DNA of 64,000 nucleotides. Origin: an uncultured Candidatus Saccharibacteria bacterium. GTDB lineage: Bacteria; Patescibacteriota; Saccharimonadia; CAILAD01; GCA-016700035. Each line of letters starts with the position of its first letter. The stretch's first letter is position 1. Positions 1 through 64,000 of the stretch are shown piece by piece. The stretch is from positions 4,708-68,707 of the forward strand of contig CAYMMM010000001.1 of the NCBI GenBank assembly GCA_964391595.1. The letters run 5' to 3'. The notes beneath the pieces were generated by a model. The model searched no databases and was not told the origin of the DNA. It was given only the letters and a program-made list of their open reading frames with translations. Made by a program: the position numbers and the translations under genes.

Positions 1-1070
1 TGTTGGCGAATGAGACGTGTTAGAGCAATGCCGAGTAGGATGTACATACCATTTGCTGCAAAGACAAGATAGCGATCTTGATATATTGGCTTCATGATCG
101 ATACGGCGATCGTTGCGCCAATCGGTAGTACGGTATACCAGAAAAGAGCGCGAATTTCCTTATGTTCGTGTTTATGGAGCCAAGAAATCCACATGACGAG
201 TCCGATCACGATGCCTGGGACTGCCCAGAATACAAATGGAGGGAGTGCCATAGCATCGGTAAAGGTTAAGTTTTGCCAGATACTCTTAGGGAGTGTGTAG
301 AGCGTAGTAGCGGGTATCCAGCTGATGCCTTGGCCGCGGGAGAACTGCCCGTAGAAGGCAGGTAGCCAAGGGAGCCAGAGGACGATGACGGTTAGATTTG
401 TAAGCCACCAATCTGTGCGCAGCCAATGGCTTTTCCCGATTCGCCACTTCCAAGGGCGTTCGAGTGACATGAGGTAGAGCCAATGGGCTGCGATTGCAAA
501 GACCGTAAAGTAATGCGTGTAGAGCCCGGCTGCCATCGCGAGTGCGTACACCGACCACCATCGCCAATTGGTGTGCGCGTGCTCAGTAGCTCGTAAGAGA
601 GCAAATGTACCGCCAAGCAAAAAGAGACCAAGTAGCCCATACATTCGTGCTTCCTGACTGTAGCGAACGAGCATCGGTGCGACTGCCAGAATGCTCAAGC
701 TGATCGTGGCTGCCGCCCGACCAAAATATCGCTTAACCAGCAAGTATCCGATGTAAATTGTGGCGATGCCGGCCACAGCACTCATGCTGCGTACAGCTAG
801 TGTGCTGGTGCCGAACAGCCGCATCCAATAATGAAGGAGCTCGTAATACAGTGGTGGGTGTACGTCGCGAGCAGAACCCGCCCAAATCTCAGCAGGCGTG
901 CGCGATGAAAGCATTACTGTGAAGCCTTCGTCGTGCCAAATGCTCGCCTTGGTGATGGTGGTGAAGCGTGCAAGTGCTGCGACGAGGAGCAGGCAGCTTA
1001 CCACCCAACGCTCAGGGAGTCGCGATATGAAAGAAAGGTCTGAGAGCTTATTGCGTCTTGTATGGCTCAT
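1..1070 (-). CDS. GT39/ArnT-family (PMT_2-like) membrane glycosyltransferase; the C-terminal part runs off the left window edge
   Basis: I translated this by hand from the minus strand; it starts at ATG 1068-1070. The sequence MSHTRRNKLSDLSFISRLPERWVVSCLLLVAALARFTTITKASIWHDEGFTVMLSSRTPAEIWAGSARDVHPPLYYE shows the DE loop and the HPPL motif typical of ArnT/PMT-type GT-C enzymes, and it is multi-TM downstream. It is absent from the ORF track because it has no in-window stop. Confidence 0.55.
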   Translation of the reverse strand, partial: MSHTRRNKLSDLSFISRLPERWVVSCLLLVAALARFTTITKASIWHDEGFTVMLSSRTPAEIWAGSARDVHPPLYYELLHYWMRLFGTSTLAVRSMSAVAGIATIYIGYLLVKRYFGRAAATISLSILAVAPMLVRYSQEARMYGLLGLFLLGGTFALLRATEHAHTNWRWWSVYALAMAAGLYTHYFTVFAIAAHWLYLMSLERPWKWRIGKSHWLRTDWWLTNLTVIVLWLPWLPAFYGQFSRGQGISWIPATTLYTLPKSIWQNLTFTDAMALPPFVFWAVPGIVIGLVMWISWLHKHEHKEIRALFWYTVLPIGATIAVSIMKPIYQDRYLVFAANGMYILLGIALTRLIRQ

Positions 1071-1845
1071 AGCGAAAGTGTGTCTTTTTATACTTACCAG
1101 TCAGCAGGCCAAGTTTGATCGTTATTAGGTCAAAAAATACCTGTAGTGCTACTTTGATTGACTTAAGCTTGGAGCCACTTGAGATTTTTGAGCCCTCGAC
1201 GACGTCTTTCCAGTCTGGGACTTCGATAAGCTCAATACTATAGCCGAGCTTGCGTGCAAGAGCCAGTATTTCAAGATCGAATCCCCAGCCTAAAATCCGT
1301 TGTCTTCCAAAAAGCTCGTGAGCGGTTTGTCTTTCAAAAGCTTTAAACCCACATTGGGTGTCTGATATCCCCGGTACGAGGAGTGTTTGTGCGAGCCAGT
1401 TTCCGAAGGTAGAGATGAACTTACGGATGCCGGTGTGTGAATCTTCTAGGTTTCGAATGCATATACCAACCTGTCTTTTTTGTTCGATGAGCTGATATAC
1501 GTCCTCGAGGTATTTTAGGGGTGTCGCTAGGTCCGCATCCATGAACATGACATACTCCCCGCGCGCGGCAAAGATGCCATCACGTACTTGCTTGCCTTTA
1601 TTGTTTCCCTTGATTATGCCTGGACCTGTTTGAAGAAACTTGAACGATGTGAAGTGCTTACTTTCTGCTCTAGCTACTTTTTCGGTTTGATCACTGGACA
1701 TGGCGTCGACAACAATTACTTCTGCATCGTGCGCGTGTTCCTTGAGATACGTAGCAAGTGCCTTAAGGGTTGCACCAATACGTTTCTCTTCATTCAAAGT
1801 TGGGATGAGTATACTAAGCGTTGGCTTCCCAGCACGGGCATTCAT
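1048..1845 (-). CDS. GT2 polyprenol-phosphate sugar synthase (Dpm1/GtrB-like)
   Basis: 265 aa with an N-terminal LSILIPTLNEE stretch, a DAD motif (MFMDADLA), and overall GT2_2 architecture. Confidence 0.8.
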   Translation of the reverse strand: MNARAGKPTLSILIPTLNEEKRIGATLKALATYLKEHAHDAEVIVVDAMSSDQTEKVARAESKHFTSFKFLQTGPGIIKGNNKGKQVRDGIFAARGEYVMFMDADLATPLKYLEDVYQLIEQKRQVGICIRNLEDSHTGIRKFISTFGNWLAQTLLVPGISDTQCGFKAFERQTAHELFGRQRILGWGFDLEILALARKLGYSIELIEVPDWKDVVEGSKISSGSKLKSIKVALQVFFDLITIKLGLLTGKYKKTHFRYEPYKTQ

Positions 1846-3476
1846 CGGTTGACCTCGACCGTGTAGAAGAGTGTTCGCTGTGGGAAGCTCGGCGAAGTGA
1901 TCGCTTTGACTGGAGCAGCTGGGTACTTTGCCTTGAGGGTATCAAGTACGTATTGTCTGTGCTCGTTGTTTTGCACGAAGAAGATAGTAGGGTCTTGTGA
2001 AAGTGGTACTGATTTGACTTGCTCCCATTCGAGCCGCTTCCAGCCAGAACCGCGATCGAGCCCAAAGCCATCATCGATGTTGTATTTGTAATCGGATTTT
2101 ATGCGTGTCAGATAATCAAAACTACGGATAGAATATCCATCTACGACTAGATATGTGGTGGGCTGGCTTGAGCCCTTGAGGGTCGTGTTGTAGAGCTTGG
2201 CCATTTCTGACATATCTTCAGCATACGCATCGTATGTCTGGACATCCCCCGCCCACGCCACGAAGTATGCTTTATAGCTCTGTGCCAGTGTGGCTGCGAG
2301 GAGTATCAGTATAAATGTGAGCCCGACGTTGCGTGCAATTGAGTTGATTGGGAATATCGTATACCACCTACCGATAAAGTATGACAAGCCGACAGCCGCC
2401 AATATCATTACTGCCGGAGATGAGCCGATCGATCGTAGGCCGTGTGGCAGACCTTCCGCTGTGAGTGCAGCCGGCAACATCATGGCTGCAAAGATACCTA
2501 AGAGTGCCACATACCGCGAATGTCGTAAAGCGTACAGAGATATAAGTATGCCTAGGATAAACATAATGCCTACGAATGTATTCAGGTATGGTTCTGCAGG
2601 GATGTTGTGGCGTGGATTTGTGTCTCCAGCGAAATTGTATTGCAAGAGAGTCTTGGACACGCTGTCTGCAAGCGTCTGTATTGGTTTGCCTTTGTTCAGC
2701 TCTTTATTGAGGAAGCTGGTAGCACCGGCGCGTGCTGCGGCATCTTTGTGGGTTATGCCATATATACCAAGCGGGGCAAGTACCACGAGACATGCAATCA
2801 GCCCACTTCCAACCTGCCTCCAATGTGACTGCAAGAATGTGCGCCTAAAGAGTGCTATGTATATGAGGAGTCCTACCACTGCAGCAATCATGAGCTGAAA
2901 TGCAGTATACGTGTAGGCTCCGAGACCCAAAAAAATTCCAGCGCCAATGAAGTAATGCATCTGCTTGGTCTTGTAGGCACGGCCACCGAAGTATGCCACG
3001 AGTGAGACCATGAGCGCTGTCATGCTGGCGCGAAAGCCATCTCGAGAAATGACTACTACCCAGGGATTAATCGCCATGAAGAATGCTGCCAATAAGCCTA
3101 CTCGACGGCCGAACCAGTCAGTTCCCCAATAGTATACAGCAATGACAGCGAGGACACCGATCGTAGCCGGCGCGATGCGCAATGCCAGGATGGTGTTGCC
3201 CATAAGCCATACGAAGATAGCCTGAAGGAAAAAGAAAAGTGATTCTCGCGGACCATTTGTTGCATACAGGGGCCGAATGTCGCGACTAAAGATACGGAAG
3301 ATATCCTGCCCGTTCGCAGCTTCGTCTGGGTGAAGGCCTGGTGGAAGCTGATCGAGTTGGTAAAAGCGGAAAAAAATTGCAAGCAGCACGATAGTCGCCA
3401 GTACAATCCATGTGCCGTATTTGGCGATAAAGTGTTGTTGTTTGGTGGCCTTCTTCGGCTTCGGTCCAGGAGCCAT
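1842..3476 (-). CDS. GT39/ArnT-family membrane glycosyltransferase
   Basis: 544 aa and multi-TM, with an LHPDEAANG loop motif. It overlaps the upstream GT2 gene by 4 nt, consistent with an operon. Confidence 0.75.
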   Translation of the reverse strand: MAPGPKPKKATKQQHFIAKYGTWIVLATIVLLAIFFRFYQLDQLPPGLHPDEAANGQDIFRIFSRDIRPLYATNGPRESLFFFLQAIFVWLMGNTILALRIAPATIGVLAVIAVYYWGTDWFGRRVGLLAAFFMAINPWVVVISRDGFRASMTALMVSLVAYFGGRAYKTKQMHYFIGAGIFLGLGAYTYTAFQLMIAAVVGLLIYIALFRRTFLQSHWRQVGSGLIACLVVLAPLGIYGITHKDAAARAGATSFLNKELNKGKPIQTLADSVSKTLLQYNFAGDTNPRHNIPAEPYLNTFVGIMFILGILISLYALRHSRYVALLGIFAAMMLPAALTAEGLPHGLRSIGSSPAVMILAAVGLSYFIGRWYTIFPINSIARNVGLTFILILLAATLAQSYKAYFVAWAGDVQTYDAYAEDMSEMAKLYNTTLKGSSQPTTYLVVDGYSIRSFDYLTRIKSDYKYNIDDGFGLDRGSGWKRLEWEQVKSVPLSQDPTIFFVQNNEHRQYVLDTLKAKYPAAPVKAITSPSFPQRTLFYTVEVNR

Positions 3477-3991
3477 TACTCGTATTCCTTAAAGACGAAG
3501 CGCTTATAGGTGAGATAATTCCATGTCAAGCTTGCTAGGGTTGCTACAGCTTTCACGCCATTGGTGACAATAAATTTGTCATCGACGAGCCTGGTGACAC
3601 CGAGGACTTGTGCGAGATGGACGCCTACTCCCACGGGCCAGAGCCAAACATGTTCAAAGAAATATATGATACCGCTCTGAATGACGTACAGACCAAACGC
3701 AGTCACTAGGAAGAACCGCGCAGCCTGTTCGAACTGTGAATCGTGGGTATGAGCTTTGAAGACAAAATTGCGATTGGCAAAGAAGCTAAAAAGCATAGCT
3801 ATAGTTGTTGCTGGAATGTTTGCGGCGAGGTCGCTCAGTGCAAAAACTCTCGTGAGGAGGTTGAGGATGCCGAAATCAATCAGCGTATTGAGCACACCGA
3901 CGATACCAAATCGACCTACTCGAGCAGCTTCTTTGGCGGCTGTAGCTTTTGGTGTGGTAGGGTTTTTGGGTTTAGACTTCGTCTCTGGCAT
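3476..3991 (-). CDS. GtrA-family membrane protein (putative flippase)
   Basis: 171 aa with 4 TM helices and GtrA-like motifs (GVLNTLIDFGILNLL). Its stop overlaps the start of the GT39 gene. Confidence 0.75.
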   Translation of the reverse strand: MPETKSKPKNPTTPKATAAKEAARVGRFGIVGVLNTLIDFGILNLLTRVFALSDLAANIPATTIAMLFSFFANRNFVFKAHTHDSQFEQAARFFLVTAFGLYVIQSGIIYFFEHVWLWPVGVGVHLAQVLGVTRLVDDKFIVTNGVKAVATLASLTWNYLTYKRFVFKEYE

Positions 3992-4053
3992 GTGTCAAAT
4001 CTTTCGTGTCTAGTATAGCGTGGATCTAGTTCATGAGTAAACACGCTTGTGGT

Positions 4054-5421
4054 TTAATTGCTATGTTTCCGCTCCAGAGATCTGAATAGCATGAGCTCAG
4101 GACTGAAGAAGAGCTCTACGTCCCCAGTCGGTCCGTTACGGTGCTTAGCGATGATTATGTCGGCGATGTTTTTACGCTCGGTTTCTTTGTTCCATCGATC
4201 CTCGCGCGAGATAAACATGACAACGTCCGCATCTTGCTCGATTGATCCTGATTCACGTAAGTCAGACAGTTGTGGAATCGGCGGATTGCGGGATTCGACG
4301 GCGCGCGAAAGCTGCGATAGAGCGATGACTGGTACATCGAGTTCGCGGGCAAGACCCTTGATGGATCGAGATATCTCAGATACTTCATTCACGCGATTAT
4401 CGCTACCACCACTTGACCGGCCACTCATCAACTGCAAGTAGTCGATAACTATCAGCCCAAGCCCGTGCTCTGCTTGAAGTCGGCGGGCCTTCGTACGCAT
4501 CTCGAGTGAGTTAATCAGTGCACTATCATCGATATATATCGGTGCCTCTGCGAGCACCCCCATTGCACTGTTCAGTTTTTCAAAATCTTTGTCTTCCAGA
4601 TTCCCTGTTCTCAGCTTCCAGGAGTCGATGCCTGATTCCATAGCAAGCAAGCGATCAATGAGTTGTTCTTTGCTCATTTCGAGACTGAAAATGCCAACAG
4701 GCACGCCCTCGCGGATCGCAACATTGGCCGCAACATTAAGCGCAAAACTCGTCTTTCCAACACTCGGGCGAGCCGCCAGAATAATAAGATCAGAGCGCTG
4801 CAGCCCGGCCAAGAGATTGTCCATGGCTGGGAAACCAGTTGGTACACCGCGCAATTGTTTTTTGTCTTTGTGTAGAGCGTCTAGGCGGTCGAAACTATCC
4901 GCAAGGATTTGACTCGCGGAAATAAAGTTTTGCTTGAGGTGTTTCTGGCTAACCTGGAAGAGTGCTTGCTCGGACTCATCAAGGATATCCTCCAGTGGCT
5001 TTTCTTCATCGTGGGCGTAACCTGCAATTGTGTGGCCAGCGATATCGAGACGACGTAGGGTCGCCTTAGATGCCACGATCTTTGCGTATTCTGCTGCATG
5101 AGTGGCGCTCGGCACATTTGTGGCGAGTTCTGTCAAAAAAGTCATGCCTCCGATAAGCTTCAACTTCTTGGCATTCTGTAGAGTGTCACTGAGTGTGATG
5201 AGGTCGATTGGCTTACGTTTTTCGTAAAGACTAAGTATCGCAGCGTACACAATTCCGTGACGATTGTCATAGAAATCTTCTTCGTGTACGATGTCGGCCA
5301 CCCTGATGAGGGCGTCGGCGTCGATGAGTAGTGAGCCGAGTAACGATCGCTCGGCTTCAACATTATGCGGTGGAGTCAAGGACTTATCCACAGCATTTGA
5401 TGTCGGCGTATCAGCCATCAC
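4054..5421 (-). CDS. dnaB: Replicative DNA helicase DnaB
   Basis: 455 aa with a Walker A motif (AARPSVGKTSF), DnaB N- and C-domain motifs, and no intein. Confidence 0.9.
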   Translation of the reverse strand: MMADTPTSNAVDKSLTPPHNVEAERSLLGSLLIDADALIRVADIVHEEDFYDNRHGIVYAAILSLYEKRKPIDLITLSDTLQNAKKLKLIGGMTFLTELATNVPSATHAAEYAKIVASKATLRRLDIAGHTIAGYAHDEEKPLEDILDESEQALFQVSQKHLKQNFISASQILADSFDRLDALHKDKKQLRGVPTGFPAMDNLLAGLQRSDLIILAARPSVGKTSFALNVAANVAIREGVPVGIFSLEMSKEQLIDRLLAMESGIDSWKLRTGNLEDKDFEKLNSAMGVLAEAPIYIDDSALINSLEMRTKARRLQAEHGLGLIVIDYLQLMSGRSSGGSDNRVNEVSEISRSIKGLARELDVPVIALSQLSRAVESRNPPIPQLSDLRESGSIEQDADVVMFISREDRWNKETERKNIADIIIAKHRNGPTGDVELFFSPELMLFRSLERKHSN

Positions 5422-6878
5422 TCAACTACCTCGCCACCAAGTATTTCCAGGGCACTAGCCACAAGCTCTTGATCGTTATCTTGCTTCGGAGTGTTCGACT
5501 GAGACTCACCAGTGTGTTCAACCTTCAGTTCGATAGTCCTGCCAGATACCTTTGTAAATATTGCTTCGATGAGCTGGCGATTGTGCGCTTCTTCGATGCG
5601 TTCTTTGTGAAAACGGAAGCGACAGCGAATGAACAGTACACCGTCTTTGAGCTGCGGCTCACCTGAGCGTAGTACGGCATACAGCGAGTTGTTTTTTGTT
5701 TTGATGAGTGACAGTGCTTTCGTAGTGATAACTGAGTCATTCAGGCCTGTTGTCGGTATCGAAGATGCGGTGTCAGTGTTGCTTTCAACACTGGCTGGCT
5801 TTGGGGCTCTTCTTGCCTCCTTGGATGGATTCTGACCATGGGCTGGCGGTCTACTATATGGAGTGTTCGTTTGGGGTACTTGTGTTATTGCCTCTGCGCT
5901 CGTGAGCTCCCAGACTGCAAGCTCGAGTGGCAAGCTAGGGATATTTGCACTACGTTGCTCCGTGGCTGCTCGGGACAAAACACGCAATACCTGGTAGTAG
6001 CGATCTGCTTCAGTCTTGCTTGCAGCGAGGAATGCTTGCCGGACGTGACTCACGAGGTACTCAGTGAGGATCGAAGGATCTGCACCAGCAGAGAGTACGT
6101 CGGCAAGGTGTGATAATGCTAGTTTAGTATCCTTCTCGAGAATAGCATCTACCATGGCTAGAATGCGCGCTACATCGCCGATCCCGGAAGCTTGCGCTAC
6201 TACCGCACTCGTAATCGCGTCACCACGGCTTGCGAGTTGATCGAGGAGACTGAGCGCATCACGAAATCCTCCCTGAGCTTGCGTGGCGATAAGTTGTATC
6301 GCCTCTGGTTCTATACTGATCTGTTCTTTCTTCGCGACCACTGTAAGCGCCTCGGTTAGGTCTGTAGTAGATATTAGCCTGAAATCATGTCGCTGCGTGC
6401 GTGAGATAATAGTGTCGGGTAGCTTGTGCACCTCAGTTGTTGCTAGCACAAAGATGACGTGGGCTGGCGGCTCCTCGAGCGTCTTCAAGAGTGCATTAAA
6501 CGCCTCGCGTGTGAGCATGTGAACCTCGTCAATAATAAATACTTTGTATGGAAGGGTGCTTGGCGCGGTAGCTAGTTTGTCTCGGAGAGCACGAATCTCG
6601 TCAATACCACGATTTGATGCGGCATCAATCTCGATAATGTCGAGCTCGCGTACGATATCGGCCTCAGCAGGAAGGTTGTTTACTCGTCTCGCTATGATGC
6701 GCGCCACACTCGTCTTGCCGGTGCCTCTTGGACCAGTCAAAAGATACGCATGACTAATTGCGCCTTTTTGAAACGCTTTGTCGAGTGTGTCGGTCACATG
6801 CTTTTGTCCGACAACATCTTGCAGATCTAGTGGTCGATATGACCGATATAGAGCGAGCTGAACCACTCCCCTCCTCAC
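5418..6878 (-). CDS. dnaX: DNA polymerase III subunit gamma/tau
   Basis: 486 aa with a GPRGTGKT P-loop, a DEVHML box and an SRTQRHDF sensor motif. It overlaps dnaB by 4 nt. Confidence 0.9.
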   Translation of the reverse strand: MRRGVVQLALYRSYRPLDLQDVVGQKHVTDTLDKAFQKGAISHAYLLTGPRGTGKTSVARIIARRVNNLPAEADIVRELDIIEIDAASNRGIDEIRALRDKLATAPSTLPYKVFIIDEVHMLTREAFNALLKTLEEPPAHVIFVLATTEVHKLPDTIISRTQRHDFRLISTTDLTEALTVVAKKEQISIEPEAIQLIATQAQGGFRDALSLLDQLASRGDAITSAVVAQASGIGDVARILAMVDAILEKDTKLALSHLADVLSAGADPSILTEYLVSHVRQAFLAASKTEADRYYQVLRVLSRAATEQRSANIPSLPLELAVWELTSAEAITQVPQTNTPYSRPPAHGQNPSKEARRAPKPASVESNTDTASSIPTTGLNDSVITTKALSLIKTKNNSLYAVLRSGEPQLKDGVLFIRCRFRFHKERIEEAHNRQLIEAIFTKVSGRTIELKVEHTGESQSNTPKQDNDQELVASALEILGGEVVE

Positions 6879-6951
6879 TAATATTACTCAGACTATTATA
6901 ACGCAGAATGAGTTCGCAGGAGGAGTTCGAAGTGGCCTTATGGGATTAAAG

Positions 6952-7149
6952 TTAGCGTTTTTTGCGCTTGATTTCGACTTTGTCTACCAAGAAGTTCACG
7001 AGCCAGAGGGCGGCGATAAACTCGATGCAGATAAGCGGAACACCAATCGGACCATTGAGGGTATCAAGCAGCTGTTGGTTCGTTTGTAGCATTGCGACGC
7101 TAATCAAGCCGAGCAATATCCCTCTGAGGATAAGATCATAATTTTTCAT
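6952..7149 (-). CDS. Small membrane protein (hypothetical)
   Basis: 65 aa with two hydrophobic helices; there is no homolog I recognise. Confidence 0.3.
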   Translation of the reverse strand: MKNYDLILRGILLGLISVAMLQTNQQLLDTLNGPIGVPLICIEFIAALWLVNFLVDKVEIKRKKR

Positions 7150-7216
7150 GCGGCACTCATATTAATAGTGCTTATGATTATAGGCTTGCATCTGGAGATC
7201 AGGCAAGTTGCTATGT

Positions 7217-7759
7217 TTAGCCGATAACGGCTTCGATAGCAGCCCAAGAAGCCACACGATCGGCTGGAATGACGACAGTCACTTCGTCTCCGGGCTGCGC
7301 TTTGAAGTACGTGACGCTCGCGAAGAGTACGTGGTACAGCTTTCCGCCTGCCTCAACCATATATGTGCCGTCTTGGAGGGTAATCTTACCAATGAGTTTT
7401 TTGCGTTCGATTGGGCCGATTTGCTTGTAGATGAAACTGCCATCATCGGAGATGGTGAGCTTGAGAATGTCGCCTTCAACGAGCTTTGACTTGGAGGCAT
7501 AGTTCGCTGGCACAGGATAGGTCTTATCGCCAGGTCCCATCATGTTTTGACCGTCGAATACGCCCTCAATGACCTTGCCGGCATTTGCATCACTATTTTG
7601 ATAGGCTGTCTGGCGTGCCGATGGCTTGGCTGGGCTCGATTCCTCGGGCTTGACACCCATACCGGCGAGTTGCTCGTGGAGCTGTTTGAGCTGCTCCTCA
7701 GCTGCCTTGAGCTGAGCAGCGAGCTCGGTTACTTTTTCGTCTTGTGGGTTGTTTGCCAT
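7217..7759 (-). CDS. Hypothetical protein with an N-terminal coiled-coil
   Basis: 180 aa. The ELAAQLKAAEEQLKQLHEQL heptads are followed by a beta-rich C-terminal domain. It sits where rpoB would normally follow rplL. Confidence 0.5.
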   Translation of the reverse strand: MANNPQDEKVTELAAQLKAAEEQLKQLHEQLAGMGVKPEESSPAKPSARQTAYQNSDANAGKVIEGVFDGQNMMGPGDKTYPVPANYASKSKLVEGDILKLTISDDGSFIYKQIGPIERKKLIGKITLQDGTYMVEAGGKLYHVLFASVTYFKAQPGDEVTVVIPADRVASWAAIEAVIG

Positions 7760-7880
7760 ATAGTACTCACTTTCTGTTTCGGATTATCTGCGCAAGATAC
7801 CACCCTCATGTATCCACAAACTCATGCAACCTCTCGAGTCGCATTTACCTGGAGTATAGCACTCGTACCAGAAATAATGC

Positions 7881-7924
7881 AAACAAAAACACCCGCATAC
7901 AATACACGCGAGTGTTTTTGTTTA
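7881..7924 (-). terminator. Intrinsic terminator after rplL
   Basis: In minus-strand sense the transcript reads AAACAAAAACACUCGCGUGUAUUGUAUGCGGGUGUUUUUGUUU, a long stem followed by a U-run. Confidence 0.5.
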
Positions 7925-7938
7925 AAAATCCGAGGATT

Positions 7939-8376
7939 TTACTGGAGTTCGATTGTAGCGCCAGCAGCTTCGAGCTTTGTCTTAGCTTCTTCGGCTTCTT
8001 CTTTGGTTGCGCCTTCTTTGACCATCTTTGGAGCTTCGTCCACAACAGCCTTAGATTCTGCGAGACCAAGACCAGTGATTTCACGAACAGCCTTGATGAC
8101 GTCGATCTTCTTGTCGCCTGCAGCAGCGAGGAAGATGTTGAATGAAGTCTTCTCTTCTGCAGCTTCGCCAGCTTCGGCTGGAGCAGCAACGCCCGCAACT
8201 GCTACAGGGGCTGCTGCTGATACGCCGTAGTGATCTTCGAGAGTCTTCACGAACTCTGAGAGATCGAGAACGCTCATTTTGTCGAGTTCAGCAACGAGCT
8301 TTTCGAACTTTGCTGGAACTTCTTTTTGCTCTTCTTTTACTTCTTCTGCTACTGGAGCAGTTGTTTCTTCTGCCAT
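7939..8376 (-). CDS. rplL: Ribosomal protein bL12 (L7/L12)
   Basis: The listed ORF is N-terminally over-extended. The true start is [13 protein letters not shown] at ATG 8374-8376, with an AAGGAGAA RBS upstream, and the product has the typical L7/L12 C-terminal domain. Confidence 0.9.
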
Positions 8377-8401
8377 AATATTCTCCTTATTTGCAACTGC
8401 T

Positions 8402-8935
8402 TTACGCAGTAGCTTCTTTCTTATCTTTAATTGCTTGTAAGGCGTAGACCAATCCTGAGACGTTGCCATTGAGGGCGCGGACGAGGCCTGACATTGGAGC
8501 GGCGATAGTGCCAACCACCTGGGCCAGGAGCTGTTCGCGACTTGGCAACTTAGCGAGCGCGATGACTTCTTCTTTCGTGAGGATGTCACCAGTTTCGCTA
8601 ATTGCGCCAACTACTTCTACTGCATCATTGTCTTTTGTGAAGTCAACGATGAGTTTAGCGGCTTCAACCTCATCGGCGCCAAAAGCTACAGCCATTGGGC
8701 CTACAAAAGCTGACATGTCGGTGATTTCCTTATTACTCGCTTCGGCAGCTCGTTTGAGGAGCGTGTTCTTAGCGACCGTGAAGGTAATCCCCTTCTCGCG
8801 TCCAGCGTTACGCAAAGCGTTGATCGCTGGGACATCGAGTCCGCGGTAGTCGGTCAGGACGGCAAGCTTAGAAGCATTGAGGCGCTCGACCAGTTTTTCG
8901 AGGTCTTGCGTCTTTTGTTCACGGGTTTTTGCCAT
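8402..8935 (-). CDS. rplJ: Ribosomal protein uL10
   Basis: 177 aa and L10-like ([19 protein letters not shown]...). Confidence 0.9.
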
Positions 8936-9083
8936 CGTGAATTCCTTTATTTAATGAAAAAATCTTCGGTGCGAGCACTGAAGACACGAGAGACTGATCT
9001 TATGAAAAGATGTTGTCTTGGCCTCGGTAGCAGATTAAGGCAGGTTGAAGTGCCAGCTACTGTCTTCGGTTCGTACGAGAGAT
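8936..9083 (-). promoter_or_regulatory. Putative rplJ 5' leader (candidate L10(L12)4 autoregulatory leader)
   Basis: There is a ~150-nt untranslated region between the putative promoter and the rplJ start. The assignment rests on position only; the structure is not verified. Confidence 0.3.
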
Positions 9084-9112
9084 ATAGTAACAGATATGAG
9101 GGTATGGGTCAA
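9084..9112 (-). promoter_or_regulatory. Putative sigma70-type promoter for rplJL
   Basis: In minus-strand sense the sequence is TTGACC, a 17-nt spacer, then TACTAT. It lies immediately downstream of the island terminator. Confidence 0.35.
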
Positions 9113-9141
9113 TAGAAATGGCCCCCTCTCGCGAGGGGGCC
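9111..9141 (-). terminator. Intrinsic terminator after the ThyX-like gene
   Basis: A 9-bp GC stem (GGCCCCCUC / GAGGGGGCC) is followed by AUUUCUAUU on the minus strand. Confidence 0.5.
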
Positions 9142-9160
9142 AACAGATTCAAAGGAAAAC

Positions 9161-10840
9161 TCAGTCTTCGGTGAGTGCAGCCTGACGCCGCGCCTCAAGT
9201 CGCTGCTCAGCTGCGATACGGCCGAGATCATATCGTTCATAGTCGGCGTAGCGCATCATCTCTGCAATTGCAGTGTGCCCGGCCACATTCTCGACTGCTT
9301 CGTGTATCGACTGACAGACCCGTCGGTAGTCGTCGTGGCCGGCGGGCTGAGTACGCAGCTCCACCATGTGTGTTAGCGCCCGGGCGTTGATCTGGATCGC
9401 GTAACGCATACGGTATGCGAAACCGAGTGCGTATTGAGGCTGAGCGTCAGCGGGAAAGACTCCACGCAGCTCGTCGAACAGCGCCGCCTGGGCTTCGAGT
9501 GCAGCGTCGTAGTGACCGCGCAGTCCCGATAGCTCAATCAGCGGTGGCACGATGTAGCCATGCACCGGCGTCAGCGTCTGCCAGGTCATGGTCAGCATGC
9601 GGTGCCGCTGAAGGTCGCGGAAGGCGCCGTAGTCGCTGAGGATCTCGAAGCGGTAACCAACCATCTCAAGCTGTCGCCCTGGCTTGTGACGCCGGTTGTG
9701 TGATCGATCACCGAAGTACGCTTCGAGTATCGACAACTTCTCATGATGGCTCATCAATTCCACGCGCCTACGCAGCTGTACCTCTGAGAAGTGCGTCTGC
9801 TCTGCCAGGATCGCGGCAACGAGCTTCACCTCATAATCGGGATCGAAGTCGAGTAGCTGTACCTCTGACGAGGTGGGCTCGAGCGTCAAGTCAGCCAGGA
9901 GTGCATCGGCTCGTTCGTTCACCGCTTCTCGATTTTGCTCGAGATAAGCACTCCAAGCGTTCCCGCGGTCTGGAAGATCGACGCGCTGCAAGAAGGATGG
10001 AATGACCTTGCGCAATTCCTTCAGCATCATGCCCGCGTATGCACGAGCTTCGGGCAGTGGATGAGCTCGCATGCGCAGCAACAGATGCTCGTACGACTGG
10101 CCCGAGCCGTAGATGCCCAAGTTCGAGATCGTCGCCGCAGGCAACAGTCCTCGAACATTGTCGAGCACTTTCGAACGTACCGACGCTTGCCAGGCAGGAA
10201 TCGACTGCCCATCAGCACGTGGATACAACTCCTCGGCCAGCGGCATGAGTTGCTCGAGCAGCCAGCTGTACTGCTGGAAGGTGATGTCCATGACATCCAC
10301 ATAGCGACCTGCCAACGGTGAGGCCATGATCTCGGGGTCGCGATAGTAGCGGTAGCGACCGTTCACGGTGCCGTCGTACCTGATGTAACGCGTCGATTGC
10401 TCGAGGTAGCCCATCAGGCGACCCCACTCGAGGATCTTGGTCAGCAGATTGCTGGCCTGCTCGCAGGCGAGGTGAGCCCCGCCCAGCTGCGCGACTGAAT
10501 CGTCGCCGTAGTCGCTGAACACCTTGTCGAACAGCTGTGTTCCGCGTTGAAGACCTGCGCCAGCGCCAGGTGCCACGTCCTCGGCTTCCTCGAGCTTCTC
10601 GTAGAACTCGGTGAGAAAAAGCCGACGCAGGCTCAACTCGGTGCGTGAGTAGCGCGCGAACAGTGCGGCGCGCACCACTTCGTCAAGTCCGCGCACTGCG
10701 AAGACCGGCAGATGCGTGTTGGTGAAGTAGCGCTCGAGGATTGCACACTCTGCTTCGGTGAACTCCTCGGCCGTGTAGCCGATGATGTCGGTTGGGGACA
10801 TCTTGTTCTCTCTTTCTGTCATGGTACTCTTGTCGAACAA
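9161..10840 (-). CDS. ThyX-family (Thy1, FAD-dependent thymidylate synthase-like) protein, double-length form
   Basis: 559 aa. The C-terminal region matches the ThyX C-terminal signature: NARALTHMVELRTQPAGHDDYRRVCQSI versus ThyX NARSL..LR...HAQ.EIR. An RHR motif is present (LQRHRMLT). The N-terminal half looks like a degenerate second copy. The gene appears G+C-rich. Confidence 0.6.
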   Translation of the reverse strand: MFDKSTMTERENKMSPTDIIGYTAEEFTEAECAILERYFTNTHLPVFAVRGLDEVVRAALFARYSRTELSLRRLFLTEFYEKLEEAEDVAPGAGAGLQRGTQLFDKVFSDYGDDSVAQLGGAHLACEQASNLLTKILEWGRLMGYLEQSTRYIRYDGTVNGRYRYYRDPEIMASPLAGRYVDVMDITFQQYSWLLEQLMPLAEELYPRADGQSIPAWQASVRSKVLDNVRGLLPAATISNLGIYGSGQSYEHLLLRMRAHPLPEARAYAGMMLKELRKVIPSFLQRVDLPDRGNAWSAYLEQNREAVNERADALLADLTLEPTSSEVQLLDFDPDYEVKLVAAILAEQTHFSEVQLRRRVELMSHHEKLSILEAYFGDRSHNRRHKPGRQLEMVGYRFEILSDYGAFRDLQRHRMLTMTWQTLTPVHGYIVPPLIELSGLRGHYDAALEAQAALFDELRGVFPADAQPQYALGFAYRMRYAIQINARALTHMVELRTQPAGHDDYRRVCQSIHEAVENVAGHTAIAEMMRYADYERYDLGRIAAEQRLEARRQAALTED

Positions 10841-10894
10841 GTCGTATCAATAATATCTGAAAACGTACAAAATACGAAATCATAAGGACTTTGT

Positions 10895-10929
10895 GAGAAA
10901 AAATACAGCCCCGGGATTGCTCCCGGGGC
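10895..10929 (-). terminator. Intrinsic terminator after tmk
   Basis: A 9-bp stem (GCCCCGGGA / UCCCGGGGC) is followed by UGUAUUUUUUCUC on the minus strand. Confidence 0.6.
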
Positions 10930-10939
10930 AAGGCAGCAT

Positions 10940-11587
10940 TTAACTAGTAAGGACATTCTCCTCTAGTAACGTTTTGATCGCTAGCGACACGCGCTCGATG
11001 GACTGAAGCCCGTAGATCTCGTGAGTGGTATAGCCCATTTCACGCATGATTCTACAGGCATCCATATACCCGTTTGCGATCATACGTAAATACTGCTCAC
11101 CTTGTGACTCGAAGAAATCACGTGCTTCGCCGCGTCCATCAACACGTCTTTCTGATTCGTCGTACGGCAGCGTGATGACAATGAAGAGATCCGGTCTACA
11201 GATCGGGTCGACGTACTTCTCGTGGAGGAGTCTGATCTCGTCTAGGTCGGTACCCCCGACGATGCCTTGATACACGAAGGTAGAAGCTTCGCTCCGATCG
11301 GCGATCACCCATTCGCCAGCTTCGAGGGCTGGAAGAACAACGCGTCGTCGCATACCCATTCGAGCGGCTACAAACGTCAGAAGCTCTTCGTCTGCTTCAT
11401 GGTGAAGGTCGGGGTCCTTCAATACGAGCCTGAGCGCTTCACCGAAGGGGTCGCCCCCGGGCTCGCGCACTACGCGACATCTCTGCCCCATGCCAGCGAG
11501 CCAATTGGCAATGATCTCGCATTGCGTGCCTTTGCCTGCCCCTTCGGTTCCTTCGATGACGATGTACTTTCCTCTTTCAGTCATCAA
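10940..11587 (-). CDS. tmk: Thymidylate kinase
   Basis: 215 aa with a P-loop (IVIEGTEGAGKGTQ) and the typical dTMP kinase fold motifs. Confidence 0.85.
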   Translation of the reverse strand: MMTERGKYIVIEGTEGAGKGTQCEIIANWLAGMGQRCRVVREPGGDPFGEALRLVLKDPDLHHEADEELLTFVAARMGMRRRVVLPALEAGEWVIADRSEASTFVYQGIVGGTDLDEIRLLHEKYVDPICRPDLFIVITLPYDESERRVDGRGEARDFFESQGEQYLRMIANGYMDACRIMREMGYTTHEIYGLQSIERVSLAIKTLLEENVLTS

Positions 11588-12528
11588 CCCTCCTCGAGGT
11601 TTGCGATAGAATAGTCCGGGATTGGGAGCAACGGCAACGGGGCAACGAACTCATCCTTGTCGGCGCGAGGGATCATGCGCTTGACCGACCAGTCGGCGAT
11701 AGTCTTCTCGAGACTATCCGATGCCGTATGGTACTTCGATGATGTTCCGCCGTACGGCCGCAGCACGGCGCCGGTATGGTGAAACACGATCTGTGCGATG
11801 CGGTCACCTACGGCCAGGATGCACAACTCCTGGTTGAAATTGTGGATCTCCATAGTCCAGCGGGTTGCGTAGCCGGGATCCCCCCATCCCGCGTCAATGC
11901 AGACTGCGATACCGTTGCGGCCAATCGTGCTGCGAGACTGCATTGAAGTTGTGCCGGGTGGCAGAATCCCAATGAACTCATGTGTATGAGCCAGAATGCG
12001 CTCCCCTGGGAATACGGGGATGACAAGCGCATCATCGGGCAGATTTGCGAGCAGCCCAAGTCCATTGGACTCACAGAATTCGCGATGAGGTTTTGGCTTC
12101 TCGGCCCGGAAGAATCGCTCAATGTCCTCGGGGTTGCGGTGGTCGTAGATTGGGCTCTTATTGGCATTCGCTACGAAGAACCCGTCTCCACCCAGCGTTA
12201 CATCGACTGAACTCCCTTTGATGTTGGCTGGTACCAGCGGGTGGCAGATGATGTTACCGCGACGGATCGCACCAAGAATCTCGCTGTCCGAATACACTCC
12301 ACCGGCGATGCGCTCGATGTAGGCAAGCAGGTTCTTGACCCACTTCTCGAAAGCATCAGGAGTGTTCAGAAGAGCCTTGATCGCCCCCGGATCGGACAAG
12401 CCCGCGAGGATTGCGCTCCTGAGTTGATCCGACGCCCTCTGGTCAGGGTGGATGCCCTGTAGAAGAGAGGCTTGATCGACAGCTCGTCGCGTCTTATCGA
12501 CCAGTTCATCCAAGTTGTCACTTGGCAT
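11584..12528 (-). CDS. dCTP deaminase/dUTPase-family protein (Dcd-like) with N- and C-terminal extensions
   Basis: 314 aa with a central Dcd/Dut-like core (AGWGDPGY and ILAVGDRIAQIVF motifs). It overlaps tmk by 4 nt. Confidence 0.65.
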   Translation of the reverse strand: MPSDNLDELVDKTRRAVDQASLLQGIHPDQRASDQLRSAILAGLSDPGAIKALLNTPDAFEKWVKNLLAYIERIAGGVYSDSEILGAIRRGNIICHPLVPANIKGSSVDVTLGGDGFFVANANKSPIYDHRNPEDIERFFRAEKPKPHREFCESNGLGLLANLPDDALVIPVFPGERILAHTHEFIGILPPGTTSMQSRSTIGRNGIAVCIDAGWGDPGYATRWTMEIHNFNQELCILAVGDRIAQIVFHHTGAVLRPYGGTSSKYHTASDSLEKTIADWSVKRMIPRADKDEFVAPLPLLPIPDYSIANLEEG

Positions 12529-12630
12529 ACCGTCTCACTTTCTTAGTAGGTACAAAACGATCTGTATTAGTGTAGCGGAAATGTGCATGAGCTCAAAAGC
12601 ATAAGATGTAAGAATGTATGATTACGCACT

Positions 12631-12660
12631 AAAAAAACACCCTTACGGGTGCTTTTTTTA
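12631..12660. terminator. Bidirectional intrinsic terminator between rplA and the island
   Basis: The sequence AAAAAAACACCC-UUAC-GGGUGCUUUUUUU has A and T runs flanking the stem on both sides. Confidence 0.5.
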
Positions 12661-12678
12661 GTGTCGTGTGAAGCTAAA

Positions 12679-13620
12679 CTATTTCGCTACGAGTTCGGCG
12701 GTGTCGAGCTTCACGCCCGGTGTCATGGTGGCGGCAACGGTGATTGACTTCACGTATGTCCCCTTCACGCCAGATGGGCGGTTGGTTTGTACGCACTGTA
12801 ATACGGCGCGTCCGTTGGCAACGAGATCTTCTGCCTTGAAGCTGAGCTTACCGACTGCAGCGTGGATGATGCCGTTCGCATCGTTCTTGATCTCGAGACG
12901 GCCTTGCTTGATCTCCTTTACGGCAGTAGCTGGGTCAGCAGTCACGGTGCCACTCTTCGGTGATGGCATCAGTCCTTTTGGACCGAGCGTCTTCGCGTGG
13001 CGGCCGAGCTGAGCCATCGTGTCTGGTGTAGCTACTAGGACGTCAAAGTCGAGCGTACCCTTACCAATGTCGGCGAGCAATTGCTCTGAGTCAGTCACAT
13101 CAGCACCAGCTTCTGCAGCTGCTTTGGCTTTTTTGTCATCAGCTGTCAGTACTGCCACTCGAACGGTTTTACCACTTCCTGCTGGAAGTGCGGTAGATGC
13201 ACGGACGGTTTGGTCGGCCTGACGTGGGTCTATGTCAAGGCGAATATGGAGCTCAAGCGTGGGGTCAAACTTGGCGGTAGAAATCCTTTGAACGAGCGCA
13301 ACGGCTTCATCGAGTGTGTAGAGTTTATCGAAATCAATTGCTTCGCGCATGGCTTGTTGATTCTTGGAGTATCTCTTCACACGAGGCTTAGCCTTTGGCT
13401 TAGGAGCATCTGCTTTTTCGGCTGCCTCAGCTTTGCGTTCCTCTTTTGCCTCAGCTTCTTCTGCTTCTTTTGCGGCCTTGGCGCTGCGCTTCCCCGCTTT
13501 GGCAGTTGACGTTTTCTTGGCTGGCTTTTCTTCTACAGTCTCTACTTGTTCTTCAGCTACTACATCGGTTGGTTCGGTAGCGACTACTTCTTCTACGATT
13601 TCTTCAGATTTCTTTGGCAT
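12679..13620 (-). CDS. rplA: Ribosomal protein uL1 with an ~80-aa E/K/A-rich N-terminal extension
   Basis: The canonical L1 core begins around KPRVKRYSKNQQAMREAIDF. The start is MPKKSEE at ATG 13618-13620, preceded by an AAGGAGAA RBS; the listed ORF start at 13668 is probably over-extended. Confidence 0.85.
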   Translation of the reverse strand: MPKKSEEIVEEVVATEPTDVVAEEQVETVEEKPAKKTSTAKAGKRSAKAAKEAEEAEAKEERKAEAAEKADAPKPKAKPRVKRYSKNQQAMREAIDFDKLYTLDEAVALVQRISTAKFDPTLELHIRLDIDPRQADQTVRASTALPAGSGKTVRVAVLTADDKKAKAAAEAGADVTDSEQLLADIGKGTLDFDVLVATPDTMAQLGRHAKTLGPKGLMPSPKSGTVTADPATAVKEIKQGRLEIKNDANGIIHAAVGKLSFKAEDLVANGRAVLQCVQTNRPSGVKGTYVKSITVAATMTPGVKLDTAELVAK

Positions 13621-13675
13621 AATGTTCTCCTTGTGGTGCAAGCGGCGGATAGATATCACGCCTCCCACGGGTTAT
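13621..13675 (-). promoter_or_regulatory. Conserved leader element upstream of rplA (copy A; putative L1-binding autoregulatory site)
   Basis: A ~50-nt segment immediately 5' of the start codon is near-identical to the segment upstream of rplK. In mRNA sense it reads CCGUGGGAGGCG-stem-loop-CGCCGCUUGCACCACAAGGAGAA. Confidence 0.45.
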
Positions 13676-13683
13676 TTAGTGAT

Positions 13684-14115
13684 TTACTTCTCGACCTCTA
13701 CACCCATTGAGCGGGCTGTACCAGCAATGATTTTCTTCGCGGCATCGATGTCGTTTGCATTCAAGTCTGCCATCTTAGTCTCAGCGATTTCGGTCAGTTG
13801 GGCATCGGTGAGTTTACCGACCTTTTCCTTGTTCGGAACACCACTAGCCTTCTGGAGGCCGAGAGCTTGCTTGATTAGCATCTTGGCAGGCGTGCCTTTT
13901 ACTTCGAAGGTAAAGCTCTTGTCTTCATAAATAGTGATCTTGGTTGGGCACTGAGCGCCACGCATGTCCTTGGTCTGTTCATTGAAGGCGTTAATGAAGT
14001 CCATCATATTTACACCGTGCTGACCCAAGGCTGAACCAACTGGTGGAGCTGGTGTAGCACCGCCTGCTGGGATAACCATCTTGAGTTTTGCTGAGATCTT
14101 CTTTGCTTCTGCCAT
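13684..14115 (-). CDS. rplK: Ribosomal protein uL11
   Basis: 143 aa and L11-like ([27 protein letters not shown]...). Confidence 0.9.
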
Positions 14116-14172
14116 AATCTTTTCTCCTTGTGGTGCAAGCGGCGGGCAAATACCTCGCCTCCCACGGTTATT
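14116..14172 (-). promoter_or_regulatory. Conserved leader element upstream of rplK (copy B; putative L1-binding autoregulatory site)
   Basis: It shares the same core as copy A, with the RBS embedded. Confidence 0.45.
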
Positions 14173-14186
14173 GTTTATTGTTCAAA

Positions 14187-14723
14187 CTAAATCTTCTTAA
14201 CCTGCAGGCTGTCAAGCTCGACAGGCGTTTCGCGACCGAACATGGTCACGAGTACTTTGATCTTACCCTTAGCTTCGTCGATTTCGCTGATTTGCCCATC
14301 GCAGCCCTTGAATGGCCCGTCGGTAATATTCACCGTCTCGCCTATCGAGTAGTCGATCATGAACTTCGGTTCCTCGACGCCCATGCGCTTTTGGATGAGC
14401 TTGACCTCATCTTCAGCCATTGGACTTGGTGTGGTGCCAGTTCCGACGAAGCCGGTAACGTTTGGCGTGTTACGGACGACGAACCAGCTGTCTTCGGTGA
14501 CATCCATATTCACCAAGATATAGCCTGGGAAAATTTTACGTTCGACAATGCGTCGCTTACCATTCTTGATTTCAATCTGGTTTTCTTTTGGTACGACGAC
14601 ATCAAAAACCTTATCTTTCATACCCATTGTATCGATGCGGTGAAGTAGATTTTGTGCGACTTGGTCTTCATACCCTGAGTAGGTGTGGATGACATACCAT
14701 TGGCCTGGTGACGATGTTTTCAT
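14187..14723 (-). CDS. nusG: Transcription termination/antitermination factor NusG
   Basis: 178 aa with an NGN domain (WYVIHTYSGYE) and a KOW domain. Confidence 0.9.
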   Translation of the reverse strand: MKTSSPGQWYVIHTYSGYEDQVAQNLLHRIDTMGMKDKVFDVVVPKENQIEIKNGKRRIVERKIFPGYILVNMDVTEDSWFVVRNTPNVTGFVGTGTTPSPMAEDEVKLIQKRMGVEEPKFMIDYSIGETVNITDGPFKGCDGQISEIDEAKGKIKVLVTMFGRETPVELDSLQVKKI

Positions 14724-14767
14724 GAGTTCCTTTGGTGAATATTATGTTATTGCACGACTATAGTTGC

Positions 14768-14956
14768 TTAGGATCTGGTGAGTAACTTTTCAAGAATGGT
14801 TCGAAAAAGCAGATCAAATCCAGCCAGATAGACTGCTACTACGAGAGTAAAAACCAATACTACAGTCGTCAAAAATATTGTTTGACGGCGGCTCGGCCAA
14901 ATAACGCGGCGGAGCTCTTGATATGAACTGGTGAAATAACGTAGTAATTTTTTCAT
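14768..14956 (-). CDS. secE: Preprotein translocase subunit SecE
   Basis: 62 aa with a single TM helix, lying directly upstream of nusG. Confidence 0.75.
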   Translation of the reverse strand: MKKLLRYFTSSYQELRRVIWPSRRQTIFLTTVVLVFTLVVAVYLAGFDLLFRTILEKLLTRS

Positions 14957-14972
14957 ATAAAACGTGCTTAAT

Positions 14973-14995
14973 CTAAAAAAGCCGCTCGGGCTTTA
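14973..14995 (-). terminator. Stem-loop with a U6 tail just upstream of secE (terminator of the upstream gene or an attenuator)
   Basis: On the minus strand the sequence is AAAGCC-CGAGC-GGCUUUUUU. Confidence 0.4.
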
Positions 14996-15021
14996 CATGC
15001 GTATACATATTGTACAGTGCA

Positions 15022-15050
15022 ATTTTAACCTGTAGGGGTGTAGATGTCAA
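15022..15050 (-). promoter_or_regulatory. Putative sigma70 promoter (TTGACA, 17-nt spacer, TAAAAT) upstream of the secE leader
   Basis: Consensus-like -35 and -10 hexamers with 17-nt spacing on the minus strand. Confidence 0.3.
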
Positions 15051-15061
15051 TATTTCGAGGG

Positions 15062-16387
15062 CTACTTTCGGGTCACGAATTCACTGATGTTTACGGGTAG
15101 TTTTTCGTGGATGCTCGTGAAGAATCGTTGCGCTGGGGTGCGAAGTGCGATAAGTGCGATCGTAGCGATGATTGATAGCCCAACCAGGATCGTAATGACT
15201 TGGATAATGGCTGACTTCCGTGCCTTCTGGTGGGGCTTTGTGATGATGAGCTGTGAGACGGCTGATTTATAGCTCGTGTGAGCTATGTGGTGATAGACCA
15301 GTGCCCAATATCCTTGTGACCACAGGGTAAATCCAACCACGGCAGCATACATGAGGACTGTCGACAGTAGGATGAGGCCAGCTCGAGCGATTGCATGGCG
15401 ACCCACGGTGAATTGGCCGTAGCTAGCAGTAGACCAGATGAGAGCGAGCAGTAACCCGACTGCTAGTGTGGCGCTGAGGAGCCAAAACAGGCCAAATGCG
15501 AGGGTTCGCAAGAGTGTTCGCAATGTAAGTCCGAGGCTTTTGACGACTAGAAAGGCGGTGGATTGATTTGTGACCGCAAGCATGATTCTGACGATGGTTC
15601 TGTGCACAGCCATTATAGCTACCCCCAGGAGGAAAAGGACGAGGATAACATAGATCGAGAGACTTTTAATTTGAGTTAGATTTGAGTCAAATATCCTCAG
15701 AATGACTAGAGCTGTGAGGCTTGAAAAAGCCATGGTGGAGAATAGCTCGAATGCACTGATTGAGATGAGGCGATGAGATTTGGCCAGAGCTTGCCAACCA
15801 TATTCTTCTGCATCGACTGATCGATGGTCGATACGACGGATATTTGCTGCATAACTGACGAGTTGCAAGATGTGCCGAACCAGCCAGAGAATGAACGCAA
15901 CAGCTGCGATGGCGATCACGCTTATCACTATTCTGATATAAGGCGCGGTGAGAAGGCCGCGAATAAGCATGTATGCTTGCTGGATGGTGATGTTTTGGCT
16001 TTTTGTCAGGCTTAAGATTGCCCAAGGCGTGGCGGCGCAGAGCCAAAACCAGGGTGAGAGGATGGACATCACGAGTGCGGCATCAAAAGCGTGACGGTCT
16101 TGCTTTTCGCGGAAAGAACGCAAGATGACAGAAAGTACTGATTTCTGATGTGTCTGATGCTTAGGCTGCGCGGGCAGCGGGAGCGCTGGATGGCTCACTC
16201 GATGTGGGTGCATGAATTCTGCAGCGTCTGTATCGAGTTCGGAGCTTGCAACTGTCTGTGATTGCGGCGACTTTAGTGCGGACTGTCGTGTCGCACCAGT
16301 AAGCTTACGTCCGCTTTCGATCGAATATCGAATGCCGTCCACTGTCACGTGTCTTTGCGGTTTTTGATGATGAGTAGTGCGTTTCAT
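15062..16387 (-). CDS. Polytopic membrane protein (hypothetical)
   Basis: 441 aa with more than 8 predicted TM helices and a His/Gln-rich N-terminus; there is no family I recognise. Confidence 0.5.
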   Translation of the reverse strand: MKRTTHHQKPQRHVTVDGIRYSIESGRKLTGATRQSALKSPQSQTVASSELDTDAAEFMHPHRVSHPALPLPAQPKHQTHQKSVLSVILRSFREKQDRHAFDAALVMSILSPWFWLCAATPWAILSLTKSQNITIQQAYMLIRGLLTAPYIRIVISVIAIAAVAFILWLVRHILQLVSYAANIRRIDHRSVDAEEYGWQALAKSHRLISISAFELFSTMAFSSLTALVILRIFDSNLTQIKSLSIYVILVLFLLGVAIMAVHRTIVRIMLAVTNQSTAFLVVKSLGLTLRTLLRTLAFGLFWLLSATLAVGLLLALIWSTASYGQFTVGRHAIARAGLILLSTVLMYAAVVGFTLWSQGYWALVYHHIAHTSYKSAVSQLIITKPHQKARKSAIIQVITILVGLSIIATIALIALRTPAQRFFTSIHEKLPVNISEFVTRK

Positions 16388-16396
16388 AGTTGAGGC

Positions 16397-17236
16397 TTAA
16401 CGATTATGCCAGAGAAAAAGTAGCTTTTCGTATGTCGGGATGCTGACTCGCTGGCTGTATACAGTATACTGCTTTTGCTTAATCCTTTCGAGTAGCTCGG
16501 CATAGAGTCTCAAGATATACCGCACTGGCCGCTGGTAGCTAGGGTGTAGGTCATCTATAGCACGAGCTGCGTGCGTCAAGTAGGTCTGCGCGCGCTTTGT
16601 CAGTATGGTTAGCGCACGTTCGAGACCGGCTTGATTTGTGCGTTGTAGGAGTTGCGCGGGCGTGAGTTGCGCTTCTCGCAAAACACTCTGGGGTATGTAT
16701 ATTCTCTGTAAGTCTATGTCGGTGCCGACATCGCGAATAATATTGACATACTGCATACCGATACCGAGCTGCTTTGCGCCGAGTAATGTTGAACGCTTGG
16801 TAGCGCCGAGTATGCGCGCGCACAGTATGCCGACGATCCCAGCGACCTCGTAGCTGTATCGATCGAGCTCTGAGATCGTGAGAGGCTGTCGAAACACGAT
16901 GTCACTTGTGACGCCATCAAGTACGGTTTCGAGCTCTGCGATTGGAATCCGATATACTTTGATCAGATTAAAGACAGCCGGCCATATATCCGTTTCGACT
17001 GGTGGCGATTTGCGGATGTGCAGCGCTCGTCGCATCATCATGAGCTGTCGCCGCTTCATGCTTGATGTGAGGGTCGTACTGTCAGCAATGTCATCGGCTA
17101 CTCTACAAAATGCGTAGAGTGCTTGGATCGCTTGCCTCGTTTCACGGTCAAAAAGATAGGTCGCGAGGGTAAAGTTGGAACTTGCACGGCGCGTAATTCG
17201 TGCGCACGCCGCTTGGCTGGCACGCTGGCTGGTCAT
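16397..17236 (-). CDS. crtB: Phytoene synthase (squalene/phytoene synthase family)
   Basis: 279 aa with a DDxxD motif (RVADDIADS) and SQS/PSY family motifs. Confidence 0.8.
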   Translation of the reverse strand: MTSQRASQAACARITRRASSNFTLATYLFDRETRQAIQALYAFCRVADDIADSTTLTSSMKRRQLMMMRRALHIRKSPPVETDIWPAVFNLIKVYRIPIAELETVLDGVTSDIVFRQPLTISELDRYSYEVAGIVGILCARILGATKRSTLLGAKQLGIGMQYVNIIRDVGTDIDLQRIYIPQSVLREAQLTPAQLLQRTNQAGLERALTILTKRAQTYLTHAARAIDDLHPSYQRPVRYILRLYAELLERIKQKQYTVYSQRVSIPTYEKLLFLWHNR

Positions 17237-18324
17237 TTTGTCCTACTTACCAGGAAGTCAGTTAAAGCAATGAATTCATCACCGAGCCCGCCTGGGAGCG
17301 CAAGTTTACCGATAGCTTGCTTTGCTCGGGCGGCTTCTTCTTGTGCGAGAAAGGTTGTTTTTGCCTTTGCACCGTTTGCGCTGAGGATTTTGCGAACAAG
17401 TTTGAGATCAGATTGCGTGACATTTGGATTGCCAAAGAATTTCTTCAGAATGACAGATTGTGTCTCATCGGCAAATGCAAAGCCATAGTGCATAAGCAGT
17501 GTACGCTTGCCTTCACGCAAGTCCGAGATGATTGGTTTGCCGATTTCGCGCGCCGCACCAAACATGCCGAGTAAATCGTCAGTGATCTGGTATGAAACGC
17601 CAGCGTGGAGACCATACCGCTCTAAGATTTGTAGGATTGTTGGGTTGGCACCAGCCAAAATTGCTCCGCTACGAAGTGGTGTAACCATACTGTAGCGAGC
17701 TGTTTTGAGTATATAGATCTTTTTAATTTTTTCGATCTTGAGGTGCTGTTCGGTGCTGGCGAGATCGTCAAGCTGCTGTCCTCCGGCAAGTTGAAAGTGG
17801 AGTCGATTCAGTTCACCCTTGAGCTGACTACGAACCTCGAACTCCACCGGCATTGTATCTAGTACTTCGTGGCACATACCTAGAGCAATATCTCCAGCAA
17901 GGAGTGCCATGTTGCGAGCGTGTAGGCCCGTGTGCTCGTCAGTAAGTCGTCGTTTAAAGAGCCGGATATAAGAACCTGAAATATTTGGCCCGCCATAACG
18001 CTGATCGTCTTGATCCATAATGTCGTCGTGTATCACGGCAAATAGATGATAAAGTTCCCAGGCGACACCAAGCTGGATAGCCTCCTTCTCACGTTTGCCA
18101 CCCGCTACTTCATAGCCGAGTGCCACGAGATAAGGACGCAGGCGTTTGCCGCCGCGCAGACTAAATTTCTTAAGTTCGCTGATAAGCCGTCTGTACTGAC
18201 TATCGATTTTGCTCGCTTCAGTCAGTTTCTTATCCCAGAGCTTCGTCAGCTCGATATCGATACTAGTCTTGACCTGCTTAATGCGGTTCTGGAGTTGCTC
18301 AGTCGATGCTGCGTTTGTAGTCAT
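17233..18324 (-). CDS. crtE: Polyprenyl diphosphate synthase (GGPP synthase-like)
   Basis: 363 aa with both aspartate-rich motifs (HDDIMDQDD and QITDDLLG). It overlaps crtB by 4 nt. Confidence 0.8.
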   Translation of the reverse strand: MTTNAASTEQLQNRIKQVKTSIDIELTKLWDKKLTEASKIDSQYRRLISELKKFSLRGGKRLRPYLVALGYEVAGGKREKEAIQLGVAWELYHLFAVIHDDIMDQDDQRYGGPNISGSYIRLFKRRLTDEHTGLHARNMALLAGDIALGMCHEVLDTMPVEFEVRSQLKGELNRLHFQLAGGQQLDDLASTEQHLKIEKIKKIYILKTARYSMVTPLRSGAILAGANPTILQILERYGLHAGVSYQITDDLLGMFGAAREIGKPIISDLREGKRTLLMHYGFAFADETQSVILKKFFGNPNVTQSDLKLVRKILSANGAKAKTTFLAQEEAARAKQAIGKLALPGGLGDEFIALTDFLVSRTK

Positions 18325-19801
18325 GGTTTATCCGTTCTGCGACCAGCTTACCAGAAAGCGTCACCATCGGTACACCACTACCGGGATAGGTTGAAGCCCC
18401 GACAAAGTACAGGCCTTTGATATCGCGACTCACGTTGTGAGGTCGGAAGTAGCCGGATTGGAAAAAGTAGTGACTTAAGCCAAAGGCAGACCCATCGGTG
18501 AGATTGTATTTCGTGAGGAAGTCTTCCGGTGTGAAGACAGCTTCTGTCTTGATATGCTTCTTGAGATCTAGCTTCATAATAGTCTTCATGCGTTCGAGTA
18601 CGCGTGCTCGAGTTTTCTCGACCGCTGCATCCCAGTCGATGTCTGACTGCAAATTTGGTACAGGCACGAGTATGTAGAGTACATGCTTGCCCATCGGCGC
18701 CAAACTTGGGTCGGTTTTAGTCGGGATGTAGACATAAAACGCGGGGTCATCTGGGAGTTTCTTCTCATGGAAGATTTCGTTGAGATTGTGCTTGAAGTCA
18801 TCGGAGAAATAGACATTGTGATGGAGCATTTCTGGCAAGTCATGATCTACTCCCCAATAAAAAAGGAGTGCACTCGAGGCTTGCTTGAGCTTGGCAGTTT
18901 TTTTGTCAGACATTTTGGGTCGATGTTTGGCGTCCACAAGCTCGCGATATGAGTAGGTCAGGTCAGCGTTCGATATGACGATATCGCATTTGATGACTTG
19001 CTTATCCGTTAGCTCTACGCCCTGCACTTTGCCGTGATACACAAGAATCTGATTGATGGGTGTGTTGAGGCGTATGGTCACCCCTAGCTTCTCGCAGAGC
19101 TGCTGCAAGGCTCGTGGTAGCGCGTGCATCCCACCCTGCGGATACCATATACCTAGTCCCGTCTCCATATAGCTCACGACAGAATACACTGCAGGCGCTT
19201 CGTATGGGGTAACCCCGAGGTACATTGATTGGAAGCTGAAGAGTTGGCGCAGCCTCCAATCGGTGAAGTAACGAGAAACAAATGTGTATAGCTTGCTCAG
19301 TCCCCTGCCCTTGAGCAGTTCAATGCCAGCTGGCACATCAATAAAATCAGTCAGTTTGTCGAAGTTCTTGTCGATAAACTTCGCACGAGCGAGTCGATAG
19401 ATTTTGGCGACGTCAGCAAAGAAGCGATAAAACTGCTCGGGTGCCTTCTCATCTATGCGTGCGAGTTCTTTCGTGAACCGTGGGAGGTTTGAGCTCACCT
19501 CAATCGTCTCTCCGTCTGGAAACCACGTTTTGTAGTTTGGTTCGAGCTGCGAAAGCGAGACATAGTCGTCAAGATTTTCACCGCAATACGCGAATGTATC
19601 ATAGAGGACGTCGGTCATCATGAGGATGGTTGGCCCCATATCGAATGTGTAGCCGTCTTGCTTAATGACGTGAGCGCGACCACCTACAATAGATTCTTTT
19701 TCGTAGATTGTTACCTTATACCCATCGTGTGCCATGCGGGCTGCTGCACAGAGACCACCGATACCCGCACCAATTATTACCACCTGTTTCTGTTTCGTCA
19801 T
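18299..19801 (-). CDS. crtI: Phytoene desaturase
   Basis: 500 aa with an N-terminal FAD fold (VVIIGAGIGGLCAA) and CrtI-type architecture. It overlaps crtE by 26 nt. Confidence 0.85.
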   Translation of the reverse strand: MTKQKQVVIIGAGIGGLCAAARMAHDGYKVTIYEKESIVGGRAHVIKQDGYTFDMGPTILMMTDVLYDTFAYCGENLDDYVSLSQLEPNYKTWFPDGETIEVSSNLPRFTKELARIDEKAPEQFYRFFADVAKIYRLARAKFIDKNFDKLTDFIDVPAGIELLKGRGLSKLYTFVSRYFTDWRLRQLFSFQSMYLGVTPYEAPAVYSVVSYMETGLGIWYPQGGMHALPRALQQLCEKLGVTIRLNTPINQILVYHGKVQGVELTDKQVIKCDIVISNADLTYSYRELVDAKHRPKMSDKKTAKLKQASSALLFYWGVDHDLPEMLHHNVYFSDDFKHNLNEIFHEKKLPDDPAFYVYIPTKTDPSLAPMGKHVLYILVPVPNLQSDIDWDAAVEKTRARVLERMKTIMKLDLKKHIKTEAVFTPEDFLTKYNLTDGSAFGLSHYFFQSGYFRPHNVSRDIKGLYFVGASTYPGSGVPMVTLSGKLVAERINHDYKRSID

Positions 19802-19826
19802 AATGTTATCAATTATAATCTAGAGT

Positions 19827-20225
19827 ATGGCTTGGCTCTATACTCAATGGGCATATATCGTGATTTTATGCGTTTCACTGACGGGGCTCACGATACTAGA
19901 TTGGCGACACAACGCATTGCTTTGGAGAAGCGCTGCGAGCAAGCAAGCTACACTTGCGACACTCGGCTGCATGCTTGGGTTTTACCTCATTTGGGATTTT
20001 GTAGGTATTTGGCTTAAGATTTTCTCGACGAATCCGCGATATGTCGTAGGGGTCTACTTCTTCACGCGAGATTTACCGATTGAAGAAATCATCTTTCTTA
20101 CGTTGCTCACATATGTGATCCTATTAGTTGCGGCGTTTGTCGAGAGATTCTCATACAAGTCTCAAAGTAAGACGCATACTAGAAGGGCTAAGTCGAAAAT
20201 AAAGCATAAGCGAGGGCGTGTGTAG
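19827..20225 (+). CDS. Lycopene cyclase domain protein (CrtYc/CrtYe-like half)
   Basis: 132 aa and 3-TM, a small lycopene-cyclase-domain protein. It starts only 25 bp from the divergent crtI. Confidence 0.6.
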   Translation: MAWLYTQWAYIVILCVSLTGLTILDWRHNALLWRSAASKQATLATLGCMLGFYLIWDFVGIWLKIFSTNPRYVVGVYFFTRDLPIEEIIFLTLLTYVILLVAAFVERFSYKSQSKTHTRRAKSKIKHKRGRV

Positions 20226-20587
20226 TGCGATACACATATGTGCTCCTTGCCTGTGTATTTCTGTCCATCTCGTGGTTGATTGTACAGCGGCTGCAATATC
20301 GTGCATCGAAGAATATCCTAATTGTTACCACAATTTGCTACACGATGATGGTGGTGTTTAACACCTATCTGACCTCGCTCCCCATCGTGCAATACGATTG
20401 GCAAAAAGTGCTTGGTATCAAAATGATAAGCTGGCCAATAGAAGATTTAGCCTACTTGGTGGTAGGATTGTATATGTCCCAGGCCGTGTATCAGTATTGG
20501 CTCCAGCATTATGAAAAGAAGCAGCAAGCACAACCCGCGCAGCGCCCAACGGCAGCAGACAAGAAGCGTAACCCAGCCAACTCTTAG
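20225..20587 (+). CDS. Lycopene cyclase domain protein (CrtYd/CrtYf-like half)
   Basis: 120 aa and 3-TM, translationally coupled to the first half. Its C-terminal tail overlaps the next gene. Confidence 0.55.
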   Translation: MRYTYVLLACVFLSISWLIVQRLQYRASKNILIVTTICYTMMVVFNTYLTSLPIVQYDWQKVLGIKMISWPIEDLAYLVVGLYMSQAVYQYWLQHYEKKQQAQPAQRPTAADKKRNPANS

Positions 20588-20609
20588 TCAATCGCTCAGA
20601 GAAGTATTT

Positions 20610-22577
20610 ATGAGCAGTCGGCCGATTAGTTGGATTAATACTGCTGTACCTTTTGTAGTAGCGTATTTGATTGCTGGCGGCACGCTAGATCAGACGTTTC
20701 TAGCTCTCGCTACATATTTTCTCTTCCCGTATAACATTCTCGTGTATGGGGTGAATGATATTTTTGACTTTGAATCTGATATGAAAAATCCACGCAAGGG
20801 TGGTGTCGAAGGGAGTATCGTAGCCCCGGAACGACGTAGTATCGTCTGGCTTGCCATCGCACTGACGAGTCTGGTCTGGGGGGCGTGGTTGTGGCAGCTG
20901 CTCAAGCCAATTGAGATTGCTGCGATGCTTGTGGTTGGATTCTTGGCGCTGAGCTATTCGATCAAAGGACTTCGCTTTAAAGAGGTTCCTCTCCTTGACT
21001 CGATTAATTCTTCATTGCATTTTGTGGCGCCTGCATTTATTGGAGCATTAGTTGCGCCAAATCACCATGCGCTTGATTTGCCGCTGACTGCTTTTTTCTT
21101 CTGGGGTATCGCGAGTCATGCACTTGGTGCCATCCAGGATATCGAGCCTGATCGCGCGGCCGGCATTCGGTCTATCGCGACGCAATGGGGTGCCCGTCAA
21201 ACTATACGGTTTACGATTACTATGTATTTGTTGGCTTGTCTGAGTGTCATGTTTGTAGCTCCGCCAGTGTCGTTTCTAGCCACACTGTTAATCTCGCCGT
21301 ACGTACTCAATGCATGCTTTTTCTTGAAATATACCTCTGATGCACAGGCTGCCGAATATCGCCGGGCATGGACGAACTTCATGTGGTTGAATTTTATAGT
21401 CGGATTTTGGCTGACGCAATTGCTTCTTTGGACCTCAGATCCGTTTCAATTAGGACTCATGAAATATCAGATATTGCTGATCGTGAGTGTGTTGGTGAGT
21501 ATCGCACAGATGGGGCTCATCGCATACAACCTCGCACTTTTCCGACGTCCACAGACCACACGACTCGATGAATGGCCCCGTGTTTCGATACTGATTTATG
21601 CGTATAATCAGGCCGAAAATATTGCCAGCACCCTTCTGGCCGCGCTTGGTCAAAACTATCCTGATTTTGAAATAATTTTTACCGATCTTAACTCAGATGA
21701 CAACACCCTGAAGATTGCTTCTTCGTATGATGATCCAAAGTTACAGATTGAGAAAATCGACAAAATAAAGCCTGGCTGGAGTATACAGGCTTGGGCGTCA
21801 GATCAGCTCATGCGACGCGCGACTGGCGAATACGCAATCCTTGTGTCTGCTGATACGGTACTACACCCCAATGCACTGGCGCAAATCGCCAGCATTATGA
21901 CCGCTCAACGCTTACAACTCGCTTCCCTGCTCCCTGCTGATCAGAACAAATCATTCGCACAAAAAACGATATTAGCACACAATCAATACTTGCTCCTGGC
22001 TGCTTATCCAGCCGCGTACATGCAGCAACATTCTCCCGAGCGCTCGACTGTCCATGGCGGTGTCTTGGCGATGGCGGTAGATCCGGTACGAGAGCTCGGT
22101 GGTTTTGCGCTCATTAAGGCAAGCCCACTGGAAGAGCATGAATTGTTTCATCGTGCACGCCAGTTTGGACTAAAAGCCGGCCTCTTTAGGGCTAGCGACC
22201 TTGCTACAAGCCAGAATCACCTCGATATACGGTCGATTATCGCTGACGATATTCAGCGCATGTATCCTGCGTTAAGGTTCCACTTCCCTATCGCTTGGAT
22301 GTTGGCCTTGAGTGGCCTAACGATTTTTACAGGGCCACTGATTATTGCTGGCTATGCTCTCGCAACAGATAATCAAGCACTCCTCATGCTGGCACTTCTC
22401 GCATTATTCGCTCAATTGGTTACTCGTTGGATAGTAGCTTGGGAGAGTAAGCAAAATATGTTGGCGCAGATTCTTGCTCCGGCGACAAATGTTCTCGCGA
22501 TGGCTCTGATCTTAATATCCGTTCTGCAATATGAGCTGCTCAAGCCGCGTTGGCAAAATCGCACTGAGTTGGTATAG
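20610..22577 (+). CDS. UbiA-family prenyltransferase (lycopene elongase-like) fused to a GT2 glycosyltransferase
   Basis: The N-terminal half is polytopic with a UbiA Asp-rich motif (NDIFDFESD). The C-terminal half is a GT2 domain (VSILIYAYNQAENI...FTDLNSDDNT) followed by TM helices. The listed ORF start at 20511 is probably too far upstream; ATG 20610 (MSSRPISW) fits better. Confidence 0.6.
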   Translation: MSSRPISWINTAVPFVVAYLIAGGTLDQTFLALATYFLFPYNILVYGVNDIFDFESDMKNPRKGGVEGSIVAPERRSIVWLAIALTSLVWGAWLWQLLKPIEIAAMLVVGFLALSYSIKGLRFKEVPLLDSINSSLHFVAPAFIGALVAPNHHALDLPLTAFFFWGIASHALGAIQDIEPDRAAGIRSIATQWGARQTIRFTITMYLLACLSVMFVAPPVSFLATLLISPYVLNACFFLKYTSDAQAAEYRRAWTNFMWLNFIVGFWLTQLLLWTSDPFQLGLMKYQILLIVSVLVSIAQMGLIAYNLALFRRPQTTRLDEWPRVSILIYAYNQAENIASTLLAALGQNYPDFEIIFTDLNSDDNTLKIASSYDDPKLQIEKIDKIKPGWSIQAWASDQLMRRATGEYAILVSADTVLHPNALAQIASIMTAQRLQLASLLPADQNKSFAQKTILAHNQYLLLAAYPAAYMQQHSPERSTVHGGVLAMAVDPVRELGGFALIKASPLEEHELFHRARQFGLKAGLFRASDLATSQNHLDIRSIIADDIQRMYPALRFHFPIAWMLALSGLTIFTGPLIIAGYALATDNQALLMLALLALFAQLVTRWIVAWESKQNMLAQILAPATNVLAMALILISVLQYELLKPRWQNRTELV

Positions 22578-22620
22578 CGGATAATATCTAACACATGAAC
22601 GATTAATATCAGCGTGCGTT

Positions 22621-23547
22621 CTAGCGACGCGGGATCGCTGTTTTTATGCTCGTGTTGGGGTGATAACGATTCCAGACGAGAATGGCCAGGATATATACCG
22701 CGATACAAACACCCAAGGATACGAAGCTCGGTATGAGGAAATGACTGGCGATCTGTAGGCTAAGGTTGCCTGGAAGATTTTCATAAGTCATAGCACCATC
22801 ATTGCGTAAGGCGTACGGGATGCCCAAGCAGATAATGCTGATTATGAAGCTTTCGATTGCGAGTGCGAGGCTTGGAGCTTGCAGCATACTGACCTTCGTG
22901 AGCCGCGCAAATATTGTGTATAGCACTAGTGCGACAGTGAAGATTATGCTGAGTGCAATTTGGGCAAGACCGATGTTTTCATACAATGTCTTTGCGAGAG
23001 TGATTACTTTCTCAAACTCTTGTTGAGATGATTGTGATTGCGTGTCGGTTTGTGCGCCCTGTGCGCCGGTCAGCTGCTGCAAACTTGATAGTTTTATCTG
23101 ATCCGGTACTTGTTGCGTGAGGGTCGCTTTGAATAACGTAAGTTCTGCTTGAGGTAATCCATTCTGCTGAAGGGCGGCGATCAGATCATCCTTGATTGGC
23201 TTTATGACCAAGATAACATCAGGTGCAGGGGTATCTTTTGGTTGCTGAAACCAAGTGACAACATCAATGAGCGCAGGCTGAATGATCTGCTCGACTGCAT
23301 CATCAGTCACCGCCGTGTCGACGGATTTCTGGAAGATTTCTTGATCTTTTTCTGGCACTCGTTGAGATGAGACAATAGATGAGCGCATTTGATCGCTTAC
23401 TACTGCATATACCCCACCGTTTTTGAGAAGACGATTTGTGCTTGTGCCTGAATTAAAAATTGAGAGCATGACAAAGCTGCTGAGCAAGAACGGAAAACTC
23501 AAGACTATAAAAAAAAGACAGAGGCGGCGCAAGATTGTCATATTCAC
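22621..23547 (-). CDS. Membrane protein (hypothetical)
   Basis: 308 aa with N-terminal and C-terminal TM segments and a Q/S-rich middle region. Confidence 0.45.
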   Translation of the reverse strand: MNMTILRRLCLFFIVLSFPFLLSSFVMLSIFNSGTSTNRLLKNGGVYAVVSDQMRSSIVSSQRVPEKDQEIFQKSVDTAVTDDAVEQIIQPALIDVVTWFQQPKDTPAPDVILVIKPIKDDLIAALQQNGLPQAELTLFKATLTQQVPDQIKLSSLQQLTGAQGAQTDTQSQSSQQEFEKVITLAKTLYENIGLAQIALSIIFTVALVLYTIFARLTKVSMLQAPSLALAIESFIISIICLGIPYALRNDGAMTYENLPGNLSLQIASHFLIPSFVSLGVCIAVYILAILVWNRYHPNTSIKTAIPRR

Positions 23548-23607
23548 ATTGTGACGTGGTGGTTGAGGTCTGGCAAGACTCAGATCTAGAAAATACTAGA
23601 GATGAGT

Positions 23608-25974
23608 TTAAGATAAGTGGCCAGCGTTTAGCCAACGATGCACCTTTGAGAGAAATAAGTATCGGAGTGAGAAGAATTGCGCCGTGATTGCGGCACTTGC
23701 GATGGCGATTCCAAGAACCAGCCAATCAGGTCGAATGGGATCGAGGCCAAAGAATGATCTTAGTGGCGTAATTATGAAGATGAGCACCAGACCGCCACAT
23801 GCAATTAGGCAACTCCATATAACGCTCCTGTGATAGCGCGGTGAGTGAGTGATTCCCAGTGCGCGTGGTGCGATGAAAAGCAGATTCATGCCAAGAAGTA
23901 ATGTCGAAACAAAGACAGTCATTTGTACATCGATGAAATAAATCTCTGCCATCAGGTACGCAGTGATGGTTGCCGCTGACGTAATCATACCGTTTAGGAT
24001 TACAAAAGGCATGATTTGTCGCAAATAGCTTGGTTCAAACGCTGTTCTCTTTCTATTGCGTGGGTATAATGTCCAAATAAGGATTGGCAAGCCAATAATG
24101 AAGTAGTTTAAGACAGTAATATTGCGTGGCGTGAATGGATATGGTTCAACGGTGATAAACGCCAGCGTTAAGAGAGTCAGGCCCACTATAACCTTATTGA
24201 GGAAGAGTGCGCCAATTAGCTCCATCGTTGTAATGATTGAGTCGGCTAGTCGCACGCCTCGAGGAAGATCGGTAAATTCATTTTTCATTAATACGATATC
24301 GGCAACCGATCGGGTGATTTCGGCGCCGTCGAGCATGCTTATGCCAATGTCTGCTTTCTTAATCGCAAGTGCATCATTTGCTCCATCACCGACCATGCCG
24401 GTATACCCAATAGTCTGACAAGCAGTGATGAGTTGTGCTTTCTGATCTGGCGAAATACGTGCGAAAAGTGCATGGTCACGCACAACCGATATAAGCTCGT
24501 GAGGGCTTTTTTTACGCAGTTCATCGCCAGTAATTACTCTGTCAAATTGATTGTCTGAGGACAGCTGTAGCTGTTGTGCGACCGATAGAACGGCAGATTG
24601 GTGGTCTCCAGAGATAATTTTGATGGCAACCGAGCGTCTCTTGAAGAAGCGTAAGACCGGCTCGGCGGAGTGCTTAACTGCCTGCTCAAAGGCGATGATG
24701 CCTCGAATTCGTGCCTGGGCCTGTGCCATTGAAGAATCTTTAGGCATCGTTACGACTAATAGTACCCGTTTCCCGCTCCTTGCCAGTTCTTCGGAGGATG
24801 CATGTAGATTTGCGGGCAATGCGAGTGAGAGATGCTGGCAGATACTCTCTACAGCACCGATAGCAATGCGTTGAGTCGGGGTTTGTACGACGCCAAATCG
24901 TCTGTCACTTGAAAAGCTGGTGACCACCTCGCCCGTAGCGGCAGATTTTATGCCAAGCGCGCGAGACATGCTGCTGGTATGATCACTGATTGCAAAATAT
25001 TGCGTAGCAAGCGAAGTGACAGTCGAGACAGTATGGTTTTTTGCCGCTCGTACTTCGGCTAAGGTTACGTTAGATTCAGTGAGCGTCCCTGTTTTATCAA
25101 GGCACAAGATTTGTAACCGTGCTAATCCTTCGGCTGAATGAATGTGCTGTAGGAGCACTTGTCGGCGCAAAAGTTTGATTGCACCATATGCAAATAGCAG
25201 TGTGGACGCCAGGATAAGTCCCTCGGGGATTAAGCTGCCCGTGATAGCTGCAATTTGCTTGATGAGGGAAATCGCATCACCACCGATTAGGCGCTGCCGT
25301 ATGGTGAGTCCGATGACAGCAATAAGCAGTACATAGCTCAAGGTACTAATGATACCAGCAAGCGCACGCTGTATGGGTGTGCTGTGCCATTCGTGCTTCT
25401 TGACCTGGTTGGTCATGGTGCCCAGCTTGGTGTCTTGTCCAATTGCCTTTATGCGGATAACACCACTCCCCGCCGTGACGAAACTGCCGGCGTAGACTCT
25501 ACTAGCCCTGTTTTTCGCTAGGCTGATAGATTCTCCTGTTAAAAATGCCTCATTCACTTCGAGGCCTTGCTCGGATCGAACCACGCCATCAACAGGTATT
25601 TGGTCACCCCCCTGCACCTGTATGACTTCACCTGCCTGGAGGGCTTGTAGTGATACTTCTTGGAGTGTGCCGTCGGGTAGCACTTGTTTTGCTACTTTTG
25701 GCATGAGTTCCGAGAGCCGCTCGAGTATGCGACGAGCTCTGATTTCTTGGGCGATGCCGGTGATGACATTGATTGCTAATACGCTGGAAAGAAACAGTGC
25801 GTCGCGTGCCTCGCCAAACCACAAGAGCAACACAATAACGCTTCCCATCACAATGGTTACGAGGCTTACGGTGTGTCGCAGGATAATTGATCGAATATCC
25901 TGCCAATAGCTGTGACGATCTTGCCTCATCGCGTTAGCTGCCTGTGCGACATAAACATAGGCATATTGTAGCAT
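23608..25974 (-). CDS. P-type cation-transporting ATPase (type II)
   Basis: 788 aa with the DKTGTLT phosphorylation motif, the GDGANDA hinge and 10 TM helices. Confidence 0.85.
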   Translation of the reverse strand: MLQYAYVYVAQAANAMRQDRHSYWQDIRSIILRHTVSLVTIVMGSVIVLLLWFGEARDALFLSSVLAINVITGIAQEIRARRILERLSELMPKVAKQVLPDGTLQEVSLQALQAGEVIQVQGGDQIPVDGVVRSEQGLEVNEAFLTGESISLAKNRASRVYAGSFVTAGSGVIRIKAIGQDTKLGTMTNQVKKHEWHSTPIQRALAGIISTLSYVLLIAVIGLTIRQRLIGGDAISLIKQIAAITGSLIPEGLILASTLLFAYGAIKLLRRQVLLQHIHSAEGLARLQILCLDKTGTLTESNVTLAEVRAAKNHTVSTVTSLATQYFAISDHTSSMSRALGIKSAATGEVVTSFSSDRRFGVVQTPTQRIAIGAVESICQHLSLALPANLHASSEELARSGKRVLLVVTMPKDSSMAQAQARIRGIIAFEQAVKHSAEPVLRFFKRRSVAIKIISGDHQSAVLSVAQQLQLSSDNQFDRVITGDELRKKSPHELISVVRDHALFARISPDQKAQLITACQTIGYTGMVGDGANDALAIKKADIGISMLDGAEITRSVADIVLMKNEFTDLPRGVRLADSIITTMELIGALFLNKVIVGLTLLTLAFITVEPYPFTPRNITVLNYFIIGLPILIWTLYPRNRKRTAFEPSYLRQIMPFVILNGMITSAATITAYLMAEIYFIDVQMTVFVSTLLLGMNLLFIAPRALGITHSPRYHRSVIWSCLIACGGLVLIFIITPLRSFFGLDPIRPDWLVLGIAIASAAITAQFFSLRYLFLSKVHRWLNAGHLS

Positions 25975-26005
25975 GAGAGTGAATCGCTTCTGTTAGAATA
26001 AGCTT

Positions 26006-26728
26006 ATGGTAGATCGTATATCGAGTGATAAACCTAAGCTTCATATCTCACGCACACAATTAAGGCAAATGTGTGCGGTATATGAGCCAGGCGTTGGGTT
26101 AGATCCAGACAATTCAGAACGACTCAATCGCATTGATCGTGAGTTTCGAGAAGCGTTCAAGTTGCTCGAGGATATGCCGAAGAGTGTAAGTATCTTTGGC
26201 TCAAACGTCGTCACGGAGGGCAATCAATACTATGGTGAAGCGAGAAGGCTAGCTGCAAGACTAGCGCGCGAGCTACACTATGCGGTTGTGACTGGTGGCG
26301 GCCCAGGTATTATGGAGGCGGCAAATCGAGGTGCTGCAGAGGCGGGCGGGGTTTCAGTTGGTTTTACAATAGACATCGCACACGCCGAGCCGAGCAATGC
26401 GTATGCAAACCGCGAACTCCCCTTTCATTATTTCTTTACGCGCAAGGTGGCATTAAGTTTTGCTGCCAGTATGTATATTTTCTTCCCCGGGGGCTACGGG
26501 ACACTCGATGAGTTTTTTGAACTCATCACCCTAATACAGACTCGTAAGATCCAATCAATTCCTATCGTGTGCTTTGGGACAAGATATTGGCATCCCGTGG
26601 AGCGTTTGCTCGATACATACGCGCGTCAGGAGGGTTATATTTCTGATAATGATCTCGCACTTTTCACCGTTACTGATGATCTTGATGAGATCATTAGGCT
26701 GGCTCGTCAGGCGCCGCTGCGCGAGTAA
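26006..26728 (+). CDS. LOG-family protein (TIGR00730; cytokinin riboside 5'-monophosphate phosphoribohydrolase-like)
   Basis: 240 aa with the GGGPGIMEA and PGGYGTLDE motifs. Confidence 0.8.
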   Translation: MVDRISSDKPKLHISRTQLRQMCAVYEPGVGLDPDNSERLNRIDREFREAFKLLEDMPKSVSIFGSNVVTEGNQYYGEARRLAARLARELHYAVVTGGGPGIMEAANRGAAEAGGVSVGFTIDIAHAEPSNAYANRELPFHYFFTRKVALSFAASMYIFFPGGYGTLDEFFELITLIQTRKIQSIPIVCFGTRYWHPVERLLDTYARQEGYISDNDLALFTVTDDLDEIIRLARQAPLRE

Positions 26729-27527
26729 TGGCGCGTACGATCGCATGAAACATTCTCGGCTTGATCTCGTGCGGAGCAATTACTCGAGTGATGTGTGTGT
26801 GCGGCCGATCCCGAAATACATGTTTGAGATTGCTCGATAATACGACTTGATCGAGTGAGCCATACAGCACCTCGACCGGCAGCTGACTTGGGAGGTGTGC
26901 GATATCTTGGAGCGTGTCCTGTTCTTCGATCGTGCTTTTGAGCGAACTAACAACCGGATACCAGGTAGCTTGATCGAGCTTTGCTTGCACGCTGAGTGTC
27001 CGGGCATGTTTTAAGACATTGGCCGCTGAGCGTATAACCAAGTCGCGGGGTGCATTTCTGAGGATTTTATAGAAAGCTAGATAGCCTTGGTCAATGAGGA
27101 GCTCGAGTCGATCGCGGGCCGCCGTCCCCTCGCTTCGTCGATAGATCGGCATCGATACGAGCACGAGCTTACGTATCTTCCGCGGGTGTCTGGATGCCCA
27201 GTGTGAGGCTATAATGCCGCCCATCGAGTAGCCAACCACAATTTTCGGACCCCAGATCCCCTTCCAAAAGAGCGTCCAACGCAGAGAGCGGAGATGGGCT
27301 TCGACAGAATAATTGATATTTGTCGGTTTCGGACTTGCGCCGTGTCCGAGCAAATCAATCGTTACACATTGGTAGTCGCGCATGAGAGAATCAAGCGCGG
27401 GCTGCCATATTTCTTTGTATGAAGCAATGCCATGCAAAAAGATAATGGTTTGCTTACCACGACCATGTCGCTGGAGCTTGAGCAGGTATGGGAGTCTCAA
27501 TATTGTATGGAGTCGTGCTGGTAGCAT
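26694..27527 (-). CDS. Alpha/beta-fold hydrolase
   Basis: 277 aa with an HG oxyanion motif (IFLHGIAS) and a GYSMGG nucleophile elbow. Confidence 0.7.
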   Translation of the reverse strand: MLPARLHTILRLPYLLKLQRHGRGKQTIIFLHGIASYKEIWQPALDSLMRDYQCVTIDLLGHGASPKPTNINYSVEAHLRSLRWTLFWKGIWGPKIVVGYSMGGIIASHWASRHPRKIRKLVLVSMPIYRRSEGTAARDRLELLIDQGYLAFYKILRNAPRDLVIRSAANVLKHARTLSVQAKLDQATWYPVVSSLKSTIEEQDTLQDIAHLPSQLPVEVLYGSLDQVVLSSNLKHVFRDRPHTHITRVIAPHEIKPRMFHAIVRAITRAAAPDEPA

Positions 27528-27557
27528 ACTACTAGTATAGCTTAGGTTGGCTTGTCT

Positions 27558-28583
27558 CTATTTATGAAAGTGATTGACGACATTGATCGGGCGACCTTCA
27601 TAGGCGGCCTGAATGTTGTTTCTAGTAGTTTCTCGTATTCGTTGAAGCGCCTCGGCTGAGTTATAGGCATTGTGTGAAGTGAGAACGACGTTTGGTAGCG
27701 AACGAAGGATTTCGAGCTGCTTGATTTCTGCTGGTAGCGTGCGCTTCTCTGCGATGAGGTGGAGTTCTTCTTCGAGCTCAAGAAATTGCTCGCCCTCGAC
27801 AACATCGAGACCAGCGCCGGCTAGCTTCTTTTCCGTAAGCGCTTTGATGAGTGCGCCGGTATGTACCAATGATCCACGTGACGTATTGATGAGTATGGCA
27901 GTGTGTTTCATACGCTCAAGTGCGCGGGCATTGATGAGATGCTTATTTTGTTTTGTAGCCGGTAGATGAAGGCTGAGAATATCAGCCTGTGCGAGTACAT
28001 CGTTCAGGACACAGTATTCAAATCCAAGTTCGATAGAACGAGCATAGTCAGGAAATAGGTCATGGGCTATGACGCGCATCCCAAATCCCCTTCCTATCTG
28101 AATCATGCGCTCTCCAATCCGGCCGGTACCTATCACGCCTAGGGTTTTGCCAAATAATTCAGTGCCTGTAAGCTCACTAGCAGTAATTTCGCCTTCTCGA
28201 ACGGCTTCGATTGTATCTGGCAGTCTACGCAACAATGAAAGTACGAGGAGCATTGCGTATTCAGCTACCGTGTGCTCACCATAGCTTGGAATGTTTGTGA
28301 CGATGATGCCTCTTTTTGTAGCTGCTGCGATATCTACTGCATCATAGCCGGTTGAACGGCAAGCAATGTGCTTGAGCTTCGGAAAGTATTTTAGCTGTAC
28401 TGGACCAATTGTACTCGCAACATGAATGGCGATGACCTCTGCTCGTTTGACAGCTTCGTGAGTGGGGTCAATAACCGGACTTGGTGTCGTAATGACGTCG
28501 TATTGTGGGAAAGAACGCCGAAAGACACGCTCATCTTCTCGAGTACTAGAATATACCAGTAATGCTGGTTTCCTCTTGCTCAT
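27558..28583 (-). CDS. D-isomer-specific 2-hydroxyacid dehydrogenase (hydroxypyruvate/glycerate dehydrogenase-like)
   Basis: 341 aa with an NAD-binding motif (GVIGTGRIGERM) and a catalytic R/E/H triad region. Confidence 0.85.
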   Translation of the reverse strand: MSKRKPALLVYSSTREDERVFRRSFPQYDVITTPSPVIDPTHEAVKRAEVIAIHVASTIGPVQLKYFPKLKHIACRSTGYDAVDIAAATKRGIIVTNIPSYGEHTVAEYAMLLVLSLLRRLPDTIEAVREGEITASELTGTELFGKTLGVIGTGRIGERMIQIGRGFGMRVIAHDLFPDYARSIELGFEYCVLNDVLAQADILSLHLPATKQNKHLINARALERMKHTAILINTSRGSLVHTGALIKALTEKKLAGAGLDVVEGEQFLELEEELHLIAEKRTLPAEIKQLEILRSLPNVVLTSHNAYNSAEALQRIRETTRNNIQAAYEGRPINVVNHFHK

Positions 28584-29854
28584 TGCATATCTCGCAATAC
28601 AAGCATGAAGTCCGAGACATTGGCTGTAACTTTGTTGATATGGAGATGATCATGGAGTTTGCGAAGAGCTTTATAGCTACGATTTGCTTCTACCGCTTGA
28701 TGCGGATTGATTTTTTTACGCTTACATTGCGCGACTGACCACACACTATCGGCGATGGCTCCGGCAACTGGTACGTTGTCCTTGCCATCCGACGCGGCCG
28801 AGATTATGACACTATGCGCTGGCAGATGACCGATTGCAGACAACGCAAGGTCTTGATTTCGACCGCCTTTGCCGGGATGTGAAACAATCACCTCGGTTTC
28901 GCCACATGCGATGAGAGCTTCTCCTGGCTTCACTGCTTTCGCCATCGTAGGGCCGACGTGATTTGCGAGACCATTGACGTGCGTAGAATATACTCTTGGC
29001 TTATATCCTAGGGCGCGAGCTTTGCTTTTCATAGCCTCGAGAGTAGTCCTGCCGTGAGCAATCAGTATGTTGTGTACTTTTGCAAAATATCGTTTGTCCT
29101 TTGGTGTTTCGAGTAGCTGGAGATTTGGGAGACCATATTTCTTAATGATTCGTTGCGCTTGATTCCGCGTTGTTGCATCCATGACAGTTGGGCCTGATGA
29201 AACCATGCTCAGATCATCACCTGGTACATCTGAGATGATCAAACTGGCAACTGTTGAGGGATATGCATAGGCTGCCATGTGGCCGCCATGGAATAGCGAG
29301 ACGTGCTTGCGAACAGTATTGATTTCCTGAATGGTCGCGCCAGCGCGCAGTAAAACAGAACTAATAAACTGCAGCTCAAGACAAGTGAGTCCCCCGGGCT
29401 GGCAAGCTAGTGCTGAACCTCCACCACAGATTAGTGCAATGACCAGATCATTGGCTTGTGTTTGTTTAAGTAGATGAACCATTTGGTTGGTGGCTTTGAT
29501 GTTTTTTTGGGAGGGTAGTGGATGGGTTCCAGCGTAAGATCTGATTTTTTTGAGTCGACGCTTCGTGATGTCGATAACTATGCCGGACTTGATTCGGTGC
29601 ACGCCAAGGATGTGTTCGATATGCTTTGCGGCAAGCGATGAACCCTTACCAACGCCAACGACATAGATATCTTCATATTGCGTTAAATCAAAGGATTGCG
29701 GGCCAATCGTGAGGCGATCATGATCGAGGGACAGACTGTTTTCGAAAATTGTTTCGATTGATATCGACTCGTAGCCCGCCTCGATAATCTCGAGAGCATC
29801 TCGTCTGAGAGGTGTTTTCGCCAGGCTTTCGAAATTTTTGAGAATCATATCCAT
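28580..29854 (-). CDS. Glycerate 2-kinase (MOFRL family)
   Basis: 424 aa with DUF4147/MOFRL-type motifs (VVGVGKGS, LICGGGSAL). It overlaps the dehydrogenase by 4 nt. Confidence 0.7.
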   Translation of the reverse strand: MDMILKNFESLAKTPLRRDALEIIEAGYESISIETIFENSLSLDHDRLTIGPQSFDLTQYEDIYVVGVGKGSSLAAKHIEHILGVHRIKSGIVIDITKRRLKKIRSYAGTHPLPSQKNIKATNQMVHLLKQTQANDLVIALICGGGSALACQPGGLTCLELQFISSVLLRAGATIQEINTVRKHVSLFHGGHMAAYAYPSTVASLIISDVPGDDLSMVSSGPTVMDATTRNQAQRIIKKYGLPNLQLLETPKDKRYFAKVHNILIAHGRTTLEAMKSKARALGYKPRVYSTHVNGLANHVGPTMAKAVKPGEALIACGETEVIVSHPGKGGRNQDLALSAIGHLPAHSVIISAASDGKDNVPVAGAIADSVWSVAQCKRKKINPHQAVEANRSYKALRKLHDHLHINKVTANVSDFMLVLRDMQ

Positions 29855-29899
29855 ATCTTAGCATAAGCATATTGGGAATATATTATCAATGCTGCCTAC

Positions 29900-31102
29900 T
29901 TATCCAACGAAGATCATAACGGCTGAGAGAATCAGACCGAAAATCGGGATGATCAGAGGTATAGATACGGCTGGTTGGCGTTTTGATGGGCGTAGCTTGA
30001 TTGCAATGAGGCTTGCATTCACGAGACAGAAGAGTGCCAATACGGCGTAGCTCGTGAGGCTCGCCAGCGAAACGATAGGGAGACTTAATGCTGCAACTGC
30101 CATAACTATCATGCTTATGACAGTTGCCAGCACGGGTGTCTGCGTTTTGCTGTGTACAGTTGCGAGGTGGGCATGTATAAGTCCTCGTTTCGCCATGCCG
30201 TAAAGAAGCCTCGATACGAGCACGAGGTGGACCAGTATGCCATTGATGGCCGACATGATGCCAATGACAGAAATCAAAGTAGCAGGTGTCTTCGTGATCC
30301 CTGTGAATATGTCGGCTAACGGGGTCTTTGATTGGGCGAGTGTATCGATGGGTATCGCGTGTGTCGCAACTATCACTACCAGCATATATAGTACGGTGGC
30401 GGAGATAAGGGCGATAATGATTGCTTTTGGCATAATGGTCGCTGCCGCGCGAGATTCCTCAGCTACATTGACGATATCTTCGAAGCCGATAAAAGCATAA
30501 AAGGCCAGAAATGCCCCACCCAGCACAGCCGTAGCGGGTACATTGAGTGAGAATGCAGCCTGATAACTCGTCGCGTCTGCAAGTATCCCTCGTCCGGCCC
30601 AGATGATCATCGCCAGCCCTAAGATTTCGAGGATAGTAATAAAAGCCGCGGCGCGCGAAGATTCCTTAATGCCATATGCGGCGATTGCACCAAGGCCGAG
30701 GAAGAGCAGAATGACGAGGAAAGGGGTTGGCAGGTTAACGAAGCTTTGAGTATAGCCCGCAAATCCGATCGCGAGAGTGGCGGACGAGAAGATTGCCGAG
30801 AGCAAGATTAGTATGCCGACGATTTGTGCGAGAGGTTTGAAGCGGAAACCTTCGTGCACGTAGGCGCTTGCCCCCGCGCTGACCGGATAACGGTGCGAGA
30901 GTTCCATATATGAGGCTGCTGTCAGCCCCGCGATGCAAGCCGCGATGATGAATGATAAAGGCGCAGCCTGGCCAGCCACCCCAGCAACCTTACCGATAAG
31001 AACATAAATGCCCGCACCGAGAACATTTCCGAGCCCGAAGAGGGTTAGGATGGGTAGTGTCACGCTGCGCTTGAGTGGTACGGATCGTTGTGCCATTACC
31101 AT
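29900..31102 (-). CDS. APC-family amino acid permease
   Basis: 400 aa with 11-12 TM helices and an amino-acid permease N-terminal signature (GLGNVLGAGIYVLIG). Confidence 0.8.
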   Translation of the reverse strand: MVMAQRSVPLKRSVTLPILTLFGLGNVLGAGIYVLIGKVAGVAGQAAPLSFIIAACIAGLTAASYMELSHRYPVSAGASAYVHEGFRFKPLAQIVGILILLSAIFSSATLAIGFAGYTQSFVNLPTPFLVILLFLGLGAIAAYGIKESSRAAAFITILEILGLAMIIWAGRGILADATSYQAAFSLNVPATAVLGGAFLAFYAFIGFEDIVNVAEESRAAATIMPKAIIIALISATVLYMLVVIVATHAIPIDTLAQSKTPLADIFTGITKTPATLISVIGIMSAINGILVHLVLVSRLLYGMAKRGLIHAHLATVHSKTQTPVLATVISMIVMAVAALSLPIVSLASLTSYAVLALFCLVNASLIAIKLRPSKRQPAVSIPLIIPIFGLILSAVMIFVG

Positions 31103-31153
31103 CTATTTTAGCATGAGTAGTATCAGGTGAAGGCTGTGGAATCCTGGATGAGC

Positions 31154-31411
31154 TTATTGTGCGATGAGCGTTAATTTTTCGCTGCGACTCAGTGTTTTTA
31201 TGCGAGCTTCTTCGCGTAGTGCAGCGCCCTTACCTGTCAGCCGTTGCGAATACACGAGCTGTACAGGTCTGCGTGATCGAGTATACTTTGCGCCCGCATC
31301 TCCCATATTGTGTTGGTTGATTCGCTTGGTAAGATCTCTGCAGACTCCAGTATAGAGGCTGTCGTCGCTGCATCTCACTATATACACCCAATATGGATGA
31401 GTGGCAGGCAC
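31154..31411 (-). CDS. GIY-YIG domain protein (UPF0213-like minimal nuclease)
   Basis: 85 aa with a YWVYIVRCSDDSLYTG...R...H motif arrangement. Confidence 0.7.
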   Translation of the reverse strand: MPATHPYWVYIVRCSDDSLYTGVCRDLTKRINQHNMGDAGAKYTRSRRPVQLVYSQRLTGKGAALREEARIKTLSRSEKLTLIAQ

Positions 31412-32754
31412 TACTCCGTTCGGAGGGCTTCGATTGGGTCGAGCTTAGCGGCCTTGCGTGATGGCAGCCAGCCGGCGAATATCGATACGATCATGAGGAT
31501 GCCAACCAAGCCAACGACTTCATACCATGAGAATATGAGTAGCGAGTTGCCTTCACCGAGATCAAGTTGCTTGGTGATCCAGGGATTAAGTGCTGCGCCG
31601 ACTGCAACCGCACCGAGCGAGCCAATGATGCCGCCGAGAAATCCAATCCACGCCGCTTCAAATCGGAAGAGTCGACCGATGTCACGTTTGCGCATACCAA
31701 GGGCTTTCATGAGTCCAATCTCACGTGTTCTCTGGAGAACACTTATATACATCGTATTGATGACACCGAAGACAGAAGCAATAATCGCGATTGCACCAAA
31801 CCCAGCCACAATCCCCTGTAATACTGTAATGAACTGCGTCAGTGTTTCTTGAGTTTCTTTGACGGACTGCGATATGTAGCCCTGTTCTTTGAATTTGTCC
31901 TGAGCTGCTTTGAGCGTAGCTGGGTCTTCACCATCTTTGATTTGTGCAAAGACGAACAGGTATTTGCGATAGTTGGCTGTCCCCTTTGTGGCGATATCTT
32001 GCAGGTCTCGAGCATCATCTTGGCCTACGAAGAGATACAGCTCGGTACCAGGCTGTACCGCAGAAGAGCGCTTGAGTACTGCGGATATCGTAAACTCCGT
32101 AGCGACAATCTCTTTTGCGGGATCGACGGATCCGGTTGGGCTAAATTGTGCCGTATTACTGGCGGGCTTAGCTACAGCCAAAGAAATCTTCTTACCTATA
32201 GCATCTTGTGGCGAATTGAAGCCGAGTACAGAGAGATAAGCCTCTGGTATGACAACATTTTTGTCGCCAAGTGGGCGCTGTATTTCTCCAGCCAAAAGCT
32301 CCGGCTTTTCAAATGGATTGACTGCCTGGGCGTTACCGAGGTATTTCTTCTGGCCATCACGAGTAATATATTCGAGACTCGCCGTGATATTTTCGCGAAC
32401 CCTCGTCACACCCTCGATTTGTTTGATCTTTTGTATATCATCATCGGTGATCTGTTTAATCTGCGTACTTGCTCCAGCGCGGATGACTGAAGTGGATGCT
32501 CCGCCGTCATATTCTTTTGGTTTAGAGTTATCACCCCGACCGAGTAGTGCCTCGTCATTGCCGACGATGAGTTCAGCTGGATCAAAATTGTCAGAGATAA
32601 TTTTATTCACATAGCTATTGGCACCATTGCTCGCGGCTAGCGTGAGGGTGAGCGCAAAAGTACCAACGGCGATAGCGAGCGCGGTGAGTATGGTACGCCC
32701 TTTGGCTGAGCGGAGGCTACGTCCAGAACGACGTATCAGGTCTCGTAATATCAT
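31411..32754 (-). CDS. ABC transporter permease, FtsX/MacB-type
   Basis: 447 aa with an N-terminal TM helix, a large extracytoplasmic domain and a C-terminal FtsX 3-TM bundle. Confidence 0.8.
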   Translation of the reverse strand: MILRDLIRRSGRSLRSAKGRTILTALAIAVGTFALTLTLAASNGANSYVNKIISDNFDPAELIVGNDEALLGRGDNSKPKEYDGGASTSVIRAGASTQIKQITDDDIQKIKQIEGVTRVRENITASLEYITRDGQKKYLGNAQAVNPFEKPELLAGEIQRPLGDKNVVIPEAYLSVLGFNSPQDAIGKKISLAVAKPASNTAQFSPTGSVDPAKEIVATEFTISAVLKRSSAVQPGTELYLFVGQDDARDLQDIATKGTANYRKYLFVFAQIKDGEDPATLKAAQDKFKEQGYISQSVKETQETLTQFITVLQGIVAGFGAIAIIASVFGVINTMYISVLQRTREIGLMKALGMRKRDIGRLFRFEAAWIGFLGGIIGSLGAVAVGAALNPWITKQLDLGEGNSLLIFSWYEVVGLVGILMIVSIFAGWLPSRKAAKLDPIEALRTE

Positions 32755-33467
32755 TATTTTTTGCCCACTTTCTTAGCTTGCTTGAATTTACTCATGCCGA
32801 CTACTTCGCGAATCTCGCCGTCTTTCATGTATATTTTCAGTTCACATCTATCGGCAAGTTCTTCATCGTGCGTGACGATCACAAGTGTACACCCGAGTTT
32901 TTTATTGAGGTCAAAGAGTAGCTTAATAATGAGCTCACCAGTAGTGCTGTCGAGATTACCGGTCGGCTCGTCAGCGAAGATAAGCTTTGGCTTATTGACG
33001 ATGGCGCGTGCGATCGCCAGGCGTTGTTTTTGACCGCCAGATAGATTCGCAGCCAGTGAATTGATTTTGTCGAGCAAGTCCACTGCCTTGAGCGCTTCCT
33101 CTACCTTCTTGCGACGCTCACGATTTGGGACCTTTGCAATCTCGAGCGGGAGCATGACGTTTTGGTAGCAGGTTTGGTTTGCTTCAACGAAAAATGCCTG
33201 GAAGATAAAGCTCATCTCAGTAGCGCGGAAGCGGTCCATTTGCTTAGCTTTCATGCTTTGCAAGCTGGTGCCGTTGATAATTACCTCGCCACTCGTAGCG
33301 TGGTCGAGTCCACTCATGACATGCATGAGAGTCGACTTGCCAGAGCCAGATTTACCAATCACAGCTACCGTAGCGCCTTTCGGGATAGTTGTATTGATCT
33401 TATAGAGTGCGGTGAATAGATTTTCACCCTTGCCATAAGTTTTGGTGACGTCTTTTACTTCAATCAT
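32754..33467 (-). CDS. ABC transporter ATP-binding protein (MacB/LolD-type)
   Basis: 237 aa with Walker A (GKSGSGKST), the LSGGQKQR signature and Walker B. Confidence 0.9.
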   Translation of the reverse strand: MIEVKDVTKTYGKGENLFTALYKINTTIPKGATVAVIGKSGSGKSTLMHVMSGLDHATSGEVIINGTSLQSMKAKQMDRFRATEMSFIFQAFFVEANQTCYQNVMLPLEIAKVPNRERRKKVEEALKAVDLLDKINSLAANLSGGQKQRLAIARAIVNKPKLIFADEPTGNLDSTTGELIIKLLFDLNKKLGCTLVIVTHDEELADRCELKIYMKDGEIREVVGMSKFKQAKKVGKK

Positions 33468-33527
33468 TAAAGTTAATTATACCAAACTTTTCTGAGACTT
33501 TTCTGAGCATGCCTAGCTAATCTGTAA

Positions 33528-34100
33528 TTAGTTGAAGCGAACGATCATCCAGCCAGCTACCATCACAGTCCAGGCAGCCCAAAACGCAAGATCATACCGT
33601 TTGGCGACTGCATGTGCGAGTAAGGTGCGTGTCGGTCTATGTGGGAAGTCCTCGACATTTAAGCGTAGCCAAACAAGGTTGAGTAAAATAACTGCCCCGT
33701 AGCAAAATATGCAGAAGATACACAGGCTACCGATCACGAACGTACTTTGCCAGAGATACCAAGCTCCGAAGAGCAAGAAAAAGACGCTTGCAGCCTGCAG
33801 GCTTAGGCGCAGATTGCGCGAGAGCTGAGCACCGGTCAGTCCGGCTAGTCCAGCGCCCAGTAGAACCGCAAAAAATGCCAGACACATGATAGCGTTTGAG
33901 AAGCCAAAGACCGAGGATTGCCAGGCACCGAAGACATTTGAGCAACTGAAGACACTATTGAGGTTACAAAAGAGGTCTTTCGTTGGTGCTTCGGCGTATT
34001 GGATGCGCTCGATAATTTGGATAAATGATGCTGTTCCGCCGACGAGTGCGGCACCGACGACTGTCTGCCAGAGATAGAGATGTTTCGTGGGCTTTGTCAT
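33528..34100 (-). CDS. VKOR-like membrane oxidoreductase (putative)
   Basis: 190 aa, polytopic, with a loop Cys pair and an intramembrane CIFC (CxxC). Confidence 0.5.
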   Translation of the reverse strand: MTKPTKHLYLWQTVVGAALVGGTASFIQIIERIQYAEAPTKDLFCNLNSVFSCSNVFGAWQSSVFGFSNAIMCLAFFAVLLGAGLAGLTGAQLSRNLRLSLQAASVFFLLFGAWYLWQSTFVIGSLCIFCIFCYGAVILLNLVWLRLNVEDFPHRPTRTLLAHAVAKRYDLAFWAAWTVMVAGWMIVRFN

Positions 34101-34139
34101 AACCCCAGTATACGCCCATCGGGGTTAGGCGTCTGCTTC

Positions 34140-34439
34140 TTAGGCTTCCGAGCTAGCTCCGCCGAGGAGTTGTTGTAGATCCTCCAGGATCCCCTGTCCA
34201 ATGCCTAATATTCCTGCCACCCAAGACTGAACGGTACCGAGTAATTGGTTGATATCGAGGGCGATATTGGTGTTTGAGGCCAGCTGGAAGATCGCCAGTG
34301 CACCGACGACGAGCACGACTGCGGCGAGTCCGAAGAGCGCAAATGCGGCGACCATCGCCACGACTCCGAGGGATTTAATCCTTGGATCCTTGAGATTGAT
34401 ATATTTCATCAGGCCTGCAAATTTTAGGGCTTTTTTCAC
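34140..34439 (-). CDS. Small membrane protein (hypothetical)
   Basis: 99 aa with two TM helices. Confidence 0.35.
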   Translation of the reverse strand: MKKALKFAGLMKYINLKDPRIKSLGVVAMVAAFALFGLAAVVLVVGALAIFQLASNTNIALDINQLLGTVQSWVAGILGIGQGILEDLQQLLGGASSEA

Positions 34440-34511
34440 ACTGCCTCCATATATTACTGGCTCATTGTATGAGAGTTTTCTAAGAATTTGCTGAGCGTTT
34501 ACGTATGGGCA

Positions 34512-34781
34512 CTAAAGTTCGGAGTCGGACTCGAGTGTCTCTTGGTTGATGCCGTTTGTCACGTTCGTGAAGCCGAGCCTGGTGAGGATTTGCGAGGACT
34601 GATGCGCACGTACACCCGAGCGGCAGTAGACGATGATCGGAGTGTCTTTTGCGAGATTAGCGAGTACCGGTGGGTTTGACTCGAGCGTACCGACTGGAGC
34701 GTTTATCGCCCCCTCGGCATGGCCGGCGGCATATTCACTCGGTTCGCGCACATCGATGATCGTTGGCTGGGTGGTATTCAT
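34512..34781 (-). CDS. Single-domain rhodanese-like sulfurtransferase
   Basis: 89 aa with an active-site loop CRSGVRA. Confidence 0.8.
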   Translation of the reverse strand: MNTTQPTIIDVREPSEYAAGHAEGAINAPVGTLESNPPVLANLAKDTPIIVYCRSGVRAHQSSQILTRLGFTNVTNGINQETLESDSEL

Positions 34782-34906
34782 ACTTATATTATACTCTCCT
34801 CGCGCAAGCTACGTATCCTTACCAAGATATGCAAGAGCTTATTACATGCCTAGGTAAAGGCCAGACTATCGCGCTGGCCGGCGGGTCTCATGTGACCTGA
34901 GAAGTG

Positions 34907-35314
34907 TCAGAGGTACTGACCGGGAAAACTGTCTCCCTGGGGTTCTGAGCCGATCTTCTGGCGAACCCTCTCGAGTGTCTGCTCGATAATCTGCCTGCGA
35001 ATGGCTTCCAATTCTTCGCCGATGGCAGGGTGTTGCGTAAGGCGCATGACGATTTCTTCTAGTGCTTCATAGCCATCAACCTCATGGTATTCAGGCTCCT
35101 GCAGACCAAGCGCGACACCAAGATCGGATTCAAGCTTGGCAATCATGCGCTGGGCCTGCGGCGGTAGATCCATATCTTCTACTTCGAAGACTGTCAGGAT
35201 GTACGTACATGCGTAGAACGGTGTTGTACTTGTGATCTGAAAGATCTCGATCTGAGGCGGCATGAGCGCACGCGGCGTGACTCGAAGCTCAAACGTGGGT
35301 GTTAGATTGGTCAT
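34907..35314 (-). CDS. Hypothetical acidic protein, divergent from phhA
   Basis: Probable start is MTNLTP at ATG 35312-35314, preceded by AAAGGGGAG; the listed ORF start is further upstream. There is no family I recognise. Confidence 0.45.
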   Translation of the reverse strand: MTNLTPTFELRVTPRALMPPQIEIFQITSTTPFYACTYILTVFEVEDMDLPPQAQRMIAKLESDLGVALGLQEPEYHEVDGYEALEEIVMRLTQHPAIGEELEAIRRQIIEQTLERVRQKIGSEPQGDSFPGQYL

Positions 35315-35401
35315 GGACTCCCCTTTCGGGTGGTAGGTGCGAGGTGCAAGAATTATGTCAAATAATACTGACAGTGTCAAGCAAATTAGTCCATTTTTGA
35401 T

Positions 35402-35430
35402 TGACAATGTATGTACATACTGATACTGTC
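35402..35430 (+). promoter_or_regulatory. Putative promoter (TTGACA, 17-nt spacer, TACTGT) for the phhA leader
   Basis: The -35 hexamer is consensus but the -10 is weak. It overlaps palindromic operator-like motifs. Confidence 0.3.
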
Positions 35431-35436
35431 AGACGT

Positions 35437-35514
35437 ATGAATATCTCATTTGGCAAGCGCTATTACGAAGTCCCCCACTATTCGGCGGACTATTTGCGCA
35501 TGTCATATATATAA
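35437..35514 (+). CDS. Putative Tyr-rich leader peptide (MNISFGKRYYEVPHYSADYLRMSYI)
   Basis: A 25-codon ORF (ATG to TAA) with 5 Tyr codons including a tandem YY. It ends 24 nt before the terminator hairpin and has no strong SD (possibly leaderless). This is speculative. Confidence 0.3.
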   Translation: MNISFGKRYYEVPHYSADYLRMSYI

Positions 35515-35537
35515 AACGAACTATTGTAACTACACAG

Positions 35538-35559
35538 ACCGCCGAAAGGCGGTTTTTTT
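35538..35559 (+). terminator. Intrinsic terminator/attenuator immediately upstream of the phhA RBS
   Basis: An ACCGCC-GAAA-GGCGGU stem with a GNRA loop is followed by U7. Its 5' arm (CCGCCGAA, 35539-35546) is perfectly complementary to the upstream UUCGGCGG (35481-35488), offering an antiterminator alternative. Confidence 0.55.
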
Positions 35560-35588
35560 GTTTCAGATCAATATTTATAGGAGATAGT

Positions 35589-36365
35589 ATGAAATCATCT
35601 ACACGACAATTAGAAATCATAAACCTAGCAACCGCTGCTCATGCCACTCCTGCCCACATTGTGTACACACCAGAAGAACATCGGGTGTGGGAGACCGTTT
35701 GTGATGCACTGATGCCTATCTGGGAAGCACGGGTTGCTTACGAGGTATTGATAGCTAGCGCGCGACTAAACTTACCCACCGGGTCGATCCCGCAACTGAC
35801 GGATGTATCGCGCGCACTTGAGTGTGTAAGTGGTTTTGAATTTCGGGCAGTGGGAGGACTGGCTCCGCGCGAAGAATTCTTTGGCAATCTAGCCCATAAA
35901 CGCTTCTTGTCTACCCAGTACATTCGAGATGCGCAGACACCGTTTTACACCGAGCAGCCCGACATCATCCATGAAGTAATTGGGCATGCGACCTTACTAG
36001 CCGATCCGCAGCTGGCTGAGCTGCATCGCTTGGCTGGAAAAGCATTAATATCTGTAGAGACCGAATCGGCTAAGCAGTTCATCGCAAATGTCTGGTGGTT
36101 TTCGGGAGAATTTGGCCTGGTGCGCCAAAGTGATGGCATTCGTGCTGTTGGAGCAGGGCTTCTATCATCAGTGCATGAGCTGCAGAATATGCTGCAAGCT
36201 AAGCTCGTCCCGATGGACCCGACTGTCATGGGTCATACTTCGTATGACATTGATCAGCTTCAGACTACGCTCTTCGTGGCTGAATCGATGGCGCAGTTTG
36301 TGCAGCTCATCGGTGACTTTTTTAGGAAAGTGGATGACCAGATGATTGCCGAGATTATGATGTGA
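35589..36365 (+). CDS. phhA: Phenylalanine 4-hydroxylase (biopterin-dependent aromatic amino acid hydroxylase)
   Basis: 258 aa. The PDIIHEVIGHATLL segment carries the two iron-ligand His residues, and the length is typical of prokaryotic PAH. Confidence 0.8.
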   Translation: MKSSTRQLEIINLATAAHATPAHIVYTPEEHRVWETVCDALMPIWEARVAYEVLIASARLNLPTGSIPQLTDVSRALECVSGFEFRAVGGLAPREEFFGNLAHKRFLSTQYIRDAQTPFYTEQPDIIHEVIGHATLLADPQLAELHRLAGKALISVETESAKQFIANVWWFSGEFGLVRQSDGIRAVGAGLLSSVHELQNMLQAKLVPMDPTVMGHTSYDIDQLQTTLFVAESMAQFVQLIGDFFRKVDDQMIAEIMM

Positions 36366-36396
36366 ATGAAAAGGCATCCATTGCTTCAGATAATCT

Positions 36397-36822
36397 TTAG
36401 ATAGCAACTGGGAAGCTGCGGACAAAATCTGACAGTTGATTTGGATCTTTGTGAAAGTTTACGAGGATGTGATTGTCCAGGGCATTGTGCTTAATAAGTG
36501 TTTCGCGCTCGATCGTGTACAGATCGTCGTCAAACCAAAGGAATGGTTTTGTAAAATCAATCCCCTCAGTCTTCCAGGTGCCCCACTCGCTATCTTTGAT
36601 GAGATGTAGACGTTGCGCCACCTCTGGCTTGAGGTACGGCGCGAGGTGTGCGATGGCGTTACTCTCGCCGTGCCATTGGTGGGTAGTTAGCCAGTACGTT
36701 GTATCGGGATAACGGTCGAGCACGAGACTGAGAAATTCATTCGCATATGGAGCAGCCTCGCCAATGTCCATTAGAAGTACGCCATCTATATCGAGATAGA
36801 TATTAGGCGTATGCTTACTCAT
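36397..36822 (-). CDS. HAD-superfamily-like hydrolase (putative)
   Basis: 141 aa with the N-terminal motif I (IYLDIDGVLL). Confidence 0.5.
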   Translation of the reverse strand: MSKHTPNIYLDIDGVLLMDIGEAAPYANEFLSLVLDRYPDTTYWLTTHQWHGESNAIAHLAPYLKPEVAQRLHLIKDSEWGTWKTEGIDFTKPFLWFDDDLYTIERETLIKHNALDNHILVNFHKDPNQLSDFVRSFPVAI

Positions 36823-37101
36823 CTATTGCCTACTTTGCCAATAGTCCCAATATTTTTCAAATGCTCTGGTTTGAGCATCAACTACTATAAACCTCGTGAC
36901 AAGTATTCCGATAACCACAAGAGCGATCAGTAAAAGTATCGAAATATGAAGTACTAGGATACCTATAAATAGAATAACTAATGTTATTAAAATAATTGCT
37001 TTACCTTGCTCAAGCTCCTCCTGCGGAGCCCATATCATTTTTTGATAGGATTTGTTATTCGCATGTTCTCCAGATGGGGCGGTTGAGTACAATTTACTCA
37101 C
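36823..37101 (-). CDS. Small membrane protein in an AT-rich insert (hypothetical)
   Basis: 92 aa with two long hydrophobic helices; it lies in a locally AT-rich segment. Confidence 0.35.
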   Translation of the reverse strand: MSKLYSTAPSGEHANNKSYQKMIWAPQEELEQGKAIILITLVILFIGILVLHISILLLIALVVIGILVTRFIVVDAQTRAFEKYWDYWQSRQ

Positions 37102-37198
37102 TTTCTATTACTCCCTTAATTAGCCTTTATTATAGGCTTAAATATTATCTCATAGAAGCGTTTGATTATTGTGATTATATTCAGGGATTTTTTGACAA

Positions 37199-37259
37199 TA
37201 TCTATCAGTAGTACGCCATCGATATCGAGATAGATATTAGGCTTCGTCTCGTTGCTCAT
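37199..37259 (-). pseudogene. Duplicated 5' fragment of the HAD-like gene (MSNETKPNIYLDIDGVLLID...)
   Basis: It has a 33-bp core with 32/33 identity to 36776-36808, plus flanking codon-level similarity. The reading frame then decays into AT-rich sequence. Confidence 0.4.
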
Positions 37260-37992
37260 CAGATTTCTCTTTATTCTCCGGCATATCAAGTTTTCTCCTG
37301 AGGACTTTTCGTGGCTTCGCACCATTATGTGGGCCAATGATTCCATTCTCTTCGAGGGCGTCCATCATAAATGCTGCTCGCGCGTAACCCATGTTAAATC
37401 GACGCTGTAACATGCTTGTCGTAAAACGTTGCTGCTCGATAATATAGCGCTCGACTTCCTCATACATCGAATCCTCGACGCCTGCCTTGAATTGCAGCTC
37501 TTTTTCACCACCCTTATCAATCAGCTGCACTGAGGATTCAAAGGGGTCATACCAATTATTTCCTGCACTGGCTACTTCTTCCTCATCGAGCACTCGATAC
37601 ATCGGTGTTTCTTCGATAACACCGAGATTTTTTAGCAGCTCGAGAATCTCGATGGTTCGCTTCTCATCTACACCAAGGATGAGACTAATCTGCTCAAGGT
37701 CATTTTTGCGTAAATGCGTCATGTCTCGCATGTAGCGAACAGCGACATTTATGAGAGTATGGATCTCGCGATTATCTGTGTCGGCGCGAGGTGCTCTGGG
37801 TCGTAATACGATAAACTCCCCCTCGTCCTTTTCGGACTCGCTGATCACATTATGACTCTCGAGCGTGAGGAGTATCTTCATCGCATCGAGGTCGGATATC
37901 TTGAAATAGTCACGAATGAGCGGTACATTCGCCTTTTGCTCCCAGATGACAAGCTGCTCGGCGCGGTACATATAACGAGTAATATCAGACAT
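37237..37992 (-). CDS. FtsK gamma-domain (winged-helix) protein, stand-alone
   Basis: 251 aa. The C-terminus, QRRFNMGYARAAFMMDALEENGIIGPHNGAKPRKVL, matches the FtsK/SpoIIIE gamma domain, and the N-terminal part has wHTH-like repeats. Confidence 0.55.
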   Translation of the reverse strand: MSDITRYMYRAEQLVIWEQKANVPLIRDYFKISDLDAMKILLTLESHNVISESEKDEGEFIVLRPRAPRADTDNREIHTLINVAVRYMRDMTHLRKNDLEQISLILGVDEKRTIEILELLKNLGVIEETPMYRVLDEEEVASAGNNWYDPFESSVQLIDKGGEKELQFKAGVEDSMYEEVERYIIEQQRFTTSMLQRRFNMGYARAAFMMDALEENGIIGPHNGAKPRKVLRRKLDMPENKEKSDEQRDEA

Positions 37993-38632
37993 GTGATTCC
38001 TTTGTGGTGCTTAGAAGATCGACTGTGTTAATAAAATCATCAAAATGTTTACCGGTGAATTGATGATCAGCCCCACGTATGATGTGCGTTTCTACCCACT
38101 CGGCGAGATCATTCGCAAAGTCTATCGACGGATCCTGATCTCCGTAGACTATATGCGTTTTGCCGCTGTAGTTGCGCAGTCCTCGCTTAATCAGCTGAGG
38201 TTGTAGATTTGCAGACATATTAATGAGTACAAGTTTAGTAATTTCAGGATACTCATGTGCCATCCAAGCCACTACGCTCGCTCCTGCTGAGTGTGCAATT
38301 ATCTCTAGATCGTATTTTTGCTCACCACAGATATTCCTGCTGTTTCTATGGATATACTGCATAATATGATCGATATTATCTCCCCATCCCTGTTGTGATA
38401 TGTACGGATTTGATACTCGTATGACAGACTTATGCTGTTCTGTAAGGATTTTCTCTGCCATCTTTATATATTTATCCTTATAGCCATCAACCGATCCATC
38501 TATGCCGGGTATGATTAGTACGATGCTATGGGATGGCCTTGGATGTAGTCTGACATCTACTTGGTGCTTGATGGGGTCACCTGCGAGATTTTCTTTCCAG
38601 GTTATTGAGTCTTCGATGAGTTTTATTGCCAT
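37985..38632 (-). CDS. Alpha/beta hydrolase-like protein
   Basis: 215 aa with an AHSAGA nucleophile elbow. Confidence 0.6.
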   Translation of the reverse strand: MAIKLIEDSITWKENLAGDPIKHQVDVRLHPRPSHSIVLIIPGIDGSVDGYKDKYIKMAEKILTEQHKSVIRVSNPYISQQGWGDNIDHIMQYIHRNSRNICGEQKYDLEIIAHSAGASVVAWMAHEYPEITKLVLINMSANLQPQLIKRGLRNYSGKTHIVYGDQDPSIDFANDLAEWVETHIIRGADHQFTGKHFDDFINTVDLLSTTKESHV

Positions 38633-38756
38633 ATATTTAGGATCGTCTTAATAGTAATGAAGTGTTAATTGATATCCTTCGCCGCGGCAGTGAGCATAGT
38701 ACTTTGCTTGATATATTGATAAGTGTTTCATGCTTATAAAAATAACTTTTTTCTAT

Positions 38757-39032
38757 CTAACCTTGATCCGCCCTGAAAACAATATCACATCTTGTACAGT
38801 GCCACTCTGGGTCCATCGAGAAGCCTGATTGGCGATGCAGCCACTTCATACCTTCATCTGTCCATTGAATATTTATATGCTCACCATCTCCGTTGAGTAT
38901 TGAAAATTTTCTATTCCATTCGACAACCCCGACTTGCTTGCACTGAGGACATCGAATTTTCTTATTCAAATCTGGATCTGGAGGGGTGTAATTATTCATA
39001 TTCTCAATAAGCATATAACCATTATACGACAT
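38757..39032 (-). CDS. Zinc-ribbon protein (hypothetical)
   Basis: 91 aa with a CPQC...CTRC pair. Confidence 0.4.
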   Translation of the reverse strand: MSYNGYMLIENMNNYTPPDPDLNKKIRCPQCKQVGVVEWNRKFSILNGDGEHINIQWTDEGMKWLHRQSGFSMDPEWHCTRCDIVFRADQG

Positions 39033-39106
39033 GGCAAATATGAAAAATCCAACCTCTCACCGCTCATGCTTTTACATCTGACCCTCATCTGGCAATATAG
39101 AGAGCA

Positions 39107-39901
39107 ATGGCAAAATCGACAACACAAACCTTATCTGAGATCACGCTCTCGAAGCGTGCCTTCTGGTACTTCTATGGCTACCATGCTTGGCAAGTCATCA
39201 AAAAGTTCGGACTCTGGATCGTCATCCTGACTGTCGCTGGCACGTCAGTTAATCTCATTCGTACTGCTAAGATATTCGGCATGTCGGACGCTGAGCTGGC
39301 GGTCGCCTTCCTCAAGCCCGTCCCCTATGTCGCGGCTGGGTTTGCTGCTGCTGTCATACTCTATGGGTTAATCCGCGGACTCACCTCAACACTTACGACC
39401 AAATACCGCCTCACCCCTCAGGGTGTCATGCTCGAGCTGGGCTGGATGAATCGCACCACTACCCTCGTGAGCTTCGAGCAGATTCAGCGCATGACTATCG
39501 TCTCAAACCCCTACGACCGCATGCTCAAGGCCTCATATATCAATCTTGATCTCATCGGTGGCGCAAATGCCATCCAGCTCGAAGCCATCGATAAGTCTGC
39601 TGTCGAGGATCTGTATGAAGTACTGGCTGCCTCGCGTATGCAGGCGCTGCAAGCCGTTGCGCTCCAGACGCTCGAGCTCGAACGCAAGCTGATCGAAAAC
39701 ACCTCAAAGCGCTCGGTAGTAAAGGCAGAAAAGACCAAAACTACCAAGAAGAAATCGTCGACTGGCAAAAAGTCAGCTCGTACTACCACCAAGAAGAAGG
39801 CTCCGGCTAAAAAACCAGCTCGGACTAAGTCACCAAAAAGCGCAAAATCAAAACGAGCCGCCACACGGACAGCTCGTCGTTCGCAGCCTGTTACTGCTTA
39901 A
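39107..39901 (+). CDS. Membrane protein with a bacterial PH (YdbS/YdbT-like) domain and a K/A/T-rich basic C-terminal tail
   Basis: 264 aa with a 2-TM hairpin, a bPH-like core, and a ~60-aa histone H1-like tail (KKKSSTGKKSARTTTKKKAPAKKPARTKSPKSAKSKR). Confidence 0.5.
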   Translation: MAKSTTQTLSEITLSKRAFWYFYGYHAWQVIKKFGLWIVILTVAGTSVNLIRTAKIFGMSDAELAVAFLKPVPYVAAGFAAAVILYGLIRGLTSTLTTKYRLTPQGVMLELGWMNRTTTLVSFEQIQRMTIVSNPYDRMLKASYINLDLIGGANAIQLEAIDKSAVEDLYEVLAASRMQALQAVALQTLELERKLIENTSKRSVVKAEKTKTTKKKSSTGKKSARTTTKKKAPAKKPARTKSPKSAKSKRAATRTARRSQPVTA

Positions 39902-39910
39902 GTAGCTAGT

Positions 39911-40765
39911 CTACATACAGTAATCACTCTGCTTGCCGCTCGCACTATCTCCTGCTGACAAGCTCTTGAGTATTGCATTATCGGCGTCTGAGAACATGTC
40001 AAACCAACACAGTGCGTGACCAGCCTGGGCAAGGAATTCTTGATGCTTGGCTACATAGCTAGCATTTTGGGCAGCTTCATTACGTTGACGATAATCGTAC
40101 ACTCCGAGGTCGAAGCTGACATTGCGAATCTTCGGGAAGCCGATCGCAGTGGCAACTTCATCTCCAGCTTTTACACTGACGGGGTTATCGAAATTGGTCG
40201 TACGCGAATCATCAGGCTTGGCTGCTGGGAGGGCGTCAGCGATCTTCTGGAAGGTCGGGCTCAGCGTGAGTAAGTGGTCGAAGCGATACGCGACGCCGCA
40301 GTCATTTACAATCGTAAACATATACTGCGTCTCGCCCATCTCGATGTAGCGCGCCCCACTAACCACTCGTCCATCCATGATCGCCTTCACGCTGAGATTA
40401 TTGTCGCTCGCGCGATCGAACCGAAGACCACCGTGTGGCTTATAGTTGTTGCCGCGTGATTGGCCGGGGTATAAGACAGCAGTCGCCTTAGACAGATCGG
40501 CTGGTGCAACGGAGAATTTCACCGGCTCAGTGCAATCGGGTGGCGTGCTGCTGGCCTGCCACTTGTCCCCGCTCCATTGCCACTGGATTGCAGTTTGCGT
40601 CGCATTCGTAGAGGTTGATGCTTGTGTCGAGCTCGAGGGTTGCGGCGAAGCATCTGCCTTCTTCTTCGACCCGGCAGTGGCGTAGATAATGAGGCCAGAT
40701 ATGGCTGCCACAACCGCGACGGCGATAAGTACTTCGATGATGGTAAAACCTGACTTGCGATGCAT
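39911..40765 (-). CDS. Type IV pilin-like protein (class III signal peptide)
   Basis: It has a prepilin N-terminus, MHRKS-GFTIIEVLIAVAVVA, with the G/F cleavage site and E5. The listed ORF is extended 14 codons upstream; the likely start is ATG 40763-40765. Confidence 0.6.
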   Translation of the reverse strand: MHRKSGFTIIEVLIAVAVVAAISGLIIYATAGSKKKADASPQPSSSTQASTSTNATQTAIQWQWSGDKWQASSTPPDCTEPVKFSVAPADLSKATAVLYPGQSRGNNYKPHGGLRFDRASDNNLSVKAIMDGRVVSGARYIEMGETQYMFTIVNDCGVAYRFDHLLTLSPTFQKIADALPAAKPDDSRTTNFDNPVSVKAGDEVATAIGFPKIRNVSFDLGVYDYRQRNEAAQNASYVAKHQEFLAQAGHALCWFDMFSDADNAILKSLSAGDSASGKQSDYCM

Positions 40766-40834
40766 AGATGAATCCCTGATTAAACTTACGCTTATAATAG
40801 CATGCAATAGTCGCTGATTTACACCATAATTGGT

Positions 40835-41785
40835 ATGATAAACATAACCACTATGGGTACATTTCTCACCATACTTCCGATCTTTCTGATCATCGCACTT
40901 GGCTATGGCTTGCGGGCTCGCAATATCGTCAAAGCAAGCTGGGTGAAACCGCTCAATAGCTTTGTATATAATGTCGGCTTGCCGGCGCTGATCGTGTATA
41001 GCTTTGCCACCCTGCAGTGGCGCGAACTACTAGCAGGACGGCTATTAGGGTATCAGGTACTGATTGTAGTTGTGACGGCTATCTTGATTGCGATACTCGT
41101 TCGGGCACTGCCTATGAGCAATAAGGATCGAGCGGCGATATATCTTGCTGCCTTGCTGGGGAATACCGTCTATCTCGGCATTCCACTCGTGAGTAGCGCT
41201 CTGCCGGGCGTTGTTACGACAGATGTCACGAGTATAACGACCGCGGTCGGCGTTGTGCAGTTGGCTGCGAGTCTGCTGGTCGGGCTGGTGGGCATTGAGT
41301 ATGTGTTCTTGGGTACGCGCGACATTCGCTTCATCACGAAGCATTTGATCATTAACCCCCTCACCCTCTCCATCGTGGCAGGCTTCGCACTTGCATTCTT
41401 GGGCTGGCCGCAGTGGCTTGATCGCAGCATCGGCGTGCCGCTCAAGATGCTCGCCGGCACCGCCTCTCCCCTGGCTCTCTTTGCGCTTGGTAGTTTTCTG
41501 TACGGCCATAAGATCAATCGCAAGCAGTCACGGCTCGGGCTGGCTGTCGGGCTAAAGCTCATCGGCGTCCCTCTCATTGCCTGGGCAGTTATGGTAGCGG
41601 CTCAGATATTTTCTACCGAACGTAATATCACCGTGCTGATGATGAGTATGCCAACCGCAGTAACAGCCTTTGTGCTGGCGGACACCTATGATCTGGATAC
41701 AACCTTTGTCGCTTCGGTGATGATGGTAAGCACAGTTGCGAGCGTGGTCGCAGTGCCGGTGATAGCGAATTTACTTGGATTATAA
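40835..41785 (+). CDS. AEC-family (auxin efflux carrier-type) transporter
   Basis: 316 aa with 10 TM helices in two 5-TM repeats. Confidence 0.75.
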   Translation: MINITTMGTFLTILPIFLIIALGYGLRARNIVKASWVKPLNSFVYNVGLPALIVYSFATLQWRELLAGRLLGYQVLIVVVTAILIAILVRALPMSNKDRAAIYLAALLGNTVYLGIPLVSSALPGVVTTDVTSITTAVGVVQLAASLLVGLVGIEYVFLGTRDIRFITKHLIINPLTLSIVAGFALAFLGWPQWLDRSIGVPLKMLAGTASPLALFALGSFLYGHKINRKQSRLGLAVGLKLIGVPLIAWAVMVAAQIFSTERNITVLMMSMPTAVTAFVLADTYDLDTTFVASVMMVSTVASVVAVPVIANLLGL

Positions 41786-41786
41786 G

Positions 41787-42176
41787 CTATCGTTTTCGTT
41801 TGATGAGATTCTTAACGTATTTGTAACGTACGAAAAGTGCGAATAGTACGGCCGGGATAAGCGGAATGAGGATGTTGCCAAAAACGATAGTTGCTTCACT
41901 TGGATCTGACTCGGCATAGTATGATATTCCCTGCTCACCTACGCAGTCGATACATTCGGACTTAATAGCAATGAAGCCGCGGTAGCGTATATCATATCCG
42001 GGGACACAGCTGCTATCCCCCGGGTAAGGCTCGTATTTTGGCAGAGATAATGAAGCGATGGTTATTTGGTAAGAAGACATGTCGGCGCAGGCATATTCGC
42101 GTGTCTCGACTCCGTATGCTAAGAAGAGGCCGAGCAATATTGCGGCAAATATCAATAGCATGGATAAGCGTCGCAT
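41787..42176 (-). CDS. Secreted or membrane-anchored Cys-rich protein (hypothetical)
   Basis: 129 aa with an N-terminal signal/anchor and multiple Cys residues. Confidence 0.4.
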   Translation of the reverse strand: MRRLSMLLIFAAILLGLFLAYGVETREYACADMSSYQITIASLSLPKYEPYPGDSSCVPGYDIRYRGFIAIKSECIDCVGEQGISYYAESDPSEATIVFGNILIPLIPAVLFALFVRYKYVKNLIKRKR

Positions 42177-42208
42177 ATGCGCCAGTATAGCATATGCGTT
42201 TTGCTATT

Positions 42209-44008
42209 CTAGTGATTGATCTGCGGCTTGGCAGGCTTGTCGGTCATGAGTGAACTGATATTTGGTAAACCGAGTCCGATGAATACGCTCAATATCCCAA
42301 AACCAAGCGCTACCCATAGGGTGTCACGCGCTGCGGTTGTAATAGCGCTTTTTACGTCCCGCTGGACCTGATAACCTACTCGCTCTTGCTCCATGCGATA
42401 GAAGTCAATTGCTGCCTGGCGCTTGTTTGGCGGGAGTTTTGTGATTTGTTGTAGAAATTCGGCTGGGATTTCGGTCGGACGGCTCTCTTGATCAAATCCT
42501 CCTGTGCGGCTGGATTCTTGGGCTGCGCTGACGATCTTTGCCCTAGCAGCATCTGGTATGACTGGGTCGGCAGAAATCTTGCTGCTAATTTGTGTGGCGA
42601 TCATCGCAAAGAGGGTTGCGCCAATAATTGCGGCACCAAAGCTTGAGCCAACCTGGCGCATGGTATTATTCACCCCGCTCGCTTCCCCAGCATATTGCCC
42701 GCTCACGGCCGAGAGAGTGAGATTGTTGATCTGGCTTTGAACCAGACCCATCCCAATTCCAAAAAGTATGAATCCAGGCATCAATACTTGTGATGTTACG
42801 CCATCTTTGAGCATAAAGATCATCACAAGAATAGAGAGTACCGTAATAACAAGACCAGCCATGATGATTGGTTTTGGCCTGACCTTGCGCGCAATGATGA
42901 GCGCAATTGGCGAGACAATAAATACGGTCAGCGACAGCGGGAAAAGCGCAAGTCCAGTATGGAACGCGTCCAATCCGTGAACGGCCTGGTAATATATTGG
43001 GAAGACAAAAATCAGGCCAGTCAGCGAAAGTGATATCGCAGCAGTCACCGCCATCCCGCTGACGAATTGTCGGTTTTCGAAGAGATGTAATGACACGAGC
43101 GGGGTGTGGCCAAGTGATTCTCTGCGAAGTTGCCACCACGCAAAGAATATAAGCAACACGATACCAAGAGCAATTGCGACTGGTGTGATTGATAATGGTG
43201 CAAAATTGAGTGTAACATTTCCGAGACTAAAGGCTTTTTTAGCGATCCACCAGCCGTACTCCGAGCTCTGAATAATCCCAAAGACGAGCGAGAGAAGTCC
43301 AGTCGAGCTTAGGAGCACCCCGATCCAATCGAGTTCTTTTTTCTCAGCTGTGTCGCGACTGTCTTTGATAAGCAATGAGCCTAACAACAAGATCAGAACT
43401 ACGAAGATATTGATGCGAAATCCCCAGCGCCACGAATACGCGCTAGTGAGCCATCCGCCCAAGATCGGACCGACTGCGCTGGCAGCACCAGCCGTCGCAC
43501 CAAAGACCGCGAAACCAATCGCCCGGTCTTTGCCTTCAAAATTTGTAAGTAGCAGTGAAGCTGCAGCTGGCATCATGAGTGCTGCACCAATACCCTCGAT
43601 GATTGATTCACCGAGTAGCAGCATACCGACATTGTGCGAGATGCTCGCAATATAGCTCCCGATTGCGAATAGGACCGCGCCGAGCATAAACATACGCTTA
43701 CGACCATACAGGTCACCTAGTCGCCCACCAGTGATCGTGAGAGCTGCAAGGACTAGGGTGTAGATCGTGATAACCCACTGGATGTCAGTGAAGTTTGAGT
43801 TTAAATCCTGGATGATGTTGCGTAAGCTCACGTTTAGGAGCGTCGTATCTATCAGGATGATAGCGAGTGATAACGCGATGACGATCATCTTCCCCCACTT
43901 ACGCCAAGCTGGCTCGGGCTGGGCTGGTGCTAGTGTAGCTTCCTTTGGCGCCGAGCTTTTTTTGTTGCTGCGTGATATGGAAGGTGATTTCTTAGACATA
44001 GTTAACAT
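42209..44008 (-). CDS. MFS transporter, DHA2 (EmrB/QacA-like, 14-TM) family
   Basis: 599 aa with the MFS motif GRLGDLYGRKR. Confidence 0.85.
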   Translation of the reverse strand: MLTMSKKSPSISRSNKKSSAPKEATLAPAQPEPAWRKWGKMIVIALSLAIILIDTTLLNVSLRNIIQDLNSNFTDIQWVITIYTLVLAALTITGGRLGDLYGRKRMFMLGAVLFAIGSYIASISHNVGMLLLGESIIEGIGAALMMPAAASLLLTNFEGKDRAIGFAVFGATAGAASAVGPILGGWLTSAYSWRWGFRINIFVVLILLLGSLLIKDSRDTAEKKELDWIGVLLSSTGLLSLVFGIIQSSEYGWWIAKKAFSLGNVTLNFAPLSITPVAIALGIVLLIFFAWWQLRRESLGHTPLVSLHLFENRQFVSGMAVTAAISLSLTGLIFVFPIYYQAVHGLDAFHTGLALFPLSLTVFIVSPIALIIARKVRPKPIIMAGLVITVLSILVMIFMLKDGVTSQVLMPGFILFGIGMGLVQSQINNLTLSAVSGQYAGEASGVNNTMRQVGSSFGAAIIGATLFAMIATQISSKISADPVIPDAARAKIVSAAQESSRTGGFDQESRPTEIPAEFLQQITKLPPNKRQAAIDFYRMEQERVGYQVQRDVKSAITTAARDTLWVALGFGILSVFIGLGLPNISSLMTDKPAKPQINH

Positions 44009-44071
44009 GTTAATAGCTTACTGACTTGGTGTCAAAAGACATGCTACAATGACTTGGTTTTGGAGAAACCT

Positions 44072-44521
44072 ATGCAAGAAGACACACAGACTAAACCTGC
44101 TCAGGAAGTCAAGCAGACCGAGGAAAAGACAACTAAGAATGATGGCACTGGTGCGACACTCGACTCGATCCATCGTCTCGTCATAGAGGCCGCGGAGACA
44201 CGTAATGCCGTTGCCGCAGTACGCGATCAACTCAAAGACGTCATGGAGAATAATCCAGAATATCGTCAGATCGTCGATGAGATGAAAGAGCTCACCAAGA
44301 AGCGAGCAGAAGCCAAGAAGGCGCTAGCTGAAGACAAGGATTATCAGCAATTCTCCGCTGATCTGGACGATTTGCGCCTAAAGCTCAAAGATATCAATGA
44401 AATCCTCTCGCAGCATCTTGTGCTCTACTACAATCAAACTAGCTCAACTAAATTGATTGATTCAAATGGCGAGACACGATCACTCATATTGTCCGCAAAG
44501 CTTGGTAAGACTGAAGCCTAG
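44072..44521 (+). CDS. Hypothetical coiled-coil protein
   Basis: Preferred start is ATG 44072 (MQEDTQ), preceded by a GGAG RBS. The listed ORF begins at a TTG at 44054. Confidence 0.45.
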   Translation: MQEDTQTKPAQEVKQTEEKTTKNDGTGATLDSIHRLVIEAAETRNAVAAVRDQLKDVMENNPEYRQIVDEMKELTKKRAEAKKALAEDKDYQQFSADLDDLRLKLKDINEILSQHLVLYYNQTSSTKLIDSNGETRSLILSAKLGKTEA

Positions 44522-44537
44522 CAGTTTTTACACTCGG

Positions 44538-44566
44538 AAAAAGCCCCGTTGATTTGGGGCTTTTTT
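44538..44566. terminator. Bidirectional intrinsic terminator
   Basis: The sequence is AAAAAGCCCC-loop-GGGGCUUUUUU. It serves the convergent genes at 44072-44521 and 44583-45002. Confidence 0.6.
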
Positions 44567-44582
44567 AGTACGGTTGTGAATG

Positions 44583-45002
44583 TTATTCGCTGTGATGCTC
44601 GGCTTCGGCGGCGTCGGCCTCTTCTTTGGTCTTATGGACAGTACCTGGAGCATGTTCAGCTGGGCTATAGAGTGAGTATACTTTGAGGTCACTATCCCCG
44701 ATATTCTTCACATTGTGCCATGTGCCAGCTGGGATTAGTACCGCAGTATCAGGCTGTAGCTCGCCAGTCTGCTCGACTTCTTCTTTCGACGGGCCGGTGT
44801 GAAGTGAGGCGGCCCCAGCTTCGACGCGCAGGAATTGATCAACATCCCCATGGACCTCGAGTCCAATCTCGCCACCCGCAGGAATCGACATGACCGTGAG
44901 CTGGGTGTGTTCACCTGTCCATAGTGTCGTGCGGAAGTTTGTATTGTTCTTCGTTTCATCTTCAATCTGTACGATATATACTTTCTTGTCATTGTCAGTC
45001 AT
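44583..45002 (-). CDS. Cupin-domain protein
   Basis: 139 aa with cupin motifs (HGDVDQFLRVEAG...GTWHNVKN). Confidence 0.7.
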   Translation of the reverse strand: MTDNDKKVYIVQIEDETKNNTNFRTTLWTGEHTQLTVMSIPAGGEIGLEVHGDVDQFLRVEAGAASLHTGPSKEEVEQTGELQPDTAVLIPAGTWHNVKNIGDSDLKVYSLYSPAEHAPGTVHKTKEEADAAEAEHHSE

Positions 45003-45045
45003 GGCGGTATTCCTTGTTTACACTTCTATTATACTCCATAGCGCT

Positions 45046-45074
45046 ACCGTTTCTATCTGATATTTGCTATAATG
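45046..45074 (+). promoter_or_regulatory. Putative extended -10 promoter (TGcTATAAT) for tRNA-Trp
   Basis: TGCTATAAT lies at 45066-45074, ~25 nt upstream of the tRNA 5' end. The -35 element is weak. Confidence 0.35.
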
Positions 45075-45099
45075 CTGGGGTTCTCACAACAATACATAG

Positions 45100-45176
45100 A
45101 GGGGTGTAGCTCAGCTGGCTAGAGCGTCGGTCTCCAAAACCGAAGGCCGCGGGTTCGATCCCTGCCACCCCTGCCA
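45100..45176 (+). tRNA. tRNA-Trp (anticodon CCA), 3' CCA encoded
   Basis: I folded this by hand into a cloverleaf: acceptor AGGGGUG/CACCCCU, U8, D-loop GG, anticodon loop CUCCAAA, T-loop UUCGAUC, discriminator G, then CCA. Confidence 0.85.
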
Positions 45177-45252
45177 ATATTAATAACACTTATGTATGTA
45201 TGATCATTAATATTTATACAAGCAAATCAGTTACTACTACGGGTTTTTGGCG

Positions 45253-45645
45253 TTATTTCGTCTTTGAGGATCTCTTTAATATCGAGTTTACCTTTTCAAC
45301 TATAGTGTCGAGTGAAGTGTTTGACTTCAGTATGTAGTCAACTGCACCCGATATACTTAATTCGACCCTCCTATCAGTACTATCGAGATTGCTCATGACA
45401 ATCACTGGGATATCTTTTGTTGAAGCTTCAGACTTAATCTCTTCGAGCACATCCCAGCCTGTCGTGTCGGTGAGCATCACATCGAGCAAGACCAAATCGA
45501 TATCATGACTCACCTCTTTTAGACCCTCGCTACCTGTTCGAGCCGACTTTACTGCATATCCGGCATGCTTGAGCGATTCACAAAGTGCAGTATTGAGTGC
45601 TGCTTCGTCATCAATTACGAGTAAAGTATATTTCTTGTCTGACAT
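45253..45645 (-). CDS. Single-domain response regulator (receiver only)
   Basis: 130 aa with the phospho-acceptor Asp pocket (DD...D...K) and a C-terminal LKSNTSL tail. Confidence 0.8.
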   Translation of the reverse strand: MSDKKYTLLVIDDEAALNTALCESLKHAGYAVKSARTGSEGLKEVSHDIDLVLLDVMLTDTTGWDVLEEIKSEASTKDIPVIVMSNLDSTDRRVELSISGAVDYILKSNTSLDTIVEKVNSILKRSSKTK

Positions 45646-45670
45646 TACACCCTCCTTGGGTAGGTATTAC

Positions 45671-46054
45671 TTATGCTAATCGCTGCTTCACTAGCTGGAG
45701 TAGAAGCTCAATGGACGTATCTGACTTCACGAGATAGTCGTTGAGCATACCATCTTTGCGCACTTGATTCAGGTTTTTCAACATTTCTTCTTCTGTAGTG
45801 ACATTTGAGAGAATAATGACTGGTACCTGTGCACCCCACTCATCCTCGCGTAGCTTTGTGAGCATTTGTTCTCCACTCATCTTAGGCATCAGTAAGTCTA
45901 ATACAATGAGGCTTGGCTTTGACTCGAAGGCTATCTGTAAACCGTCTTCTCCATTGTCGGCATGCTGGATTTCGTACCCGTGGTCTGTCAGAGCATCTAT
46001 AAGCCCCTTACGAAGACTTTGGTCATCCTCAACGATAAGAATGCGTTTTGTCAT
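45671..46054 (-). CDS. Single-domain response regulator (receiver only)
   Basis: 127 aa with a C-terminal VKSDTSI tail. Confidence 0.8.
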   Translation of the reverse strand: MTKRILIVEDDQSLRKGLIDALTDHGYEIQHADNGEDGLQIAFESKPSLIVLDLLMPKMSGEQMLTKLREDEWGAQVPVIILSNVTTEEEMLKNLNQVRKDGMLNDYLVKSDTSIELLLQLVKQRLA

Positions 46055-46065
46055 AGTAATGCCCT

Positions 46066-46449
46066 CTACTTTAGAATTTCTGTACGAATATGGTTTATGA
46101 GTGCATCGAGCCTGAAGTCACTCTTGATATAGTATTCTTTTGCCCCAAACTGCAAATATGCAGACCGCTTGTCCTCACCTCCGGTGTTCGTGACAACAAA
46201 TACTGGGATATCCTTCCACTCAGACTGTTTAACGTGCTGTAAAAAGTCGAGGCCGTCTAATTTGCCGAGTAAATAATGATCCAGCCAAATAGCGTCAATT
46301 TGAGGCAAGTCATGCAGGTAGCCGAGTGCTTGCTCGACGCTTCGTGCTGTGACCGAGTCAAAGCCGTATGACTCGAGTTTACGCGATATAGCCAGTAATA
46401 GCGGCTTCTCATCTTCTATAATAAGTATGGTTTTATCGAGGTTAGACAT
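46066..46449 (-). CDS. Single-domain response regulator (receiver only)
   Basis: 127 aa with a C-terminal IKSDFRL tail. Confidence 0.8.
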   Translation of the reverse strand: MSNLDKTILIIEDEKPLLLAISRKLESYGFDSVTARSVEQALGYLHDLPQIDAIWLDHYLLGKLDGLDFLQHVKQSEWKDIPVFVVTNTGGEDKRSAYLQFGAKEYYIKSDFRLDALINHIRTEILK

Positions 46450-46462
46450 ACGCTATATTATA

Positions 46463-48082
46463 TCACTCAACGGAGAGTTTCTTAGCCCCAACACGACTAA
46501 TAGTCTTCAGTGGTAGATATACGTAAAATGTTGTTCCCTCTTTTACCTTTGATGTAAACCAGATATTACCATTTCCCTGATCAATAATGGATTTTAGAAT
46601 GTAAAGACCCAAACCGGTTCCGTCTGTATCTTTGTCCCTTACATTGTCTGCACGAAACATTTTACTAAAAATTTTGTGTTGCTGATTTTTGGGAATACCA
46701 TAACCAGTATCACTAACAGAAATAAGTACCCCAGCTCCTGGCAGCTTAAAGTCGGCTACCTTGCTGCCCGACTTAGCGCGCGTAATTGTGAGTGCAATCT
46801 TGCCTTTAGGAGGAGTGTATTTCGAAGCATTGGACAAGAGGTTTTGGATAATCATCGAAAAGTACTGAGGATCAAATGTAATTTTCGGTAGGGTTTGTTC
46901 TAATTTTACATTTAGAGTTTGGTCATGCTTACTACAGATAAACTCCAGGTCTTTTACGGTATCCTTGATGCATCGGGCAATATTGAAGGGCTTGGAGTTG
47001 AAAGAAAACGTTCCCAACTCTAGCCTACTCACATTGAGAAGCGCATTGATAAGCTTGACCATGCGCTGGTTGGCATTATAGATTTCTTCGACATATTCTT
47101 TTTGCGCGGCAGAGAGATCACCTACATCTCCGTTCAGGAGCATCTCACTAAACCAATTGATTGCCGACAGTGGTGTGCGTAATTGATGTGAGGCTAGGGA
47201 CACAAACTCAGTTTTTGCTTTATCGATATCCTTCTCGATAGTGATGTCTCGCTCGGTACCGATAAAAAACTTAACTTCGTTTTTATCATTCAAGACCGGG
47301 GCTATTGTGGCTTGGGCGATATATTTCTGTCCGCTCTTACGAATGTTCGTAATTTCACCCGTAAAAAGTTTTTTCTCAACCTTAATGGTGTGCCAAAGCT
47401 TCCGATAGAAGGAACTTTCCATCAGTCCGCCCCATAGGGTGCCGGCCTTCGTGCCGATCATTTCTTTACTTGAGTAGCCCGTCATCTTCTCCGCAGCGGA
47501 ATTAGCATACAGAACTATCCCCTCGGCGTCTGTGATGATTATATGTTCGCCGCTGTTTTCGACAGCCAGGAAAAACTTTTGAGTTTCGAGGATTTGCCTC
47601 TTGTAGTTCTTCTGTTGAAGTTCTAGCTCTTCGAGAGAAGAAATGAGCTGCTCTTGTTGGATCTGACTCTTCTGCTCTTCGATTTTTTTGTGGGTGATGA
47701 GGATGCGAACAGACAAATATTTCTCTGGTTTCTTGTCTCGCCCCATGATTGGCACGATGGTAGTATCCACCCAATACAGTTTGCCAGTCTTTGATTTATT
47801 GAGTAGATCACCCCGCCAGGTCTGCCCACTACTGATAGTTTTCCATAAATCTTTATATACTTTTTGAGGCATGAGACCGGACTTGAGAATACGATGGTTC
47901 TGCCCAAGTAGCTCTTGCATGGTGTATTTTGATACTTCAGTAAACTTCGGATTCGTGTATATTATGTCGCCGTTTTTATCGGTTAACGAAATCATAGCCG
48001 CTTTGTTTACTGCTGTAAATAGTGCCTTATAGTCGAGTGTCTCGACAGGTTGGTTGTGCTTCAAATGCTTCCTACTTGGCAT
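46463..48082 (-). CDS. Sensor histidine kinase with tandem PAS domains
   Basis: 539 aa with an H-box (SHQLRTPLSAI) and N/G1/G2 boxes. It is cytoplasmic, with no TM helices evident. Confidence 0.85.
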   Translation of the reverse strand: MPSRKHLKHNQPVETLDYKALFTAVNKAAMISLTDKNGDIIYTNPKFTEVSKYTMQELLGQNHRILKSGLMPQKVYKDLWKTISSGQTWRGDLLNKSKTGKLYWVDTTIVPIMGRDKKPEKYLSVRILITHKKIEEQKSQIQQEQLISSLEELELQQKNYKRQILETQKFFLAVENSGEHIIITDAEGIVLYANSAAEKMTGYSSKEMIGTKAGTLWGGLMESSFYRKLWHTIKVEKKLFTGEITNIRKSGQKYIAQATIAPVLNDKNEVKFFIGTERDITIEKDIDKAKTEFVSLASHQLRTPLSAINWFSEMLLNGDVGDLSAAQKEYVEEIYNANQRMVKLINALLNVSRLELGTFSFNSKPFNIARCIKDTVKDLEFICSKHDQTLNVKLEQTLPKITFDPQYFSMIIQNLLSNASKYTPPKGKIALTITRAKSGSKVADFKLPGAGVLISVSDTGYGIPKNQQHKIFSKMFRADNVRDKDTDGTGLGLYILKSIIDQGNGNIWFTSKVKEGTTFYVYLPLKTISRVGAKKLSVE

Positions 48083-48752
48083 ACCCGACGAAATCCTCTG
48101 TCATTATGCGGTTAACCTGAACGCCATGCTGGGTTAGTGAAGTTAGAACGGCGTGGACCATATCTGGGGGGCCTGCTACGTACCATGTCCTATCTTTTTC
48201 ACGTAATTCAGCAGGAGAGATATGGCCAATAGTATACTTGTCGGACACTTCATGTATAGAAATGATATCTTGCATAGATCGAAGTTCATCACTAAATACA
48301 GCGTGACTCTTCTCTCTATGAAAATAATATATGCTTGAGCTAGGGTGACCTTCTAGCTGTCCTCTCGTCTGCAGCATACTCATAAATGGTGTAATCCCTA
48401 TACCTCCAGCGATTATTGATACCGGCCCATGTGCTGCCAATACGAACACCCCCTTGGGTCCAGCCACATGTACTTCATCACCTTTTTTGCGGTTTGCGAT
48501 GTGTTGCTTAAATTTTGATTCACTCATCCTAAAGGCTATCGAAATTAGAGGCAACGTAATTGGTGATGAGCAGATTGAGAAGTCTCGAACATTTTCCCTA
48601 GAAGACTCGGCAGACAATTCAGGAAGTGTGAGCGTTATATATTGTCCAGGAGTAAATGTGAATCCATCTATCATCCTGATTGTAACGCACAGCGTATTCT
48701 TGGAAAGATAATCTAGTCGCTCGATTGTAGCGCTTGACGGCTGAGTGTTCAT
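48072..48752 (-). CDS. FNR-like oxidoreductase (FAD-binding_6 plus NAD-binding_1)
   Basis: 226 aa with an RDFSICSSP motif (RxYS-type FAD site) and GGIGITPFMSM (NAD(P) site). It overlaps the kinase by 11 nt. Confidence 0.65.
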   Translation of the reverse strand: MNTQPSSATIERLDYLSKNTLCVTIRMIDGFTFTPGQYITLTLPELSAESSRENVRDFSICSSPITLPLISIAFRMSESKFKQHIANRKKGDEVHVAGPKGVFVLAAHGPVSIIAGGIGITPFMSMLQTRGQLEGHPSSSIYYFHREKSHAVFSDELRSMQDIISIHEVSDKYTIGHISPAELREKDRTWYVAGPPDMVHAVLTSLTQHGVQVNRIMTEDFVGYAK

Positions 48753-48804
48753 GCGTAGCTACTCAATCTCACTCGAGTAGAGCTCATTACTGCTACACAC
48801 TTCA

Positions 48805-49176
48805 TCATATGTTTCTTTCTACAACTTGGTCAAATTCGCGTAGCGAAATGTTAGCCTTCACTATAAACAATTTCGCGCCAAGTCTTTTACAGCGCTGTTT
48901 ATCTTCTTCTTGAGTTAGATTGGTCATGACAATCACTGGCGTATCTATGAGATTTTGCTGGACGTGACCAAGCACCGAAAAGCCATCTTCGATTGGCATA
49001 ATTATGTCGAGTAAGATGAGATCGTAGTGCTTTTTGTCTAAATATTTGTTGGCTTCTTTGCCATTTTCGGCGATAGTAACATCATAGCCATTTTTATGCA
49101 GGCGCAGCTTCATGGCCTTTGATAGGCTTTTTTCATCCTCAGCAATTAAAATGCTTTTTTTAGCTGATGTAATCAT
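48805..49176 (-). CDS. Single-domain response regulator (receiver only)
   Basis: 123 aa with a C-terminal VKANISL tail. Confidence 0.8.
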   Translation of the reverse strand: MITSAKKSILIAEDEKSLSKAMKLRLHKNGYDVTIAENGKEANKYLDKKHYDLILLDIIMPIEDGFSVLGHVQQNLIDTPVIVMTNLTQEEDKQRCKRLGAKLFIVKANISLREFDQVVERNI

Positions 49177-49229
49177 AACTTTGTTATAACTCTGATCTAA
49201 ATAACTAAAAAAGTCAAATTCGGGCTACC

Positions 49230-50696
49230 TTAATGTTGCTGAGCTGAAGTTAGTACTGGCGCGCGACGCGTTTTTTTCGAGTACTCACCGAGCTGGAGAC
49301 CCTTCATGACTATAGGTAATAGCCAGTAGGTCATCACAATAATCCAAAAGCCAGAAAACAGTAAGATTGTAGACACCCCGTATTCTAAGAAGTTATACGC
49401 GAGCGCAACATAGCCGATACTTAGAAAAGCTATTTGTGGAAATACCAGGTGGGCTTCTCGCTTACCGTGATCTGTTTTTGGCGTCACTCGATAGCTCGGT
49501 TTCTTTGTTGCAAACAGCGCGAGTACGGCAGCTCGAGCATAGACAGGGAACAGCCCCGCCCATACCCGTGATGTTAGCTGCCCTCTACTCAGCCACCCGA
49601 AAAACATCAGTGTCGCAATTAGTGCTGGTAGGCGGAAGGCAATATACCAATACCCCCCGTTGTGGATCTGAATGTTTGTAAAGAGCGTATAAAAATTTAT
49701 TGTGTAAATACCCGTAAGAAAGAACGCGCTCACAAGATAGCAATAGCCTATCTCAAAATAATGCAGTCGCTGACGGAAGCTCAACCCCGACATAAAAATA
49801 GGACTCTGCCAATACATGATCCGTAAGGTGTCGAGTGCCCAAGTTCCCCGTTGCTTGTAAATAGCGCTAAGGTCCGTTGGGGCATGGCCGAGGACATATG
49901 GTTGACTGACGTAGACACTCTTATAGCCTTTAGTATGAAAGATATATGAGGTATGCAGATCTTCTACGAGGTTCCACTCGCTAAACCCTCCTATGGCATC
50001 GAGAGCCTTACGACGGTATATTACCCCCGAGCCACAGCTTATGGCGGCGTCGTTTGCATTCTTCCCTGTTTGCATATGGTTATAGAACATGTAGTCATGA
50101 TTAAAATCATTATCTTCTACAGTAAAGGACTGCCTGGATGCGACAAGCGCTACCTCTTTATCTTTGAAATGACCCAATAGGTCATCAAGAATATTTGGCT
50201 GCACAACATTATCTGCGTCAATCGTTAATACATAGGGGGATTTGGCAAAGCGCAACCCATAATTCATATTTGCCGACTTGTACCGCTTCTGTGCACGATC
50301 TGGTCTTGACAGATAGGTGAAGCCATATTTCTCGGCTAGCTTCTTTACCCCTGCCCTACCGCCATCATCCAGAACATACAGATATAGGCTAGGGTGTTGT
50401 ATCTGAGATGCGGCGCGCATACTTTCCTCGAGCATCTTTAATGGCTCGTCCACGGTGGGTATAAATACATCAACCGATGCACGCAGAGAATACTCGCCGC
50501 CCAAAAGAACAAACTTTCTTGACCAATGATTCACTAAAAAGAGTAACGAAACAATGTAGACTAATATTTCAAATGCATAAAATAGCCATCCTAATGCGCC
50601 TACAACATGAAAGAACAACCAAGCCAAATACGTAGTGTTTGCCAGGAACATAATGAGCCCAAGTCGCCTGGTTTTGTCGAGCCTCGAGTGCTTCAC
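49230..50696 (-). CDS. Processive GT2 glycosyltransferase, cellulose/chitin-synthase-like membrane protein
   Basis: 488 aa with N- and C-terminal TM helices, a D, DxD (IDADN), D pattern, and a QRGTW motif, a variant of QxxRW. No PilZ domain is present. Confidence 0.7.
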   Translation of the reverse strand: MKHSRLDKTRRLGLIMFLANTTYLAWLFFHVVGALGWLFYAFEILVYIVSLLFLVNHWSRKFVLLGGEYSLRASVDVFIPTVDEPLKMLEESMRAASQIQHPSLYLYVLDDGGRAGVKKLAEKYGFTYLSRPDRAQKRYKSANMNYGLRFAKSPYVLTIDADNVVQPNILDDLLGHFKDKEVALVASRQSFTVEDNDFNHDYMFYNHMQTGKNANDAAISCGSGVIYRRKALDAIGGFSEWNLVEDLHTSYIFHTKGYKSVYVSQPYVLGHAPTDLSAIYKQRGTWALDTLRIMYWQSPIFMSGLSFRQRLHYFEIGYCYLVSAFFLTGIYTINFYTLFTNIQIHNGGYWYIAFRLPALIATLMFFGWLSRGQLTSRVWAGLFPVYARAAVLALFATKKPSYRVTPKTDHGKREAHLVFPQIAFLSIGYVALAYNFLEYGVSTILLFSGFWIIVMTYWLLPIVMKGLQLGEYSKKTRRAPVLTSAQQH

Positions 50697-50735
50697 ACTT
50701 GCCGATCCTTTATTAACTAGTTACTATTAAAGCAG

Positions 50736-51116
50736 ATGCGAGACATAAGCAAAACCACTAAGTCCGTAATGGTTGTAGAAGACGAGCCTTCACTCCTGGA
50801 AGTGATCTCGAAGCGCATGAAGGCGGCAGGCTACCGAGTTATGGAAGCAAGGGATGGCCAAGAGGCTGTTTCTCTCGCAAAACACGACATGCCAAATGTG
50901 CTTATTACCGACGTTATTATGCCGAAGAAGAATGGCTTTGACCTCATACAAGAATTGACGCGCATAAACCCCGATCTCCCGGCTATTATCATTACAAATC
51001 TCGAGGGTGATCAGGATCGAGATACTGGCACGCAGCTAAAAGTGAAGCATTTCCTCATTAAGTCAAATATTTCACTCCGTGAGCTTGATCAAAAAGTCGC
51101 GGCACTCATGAAATAG
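50736..51116 (+). CDS. Single-domain response regulator (receiver only)
   Basis: 126 aa with a C-terminal IKSNISL tail. It is divergent from the GT2 gene, with a 39-bp spacer. Confidence 0.8.
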   Translation: MRDISKTTKSVMVVEDEPSLLEVISKRMKAAGYRVMEARDGQEAVSLAKHDMPNVLITDVIMPKKNGFDLIQELTRINPDLPAIIITNLEGDQDRDTGTQLKVKHFLIKSNISLRELDQKVAALMK

Positions 51117-51184
51117 CGAGGCGTGGTTATTGTTAGTAGTAAAAAAATTGCCCGTCGTCGACTGACGAGGGGCTTTTTGACTCA

Positions 51185-51661
51185 CTAAGCAGCGATACCA
51201 TGCTGACTGAGGTAGTTGATAATCCGGCGAATATCGGCTTCATCTTTCTTACGGCCAATCGCCTGCTTCCAAGCTAGTATCCCCTCGGGAGTGAGTACTC
51301 GAATACCCTGGACGATACGTGACGATGGCTTAAGCTCTGTGAACGAAGCTCGATAAAGTGCGTCATTTGGCGGCAGCATGATGGTTATGTGGCCATTGAC
51401 CTCACGTTCACCATAGTCACCCACTACTTGTTCTAGATTCTTGAGTCGCGTTCCACGGCTTGTGGGGAGACCAATTTTACGAGCTTCATTGATGAGGCAG
51501 CCAGGTGTCACGATGATGTCATAGTCACTTATCTGAGGCTTGATGCCCCAGACCGCTAGGGCGGCCCCGCCGACCAGCATCGACTTTGTAGTCGGAAGAT
51601 CAAGTGCTCGTATGGGCGCCAATAGCGCGGTGAGCTGTGCAGCTTCGATTGGTGCTGGCAT
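51185..51661 (-). CDS. Minimal nucleotidyltransferase-fold protein (putative)
   Basis: 158 aa with a GGAALAVWG...SDYDIIV pattern resembling the pol-beta-superfamily NTase motif. This is weak evidence. Confidence 0.35.
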   Translation of the reverse strand: MPAPIEAAQLTALLAPIRALDLPTTKSMLVGGAALAVWGIKPQISDYDIIVTPGCLINEARKIGLPTSRGTRLKNLEQVVGDYGEREVNGHITIMLPPNDALYRASFTELKPSSRIVQGIRVLTPEGILAWKQAIGRKKDEADIRRIINYLSQHGIAA

Positions 51662-51890
51662 TGTTACTCCTAGGTAGGTACTTCACAATTGAATATACCC
51701 ATCATACTCGGTGTGTATGACGCGAGAAAAGCATGAGGGCTTGAACACATGTTGCTTTCGTCGCCGTTACGACTCATCAGCACAGCTTATACTCTGTGGA
51801 GCAACGACAAGCAGATCATGAGCTTCACCTCCCGAGAGGCGCACCGTGATGGTGGTCGTTGCCTCCCTGAAGGGATGTGTTGAGCCGGCG

Positions 51891-52271
51891 CTAGCGCTTG
51901 ATGCCCGCCTTGGCCAGCACGTCGGCGGGGACCCCCGCCTTGCGCCAGATGCCGTACTCGATGCCCTTGGAACTCGAGTAGGCGAGTCCGTGCAGGATGA
52001 ACGCTGCCTCCAGCTCCTCGAAGCCGTCGTCGGACTCGAGTTGCTTTAGCTCGACCTCGAGGTCGGACTGCTCCTGGATCAGGAGGACCTCCTGCAGCGC
52101 ATCGGCTTCGGGCAACATTTCGGCGATCTTGGCGAGACGTGCCTTGATCGAGTCGGGGGTGCGCTTGCGGCCCCGACTCGGCTTGTTCTTCCTGAGGGCG
52201 TCGAGGTACGCCTTCACGGCTCGGCCCTGGGCACGTCCGGCAGCGAGCGCGGCCTTGTGCTGGTCGGTCAT
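51891..52271 (-). CDS. Hypothetical protein encoded in a very G+C-rich insert (MTDQHKAALAAGRAQGRAVKAYLDAL...)
   Basis: 126 aa from ATG 52269-52271. The codon usage is strongly GC3-biased, unlike the flanking genes. The longer listed ORFs in this region are alternate-frame artefacts. Confidence 0.4.
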   Translation of the reverse strand: MTDQHKAALAAGRAQGRAVKAYLDALRKNKPSRGRKRTPDSIKARLAKIAEMLPEADALQEVLLIQEQSDLEVELKQLESDDGFEELEAAFILHGLAYSSSKGIEYGIWRKAGVPADVLAKAGIKR

Positions 52272-52636
52272 CGTTCTGTGCGGGCGCGGCGAGTGTCGGG
52301 CGCTGTCCGCCCGAACTGCACCCCGCATGTTGCGAGGACGGGATTCCGTGTGAATGGGCATTGGGATGCTTTCTTCCACCCTTGAAGGAGCTATGCAGGA
52401 CTTCTGCCTCGGCTTGCACGGGTGTGCTGGGTGGAAAGCGTGATTCTGATGCAGCCCCATCACACATCGGCTCCTTGCAAAATCACCTTTTCCACCAAGC
52501 ACAGCTCATGATCTGCTTGTGAATATACGAATCTTCTTTTGTGAGAAAATCCGCATATATATTAGTATAATATTGTGAATTTGTCAATTAATTTCATTAT
52601 ACTAAGGACTATGGAAGGATTGCGCGAAGCGGTATA

Positions 52637-53392
52637 ATGATGAGCATTATGGTGTCGCCACCCCAGCCGCGAGCAAATCAGAGAACTCAGACAAGCAGTA
52701 CAGTGCCGCCTTCTCCCGTGCCGGCCGCTACACCACCAAAGTCCCCAGGACATAAATGGCTGCCGGTGGTATTGATCTTTGCAATTCCGCTGCTTGCACT
52801 TGCATATAAGTTGATCGACAGCACAGTACACTCCCCAGCAATTGTCTGGAAGCTGCAGCGATCGCAGGCAGAATCTAAGCAAGCACAGGCGAAGACTGAT
52901 GCCGAAAGCGCGCTTGCAAGCACAGTTAATCGGCTTAAGAGCGTAGCTGAGAACTATGAAGTTAATACACAAAATACTCAGCTCGAAGTCCTGGATGAGA
53001 AGTTTGTCGATCATGGTTGCCAAGCAATTACGATTACGGGTGGAAGTAAATTTAATGAGCATCCGATCGGACGCAATATGAAGTGCATCTACGTAGTCGC
53101 GCAAGCAGTGCGACTGAGCCCTTATACGACGAGCCTAGCTGACCTCGTCGACGTAGCAAATCAAGATCAATCTGACAAAATCGGTATAACGTTTGGAGAC
53201 TCACGTCCGCAGCTTGGTGTGAAAACATACACTTCGGATAGCGCTACATCTTCTCCCCTCGTTGGCTATGGCGCCGAATGGGAGTATATCTATAATCGTC
53301 AGTGGTCAAATATTCAGCTTGTCGGCGGAAGCGATACAAAAGTCGTCTACGCTGTCTCGACGTACTATATTTTCTTCGATCAGGATCTCTAA
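52637..53392 (+). CDS. Membrane-anchored extracytoplasmic protein (hypothetical)
   Basis: 251 aa with a P/S/T-rich N-terminus, one TM helix and a beta-rich C-terminal domain. Confidence 0.45.
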   Translation: MMSIMVSPPQPRANQRTQTSSTVPPSPVPAATPPKSPGHKWLPVVLIFAIPLLALAYKLIDSTVHSPAIVWKLQRSQAESKQAQAKTDAESALASTVNRLKSVAENYEVNTQNTQLEVLDEKFVDHGCQAITITGGSKFNEHPIGRNMKCIYVVAQAVRLSPYTTSLADLVDVANQDQSDKIGITFGDSRPQLGVKTYTSDSATSSPLVGYGAEWEYIYNRQWSNIQLVGGSDTKVVYAVSTYYIFFDQDL

Positions 53393-53427
53393 GCGTGCCG
53401 GGCAATCGAACTGCGACTCAACATGGC

Positions 53428-54363
53428 ATGGAGCTACCGATCCGTGCACTGTTCTTGCCGTACGCGGTGTGCATACTCTCACTCCTGTTTCTACTGGTAC
53501 TTAAGGCGGTGCAGTTTGATTTTACACGTCTCCCCCAACAGCCAAGCGATATCGCGTTCCTGCTCATATTTCTGGAGCTGCCACATATCGTCGCCAGTCA
53601 TTTGATGCTGATTGATCGCGAGTACGGGGAGTTTTATTGGCCGAAATTAGCGGGGAGATATGCCATTGCTGCCGTGAGCTTGACCGGAATTTGGTACTTT
53701 CTCGGAGCAGCAAGCTTCTTTGCGGCGTATTTCATCTGGACTGTCTACCACGTTCTCAAGCAGCAAATTGGCATCGGTCGCATTATGAATCGTCAGCCGA
53801 ATCAACTGTATGAGCTGTGGGGCTACATCCTGATTGCTGGCTCACTGATCTTAGCGGCAGTTATCGGTTACTACAGAGTTGGGCTTGGCGGCTACGAAGG
53901 CTGGCTCAAACTAGTTTCGTATGTCTTCGCGTGCGTGATACTTGGCCTAGGCTTCATGGCGTCTCGACAGCTCAAGCAGCAGCTAGGTAAATGGTATGTC
54001 TTCGCGAATACTACAATGTATCTTAGTGTACTTGCTTGCTTTTTACTCGGAGCGCCGTTTTTTGTAATCTTCATTCCGCGTATCATCCATGACGCGACAG
54101 CGTATATGCTCTACATCAACCATGACATAAATCGCAATGCGCGCGTGCGCAAAAATATCATCTATCGCACAGCCTGGTTTGTCCCCGTGTGGGCTGCAAC
54201 GCTGCTTTTCTCAATCATGTTTGGTGGTCTCATAACCTTTGGTATCGTGCCCTTTGCCTTTCAGCTTAGTGTAACCGTGACTCTATCACACTATGTCCTT
54301 GAGTCAGTCGTATGGCGCGGCACGAGCATCCATCGGAAGTCTCTTCGACTCTCTTTTACTTAG
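53428..54363 (+). CDS. Polytopic membrane protein (hypothetical)
   Basis: The start is MELPIRAL at 53428; the listed ORF start overlaps the upstream gene. It has about 8 TM helices. Confidence 0.45.
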   Translation: MELPIRALFLPYAVCILSLLFLLVLKAVQFDFTRLPQQPSDIAFLLIFLELPHIVASHLMLIDREYGEFYWPKLAGRYAIAAVSLTGIWYFLGAASFFAAYFIWTVYHVLKQQIGIGRIMNRQPNQLYELWGYILIAGSLILAAVIGYYRVGLGGYEGWLKLVSYVFACVILGLGFMASRQLKQQLGKWYVFANTTMYLSVLACFLLGAPFFVIFIPRIIHDATAYMLYINHDINRNARVRKNIIYRTAWFVPVWAATLLFSIMFGGLITFGIVPFAFQLSVTVTLSHYVLESVVWRGTSIHRKSLRLSFT

Positions 54364-54438
54364 CTTTGTGGGTATGGTACTTGTTTTGCGACTCAGAGCA
54401 TAGAGCCAGACAAGCATAAGCTGTATAATGTAGAGGCT

Positions 54439-56121
54439 ATGACCGATTCCGACAAAATGTTTGAGGGTGCGAGCGAGTACTCAGTTACGGCAGAGCTCAT
54501 AAGCCCCATTACGCTGCTGTCGGCCGCACTCTTGGCGATTGATTACATCCGCGGTATGACCTTTGCCACTTCGCCGCAGTTGGTGTTTATCTTCGTTGGG
54601 CTTCTGGTAGTTACATCTCTCGTACTTTTCATCCCCGCTTTAAAGTTTGGTAAGCGGCATGCCATCTATCTCATTATCTACCACATCACTCTAGCATTTG
54701 CGCTGATATTTATCGTCAATACTCAGTCGTATTATCTGCTGCTCTGGGTACTGCTAGCGTACATTACGAGCAATTATTATCAGGTTTGGGGCCTTACAAC
54801 CACGCTCGCGCTACTCTTAGTTGTGATGATCGCTAGTGTTAGCTATCAGGCGCATGGCCTCACAGTGACACATGTCCTCGATATTCTGCCGGCATACACC
54901 ATGGTGGCTGCGCTTTGCACTCTCCTTGCGCGCATTGGCCTAGGGAATCGCAAACAGCGACTTGCCATGAAGCAAAAAATCACACAGGCAGGATACGAGC
55001 ACGAACGCCTCATTGCCCTCATTAACTCAGTAAGTGAGGCGGTGATTGCAATCAATCAAGAGGGTCAGATTACTCTCTTTAATGCAGCTGCACTCGATCT
55101 GATTGACACAAATATGGAGCTTACGGGACAAGCTATAAACAACGTTCTGCGCTTGCGTGATGAGAAGAACAATGGCATTGATATGCTCAAGCTCATTCGA
55201 GATACCAAGTACATTCAACGACGAAGTGACTTGATCATGCCCGTTGGTAGCGATGACCACATTGCTCTTGATGTAAATATCAGCCGCGTGTCGATCACAG
55301 CACCGATGACGCAGAAGCAAGAAGGCTACATTCTCCTCCTGCGCGACATCACGCAAGAAAAGTCACTGGATGAAGAGCGCGAACTCTTCATATCCGAAGT
55401 GAGCCACGAATTACGTACTCCCCTCACGATCGCAGAAGCCAACGTGTCGATGGCAGAATTGTCTGCAGGAAAACCAGACATGGATCGAACGAAGCTCGTA
55501 GAGGTCATCGCAAAAGCCCATAAGCAGATACTCTTCCTTGCTGATATGGTTAATGATCTCTCCACCTTATCGCGGGCTCAAAGACCAGATGCTGAGATGG
55601 ACGTTGCCACGTTCCTAGTGCAAGAGGTTATTGATGAGCTCATACGTACGTATGCCCCGCAGGCTCAGAAGAAGAATCTCTACTTACATGCTCAAGTTGC
55701 ACCAGATTTGCCACAAGTAACGACCTCCAGGCTTTATTTCAAAGAAATCATGCAAAACTTCATCACGAATGCGATCAAATACACGCCTTCTGGAGGTGTG
55801 ACTGTGATCGCGCAGCTCGCCAATGATCATACACTGCAGATAGGTGTACGCGACACCGGTATTGGCATTTCGAAAAGTGAACTGAATAAAGTGTATGAGA
55901 AGTTCTGGCGCTCAGAGGATCCATATACGCGCCAGACAAGTGGCACCGGTCTTGGTCTCTTCATCACTGCAAAGCTCGCAAAACGCATTGGTGCACAACT
56001 GAATCTCGAGAGTGAGCTCAAGAAGGGATCGACTTTCAGCCTGCTCTTACCTGTTGTTGCCGTTAAGGATGTAGACGTCAAGAACTTGGTTAAAGAAGAA
56101 GTTCAACACCTCTATGAGTAG
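54439..56121 (+). CDS. Membrane-bound sensor histidine kinase (multi-TM sensor, PAS, HisKA, HATPase)
   Basis: 560 aa with an H-box (VSHELRTPLT), a G2 box (GTGLGL) and 5-6 N-terminal TM helices. Confidence 0.85.
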   Translation: MTDSDKMFEGASEYSVTAELISPITLLSAALLAIDYIRGMTFATSPQLVFIFVGLLVVTSLVLFIPALKFGKRHAIYLIIYHITLAFALIFIVNTQSYYLLLWVLLAYITSNYYQVWGLTTTLALLLVVMIASVSYQAHGLTVTHVLDILPAYTMVAALCTLLARIGLGNRKQRLAMKQKITQAGYEHERLIALINSVSEAVIAINQEGQITLFNAAALDLIDTNMELTGQAINNVLRLRDEKNNGIDMLKLIRDTKYIQRRSDLIMPVGSDDHIALDVNISRVSITAPMTQKQEGYILLLRDITQEKSLDEERELFISEVSHELRTPLTIAEANVSMAELSAGKPDMDRTKLVEVIAKAHKQILFLADMVNDLSTLSRAQRPDAEMDVATFLVQEVIDELIRTYAPQAQKKNLYLHAQVAPDLPQVTTSRLYFKEIMQNFITNAIKYTPSGGVTVIAQLANDHTLQIGVRDTGIGISKSELNKVYEKFWRSEDPYTRQTSGTGLGLFITAKLAKRIGAQLNLESELKKGSTFSLLLPVVAVKDVDVKNLVKEEVQHLYE

Positions 56122-56140
56122 CCTGCACTTGCCGCAAGAT

Positions 56141-56869
56141 CTATGATTTTGCGATAGTCTGTGACTCTTTGCGGCGTATAGCACTGGCAACAAGTAGCAA
56201 GAATGCGAGCAATAAGAAGCCGATAATCATCGATGCGGTATATCCGTACGACTGCATGTCAAATGACAAGATTGGCTGGGATACAAACAGAGCTCCGACT
56301 ATTCCGAAAAATGCAGCGAAGGCTAGGAGTCTCCATTTGAGACCGGATGAGTTTGGTAATTTGAAAGCTTGCTTGCCGAAGTGAATGGCAATAATGATCA
56401 GAGATAGAAAATCTACCGCCGTAGCCACAGCGTACGAAAACGGGTAAGCAAAATCGAGAAAAGCATGGCCATTTTTCATAATTATCTGTGTATTGTATGG
56501 GATATTTGCCAGATATGAGGTACTTGCGCAAACACCAGCTAAGATAGTTGCGGCTAGAATTGCCGCCAACTCTAATGGCTTATTACCGCTGAGGTAGATC
56601 CGAATCACGATAAGCCATATCAGATACAATGAGAAATATTGGAAGAGGTCACCGATAAATATTGCCTTACCTATCAAACTACCATCTGTCGTGAAGGTTA
56701 CGGGTATGACATAAATTGTCAGTGCTGCTGCCATCAAGAACCCGGCAACAGATAAGTTTTTGGTTATCTGGTTTGGGCGTTTTTTTGCAGACCGCCATCC
56801 ACTAACTCCAAGAAGTAGCATTACCGGTATACCTACATACCATTGGAGGACATTTGTGGGAATCTGCAT
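56141..56869 (-). CDS. Polytopic membrane protein (hypothetical)
   Basis: The likely start is MQIPTNV at ATG 56867-56869. The listed ORF extends into the tRNA gene. Confidence 0.5.
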   Translation of the reverse strand: MQIPTNVLQWYVGIPVMLLLGVSGWRSAKKRPNQITKNLSVAGFLMAAALTIYVIPVTFTTDGSLIGKAIFIGDLFQYFSLYLIWLIVIRIYLSGNKPLELAAILAATILAGVCASTSYLANIPYNTQIIMKNGHAFLDFAYPFSYAVATAVDFLSLIIIAIHFGKQAFKLPNSSGLKWRLLAFAAFFGIVGALFVSQPILSFDMQSYGYTASMIIGFLLLAFLLLVASAIRRKESQTIAKS

Positions 56870-56947
56870 GATAGCTCTAGTATATCGCAAGGACAAGGAA
56901 TCAAAAAGCTCACGCTTATGTACGTGAGCAATATATCTTGCATTATC

Positions 56948-57023
56948 TGGAGCCCGCGAGAGGAATCGAACCCCCAACCTACGGTTTACAAAACCGTTGC
57001 TCTGCCAATTGAGCTACGCGGGC
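56948..57023 (-). tRNA. tRNA-Thr (anticodon UGU), CCA encoded
   Basis: The reverse complement folds as GCCCGCG...anticodon loop UUUGUAA...T-loop UUCGAUU...CGCGGGC U CCA. Confidence 0.85.
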
Positions 57024-57093
57024 AAAAAATACGCTATCACTTACTACTGATGCACTTAATTAGGAGATCACGTAGCCGGCACATTATCTCATA

Positions 57094-57612
57094 TTATCTC
57101 ACTTTCGACCACATTTTCGCCGCCAACATGAGGATCATATACTCGTGCCCAGAAGTCATCTCATCAATAGATAATTCGCTCGGAAACTTCCAGATAAACC
57201 GCGATACTTCATCGGAGGCTCTAAAATCTCGATTCTGTAAGGTACTGTAGAAAAGGAAACCCAGTCTTTGTCTCGGGTCTCCTTCCTCGGCATGATTATC
57301 TGACCGACTCCCTACATACTTTAGTTCGCTATAATCATCTTGTTTTAGGCCAAGCTCCTCACGTATTTCACGCTGTGCAGCATCCTCAATTGTCTCCTCA
57401 AGATCAACGAAACCACCAGGGAGATTGAGTTTGCCTTTGCAGGGTGAGTTCTTTCGCACACCAAGCAGTACTTTGCCCGCTTCATCGAAGAATGCAACGT
57501 CTACTGTTGGTATAGGGTTTGCAAACTGGTGTCGCCCGCATGATGAGCACTTCCAATGCAGGTTGGTTTCTATAGAGAGCAATTTGCTTCCGCAGCGTGA
57601 GCAGTAATTCAT
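57094..57612 (-). CDS. NUDIX hydrolase with an N-terminal zinc ribbon
   Basis: 172 aa with CSRCG...CSSCG and a Nudix box (GGFVDLEETIEDAAQREIREELG). Confidence 0.8.
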   Translation of the reverse strand: MNYCSRCGSKLLSIETNLHWKCSSCGRHQFANPIPTVDVAFFDEAGKVLLGVRKNSPCKGKLNLPGGFVDLEETIEDAAQREIREELGLKQDDYSELKYVGSRSDNHAEEGDPRQRLGFLFYSTLQNRDFRASDEVSRFIWKFPSELSIDEMTSGHEYMILMLAAKMWSKVR

Positions 57613-57623
57613 AAATTAATTGA

Positions 57624-57710
57624 TGGTGCAGGGGGAGGGATTCGAACCCCCGAAGGCATAAAGCCGACAGATTTACAGTCTGTTGCGTTTGACCGCTTCG
57701 CTACCCCTGC
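57624..57710 (-). tRNA. tRNA-Tyr (anticodon GUA), long variable arm, CCA encoded
   Basis: The reverse complement has acceptor GCAGGGG, anticodon stem-loop ACAGA-CUGUAAA-UCUGU, a long extra arm, T-loop UUCGAAU, and ends CCCCUGC A CCA. Confidence 0.8.
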
Positions 57711-57722
57711 ATAGTTGTGTTC

Positions 57723-57797
<75 letters not shown>

Positions 57798-57860
57798 ATC
57801 ATTTGCTCCGACAATTCTACGTATTTGTATGTCAAACTACACCAAGAAAGCTTACCATTT

Positions 57861-58532
57861 TTACGTCTTTCTTTCAATAATTTGTTGCCTCCACGAAGCA
57901 GCTTGTTGTGGCTGATTATGATCGCTGTACCAGTGGACTATTGCTTGCACTATGGATGCATCATTTTTATCAAGCTCATGGGCCGCAAGTAAGGCCTCCA
58001 GTTGCTTCTGTGGCTGATTCCTGAGCCCGTACAGCTTGCTTATGGCAATGAAGCGAGCAAGTGTAGGCTCAAGCTCAATCGCCTGCTCCATAGCCTGTAT
58101 GGACGTATCGAATTGGCGCGTGTGATACAGTATAGTGCTGTAATTATGAAGATCGGCGGCAGTAGTTTCGCGCTGCATAACAAGCTCAAGGCATTCTTGT
58201 GCATCTCCGTAATTTCGCGAATATGAATATATCATCGCCAGTCTACGGTATGCGGTGAGGTTTTTGTGATCGAGCTTCAGTACGCGTAAAAACGCTTTTT
58301 CGGCCGGGCCCCACTTACGCTCTTTATAATATCGCTCAGCTGTTTCGATAAGCCGACCCAACTCCGATTCATGCGTCACTATCGAGTTATCAGCCCCGGC
58401 ATTGAGAAAATGAGCTAGTTGATTATACGAGCTACGTGATAGCCTCCAGCTGATGAAGCCAAACACAACAAATACTAGTATTGGGAGCATTAAGGTCATG
58501 CACGACCCTCCTGTGCAGCATGGACCGCCCAA
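57861..58532 (-). CDS. TPR-repeat protein with an N-terminal membrane anchor
   Basis: 223 aa with one N-terminal TM helix followed by 3-4 TPR-like repeats. Confidence 0.6.
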   Translation of the reverse strand: MGGPCCTGGSCMTLMLPILVFVVFGFISWRLSRSSYNQLAHFLNAGADNSIVTHESELGRLIETAERYYKERKWGPAEKAFLRVLKLDHKNLTAYRRLAMIYSYSRNYGDAQECLELVMQRETTAADLHNYSTILYHTRQFDTSIQAMEQAIELEPTLARFIAISKLYGLRNQPQKQLEALLAAHELDKNDASIVQAIVHWYSDHNQPQQAASWRQQIIERKT

Positions 58533-59134
58533 GCTTCAAGTAAGAGACGATAATTTGGCACATTCTGGACGTACTGATCATAATGAGTCAGCCACTTAAG
58601 CTCAGCAAAACGTTTTTCGTGACGCAAACTTAGTACAAGATCATGATAAGCCGTAGCAAGCGACTGTGCTTCGTGCAGCATTGTTATGAGTGATAGTCGC
58701 TCGCCAACAGTCTTCGCTTCCACAAGTATCGATGGCTCATAGTTTTCTGCCGCAGGCTTGACGGTACGTATAGCTGTCCGCGATCGGATCGTGGGCAGTA
58801 AGTTTGCGGCAGAACGTGCAGTGAGCAAAAACGTCGATCGTGGCGGTGGCTCTTCAAGAAGCTTCAAGAGTGCGTTTGCAGCTTCTTTGTTCATCGTATC
58901 AGCCTGGAAGATCACGACCCAGCGCTGCTGATCTGAAGCCGTCGTAAGTGCGAGATCCGATATTACATCAAGGATTTGCTTGCGAATGATCTTATTATTC
59001 TCGGGGCGAACAATGCGCACATGTGGGTGCGTAAGGGCACTATCAGGAGGACAACTCAAGACATCGGCAATATGCTCAGCAATGATGTGCTCGACAGCGT
59101 TAGTATTTATTCCGGTGTATGTAATCGCATGCAT
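58496..59134 (-). CDS. DNA polymerase III delta-prime-like (HolB-like) short protein
   Basis: 212 aa with an AANALLKLLEEPPPRSTFLL box and an SRT sensor-2 (TIRSRTA). A canonical P-loop is lacking. Confidence 0.6.
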   Translation of the reverse strand: MHAITYTGINTNAVEHIIAEHIADVLSCPPDSALTHPHVRIVRPENNKIIRKQILDVISDLALTTASDQQRWVVIFQADTMNKEAANALLKLLEEPPPRSTFLLTARSAANLLPTIRSRTAIRTVKPAAENYEPSILVEAKTVGERLSLITMLHEAQSLATAYHDLVLSLRHEKRFAELKWLTHYDQYVQNVPNYRLLLEAWAVHAAQEGRA

Positions 59135-59164
59135 TGTTTTACGACGTAATGAGTAATGTTTCCT

Positions 59165-60082
59165 CTATTGTACCTGGTAATCAATATGAAAGTCTGCAAG
59201 TACAGACATAAAGTCTTCTCCCGGAGGTACAACAAAGGTTTGTATTTTGCCATTTGGTAAAGGCAGCTTCAGACTATAGGCATGAAGCATAAGCCGATAC
59301 CTCTTGTTTTCGCGCTGCCCATACATATCATCACCGACAATGGGATGTTGCAGCGCGGCAAGATGCACGCGAATCTGATGTGTGCGCCCAGTTGTCGGTC
59401 GCGCGAGTACAAGTGACGCTGCATCATTGCCCGTTAGATTTTGGATGTATGTCTCAGATGGCTTGCCAAGTGGGTCTACTTCCATCTGAGTTGCTTTGCG
59501 CGTTGAGCGAGATAATCCAAAATGTATTCGTTGGACACCGATGCTAACCTGTCCATGAACGAGGGCGAAGTATTCTTTGGTTACTGCTCGAGCCTTGAAG
59601 GCAGCTTGGAGAGATTGCTTGGCCGATTGATGCTTGGCTATGATCATAACGCCCGAGGTGTCCTTATCAAGACGATGTACGATGCCAGGGCGAATATTAT
59701 CCATATCTTGCACACGCGCAAGCATGCTGCCGGATACACTGGGCTCATGCGAGCCAAGCTTAGGATGCGTAATCAACCCTGAAGGTTTGTTGATAACCAA
59801 TACATCATCATCCTCATAGATAATTGGGATTTCGCTGGCGCTGGCGATCTGCTCGATACTTTGCCGATCTGGCTCACCTTCAACCACGAGCTGTTCACCG
59901 CCATGCAAAAGCTGGCTAGGTTTTACTACGCGCCCATCAACAGCTACCTTGCCTGCCTTCAGGTGCTTCTGCCACGCCGTCCGAGTAAAGTCTGGTCGAA
60001 GCTGATAAAGAGCACTGTCAATGCGTACGCCAGACATCTCCTCGCCCACCTCGATGATCGATCCCCCTCGCTCAGGTTTCAT
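59165..60082 (-). CDS. RluA-family 23S rRNA pseudouridine synthase (RluD-like) with an S4 domain
   Basis: 305 aa with the catalytic motif HRLDKDTSGVMIIAK. Confidence 0.85.
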   Translation of the reverse strand: MKPERGGSIIEVGEEMSGVRIDSALYQLRPDFTRTAWQKHLKAGKVAVDGRVVKPSQLLHGGEQLVVEGEPDRQSIEQIASASEIPIIYEDDDVLVINKPSGLITHPKLGSHEPSVSGSMLARVQDMDNIRPGIVHRLDKDTSGVMIIAKHQSAKQSLQAAFKARAVTKEYFALVHGQVSIGVQRIHFGLSRSTRKATQMEVDPLGKPSETYIQNLTGNDAASLVLARPTTGRTHQIRVHLAALQHPIVGDDMYGQRENKRYRLMLHAYSLKLPLPNGKIQTFVVPPGEDFMSVLADFHIDYQVQ

Positions 60083-61063
60083 CTAGACGAGCTCGTGCAC
60101 TTGCTTGAGTTGCTCGTGCGTACCCATGACAACCAAGCGGTCACCAGCATATACGGTCTCGTTTCCAGACGGATTGACTTTACTCATTCCGTCGGCAGCA
60201 TTGAGCGCAAGTACGGTCGCCCCGACACGCTCATGGTAGAGGTCATTGAGTGATTTACCGGCCATCTTGCTATGATGTGGTACATGAATTTCCTCGACGT
60301 GCAGCTCACTATTATCATTTGATGAGAGTACTTCCAGAAAATCAACCGCGTTTGGTCGGGTGAGCATGGTTGCCATATGGTATGCGCCGATTTGATATGG
60401 AAGAGCTGTCCTGTCAGCACCCGCGCGTTGCATGCGCTGACGATTTTCTTCTCGATTCACTCTCGAAACTATAAATATGTCTGGGTTGAGCTGTCTGCTT
60501 GCTAGGGTTACAAACAGGTTTGTACTGTCGTCTCCAAGCGAGGCGACGATCCCCCGTGCGCGCTCAATGCCCACAGCTTTTAATACTTCCTCGTCTGACG
60601 AATCTCCCAGCAATGCTATGTGTCCTTTTGCGATAGCTTGCTTAACGCGCTCTTCATTCGTATCAAGCGCAACATACGTGATGCCTTCATCACGCAATTC
60701 TTCAGCTACCTGTGCACCAACTCTGCCGAGTCCACAGACAATATAGTGCTGTTTCATTTTCGCTACTTTGCTACGCATTTGATGTCGTTTGAGTCCGTCT
60801 CCTAACCCTACTATATAGTCTGCCAAAACCTTAAGCAAATATGCCACAACAACTATCGAGCTCATCACGAGCACCACTACCAAGACTCTACTAGCCGGAT
60901 CTTTAAAGCCATGGTGATCGAAATGACTCAATAAAATCATTATTGTTTCATAGAATGACTCCCAAGGAGTGAGATCGGAGGTAATAGTAAAGCCTATCGT
61001 GCCGCCAGCGATGAGGAGGCATGTAAAGAGGAAGATCTTGCGGATAAGTTTGCTATCAACCAT
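60083..61063 (-). CDS. Two-TM ion channel with an RCK/TrkA-N domain (Kch/MthK-like) and a non-canonical pore filter
   Basis: 326 aa with an RCK Rossmann motif (IVCGLGRVG). The pore region is SFYETIMILLSHFDHHGFKD where a canonical TVGYGD would sit. Confidence 0.7.
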   Translation of the reverse strand: MVDSKLIRKIFLFTCLLIAGGTIGFTITSDLTPWESFYETIMILLSHFDHHGFKDPASRVLVVVLVMSSIVVVAYLLKVLADYIVGLGDGLKRHQMRSKVAKMKQHYIVCGLGRVGAQVAEELRDEGITYVALDTNEERVKQAIAKGHIALLGDSSDEEVLKAVGIERARGIVASLGDDSTNLFVTLASRQLNPDIFIVSRVNREENRQRMQRAGADRTALPYQIGAYHMATMLTRPNAVDFLEVLSSNDNSELHVEEIHVPHHSKMAGKSLNDLYHERVGATVLALNAADGMSKVNPSGNETVYAGDRLVVMGTHEQLKQVHELV

Positions 61064-61153
61064 AAGCGCTTCATTGTATTATACCTGGTTTGATTGTGGG
61101 CGCCTAACAAATATAGCCCCGAATGAGGCTTTATTTGTTTATCGTCTGCAAGA

Positions 61154-61555
61154 CTAGCGTTTTGAGAACTGAGGGGCTTTACGCGCTTTCTTAAGCCCGT
61201 ATTTCTTGCGTTCTTTTTCGCGCGGATCACGAGTGAGATGGCCGGCCTTCTTGAGGCTGAGGCGAAAATCATCGCTCATTTCTACGAGCGCACGAGCTAT
61301 GCCGAGACGAATTGCGTCGACTTGTCCGCGCTTCCCCCCGCCTTCAACACGAATGATAGCATCGAGCTGGCTTTGCTTGCTCACTTGCTCGAGTGGTGAA
61401 GCCATGAGCTTAATGAGCGTGTCGTTATTGAAGTACTCACCAGCCGGAATAGTATTTACAGTGATTGCGCCCTTGCCAGGCATGAGTCGCACAGTTGCGA
61501 CGGCGGCCTTGCGACGACCAACGGCATAATAATACTGTTTCTTGGTTTCAGCCAT
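61154..61555 (-). CDS. rpsI: Ribosomal protein uS9
   Basis: The preferred start is MAETKKQYYYAVGRRK at ATG 61553-61555, 2 nt after the rplM stop. The C-terminus is ...KKARKAPQFSKR. Confidence 0.85.
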   Translation of the reverse strand: MAETKKQYYYAVGRRKAAVATVRLMPGKGAITVNTIPAGEYFNNDTLIKLMASPLEQVSKQSQLDAIIRVEGGGKRGQVDAIRLGIARALVEMSDDFRLSLKKAGHLTRDPREKERKKYGLKKARKAPQFSKR

Positions 61556-61557
61556 AC

Positions 61558-62010
61558 TTATTTGACCTTCCATTCTTTAGGTTGCTGAGCAGTATGTGGG
61601 TGTTCGCTGCCAGCATGAATATGCAAGCGTCCAAGCATATGGCGAGCGAGCTTATTCTTGGGGAGCATGCCTTTTACTGCAGTCTGCAACACGCGCTCTG
61701 GGTGCTTCTCGAGCTGTTCTTGCAGTGAGACTTCTTTAATGCCGCCCGGATATCCGCTGTGTCGATAGTATTTCTTGTCAACCAACTTATTGCCTGTGAC
61801 AGCAACTTTCTCAGCGTTAATCACGATAACGCAGTCACCTACTAGTGCATGTGGACTGTATTGTGGTTTGTCTTTGCCCATAAGCTTCATGGCAATCTGA
61901 GTAGCAAGACGACCAAGCACTACATCTGTAGCGTCGACAATATACCAGTCAGGCTTCACTTCAAGTGGCTTCGGCACGTATGAGCGGTTATCTTTGGTGA
62001 TCAAGCTCAT
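61558..62010 (-). CDS. rplM: Ribosomal protein uL13
   Basis: 150 aa and L13-like. Confidence 0.9.
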   Translation of the reverse strand: MSLITKDNRSYVPKPLEVKPDWYIVDATDVVLGRLATQIAMKLMGKDKPQYSPHALVGDCVIVINAEKVAVTGNKLVDKKYYRHSGYPGGIKEVSLQEQLEKHPERVLQTAVKGMLPKNKLARHMLGRLHIHAGSEHPHTAQQPKEWKVK

Positions 62011-62480
62011 TGTTTTTTCTCCTTAGCCGTTTCTTTTGCGACAGGCTTAGCTGTTTTTTTAGTATCTTTAGCGACAGCGACTTTTTCGGCTTGGATTTTC
62101 TTAATTTTATCCTCAAAATCGTCATCCAAGAGTAAGCTAACCTTAACCATCGGGGCTGCGTCACCTCGACGATATCCTGTTGCTATTAAGCTAGTGTACC
62201 CAGAGGGCCGACTCTGAAATCCATGAACGAGTTCTTGAGTCAACTTCTCAGCCGCGACCTTTGAACCAAGATCAGCATGGATGCGACGGATATCATGTAG
62301 TCCACCGCGCTTTGCACGCGTGACAAGACGATCAAAGACTGGCTTAATCGCCTTTGCTTTTGACTCGGTCGTTTCTATTGACTCATAGAGTACGAGTGAT
62401 TCGAGTAAACCCTTGATCACCGCTGATCGTGGGCCGATCTTGCGTGAGAGCTTAGAGGTTGTGTGGTAGTGAGCGTGCAT
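62007..62480 (-). CDS. rplQ: Ribosomal protein bL17 with a K/A-rich C-terminal tail
   Basis: 157 aa with an L17 core and a ~35-aa basic C-terminal extension. Confidence 0.85.
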   Translation of the reverse strand: MHAHYHTTSKLSRKIGPRSAVIKGLLESLVLYESIETTESKAKAIKPVFDRLVTRAKRGGLHDIRRIHADLGSKVAAEKLTQELVHGFQSRPSGYTSLIATGYRRGDAAPMVKVSLLLDDDFEDKIKKIQAEKVAVAKDTKKTAKPVAKETAKEKKQ

Positions 62481-62504
62481 ACGATTTATTCCTTCGAGCC
62501 TAGC

Positions 62505-63446
62505 CTATTCGGCGAGCGCAATCCCCATTTCTTCGAGTTTTTCGAGGACTTCTTCAAAAGCTTTTTGACCAAAGCCCTTGAGAGACTTGATGTCGCCCTT
62601 AGAAAGCTGTGTCAGATCACTGACAGTGAGAATGTCGTTATTGATGAGGGCATTGGTAGTGCGTTGGCTCATCGAGAGTTCTTCGATGGCGATCTGTCCG
62701 TGCTCAGCTTCCGCCTTTGCTTCGGCAGTCATGATGCCTTCAACACCGACCGACACTACGTTCATGCCAGCCAACACCTGGAAGTGTCCGACGAGGATCT
62801 GTGCTGTCTGCTGCATAGCGTCGGCAGGAGTAACGCTACCGTCAGTCTCAACTTCCATGACAAGACTGTCAAGGTTGGTCATCTGACCTACACGAGTGTT
62901 TTCGATGTCAAAACGTACACGCTTAATTGGTGTATAGATTGCATCGACTGCAATGTAGCCGATTGGCAGCTTTTCAGAACCACGAGTTTCTACGGGGCTG
63001 TATCCACGCCCTTGCTCAACGCGCAATTCAATTTCGATTTTGCCCTTGGCATCATCGATATAGCAGAGTTCGAGATCCTTATTGATCACTTTCACTTCAT
63101 CAGATTCTTTGATGTCACCAGCGGTAACCATGCCTTTACCTGATTTACTGAGGGTAATGAATGCTGCTTCTTCACCGTGATAAGAAACTTTGAGCTGTTT
63201 GATATTTAGAATCAAAGTGATGACATCTTCTCGGATGCCCTTGATGGTAGTAAACTCGTGGTCTACTCCCTCGATCTTAACTGCAGTTACGGCTGCACCT
63301 GCCAAGCTTGACAGTAAGACGCGGCGCATAGAGTTGCCGATAGTCATACCATAGCCTGGGTACAGAGGTTCTACAGTGAAGCGGCTCGCTACTTCTGAGA
63401 GCTGCTCCTCTTTCATTTCTGGTAGGTTAATGTCGTAAAGCGCCAT
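62505..63446 (-). CDS. rpoA: DNA-directed RNA polymerase subunit alpha
   Basis: 313 aa with an alpha N-terminal domain and a C-terminal domain (helix-hairpin-helix). Confidence 0.9.
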   Translation of the reverse strand: MALYDINLPEMKEEQLSEVASRFTVEPLYPGYGMTIGNSMRRVLLSSLAGAAVTAVKIEGVDHEFTTIKGIREDVITLILNIKQLKVSYHGEEAAFITLSKSGKGMVTAGDIKESDEVKVINKDLELCYIDDAKGKIEIELRVEQGRGYSPVETRGSEKLPIGYIAVDAIYTPIKRVRFDIENTRVGQMTNLDSLVMEVETDGSVTPADAMQQTAQILVGHFQVLAGMNVVSVGVEGIMTAEAKAEAEHGQIAIEELSMSQRTTNALINNDILTVSDLTQLSKGDIKSLKGFGQKAFEEVLEKLEEMGIALAE

Positions 63447-63468
63447 GATAACTCCTCATTAGTTTGGT

Positions 63469-64000
63469 TTAACGCGAGTAGAACTCGATGATTAATTGCT
63501 CTTCGATGAAATTGTCGCTATCCTCGCGCAATGGCAAGCTAGTAACAGTTCCGGTTAATTTCTTGGGGTCTAACGTAAGCCAGCTAGGCATTTCTTGCCC
63601 TTTTAGGGCTTCTGCGCGTTCCGTAAAGTATGCATTCTTTTGGCTGGATGGCTTGATTGAAATCTCATCCCCTACCTTGACGGCCGCTGACGGGATGTTG
63701 ATTTTCTTCCCATTCAAGCGAATATGTGCGTGACTTACGAGCTGACGGGCCGCTTGGCGAGATGGCGCGAAGCCAAGGCGGTACACGGCATTATCGAGTC
63801 GTAGCTCGAGAAGCCGTAAGAGATTCTCACCAGCGACACCTTCGCGACGGATCGCTTCTGTCACGTAGCGACGGAATTGCTTCTCCATTACTACGTATAG
63901 TCGCTTCACTTTTTGTTTTTCTCGCAACTGAACTGCATAGTCAGATGGTTTCGGACGCCGTGCCTGACCATGCTGGCCTGGAGCAAAGTTACGACGAGTG
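63469..64000 (-). CDS. rpsD: Ribosomal protein uS4; the 5' end runs off the right window edge
   Basis: The S4 domain is recognisable. My translation continues past the listed ORF start (..RRNFAPGQHGQARRPKPSDYAVQLREKQKVKRLY..) to the window end. Confidence 0.85.
   Translation of the reverse strand, partial: TRRNFAPGQHGQARRPKPSDYAVQLREKQKVKRLYVVMEKQFRRYVTEAIRREGVAGENLLRLLELRLDNAVYRLGFAPSRQAARQLVSHAHIRLNGKKINIPSAAVKVGDEISIKPSSQKNAYFTERAEALKGQEMPSWLTLDPKKLTGTVTSLPLREDSDNFIEEQLIIEFYSR

Follow-up and report, generated by a model that had tools for sequence, protein, structure and literature searches.

A single small gene of Acidimicrobiia type, on the minus strand of the window (the whole stretch of 64,000 nucleotides that was analysed), appears to have been acquired once by a lineage of Saccharibacteria and kept as a cassette of promoter, structured leader, ORF, 3′ hairpin and type III hammerhead, the message of which would be cut by the ribozyme and closed as a panhandle. 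We give this reading a probability of about 0.6. By sequence comparison, a G+C-rich block in the window is the core of this cassette, which is ~840 nt long and runs from about 52587 to 51751 on the minus strand. Saccharibacteria are ultra-small epibionts, and the window belongs to this group, as the glycosyltransferase adjoining the block is 82% identical to one in a MAG named 'uncultured Candidatus Saccharibacteria bacterium'. The epibiont genome, which an earlier note on this DNA had only supposed when it suggested transfer from a host, is therefore the actual setting.

Limits and continuity of the G+C-rich block

The earlier note had described a very G+C-rich insert at 51720-52530. This insert is real, and its limits are near those of a non-native unit of ~0.82-0.84 kb. 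The GC content of 200-nt windows is 0.64-0.68 across 51800-52400, compared with about 0.44-0.53 in the surroundings (~0.48), and 50-nt windows with a GC above 0.6 delimit a core of ~520 nt (51825-52345). The description of the insert as sharply bounded holds for the left edge, which is abrupt and coincides with the inner end of the left arm of an inverted repeat, but not for the right side, where GC falls stepwise to 0.52-0.58 (52346-52502) and then to 0.20-0.34 in the spacer. Given this core and the stepped right side, the strictly G+C-rich part (~0.5 kb) is smaller than the non-native unit.

Long ORFs of 226, 203, 118 and 67 aa run through the block in several frames. The choice of a 126-aa frame as the true gene is borne out by 399 homologues, and the third-position G/C bias ascribed to it was found again, with GC at the three codon positions of 0.69, 0.41 and 0.88; the other ORFs of the window (n=39) have a mean GC3 of 0.516 (sd 0.059, maximum 0.705). 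A GC3 of 0.88 does stand apart, but to call the gene unlike anything else in the window was slightly overstated, as the thyX-tmk-dcd block (9161-12528; GC 0.56-0.57) has a GC3 of 0.66-0.71. The in-frame GC1-3 of its extension (0.62/0.57/0.67) speaks against a 189-aa gene call.

The block is also present in ten contigs of other assemblies, at 99.95-100% identity. Both of its ends are crossed by five of these (L001, L007, L008, L010 and L011), which come from five sample accessions and show three naming styles (NODE, k141 and Logan), and the cassette was found in all conspecific contigs recovered. An assembly chimera, with an actinobacterial fragment mis-joined into a Saccharibacteria contig, was a concern of the earlier note. 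It would agree with the abrupt switch in composition, and several low-coverage contigs (L009, L012-L015) terminate in or near the block. However, the five contigs that span both ends are from different sample accessions, the exact sequence of the block has a single context among the assemblies searched, the closest actinobacterial DNA is merely 73-76% identical and only in the CDS, and the same architecture is seen in a second lineage (L071). No chimera is thus apparent at the assembly level, and we regard this explanation as having next to no probability.

The 126-aa gene and its actinobacterial relatives

The gene lies at 51891-52271 on the minus strand. By sequence, its protein belongs to a large unnamed family (2139 cluster representatives at E<=1e-3), and its best non-self homologues are 69-71% identical. 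All homologues with an organism name in the sources are actinobacterial. The closest relatives, at 69-71% aa, are from Acidimicrobiales/Microthrixaceae, where the gene is located between purL and purQ, a synteny conserved in these relatives. A neighbour-joining tree of 77 sequences (a distance tree without bootstrap) places the window gene within a Microthrixaceae-like clade with a normal root-to-tip length, and its GC3 of 0.88 compares with 0.81-0.88 in Acidimicrobiia homologues. Nested in this clade and sharing the purL|X|purQ position, the gene is, on these sequence comparisons, of actinobacterial, Acidimicrobiia-type origin, in agreement with the actinobacterial source that had been proposed. 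Nor is it a conserved gene of the same composition in the recipient's relatives, the alternative that the earlier note had weighed against transfer: it is found in two lineages only, the site is empty in a near relative, and outside these two lineages the family is actinobacterial.

With a best match on the donor side of only 71% aa and 76% nt, the donor lineage itself is unsampled. Similarity to actinobacterial DNA is confined to the CDS; no significant DNA homology to donor loci was found outside it, upstream or downstream, and the donor intergenic regions fail to align even among themselves. The donor may also have been the physical host. All cultured Saccharimonadia hosts are Actinomycetota, and in wastewater networks three genera of Saccharimonadia co-occur with Ca. 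Microthrix (PMC10943839). Host-to-epibiont transfer is exemplified by the arginine deiminase system of mammal-associated Saccharibacteria (PMC8764695), and 84 transfer events between CPR and bacteria have been counted in activated sludge (PMC10031880). The present case shares with such Saccharibacteria/CPR cases a foreign gene, similar in composition to the donor, in the reduced genome of an epibiont and a donor phylum of Actinomycetota. It differs in that the donor class is Acidimicrobiia (Microthrixaceae-like), which is no documented host group, in that one 126-aa protein of regulatory type, and no metabolic pathway, makes up the cargo, and in that the gene is held within a conserved promoter/repeat/ribozyme framework, at two positions.

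Searches of Pfam, NCBIfam, PHROG and PADLOC assigned the protein to no family; its top Pfam match had an E of 0.003, below threshold, and KfrA_N an E of 0.079. Sequence and profile searches of the PDB gave E > 0.2 only, and Foldseek of the model against PDB and BFVD gave E > 0.7 only. The AF2 model (pLDDT 89.3) is all-helical, with six helices. The N-terminal third is very basic (charge +9.6 over residues 1-45), a P-x-RGRKRT loop is invariant in the family, and 27/27 invariant family positions are retained in the window protein. Family relatives on IMG/VR contigs adjoin SSB, DnaN-like and SNF2 genes, and the homologues in the donor group are transcribed divergently from purL, inside the purine operon. 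The basic N-terminal third with its RGRKRT loop, the purL-side position in the donor group and the replication-gene neighbours on phage-like contigs suggest binding of nucleic acids as the most likely function of the protein. Lsr2 and sIHF/mIHF are small actinobacterial nucleoid-associated proteins. As a functional analogy, they resemble the 126-aa protein in small size, a basic RGR-type segment, occurrence mainly in Actinomycetota and neighbours from nucleotide-biosynthesis operons. However, the 126-aa family is separate from them, with no sequence, profile or fold similarity detected, and the Pfam, NCBIfam, PDB and Foldseek searches gave no significant similarity to Lsr2, H-NS, IHF-type or KfrA families.

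The dN/dS between the window copy and the copy of the second lineage is 0.24, and on this measure purifying selection has acted on the protein ever since the two diverged. No Shine-Dalgarno motif precedes the ATG; the motif is present in 10/38 genes of the window.

A cassette shared by two lineages

The second Saccharibacteria lineage (L071-L073) has a homologous cassette with low-GC flanks at a different position. The locus is a variable island extending from tRNA-Trp to a conserved histidine kinase, and the cassette lies on opposite sides of the gene p158 in the two lineages. Between window and L071 the protein is 63% identical and the CDS 65-72%, while outside the cassette identity is 32-41% and the DNA unalignable; the shared homology runs past both arms of the inverted repeat, as far as the promoter at one end and the ribozyme at the other. 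In L023/L024 the site is empty, and the two flanking genes are separated by an AT-rich spacer of 167 nt; to the right of the block, this strain matches at 95.5% identity across 3.5 kb. Two relatives without the gene (L002 and L016) are uninformative for the empty site, as synteny is lost in them.

The promoter, inverted repeat and hammerhead motif, none of which appeared in the earlier note, together make an organised unit. A sigma-70-like promoter is predicted at 52559-52587 on the minus strand (-35 TTGACA at 52587-52582, a 17-nt spacer and -10 TAATAT at 52564-52559). The consensus scan found 1 match against 0.7 expected, so by itself it does no better than chance; in L071 boxes with the same 17-nt spacing are found in the homologous place (TTGACT 1155-1160, TACTAT 1178-1183). 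Next comes a predicted first leader hairpin (52523-52558, minus strand), with ~15 pairs in the fold of the window alone and 11-12 in the consensus of the two sequences. L071 retains this hairpin, with one-sided G-U/G-C changes only and a variable loop, and the loop region (52537-52544) varies among strains (L009, L071). The end of contig L009, which was considered as an alternative junction, was rejected as it is this short variable stretch of the cassette leader. The second leader hairpin (52423-52503, minus strand) was found by repeat search, with 26-nt arms that are 85% complementary. Its stem is kept between window and L071, with five pairs changed on both sides (RNAalifold), and Rfam gave only weak matches of a generic hairpin type.

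The 5′ untranslated stretch (52272-52422, minus strand) has 71% GC in its 79 gene-proximal nucleotides (52272-52350) and 56% in 52351-52422. It is 39% identical to L071, effectively unalignable, and has no significant similarity to donor upstream regions. Just past the stop codon is a conserved 3′ hairpin (51828-51873, minus strand), in a region 70% identical to L071, of which 15 pairs are kept between the two (RNAalifold). An integron cassette was rejected, as inspection by eye gave no attC-type R''/R' core sites and an integrase is absent from the neighbourhood.

The ORF is bracketed by the two arms of the inverted repeat, which are 100% complementary over 18 nt and 678 nt apart. The right arm (52503-52520; AGCTCATGATCTGCTTGT on the plus strand) would be the 5′ arm of the transcript and the left arm (51807-51824; ACAAGCAGATCATGAGCT on the plus strand) the 3′ arm. 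No further copy of the 18-mer is present in the window, and two copies were obtained in 0/100 shuffles. In L071, where the left arm is 89% identical, 15 nt of pairing are kept through a compensatory C:G to T:A double change. This covariation, like that of leader hairpin 2, comes from one comparison, window against L071, because only two distinct cassette sequences exist. For both loci, the predicted transcript has the arms paired in its MFE and its centroid fold (z -7.4 and -5.5).

The repeat could also be a DNA signal and no RNA stem. The unit would then be a non-autonomous mobile element of ~0.7-0.8 kb (MITE-like or a small transposon), with 18-nt terminal repeats read by a transposase encoded elsewhere and the gene as cargo, hopping within and between Saccharibacteria genomes. 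A perfect inverted repeat at the edges of foreign DNA and the co-change of both arms in L071 would fit such an element, as would the change of side relative to p158 between two related genomes, the empty site in a sister strain and the position in a variable island beside a tRNA gene. An exact 9-mer (TGAATATAC) also abuts the right arm and is repeated on the left within a 37-45-nt imperfect direct repeat. The left copy of this repeat is the native leader of the downstream gene p158 (51690-51734, plus strand) and the right copy lies in the cassette leader (52520-52556); their similarity was reached by 0/2000 shuffles, and by 3/2000 when the exact 9-mer was left out.

However, the arms have no clean target-site duplication. 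None flanks them directly, and their flanks are unlike each other (GAGCAACG / GAATATAC). The left 9-mer lies in native DNA, 108 nt away from the left arm on its outer side, and this DNA can be aligned with the empty site. The p158 leader aligns with the empty-site spacer of L023 (z 3.1-3.4; 3/500 shuffles). A model with a 9-bp target-site duplication (insert 51699-52519) was rejected, as the stretch 51699-51734 has its counterpart in the empty site; the reconstruction from this model does not fit the L023 spacer (z -0.1), whereas joining 51662-51734 to 52557-52636 does (z 3.4). In addition, cassette homology exceeds both arms to include promoter and ribozyme, the unit and its neighbourhood are without transposase or integrase, and no transposase is among the neighbouring ORFs with Pfam hits. 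The 18-mer was met at 43 loci in a metagenome scan, all in unrelated coding contexts except the same contig, and not in IMG/VR; neither were the ribozyme and 3′ module found in IMG/VR, phage or plasmid collections. We therefore consider a mobile element unlikely.

The alignment with L071 also brought out a type III hammerhead ribozyme motif (51751-51805, minus strand; predicted cut 51799/51798). Stem III (GUUGCU/AGCAAC, 6-7 bp) is open, whereas stems I (CACAG/CUGUG, 5 bp) and II (GUCGU/GCGAC, 5 bp) are closed by loops, which is the type III arrangement. The catalytic core reads CUGAUGA ... GAAA in the window and CUGACGA ... GAAA in L071, a difference at the free N7 only. The cleavage triplet is C-U-C, with C17 at 51799, and A15.1 of GAAA pairs with U16.1. 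At 51/56 identical positions (91%) the ribozyme is the part of the unit most conserved with L071. The L071 copy takes up the three-way junction in its MFE fold, and RNAalifold recovers this junction from the two copies together; the MFE of the window copy itself is an alternative fold. In Rfam, RF00008 scored 19 bits (E 0.055) on a 121-nt scan, under the gathering score of 48.5, no hammerhead was reported in whole-window or 1.1-kb scans, and the L071 copy gave a weak type I match of 14 bits. A custom pattern scan matched once in the window and not at all in ~60 unrelated loci, and 200 shuffled 64-kb windows contained 1 lenient and 0 strict matches, which corresponds to a chance of ~0.005 per window. 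On the 5′ side no second self-cleaving motif was found, generic hairpin matches only.

In bacterial genomes, hammerheads of types I-III are found in intergenic regions, where they often flank small ORFs of unknown function, as described for types I and III, and have been linked to phages; their biological role is an open question (PMC6155905). The motif described here has in common with these genomic hammerheads a full core, the three stems of type III, an intergenic site directly after a small ORF and the lack of an established role. It differs in that a single ribozyme flanks the ORF, in its coupling to an 18-nt 5′/3′ inverted repeat, and in that the ORF is an identifiable cross-phylum import and its host a CPR bacterium. 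A literature search found no paper tying hammerheads to Saccharibacteria.

Acquisition, proposed working of the message and its meaning

The gene might be no more than a neutral passenger, taken up from environmental or host DNA by natural uptake and without useful expression, with hairpins, repeat and 'hammerhead' being native or coincidental. Donor-like composition in both the CDS and the non-coding flanks, the missing Shine-Dalgarno motif, a function that is not known, the hypervariable island and the Rfam hammerhead score under threshold would all suit a passenger. This is difficult to reconcile with the low dN/dS between Saccharibacterial copies and the retention of all invariant family residues, with a ribozyme that is the most conserved segment beside unalignable non-cassette DNA, with compensatory changes in both the repeat and leader hairpin 2, with the low chance frequency of the hammerhead pattern, and with the cassette being carried by every conspecific contig found. 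We thus think it improbable.

The acquisition probably predates the split of the two lineages, since the cassette of the L071 lineage is homologous (63% aa). Derived residues (LLIQEQ, DDG, AFI and AGV) set both Saccharibacterial proteins apart from the donor clade, and the two are sisters in the neighbour-joining tree. Among polarised third-position changes, GC to AT predominates on both branches (6:1 and 13:4). The GC3 of the Saccharibacterial copies is still 0.77-0.88 at a dS between them of ~1.3, which is an awkward fit to a single old acquisition.

Two acquisitions, or repeated replacement, would account for G+C-rich centres in both copies at this dS. The Saccharibacterial framework (promoter, arms, 3′ hairpin and ribozyme) would then be a landing pad, in which 5′ UTR and CDS are renewed by recombination with the DNA of the current actinobacterial host, so that the CDS tracks the host. 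The centre is indeed more diverged (5′ UTR 39%, CDS 65-72%) than the framework (hammerhead 91%, left arm 89%), and the window copy is 68-71% identical (aa) to Acidimicrobiia genes but only 63% to its Saccharibacterial counterpart. However, the derived residues common to both proteins and their sister position argue for one origin, the excess of GC to AT changes fits slow amelioration after one event, and nothing in the donors is homologous to the framework, so that recombination would lack a guide. We give little credence to such replacement.

What we say of protein function, ribozyme activity and the mechanism of insertion is read from the sequence. In the single-acquisition reading, a Saccharibacteria lineage would have obtained the gene from an unsampled Microthrixaceae-like actinobacterium and would keep it in the minus-strand order of sigma-70-like promoter, structured leader, ORF with G+C-rich flanks, 3′ hairpin and hammerhead. 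Transcription would start near 52552. The hammerhead would cut the RNA after C17 (51799), eight nucleotides beyond the 3′ repeat arm, and split the message from the downstream gene, which is p158 here and another gene in the L071 relative. The 3′ end of the message would be a 2′,3′-cyclic phosphate, tied to the leader of the same RNA through the 18-bp stem, and the result would be a closed 'panhandle' mRNA shielded from exonucleases.

The processing stalks of bacterial rRNA precursors are long-range 5′/3′ stems that bracket the RNA, and RiboJ is an engineered ribozyme insulator. By analogy with these, pairing of leader and trailer may close the whole RNA here, and a self-cleaving ribozyme may set its end and uncouple the cistrons; the cassette differs from both in bracketing a natural protein-coding message. 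A more far-reaching idea, which we hold to be a long shot, is a CPR cassette type in which a conserved RNA framework (promoter, 5′/3′ clamp and hammerhead) makes imported host genes autonomous, insulated messages. Such a framework would relocate or be re-loaded, and the protein would perhaps be a host-type nucleic-acid-binding regulator that stems from the host's purine operon, with which the epibiont, being dependent on host nucleotides, might act on host-derived DNA or on the host.

The single-acquisition cassette represents a clean, multiply assembled cross-phylum import into a Saccharibacterium, with an empty site for comparison. Its Acidimicrobiia/Microthrixaceae donor signal is a concrete lead for host prediction, as this group has so far been tied to Saccharimonadia by co-occurrence statistics only. 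The ribozyme has a simple, conserved setting, between two genes and directly past the 3′ repeat arm, the pairing partner of which is in the leader, and the arrangement predicts 3′-end formation, insulation of the downstream gene and a clamped mRNA. The case also shows that an imported gene can stay under purifying selection with donor codon usage, in the native regulatory framework of a strongly reducing genome.

The G+C-rich block and its origin

The earlier note had described an abrupt jump in base composition at 51720-52530, and this is borne out. In 200-nt windows the G+C content is 0.64-0.68 at 51800-52400, 0.44-0.53 in the sequence surrounding the block and about 0.48 in the whole window. 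At 50-nt resolution the core above 0.6 spans 51825-52345, and to its right lies a zone of 0.52-0.58 up to 52502, followed by a very AT-rich spacer. The block is not an artefact. It is present on ten contigs from other assemblies (different sample accessions, three naming styles), which are 99.95-100% identical to the window across 1.2-8.5 kb. Five of the ten (L001, L007, L008, L010 and L011) cross both ends of the block, and the exact 126-aa protein is also encoded on a 98-kb NCBI contig.

Long ORFs occur in several frames of the block. The frame favoured in the earlier note (51891-52271, minus strand, 126 aa) is indeed coding, with 399 database homologues and GC1/GC2/GC3 of 0.69/0.41/0.88; GC3 in the 39 other ORFs of the window is 0.516 ± 0.059, with a maximum of 0.705. 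Longer publicly annotated calls (189 aa) add an N-terminal part that has neither homology nor a codon-position signal.

That note had also raised direct transfer from host to symbiont, should the genome belong to an epibiont of Actinobacteria. The recipient does belong to the Saccharibacteria, the adjacent glycosyltransferase being 82% identical to a MAG protein from an 'uncultured Candidatus Saccharibacteria bacterium'. The best non-self matches of the 126-aa protein (69-71% identity) are from Acidimicrobiales/Microthrixaceae MAGs, nucleotide similarity to these donor loci is 73-76% and restricted to the CDS, and in a neighbour-joining tree the window protein falls within a Microthrixaceae-like clade with an ordinary root-to-tip distance. 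In the purine operon of four distinct donor-side lineages, the homologue is a single gene encoded between purL and purQ and on the other strand. This donor signal agrees with an association between Saccharimonadia and Microthrix hinted at by network analysis (PMC10943839).

Elsewhere in the window, thyX-like, thymidylate kinase and dCTP-deaminase-like genes (9161-12528, with 8402-9087 and 12679-13668) lie between the gene for ribosomal protein L1 and the L10 leader/L10 gene. The thyX-like gene encodes 559 aa with two Thy1 stretches, and the G+C content (0.56-0.57) and GC3 (0.66-0.71) of this block are clearly above the window mean. It may be a second import, serving dTTP synthesis, that breaks up the usual rplA-rplJ arrangement.

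The 126-aa protein

The protein family comprises 2139 cluster representatives at E<=1e-3, and no model for it was found in Pfam, NCBIfam, PHROG or PADLOC. The AlphaFold model is all-helical and confident (pLDDT 89.3), with residues 30-38, the invariant P-x-RGRKRT, as the sole long loop; it had no match among solved structures or predicted viral structures. Residues 1-45 carry a charge of about +9.6 and the middle helix about -9. The donor homologue has a divergent promoter region in common with purL, and IMG/VR relatives at 48-50% identity adjoin SSB, a DnaN-like protein and an SNF2 helicase. This genomic context suggests that the protein binds nucleic acid. The family members on IMG/VR contigs (L068 1325-1702; L070 4001-4378), one of them of 225 kb, and in a mangrove-soil Caudovirales genome (MK557849.1 12445-12756) are 35-50% identical.

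The tree sister of the window protein is not actinobacterial. It is encoded on the low-GC contigs L071-L073, from a second Saccharibacteria lineage, in an island of 0.63-0.70 GC amid genes of 0.33-0.55 GC. The dN/dS between the two Saccharibacterial copies is 0.24, vs 0.05-0.18 among donors, and the window protein keeps all invariant family residues; selection on the Saccharibacterial copies is relaxed relative to the donors, yet clearly purifying.

GC3 is still 0.88 and 0.77 in the two copies, and their 5' UTRs are still 64-71% GC. GC-to-AT changes predominate at third positions along both branches (6:1 and 13:4), and slow amelioration after a single acquisition is therefore the simplest reading. 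The persistence of this composition is odd for two copies with a dS of about 1.3 and 5' UTRs which can no longer be aligned, and the cassette centre may instead have been repeatedly renewed from host DNA.

A conserved cassette with a hammerhead motif

The sequences show the parts of the cassette, their order, their conservation and their covariation. Homology between the window and L071 starts at the -35 box and stops right after a conserved 55-nt block 3' of the ORF; outside this span the two loci are about as alike as random sequence (32-41% identity). Within it, identity is 57% in the promoter and leader, 78% and 89% in the repeat arms, 39% in the G+C-rich 5' UTR, 65-72% in the CDS, 70% in the 3' hairpin region and 91% in the last block, which holds the hammerhead. 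The predicted promoter boxes are TTGACA/TAATAT in the window and TTGACT/TACTAT in L071, with 17-nt spacing in both. A perfect 18-nt inverted repeat (51807-51824 / 52503-52520) brackets the ORF, and its pairing is preserved in L071 because both arms have changed together, from C:G to T:A. The stem of leader hairpin 2 is kept through five double changes, and another leader hairpin and the 3' hairpin are likewise conserved. When the predicted processed RNAs (just past the -10 box to the ribozyme cut) of both loci were folded, the repeat arms paired in the MFE and centroid folds of each, closing the whole message (z -7.4 and -5.5).

The hammerhead motif (51805-51751, minus strand: GUUGCU-C / CACAG-AGUAUAAG-CUGUG / CUGAUGA / GUCGU-AACG-GCGAC / GAAA-GCAAC) has a complete type III layout, with stem III open and stems I and II loop-closed, a CUC cleavage triplet and both core strands intact. 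The L071 core differs at N7 only, the remaining changes being in two loops and one extra stem III pair. The Rfam type III model aligns the motif correctly but scores it at only 19 bits, against a gathering score of 48.5 (E 0.055 when 121 nt were scanned), and wider Rfam scans are silent because the score is so low. RNAalifold recovers the three-way junction unguided. In a purpose-written pattern scan the motif was the sole match in the window, with none in unrelated loci and one lenient and no strict match in 200 shuffled windows. On this sequence evidence we regard the motif as real. Bacterial hammerheads are typically intergenic, beside small ORFs of unknown function, and their role is open (PMC6155905); our literature search found no paper linking them with Saccharibacteria. 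A publicly annotated 44-aa ORF (51749-51883, plus strand) overlaps the hammerhead and the left repeat arm, and is probably not a gene, as the RNA elements explain the conservation in L071.

The cassette leader (52520-52556) resembles the native leader (51690-51734) of p158, the gene downstream of the cassette, to a degree reached by none of 2000 shuffles. This points to one of two origins: insertion duplicated part of the target, or the promoter and leader of the cassette derive from those of p158. A TATAAT-like box lies 5-12 nt upstream of many start codons in the window (e.g. 52624-52629 before 52637; 5418-6878; 54439), and a Shine-Dalgarno-like motif precedes only 10 of 38 genes, which suggests that leaderless or very short-leader mRNAs are frequent in this organism.

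Two positions in a variable island

A relative represented by Logan contigs L023 and L024 is 95.5% identical to the window over 3.5 kb right of the block. It has the same two flanking genes, divergent, with a 167-nt AT-rich spacer between them and no G+C-rich gene. Joining window 51662-51734 to 52557-52636 reproduces this spacer (z 3.4), so the window holds about 0.82 kb extra. A simple insertion with a 9-bp target duplication was rejected, as its implied join fails to reproduce the spacer. The cassette has no transposase in or beside it and lacks a clean target duplication, and no further copy was found in the window, IMG/VR, the metagenome contigs scanned, or phage or plasmid collections.

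Contigs L071-L073 and the empty-site relative belong to one sample series, and L071 and L024 overlap at 99.4% identity, so the gene order of that relative can be assembled: tRNA-Trp and four genes precede the cassette, which is followed by a 207-aa gene, the p158 homologue and then the empty spacer. In the window, eight genes and then p158 lie between tRNA-Trp and the cassette. Relative to p158, the two genomes thus carry the cassette on opposite sides.

From tRNA-Trp (45100-45176) to a histidine kinase (54439-56121) gene content differs between the window and this 95.5%-identical relative. Both carry p158 and p251, though at only 54-56% identity, and identity switches sharply near 53517. By sequence comparison the stretch 45100-56121 resembles a variable island next to a tRNA gene and containing recombination breakpoints. 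L010 (1-203) is wholly divergent from the window right of 53533, and L009 (1-23) departs from the window within a short part of the cassette leader (window 52537-52544), and L071 carries a third variant there; the L010 and L009 differences are either strain-level structural variation or contig-end artefacts. The p158 gene itself (51185-51661) matches phrog_12854, of unknown function (E 4e-6), its GG..A...DYD pattern looks nucleotidyltransferase-like, and its relatives form only two other clusters in 5.8 billion proteins.

We propose that the conserved promoter would drive transcription of the cassette, and that the RNA would cleave itself eight nucleotides past the 3' repeat arm. The cyclic-phosphate 3' end of the message would then be clamped to the leader by the 18-bp stem, and the RNA of the downstream gene would be freed, headed by the ribozyme scaffold and starting in a 5'-OH. 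Clamp and cleavage would make the imported message more stable and uncouple it from downstream sequence, which fits a unit functioning in two different neighbourhoods. Transfer from host to epibiont has been documented in Saccharibacteria and other CPR bacteria (PMC8764695, PMC10031880), as have genomic hammerheads in bacteria (PMC6155905), and neither is new in kind. The combination is new: a cross-phylum import that can be identified as such, retained under selection within a conserved promoter/clamp/ribozyme framework, is found in a CPR bacterium at two positions of a variable island next to a tRNA gene, with a ribozyme arrangement that is directly testable.
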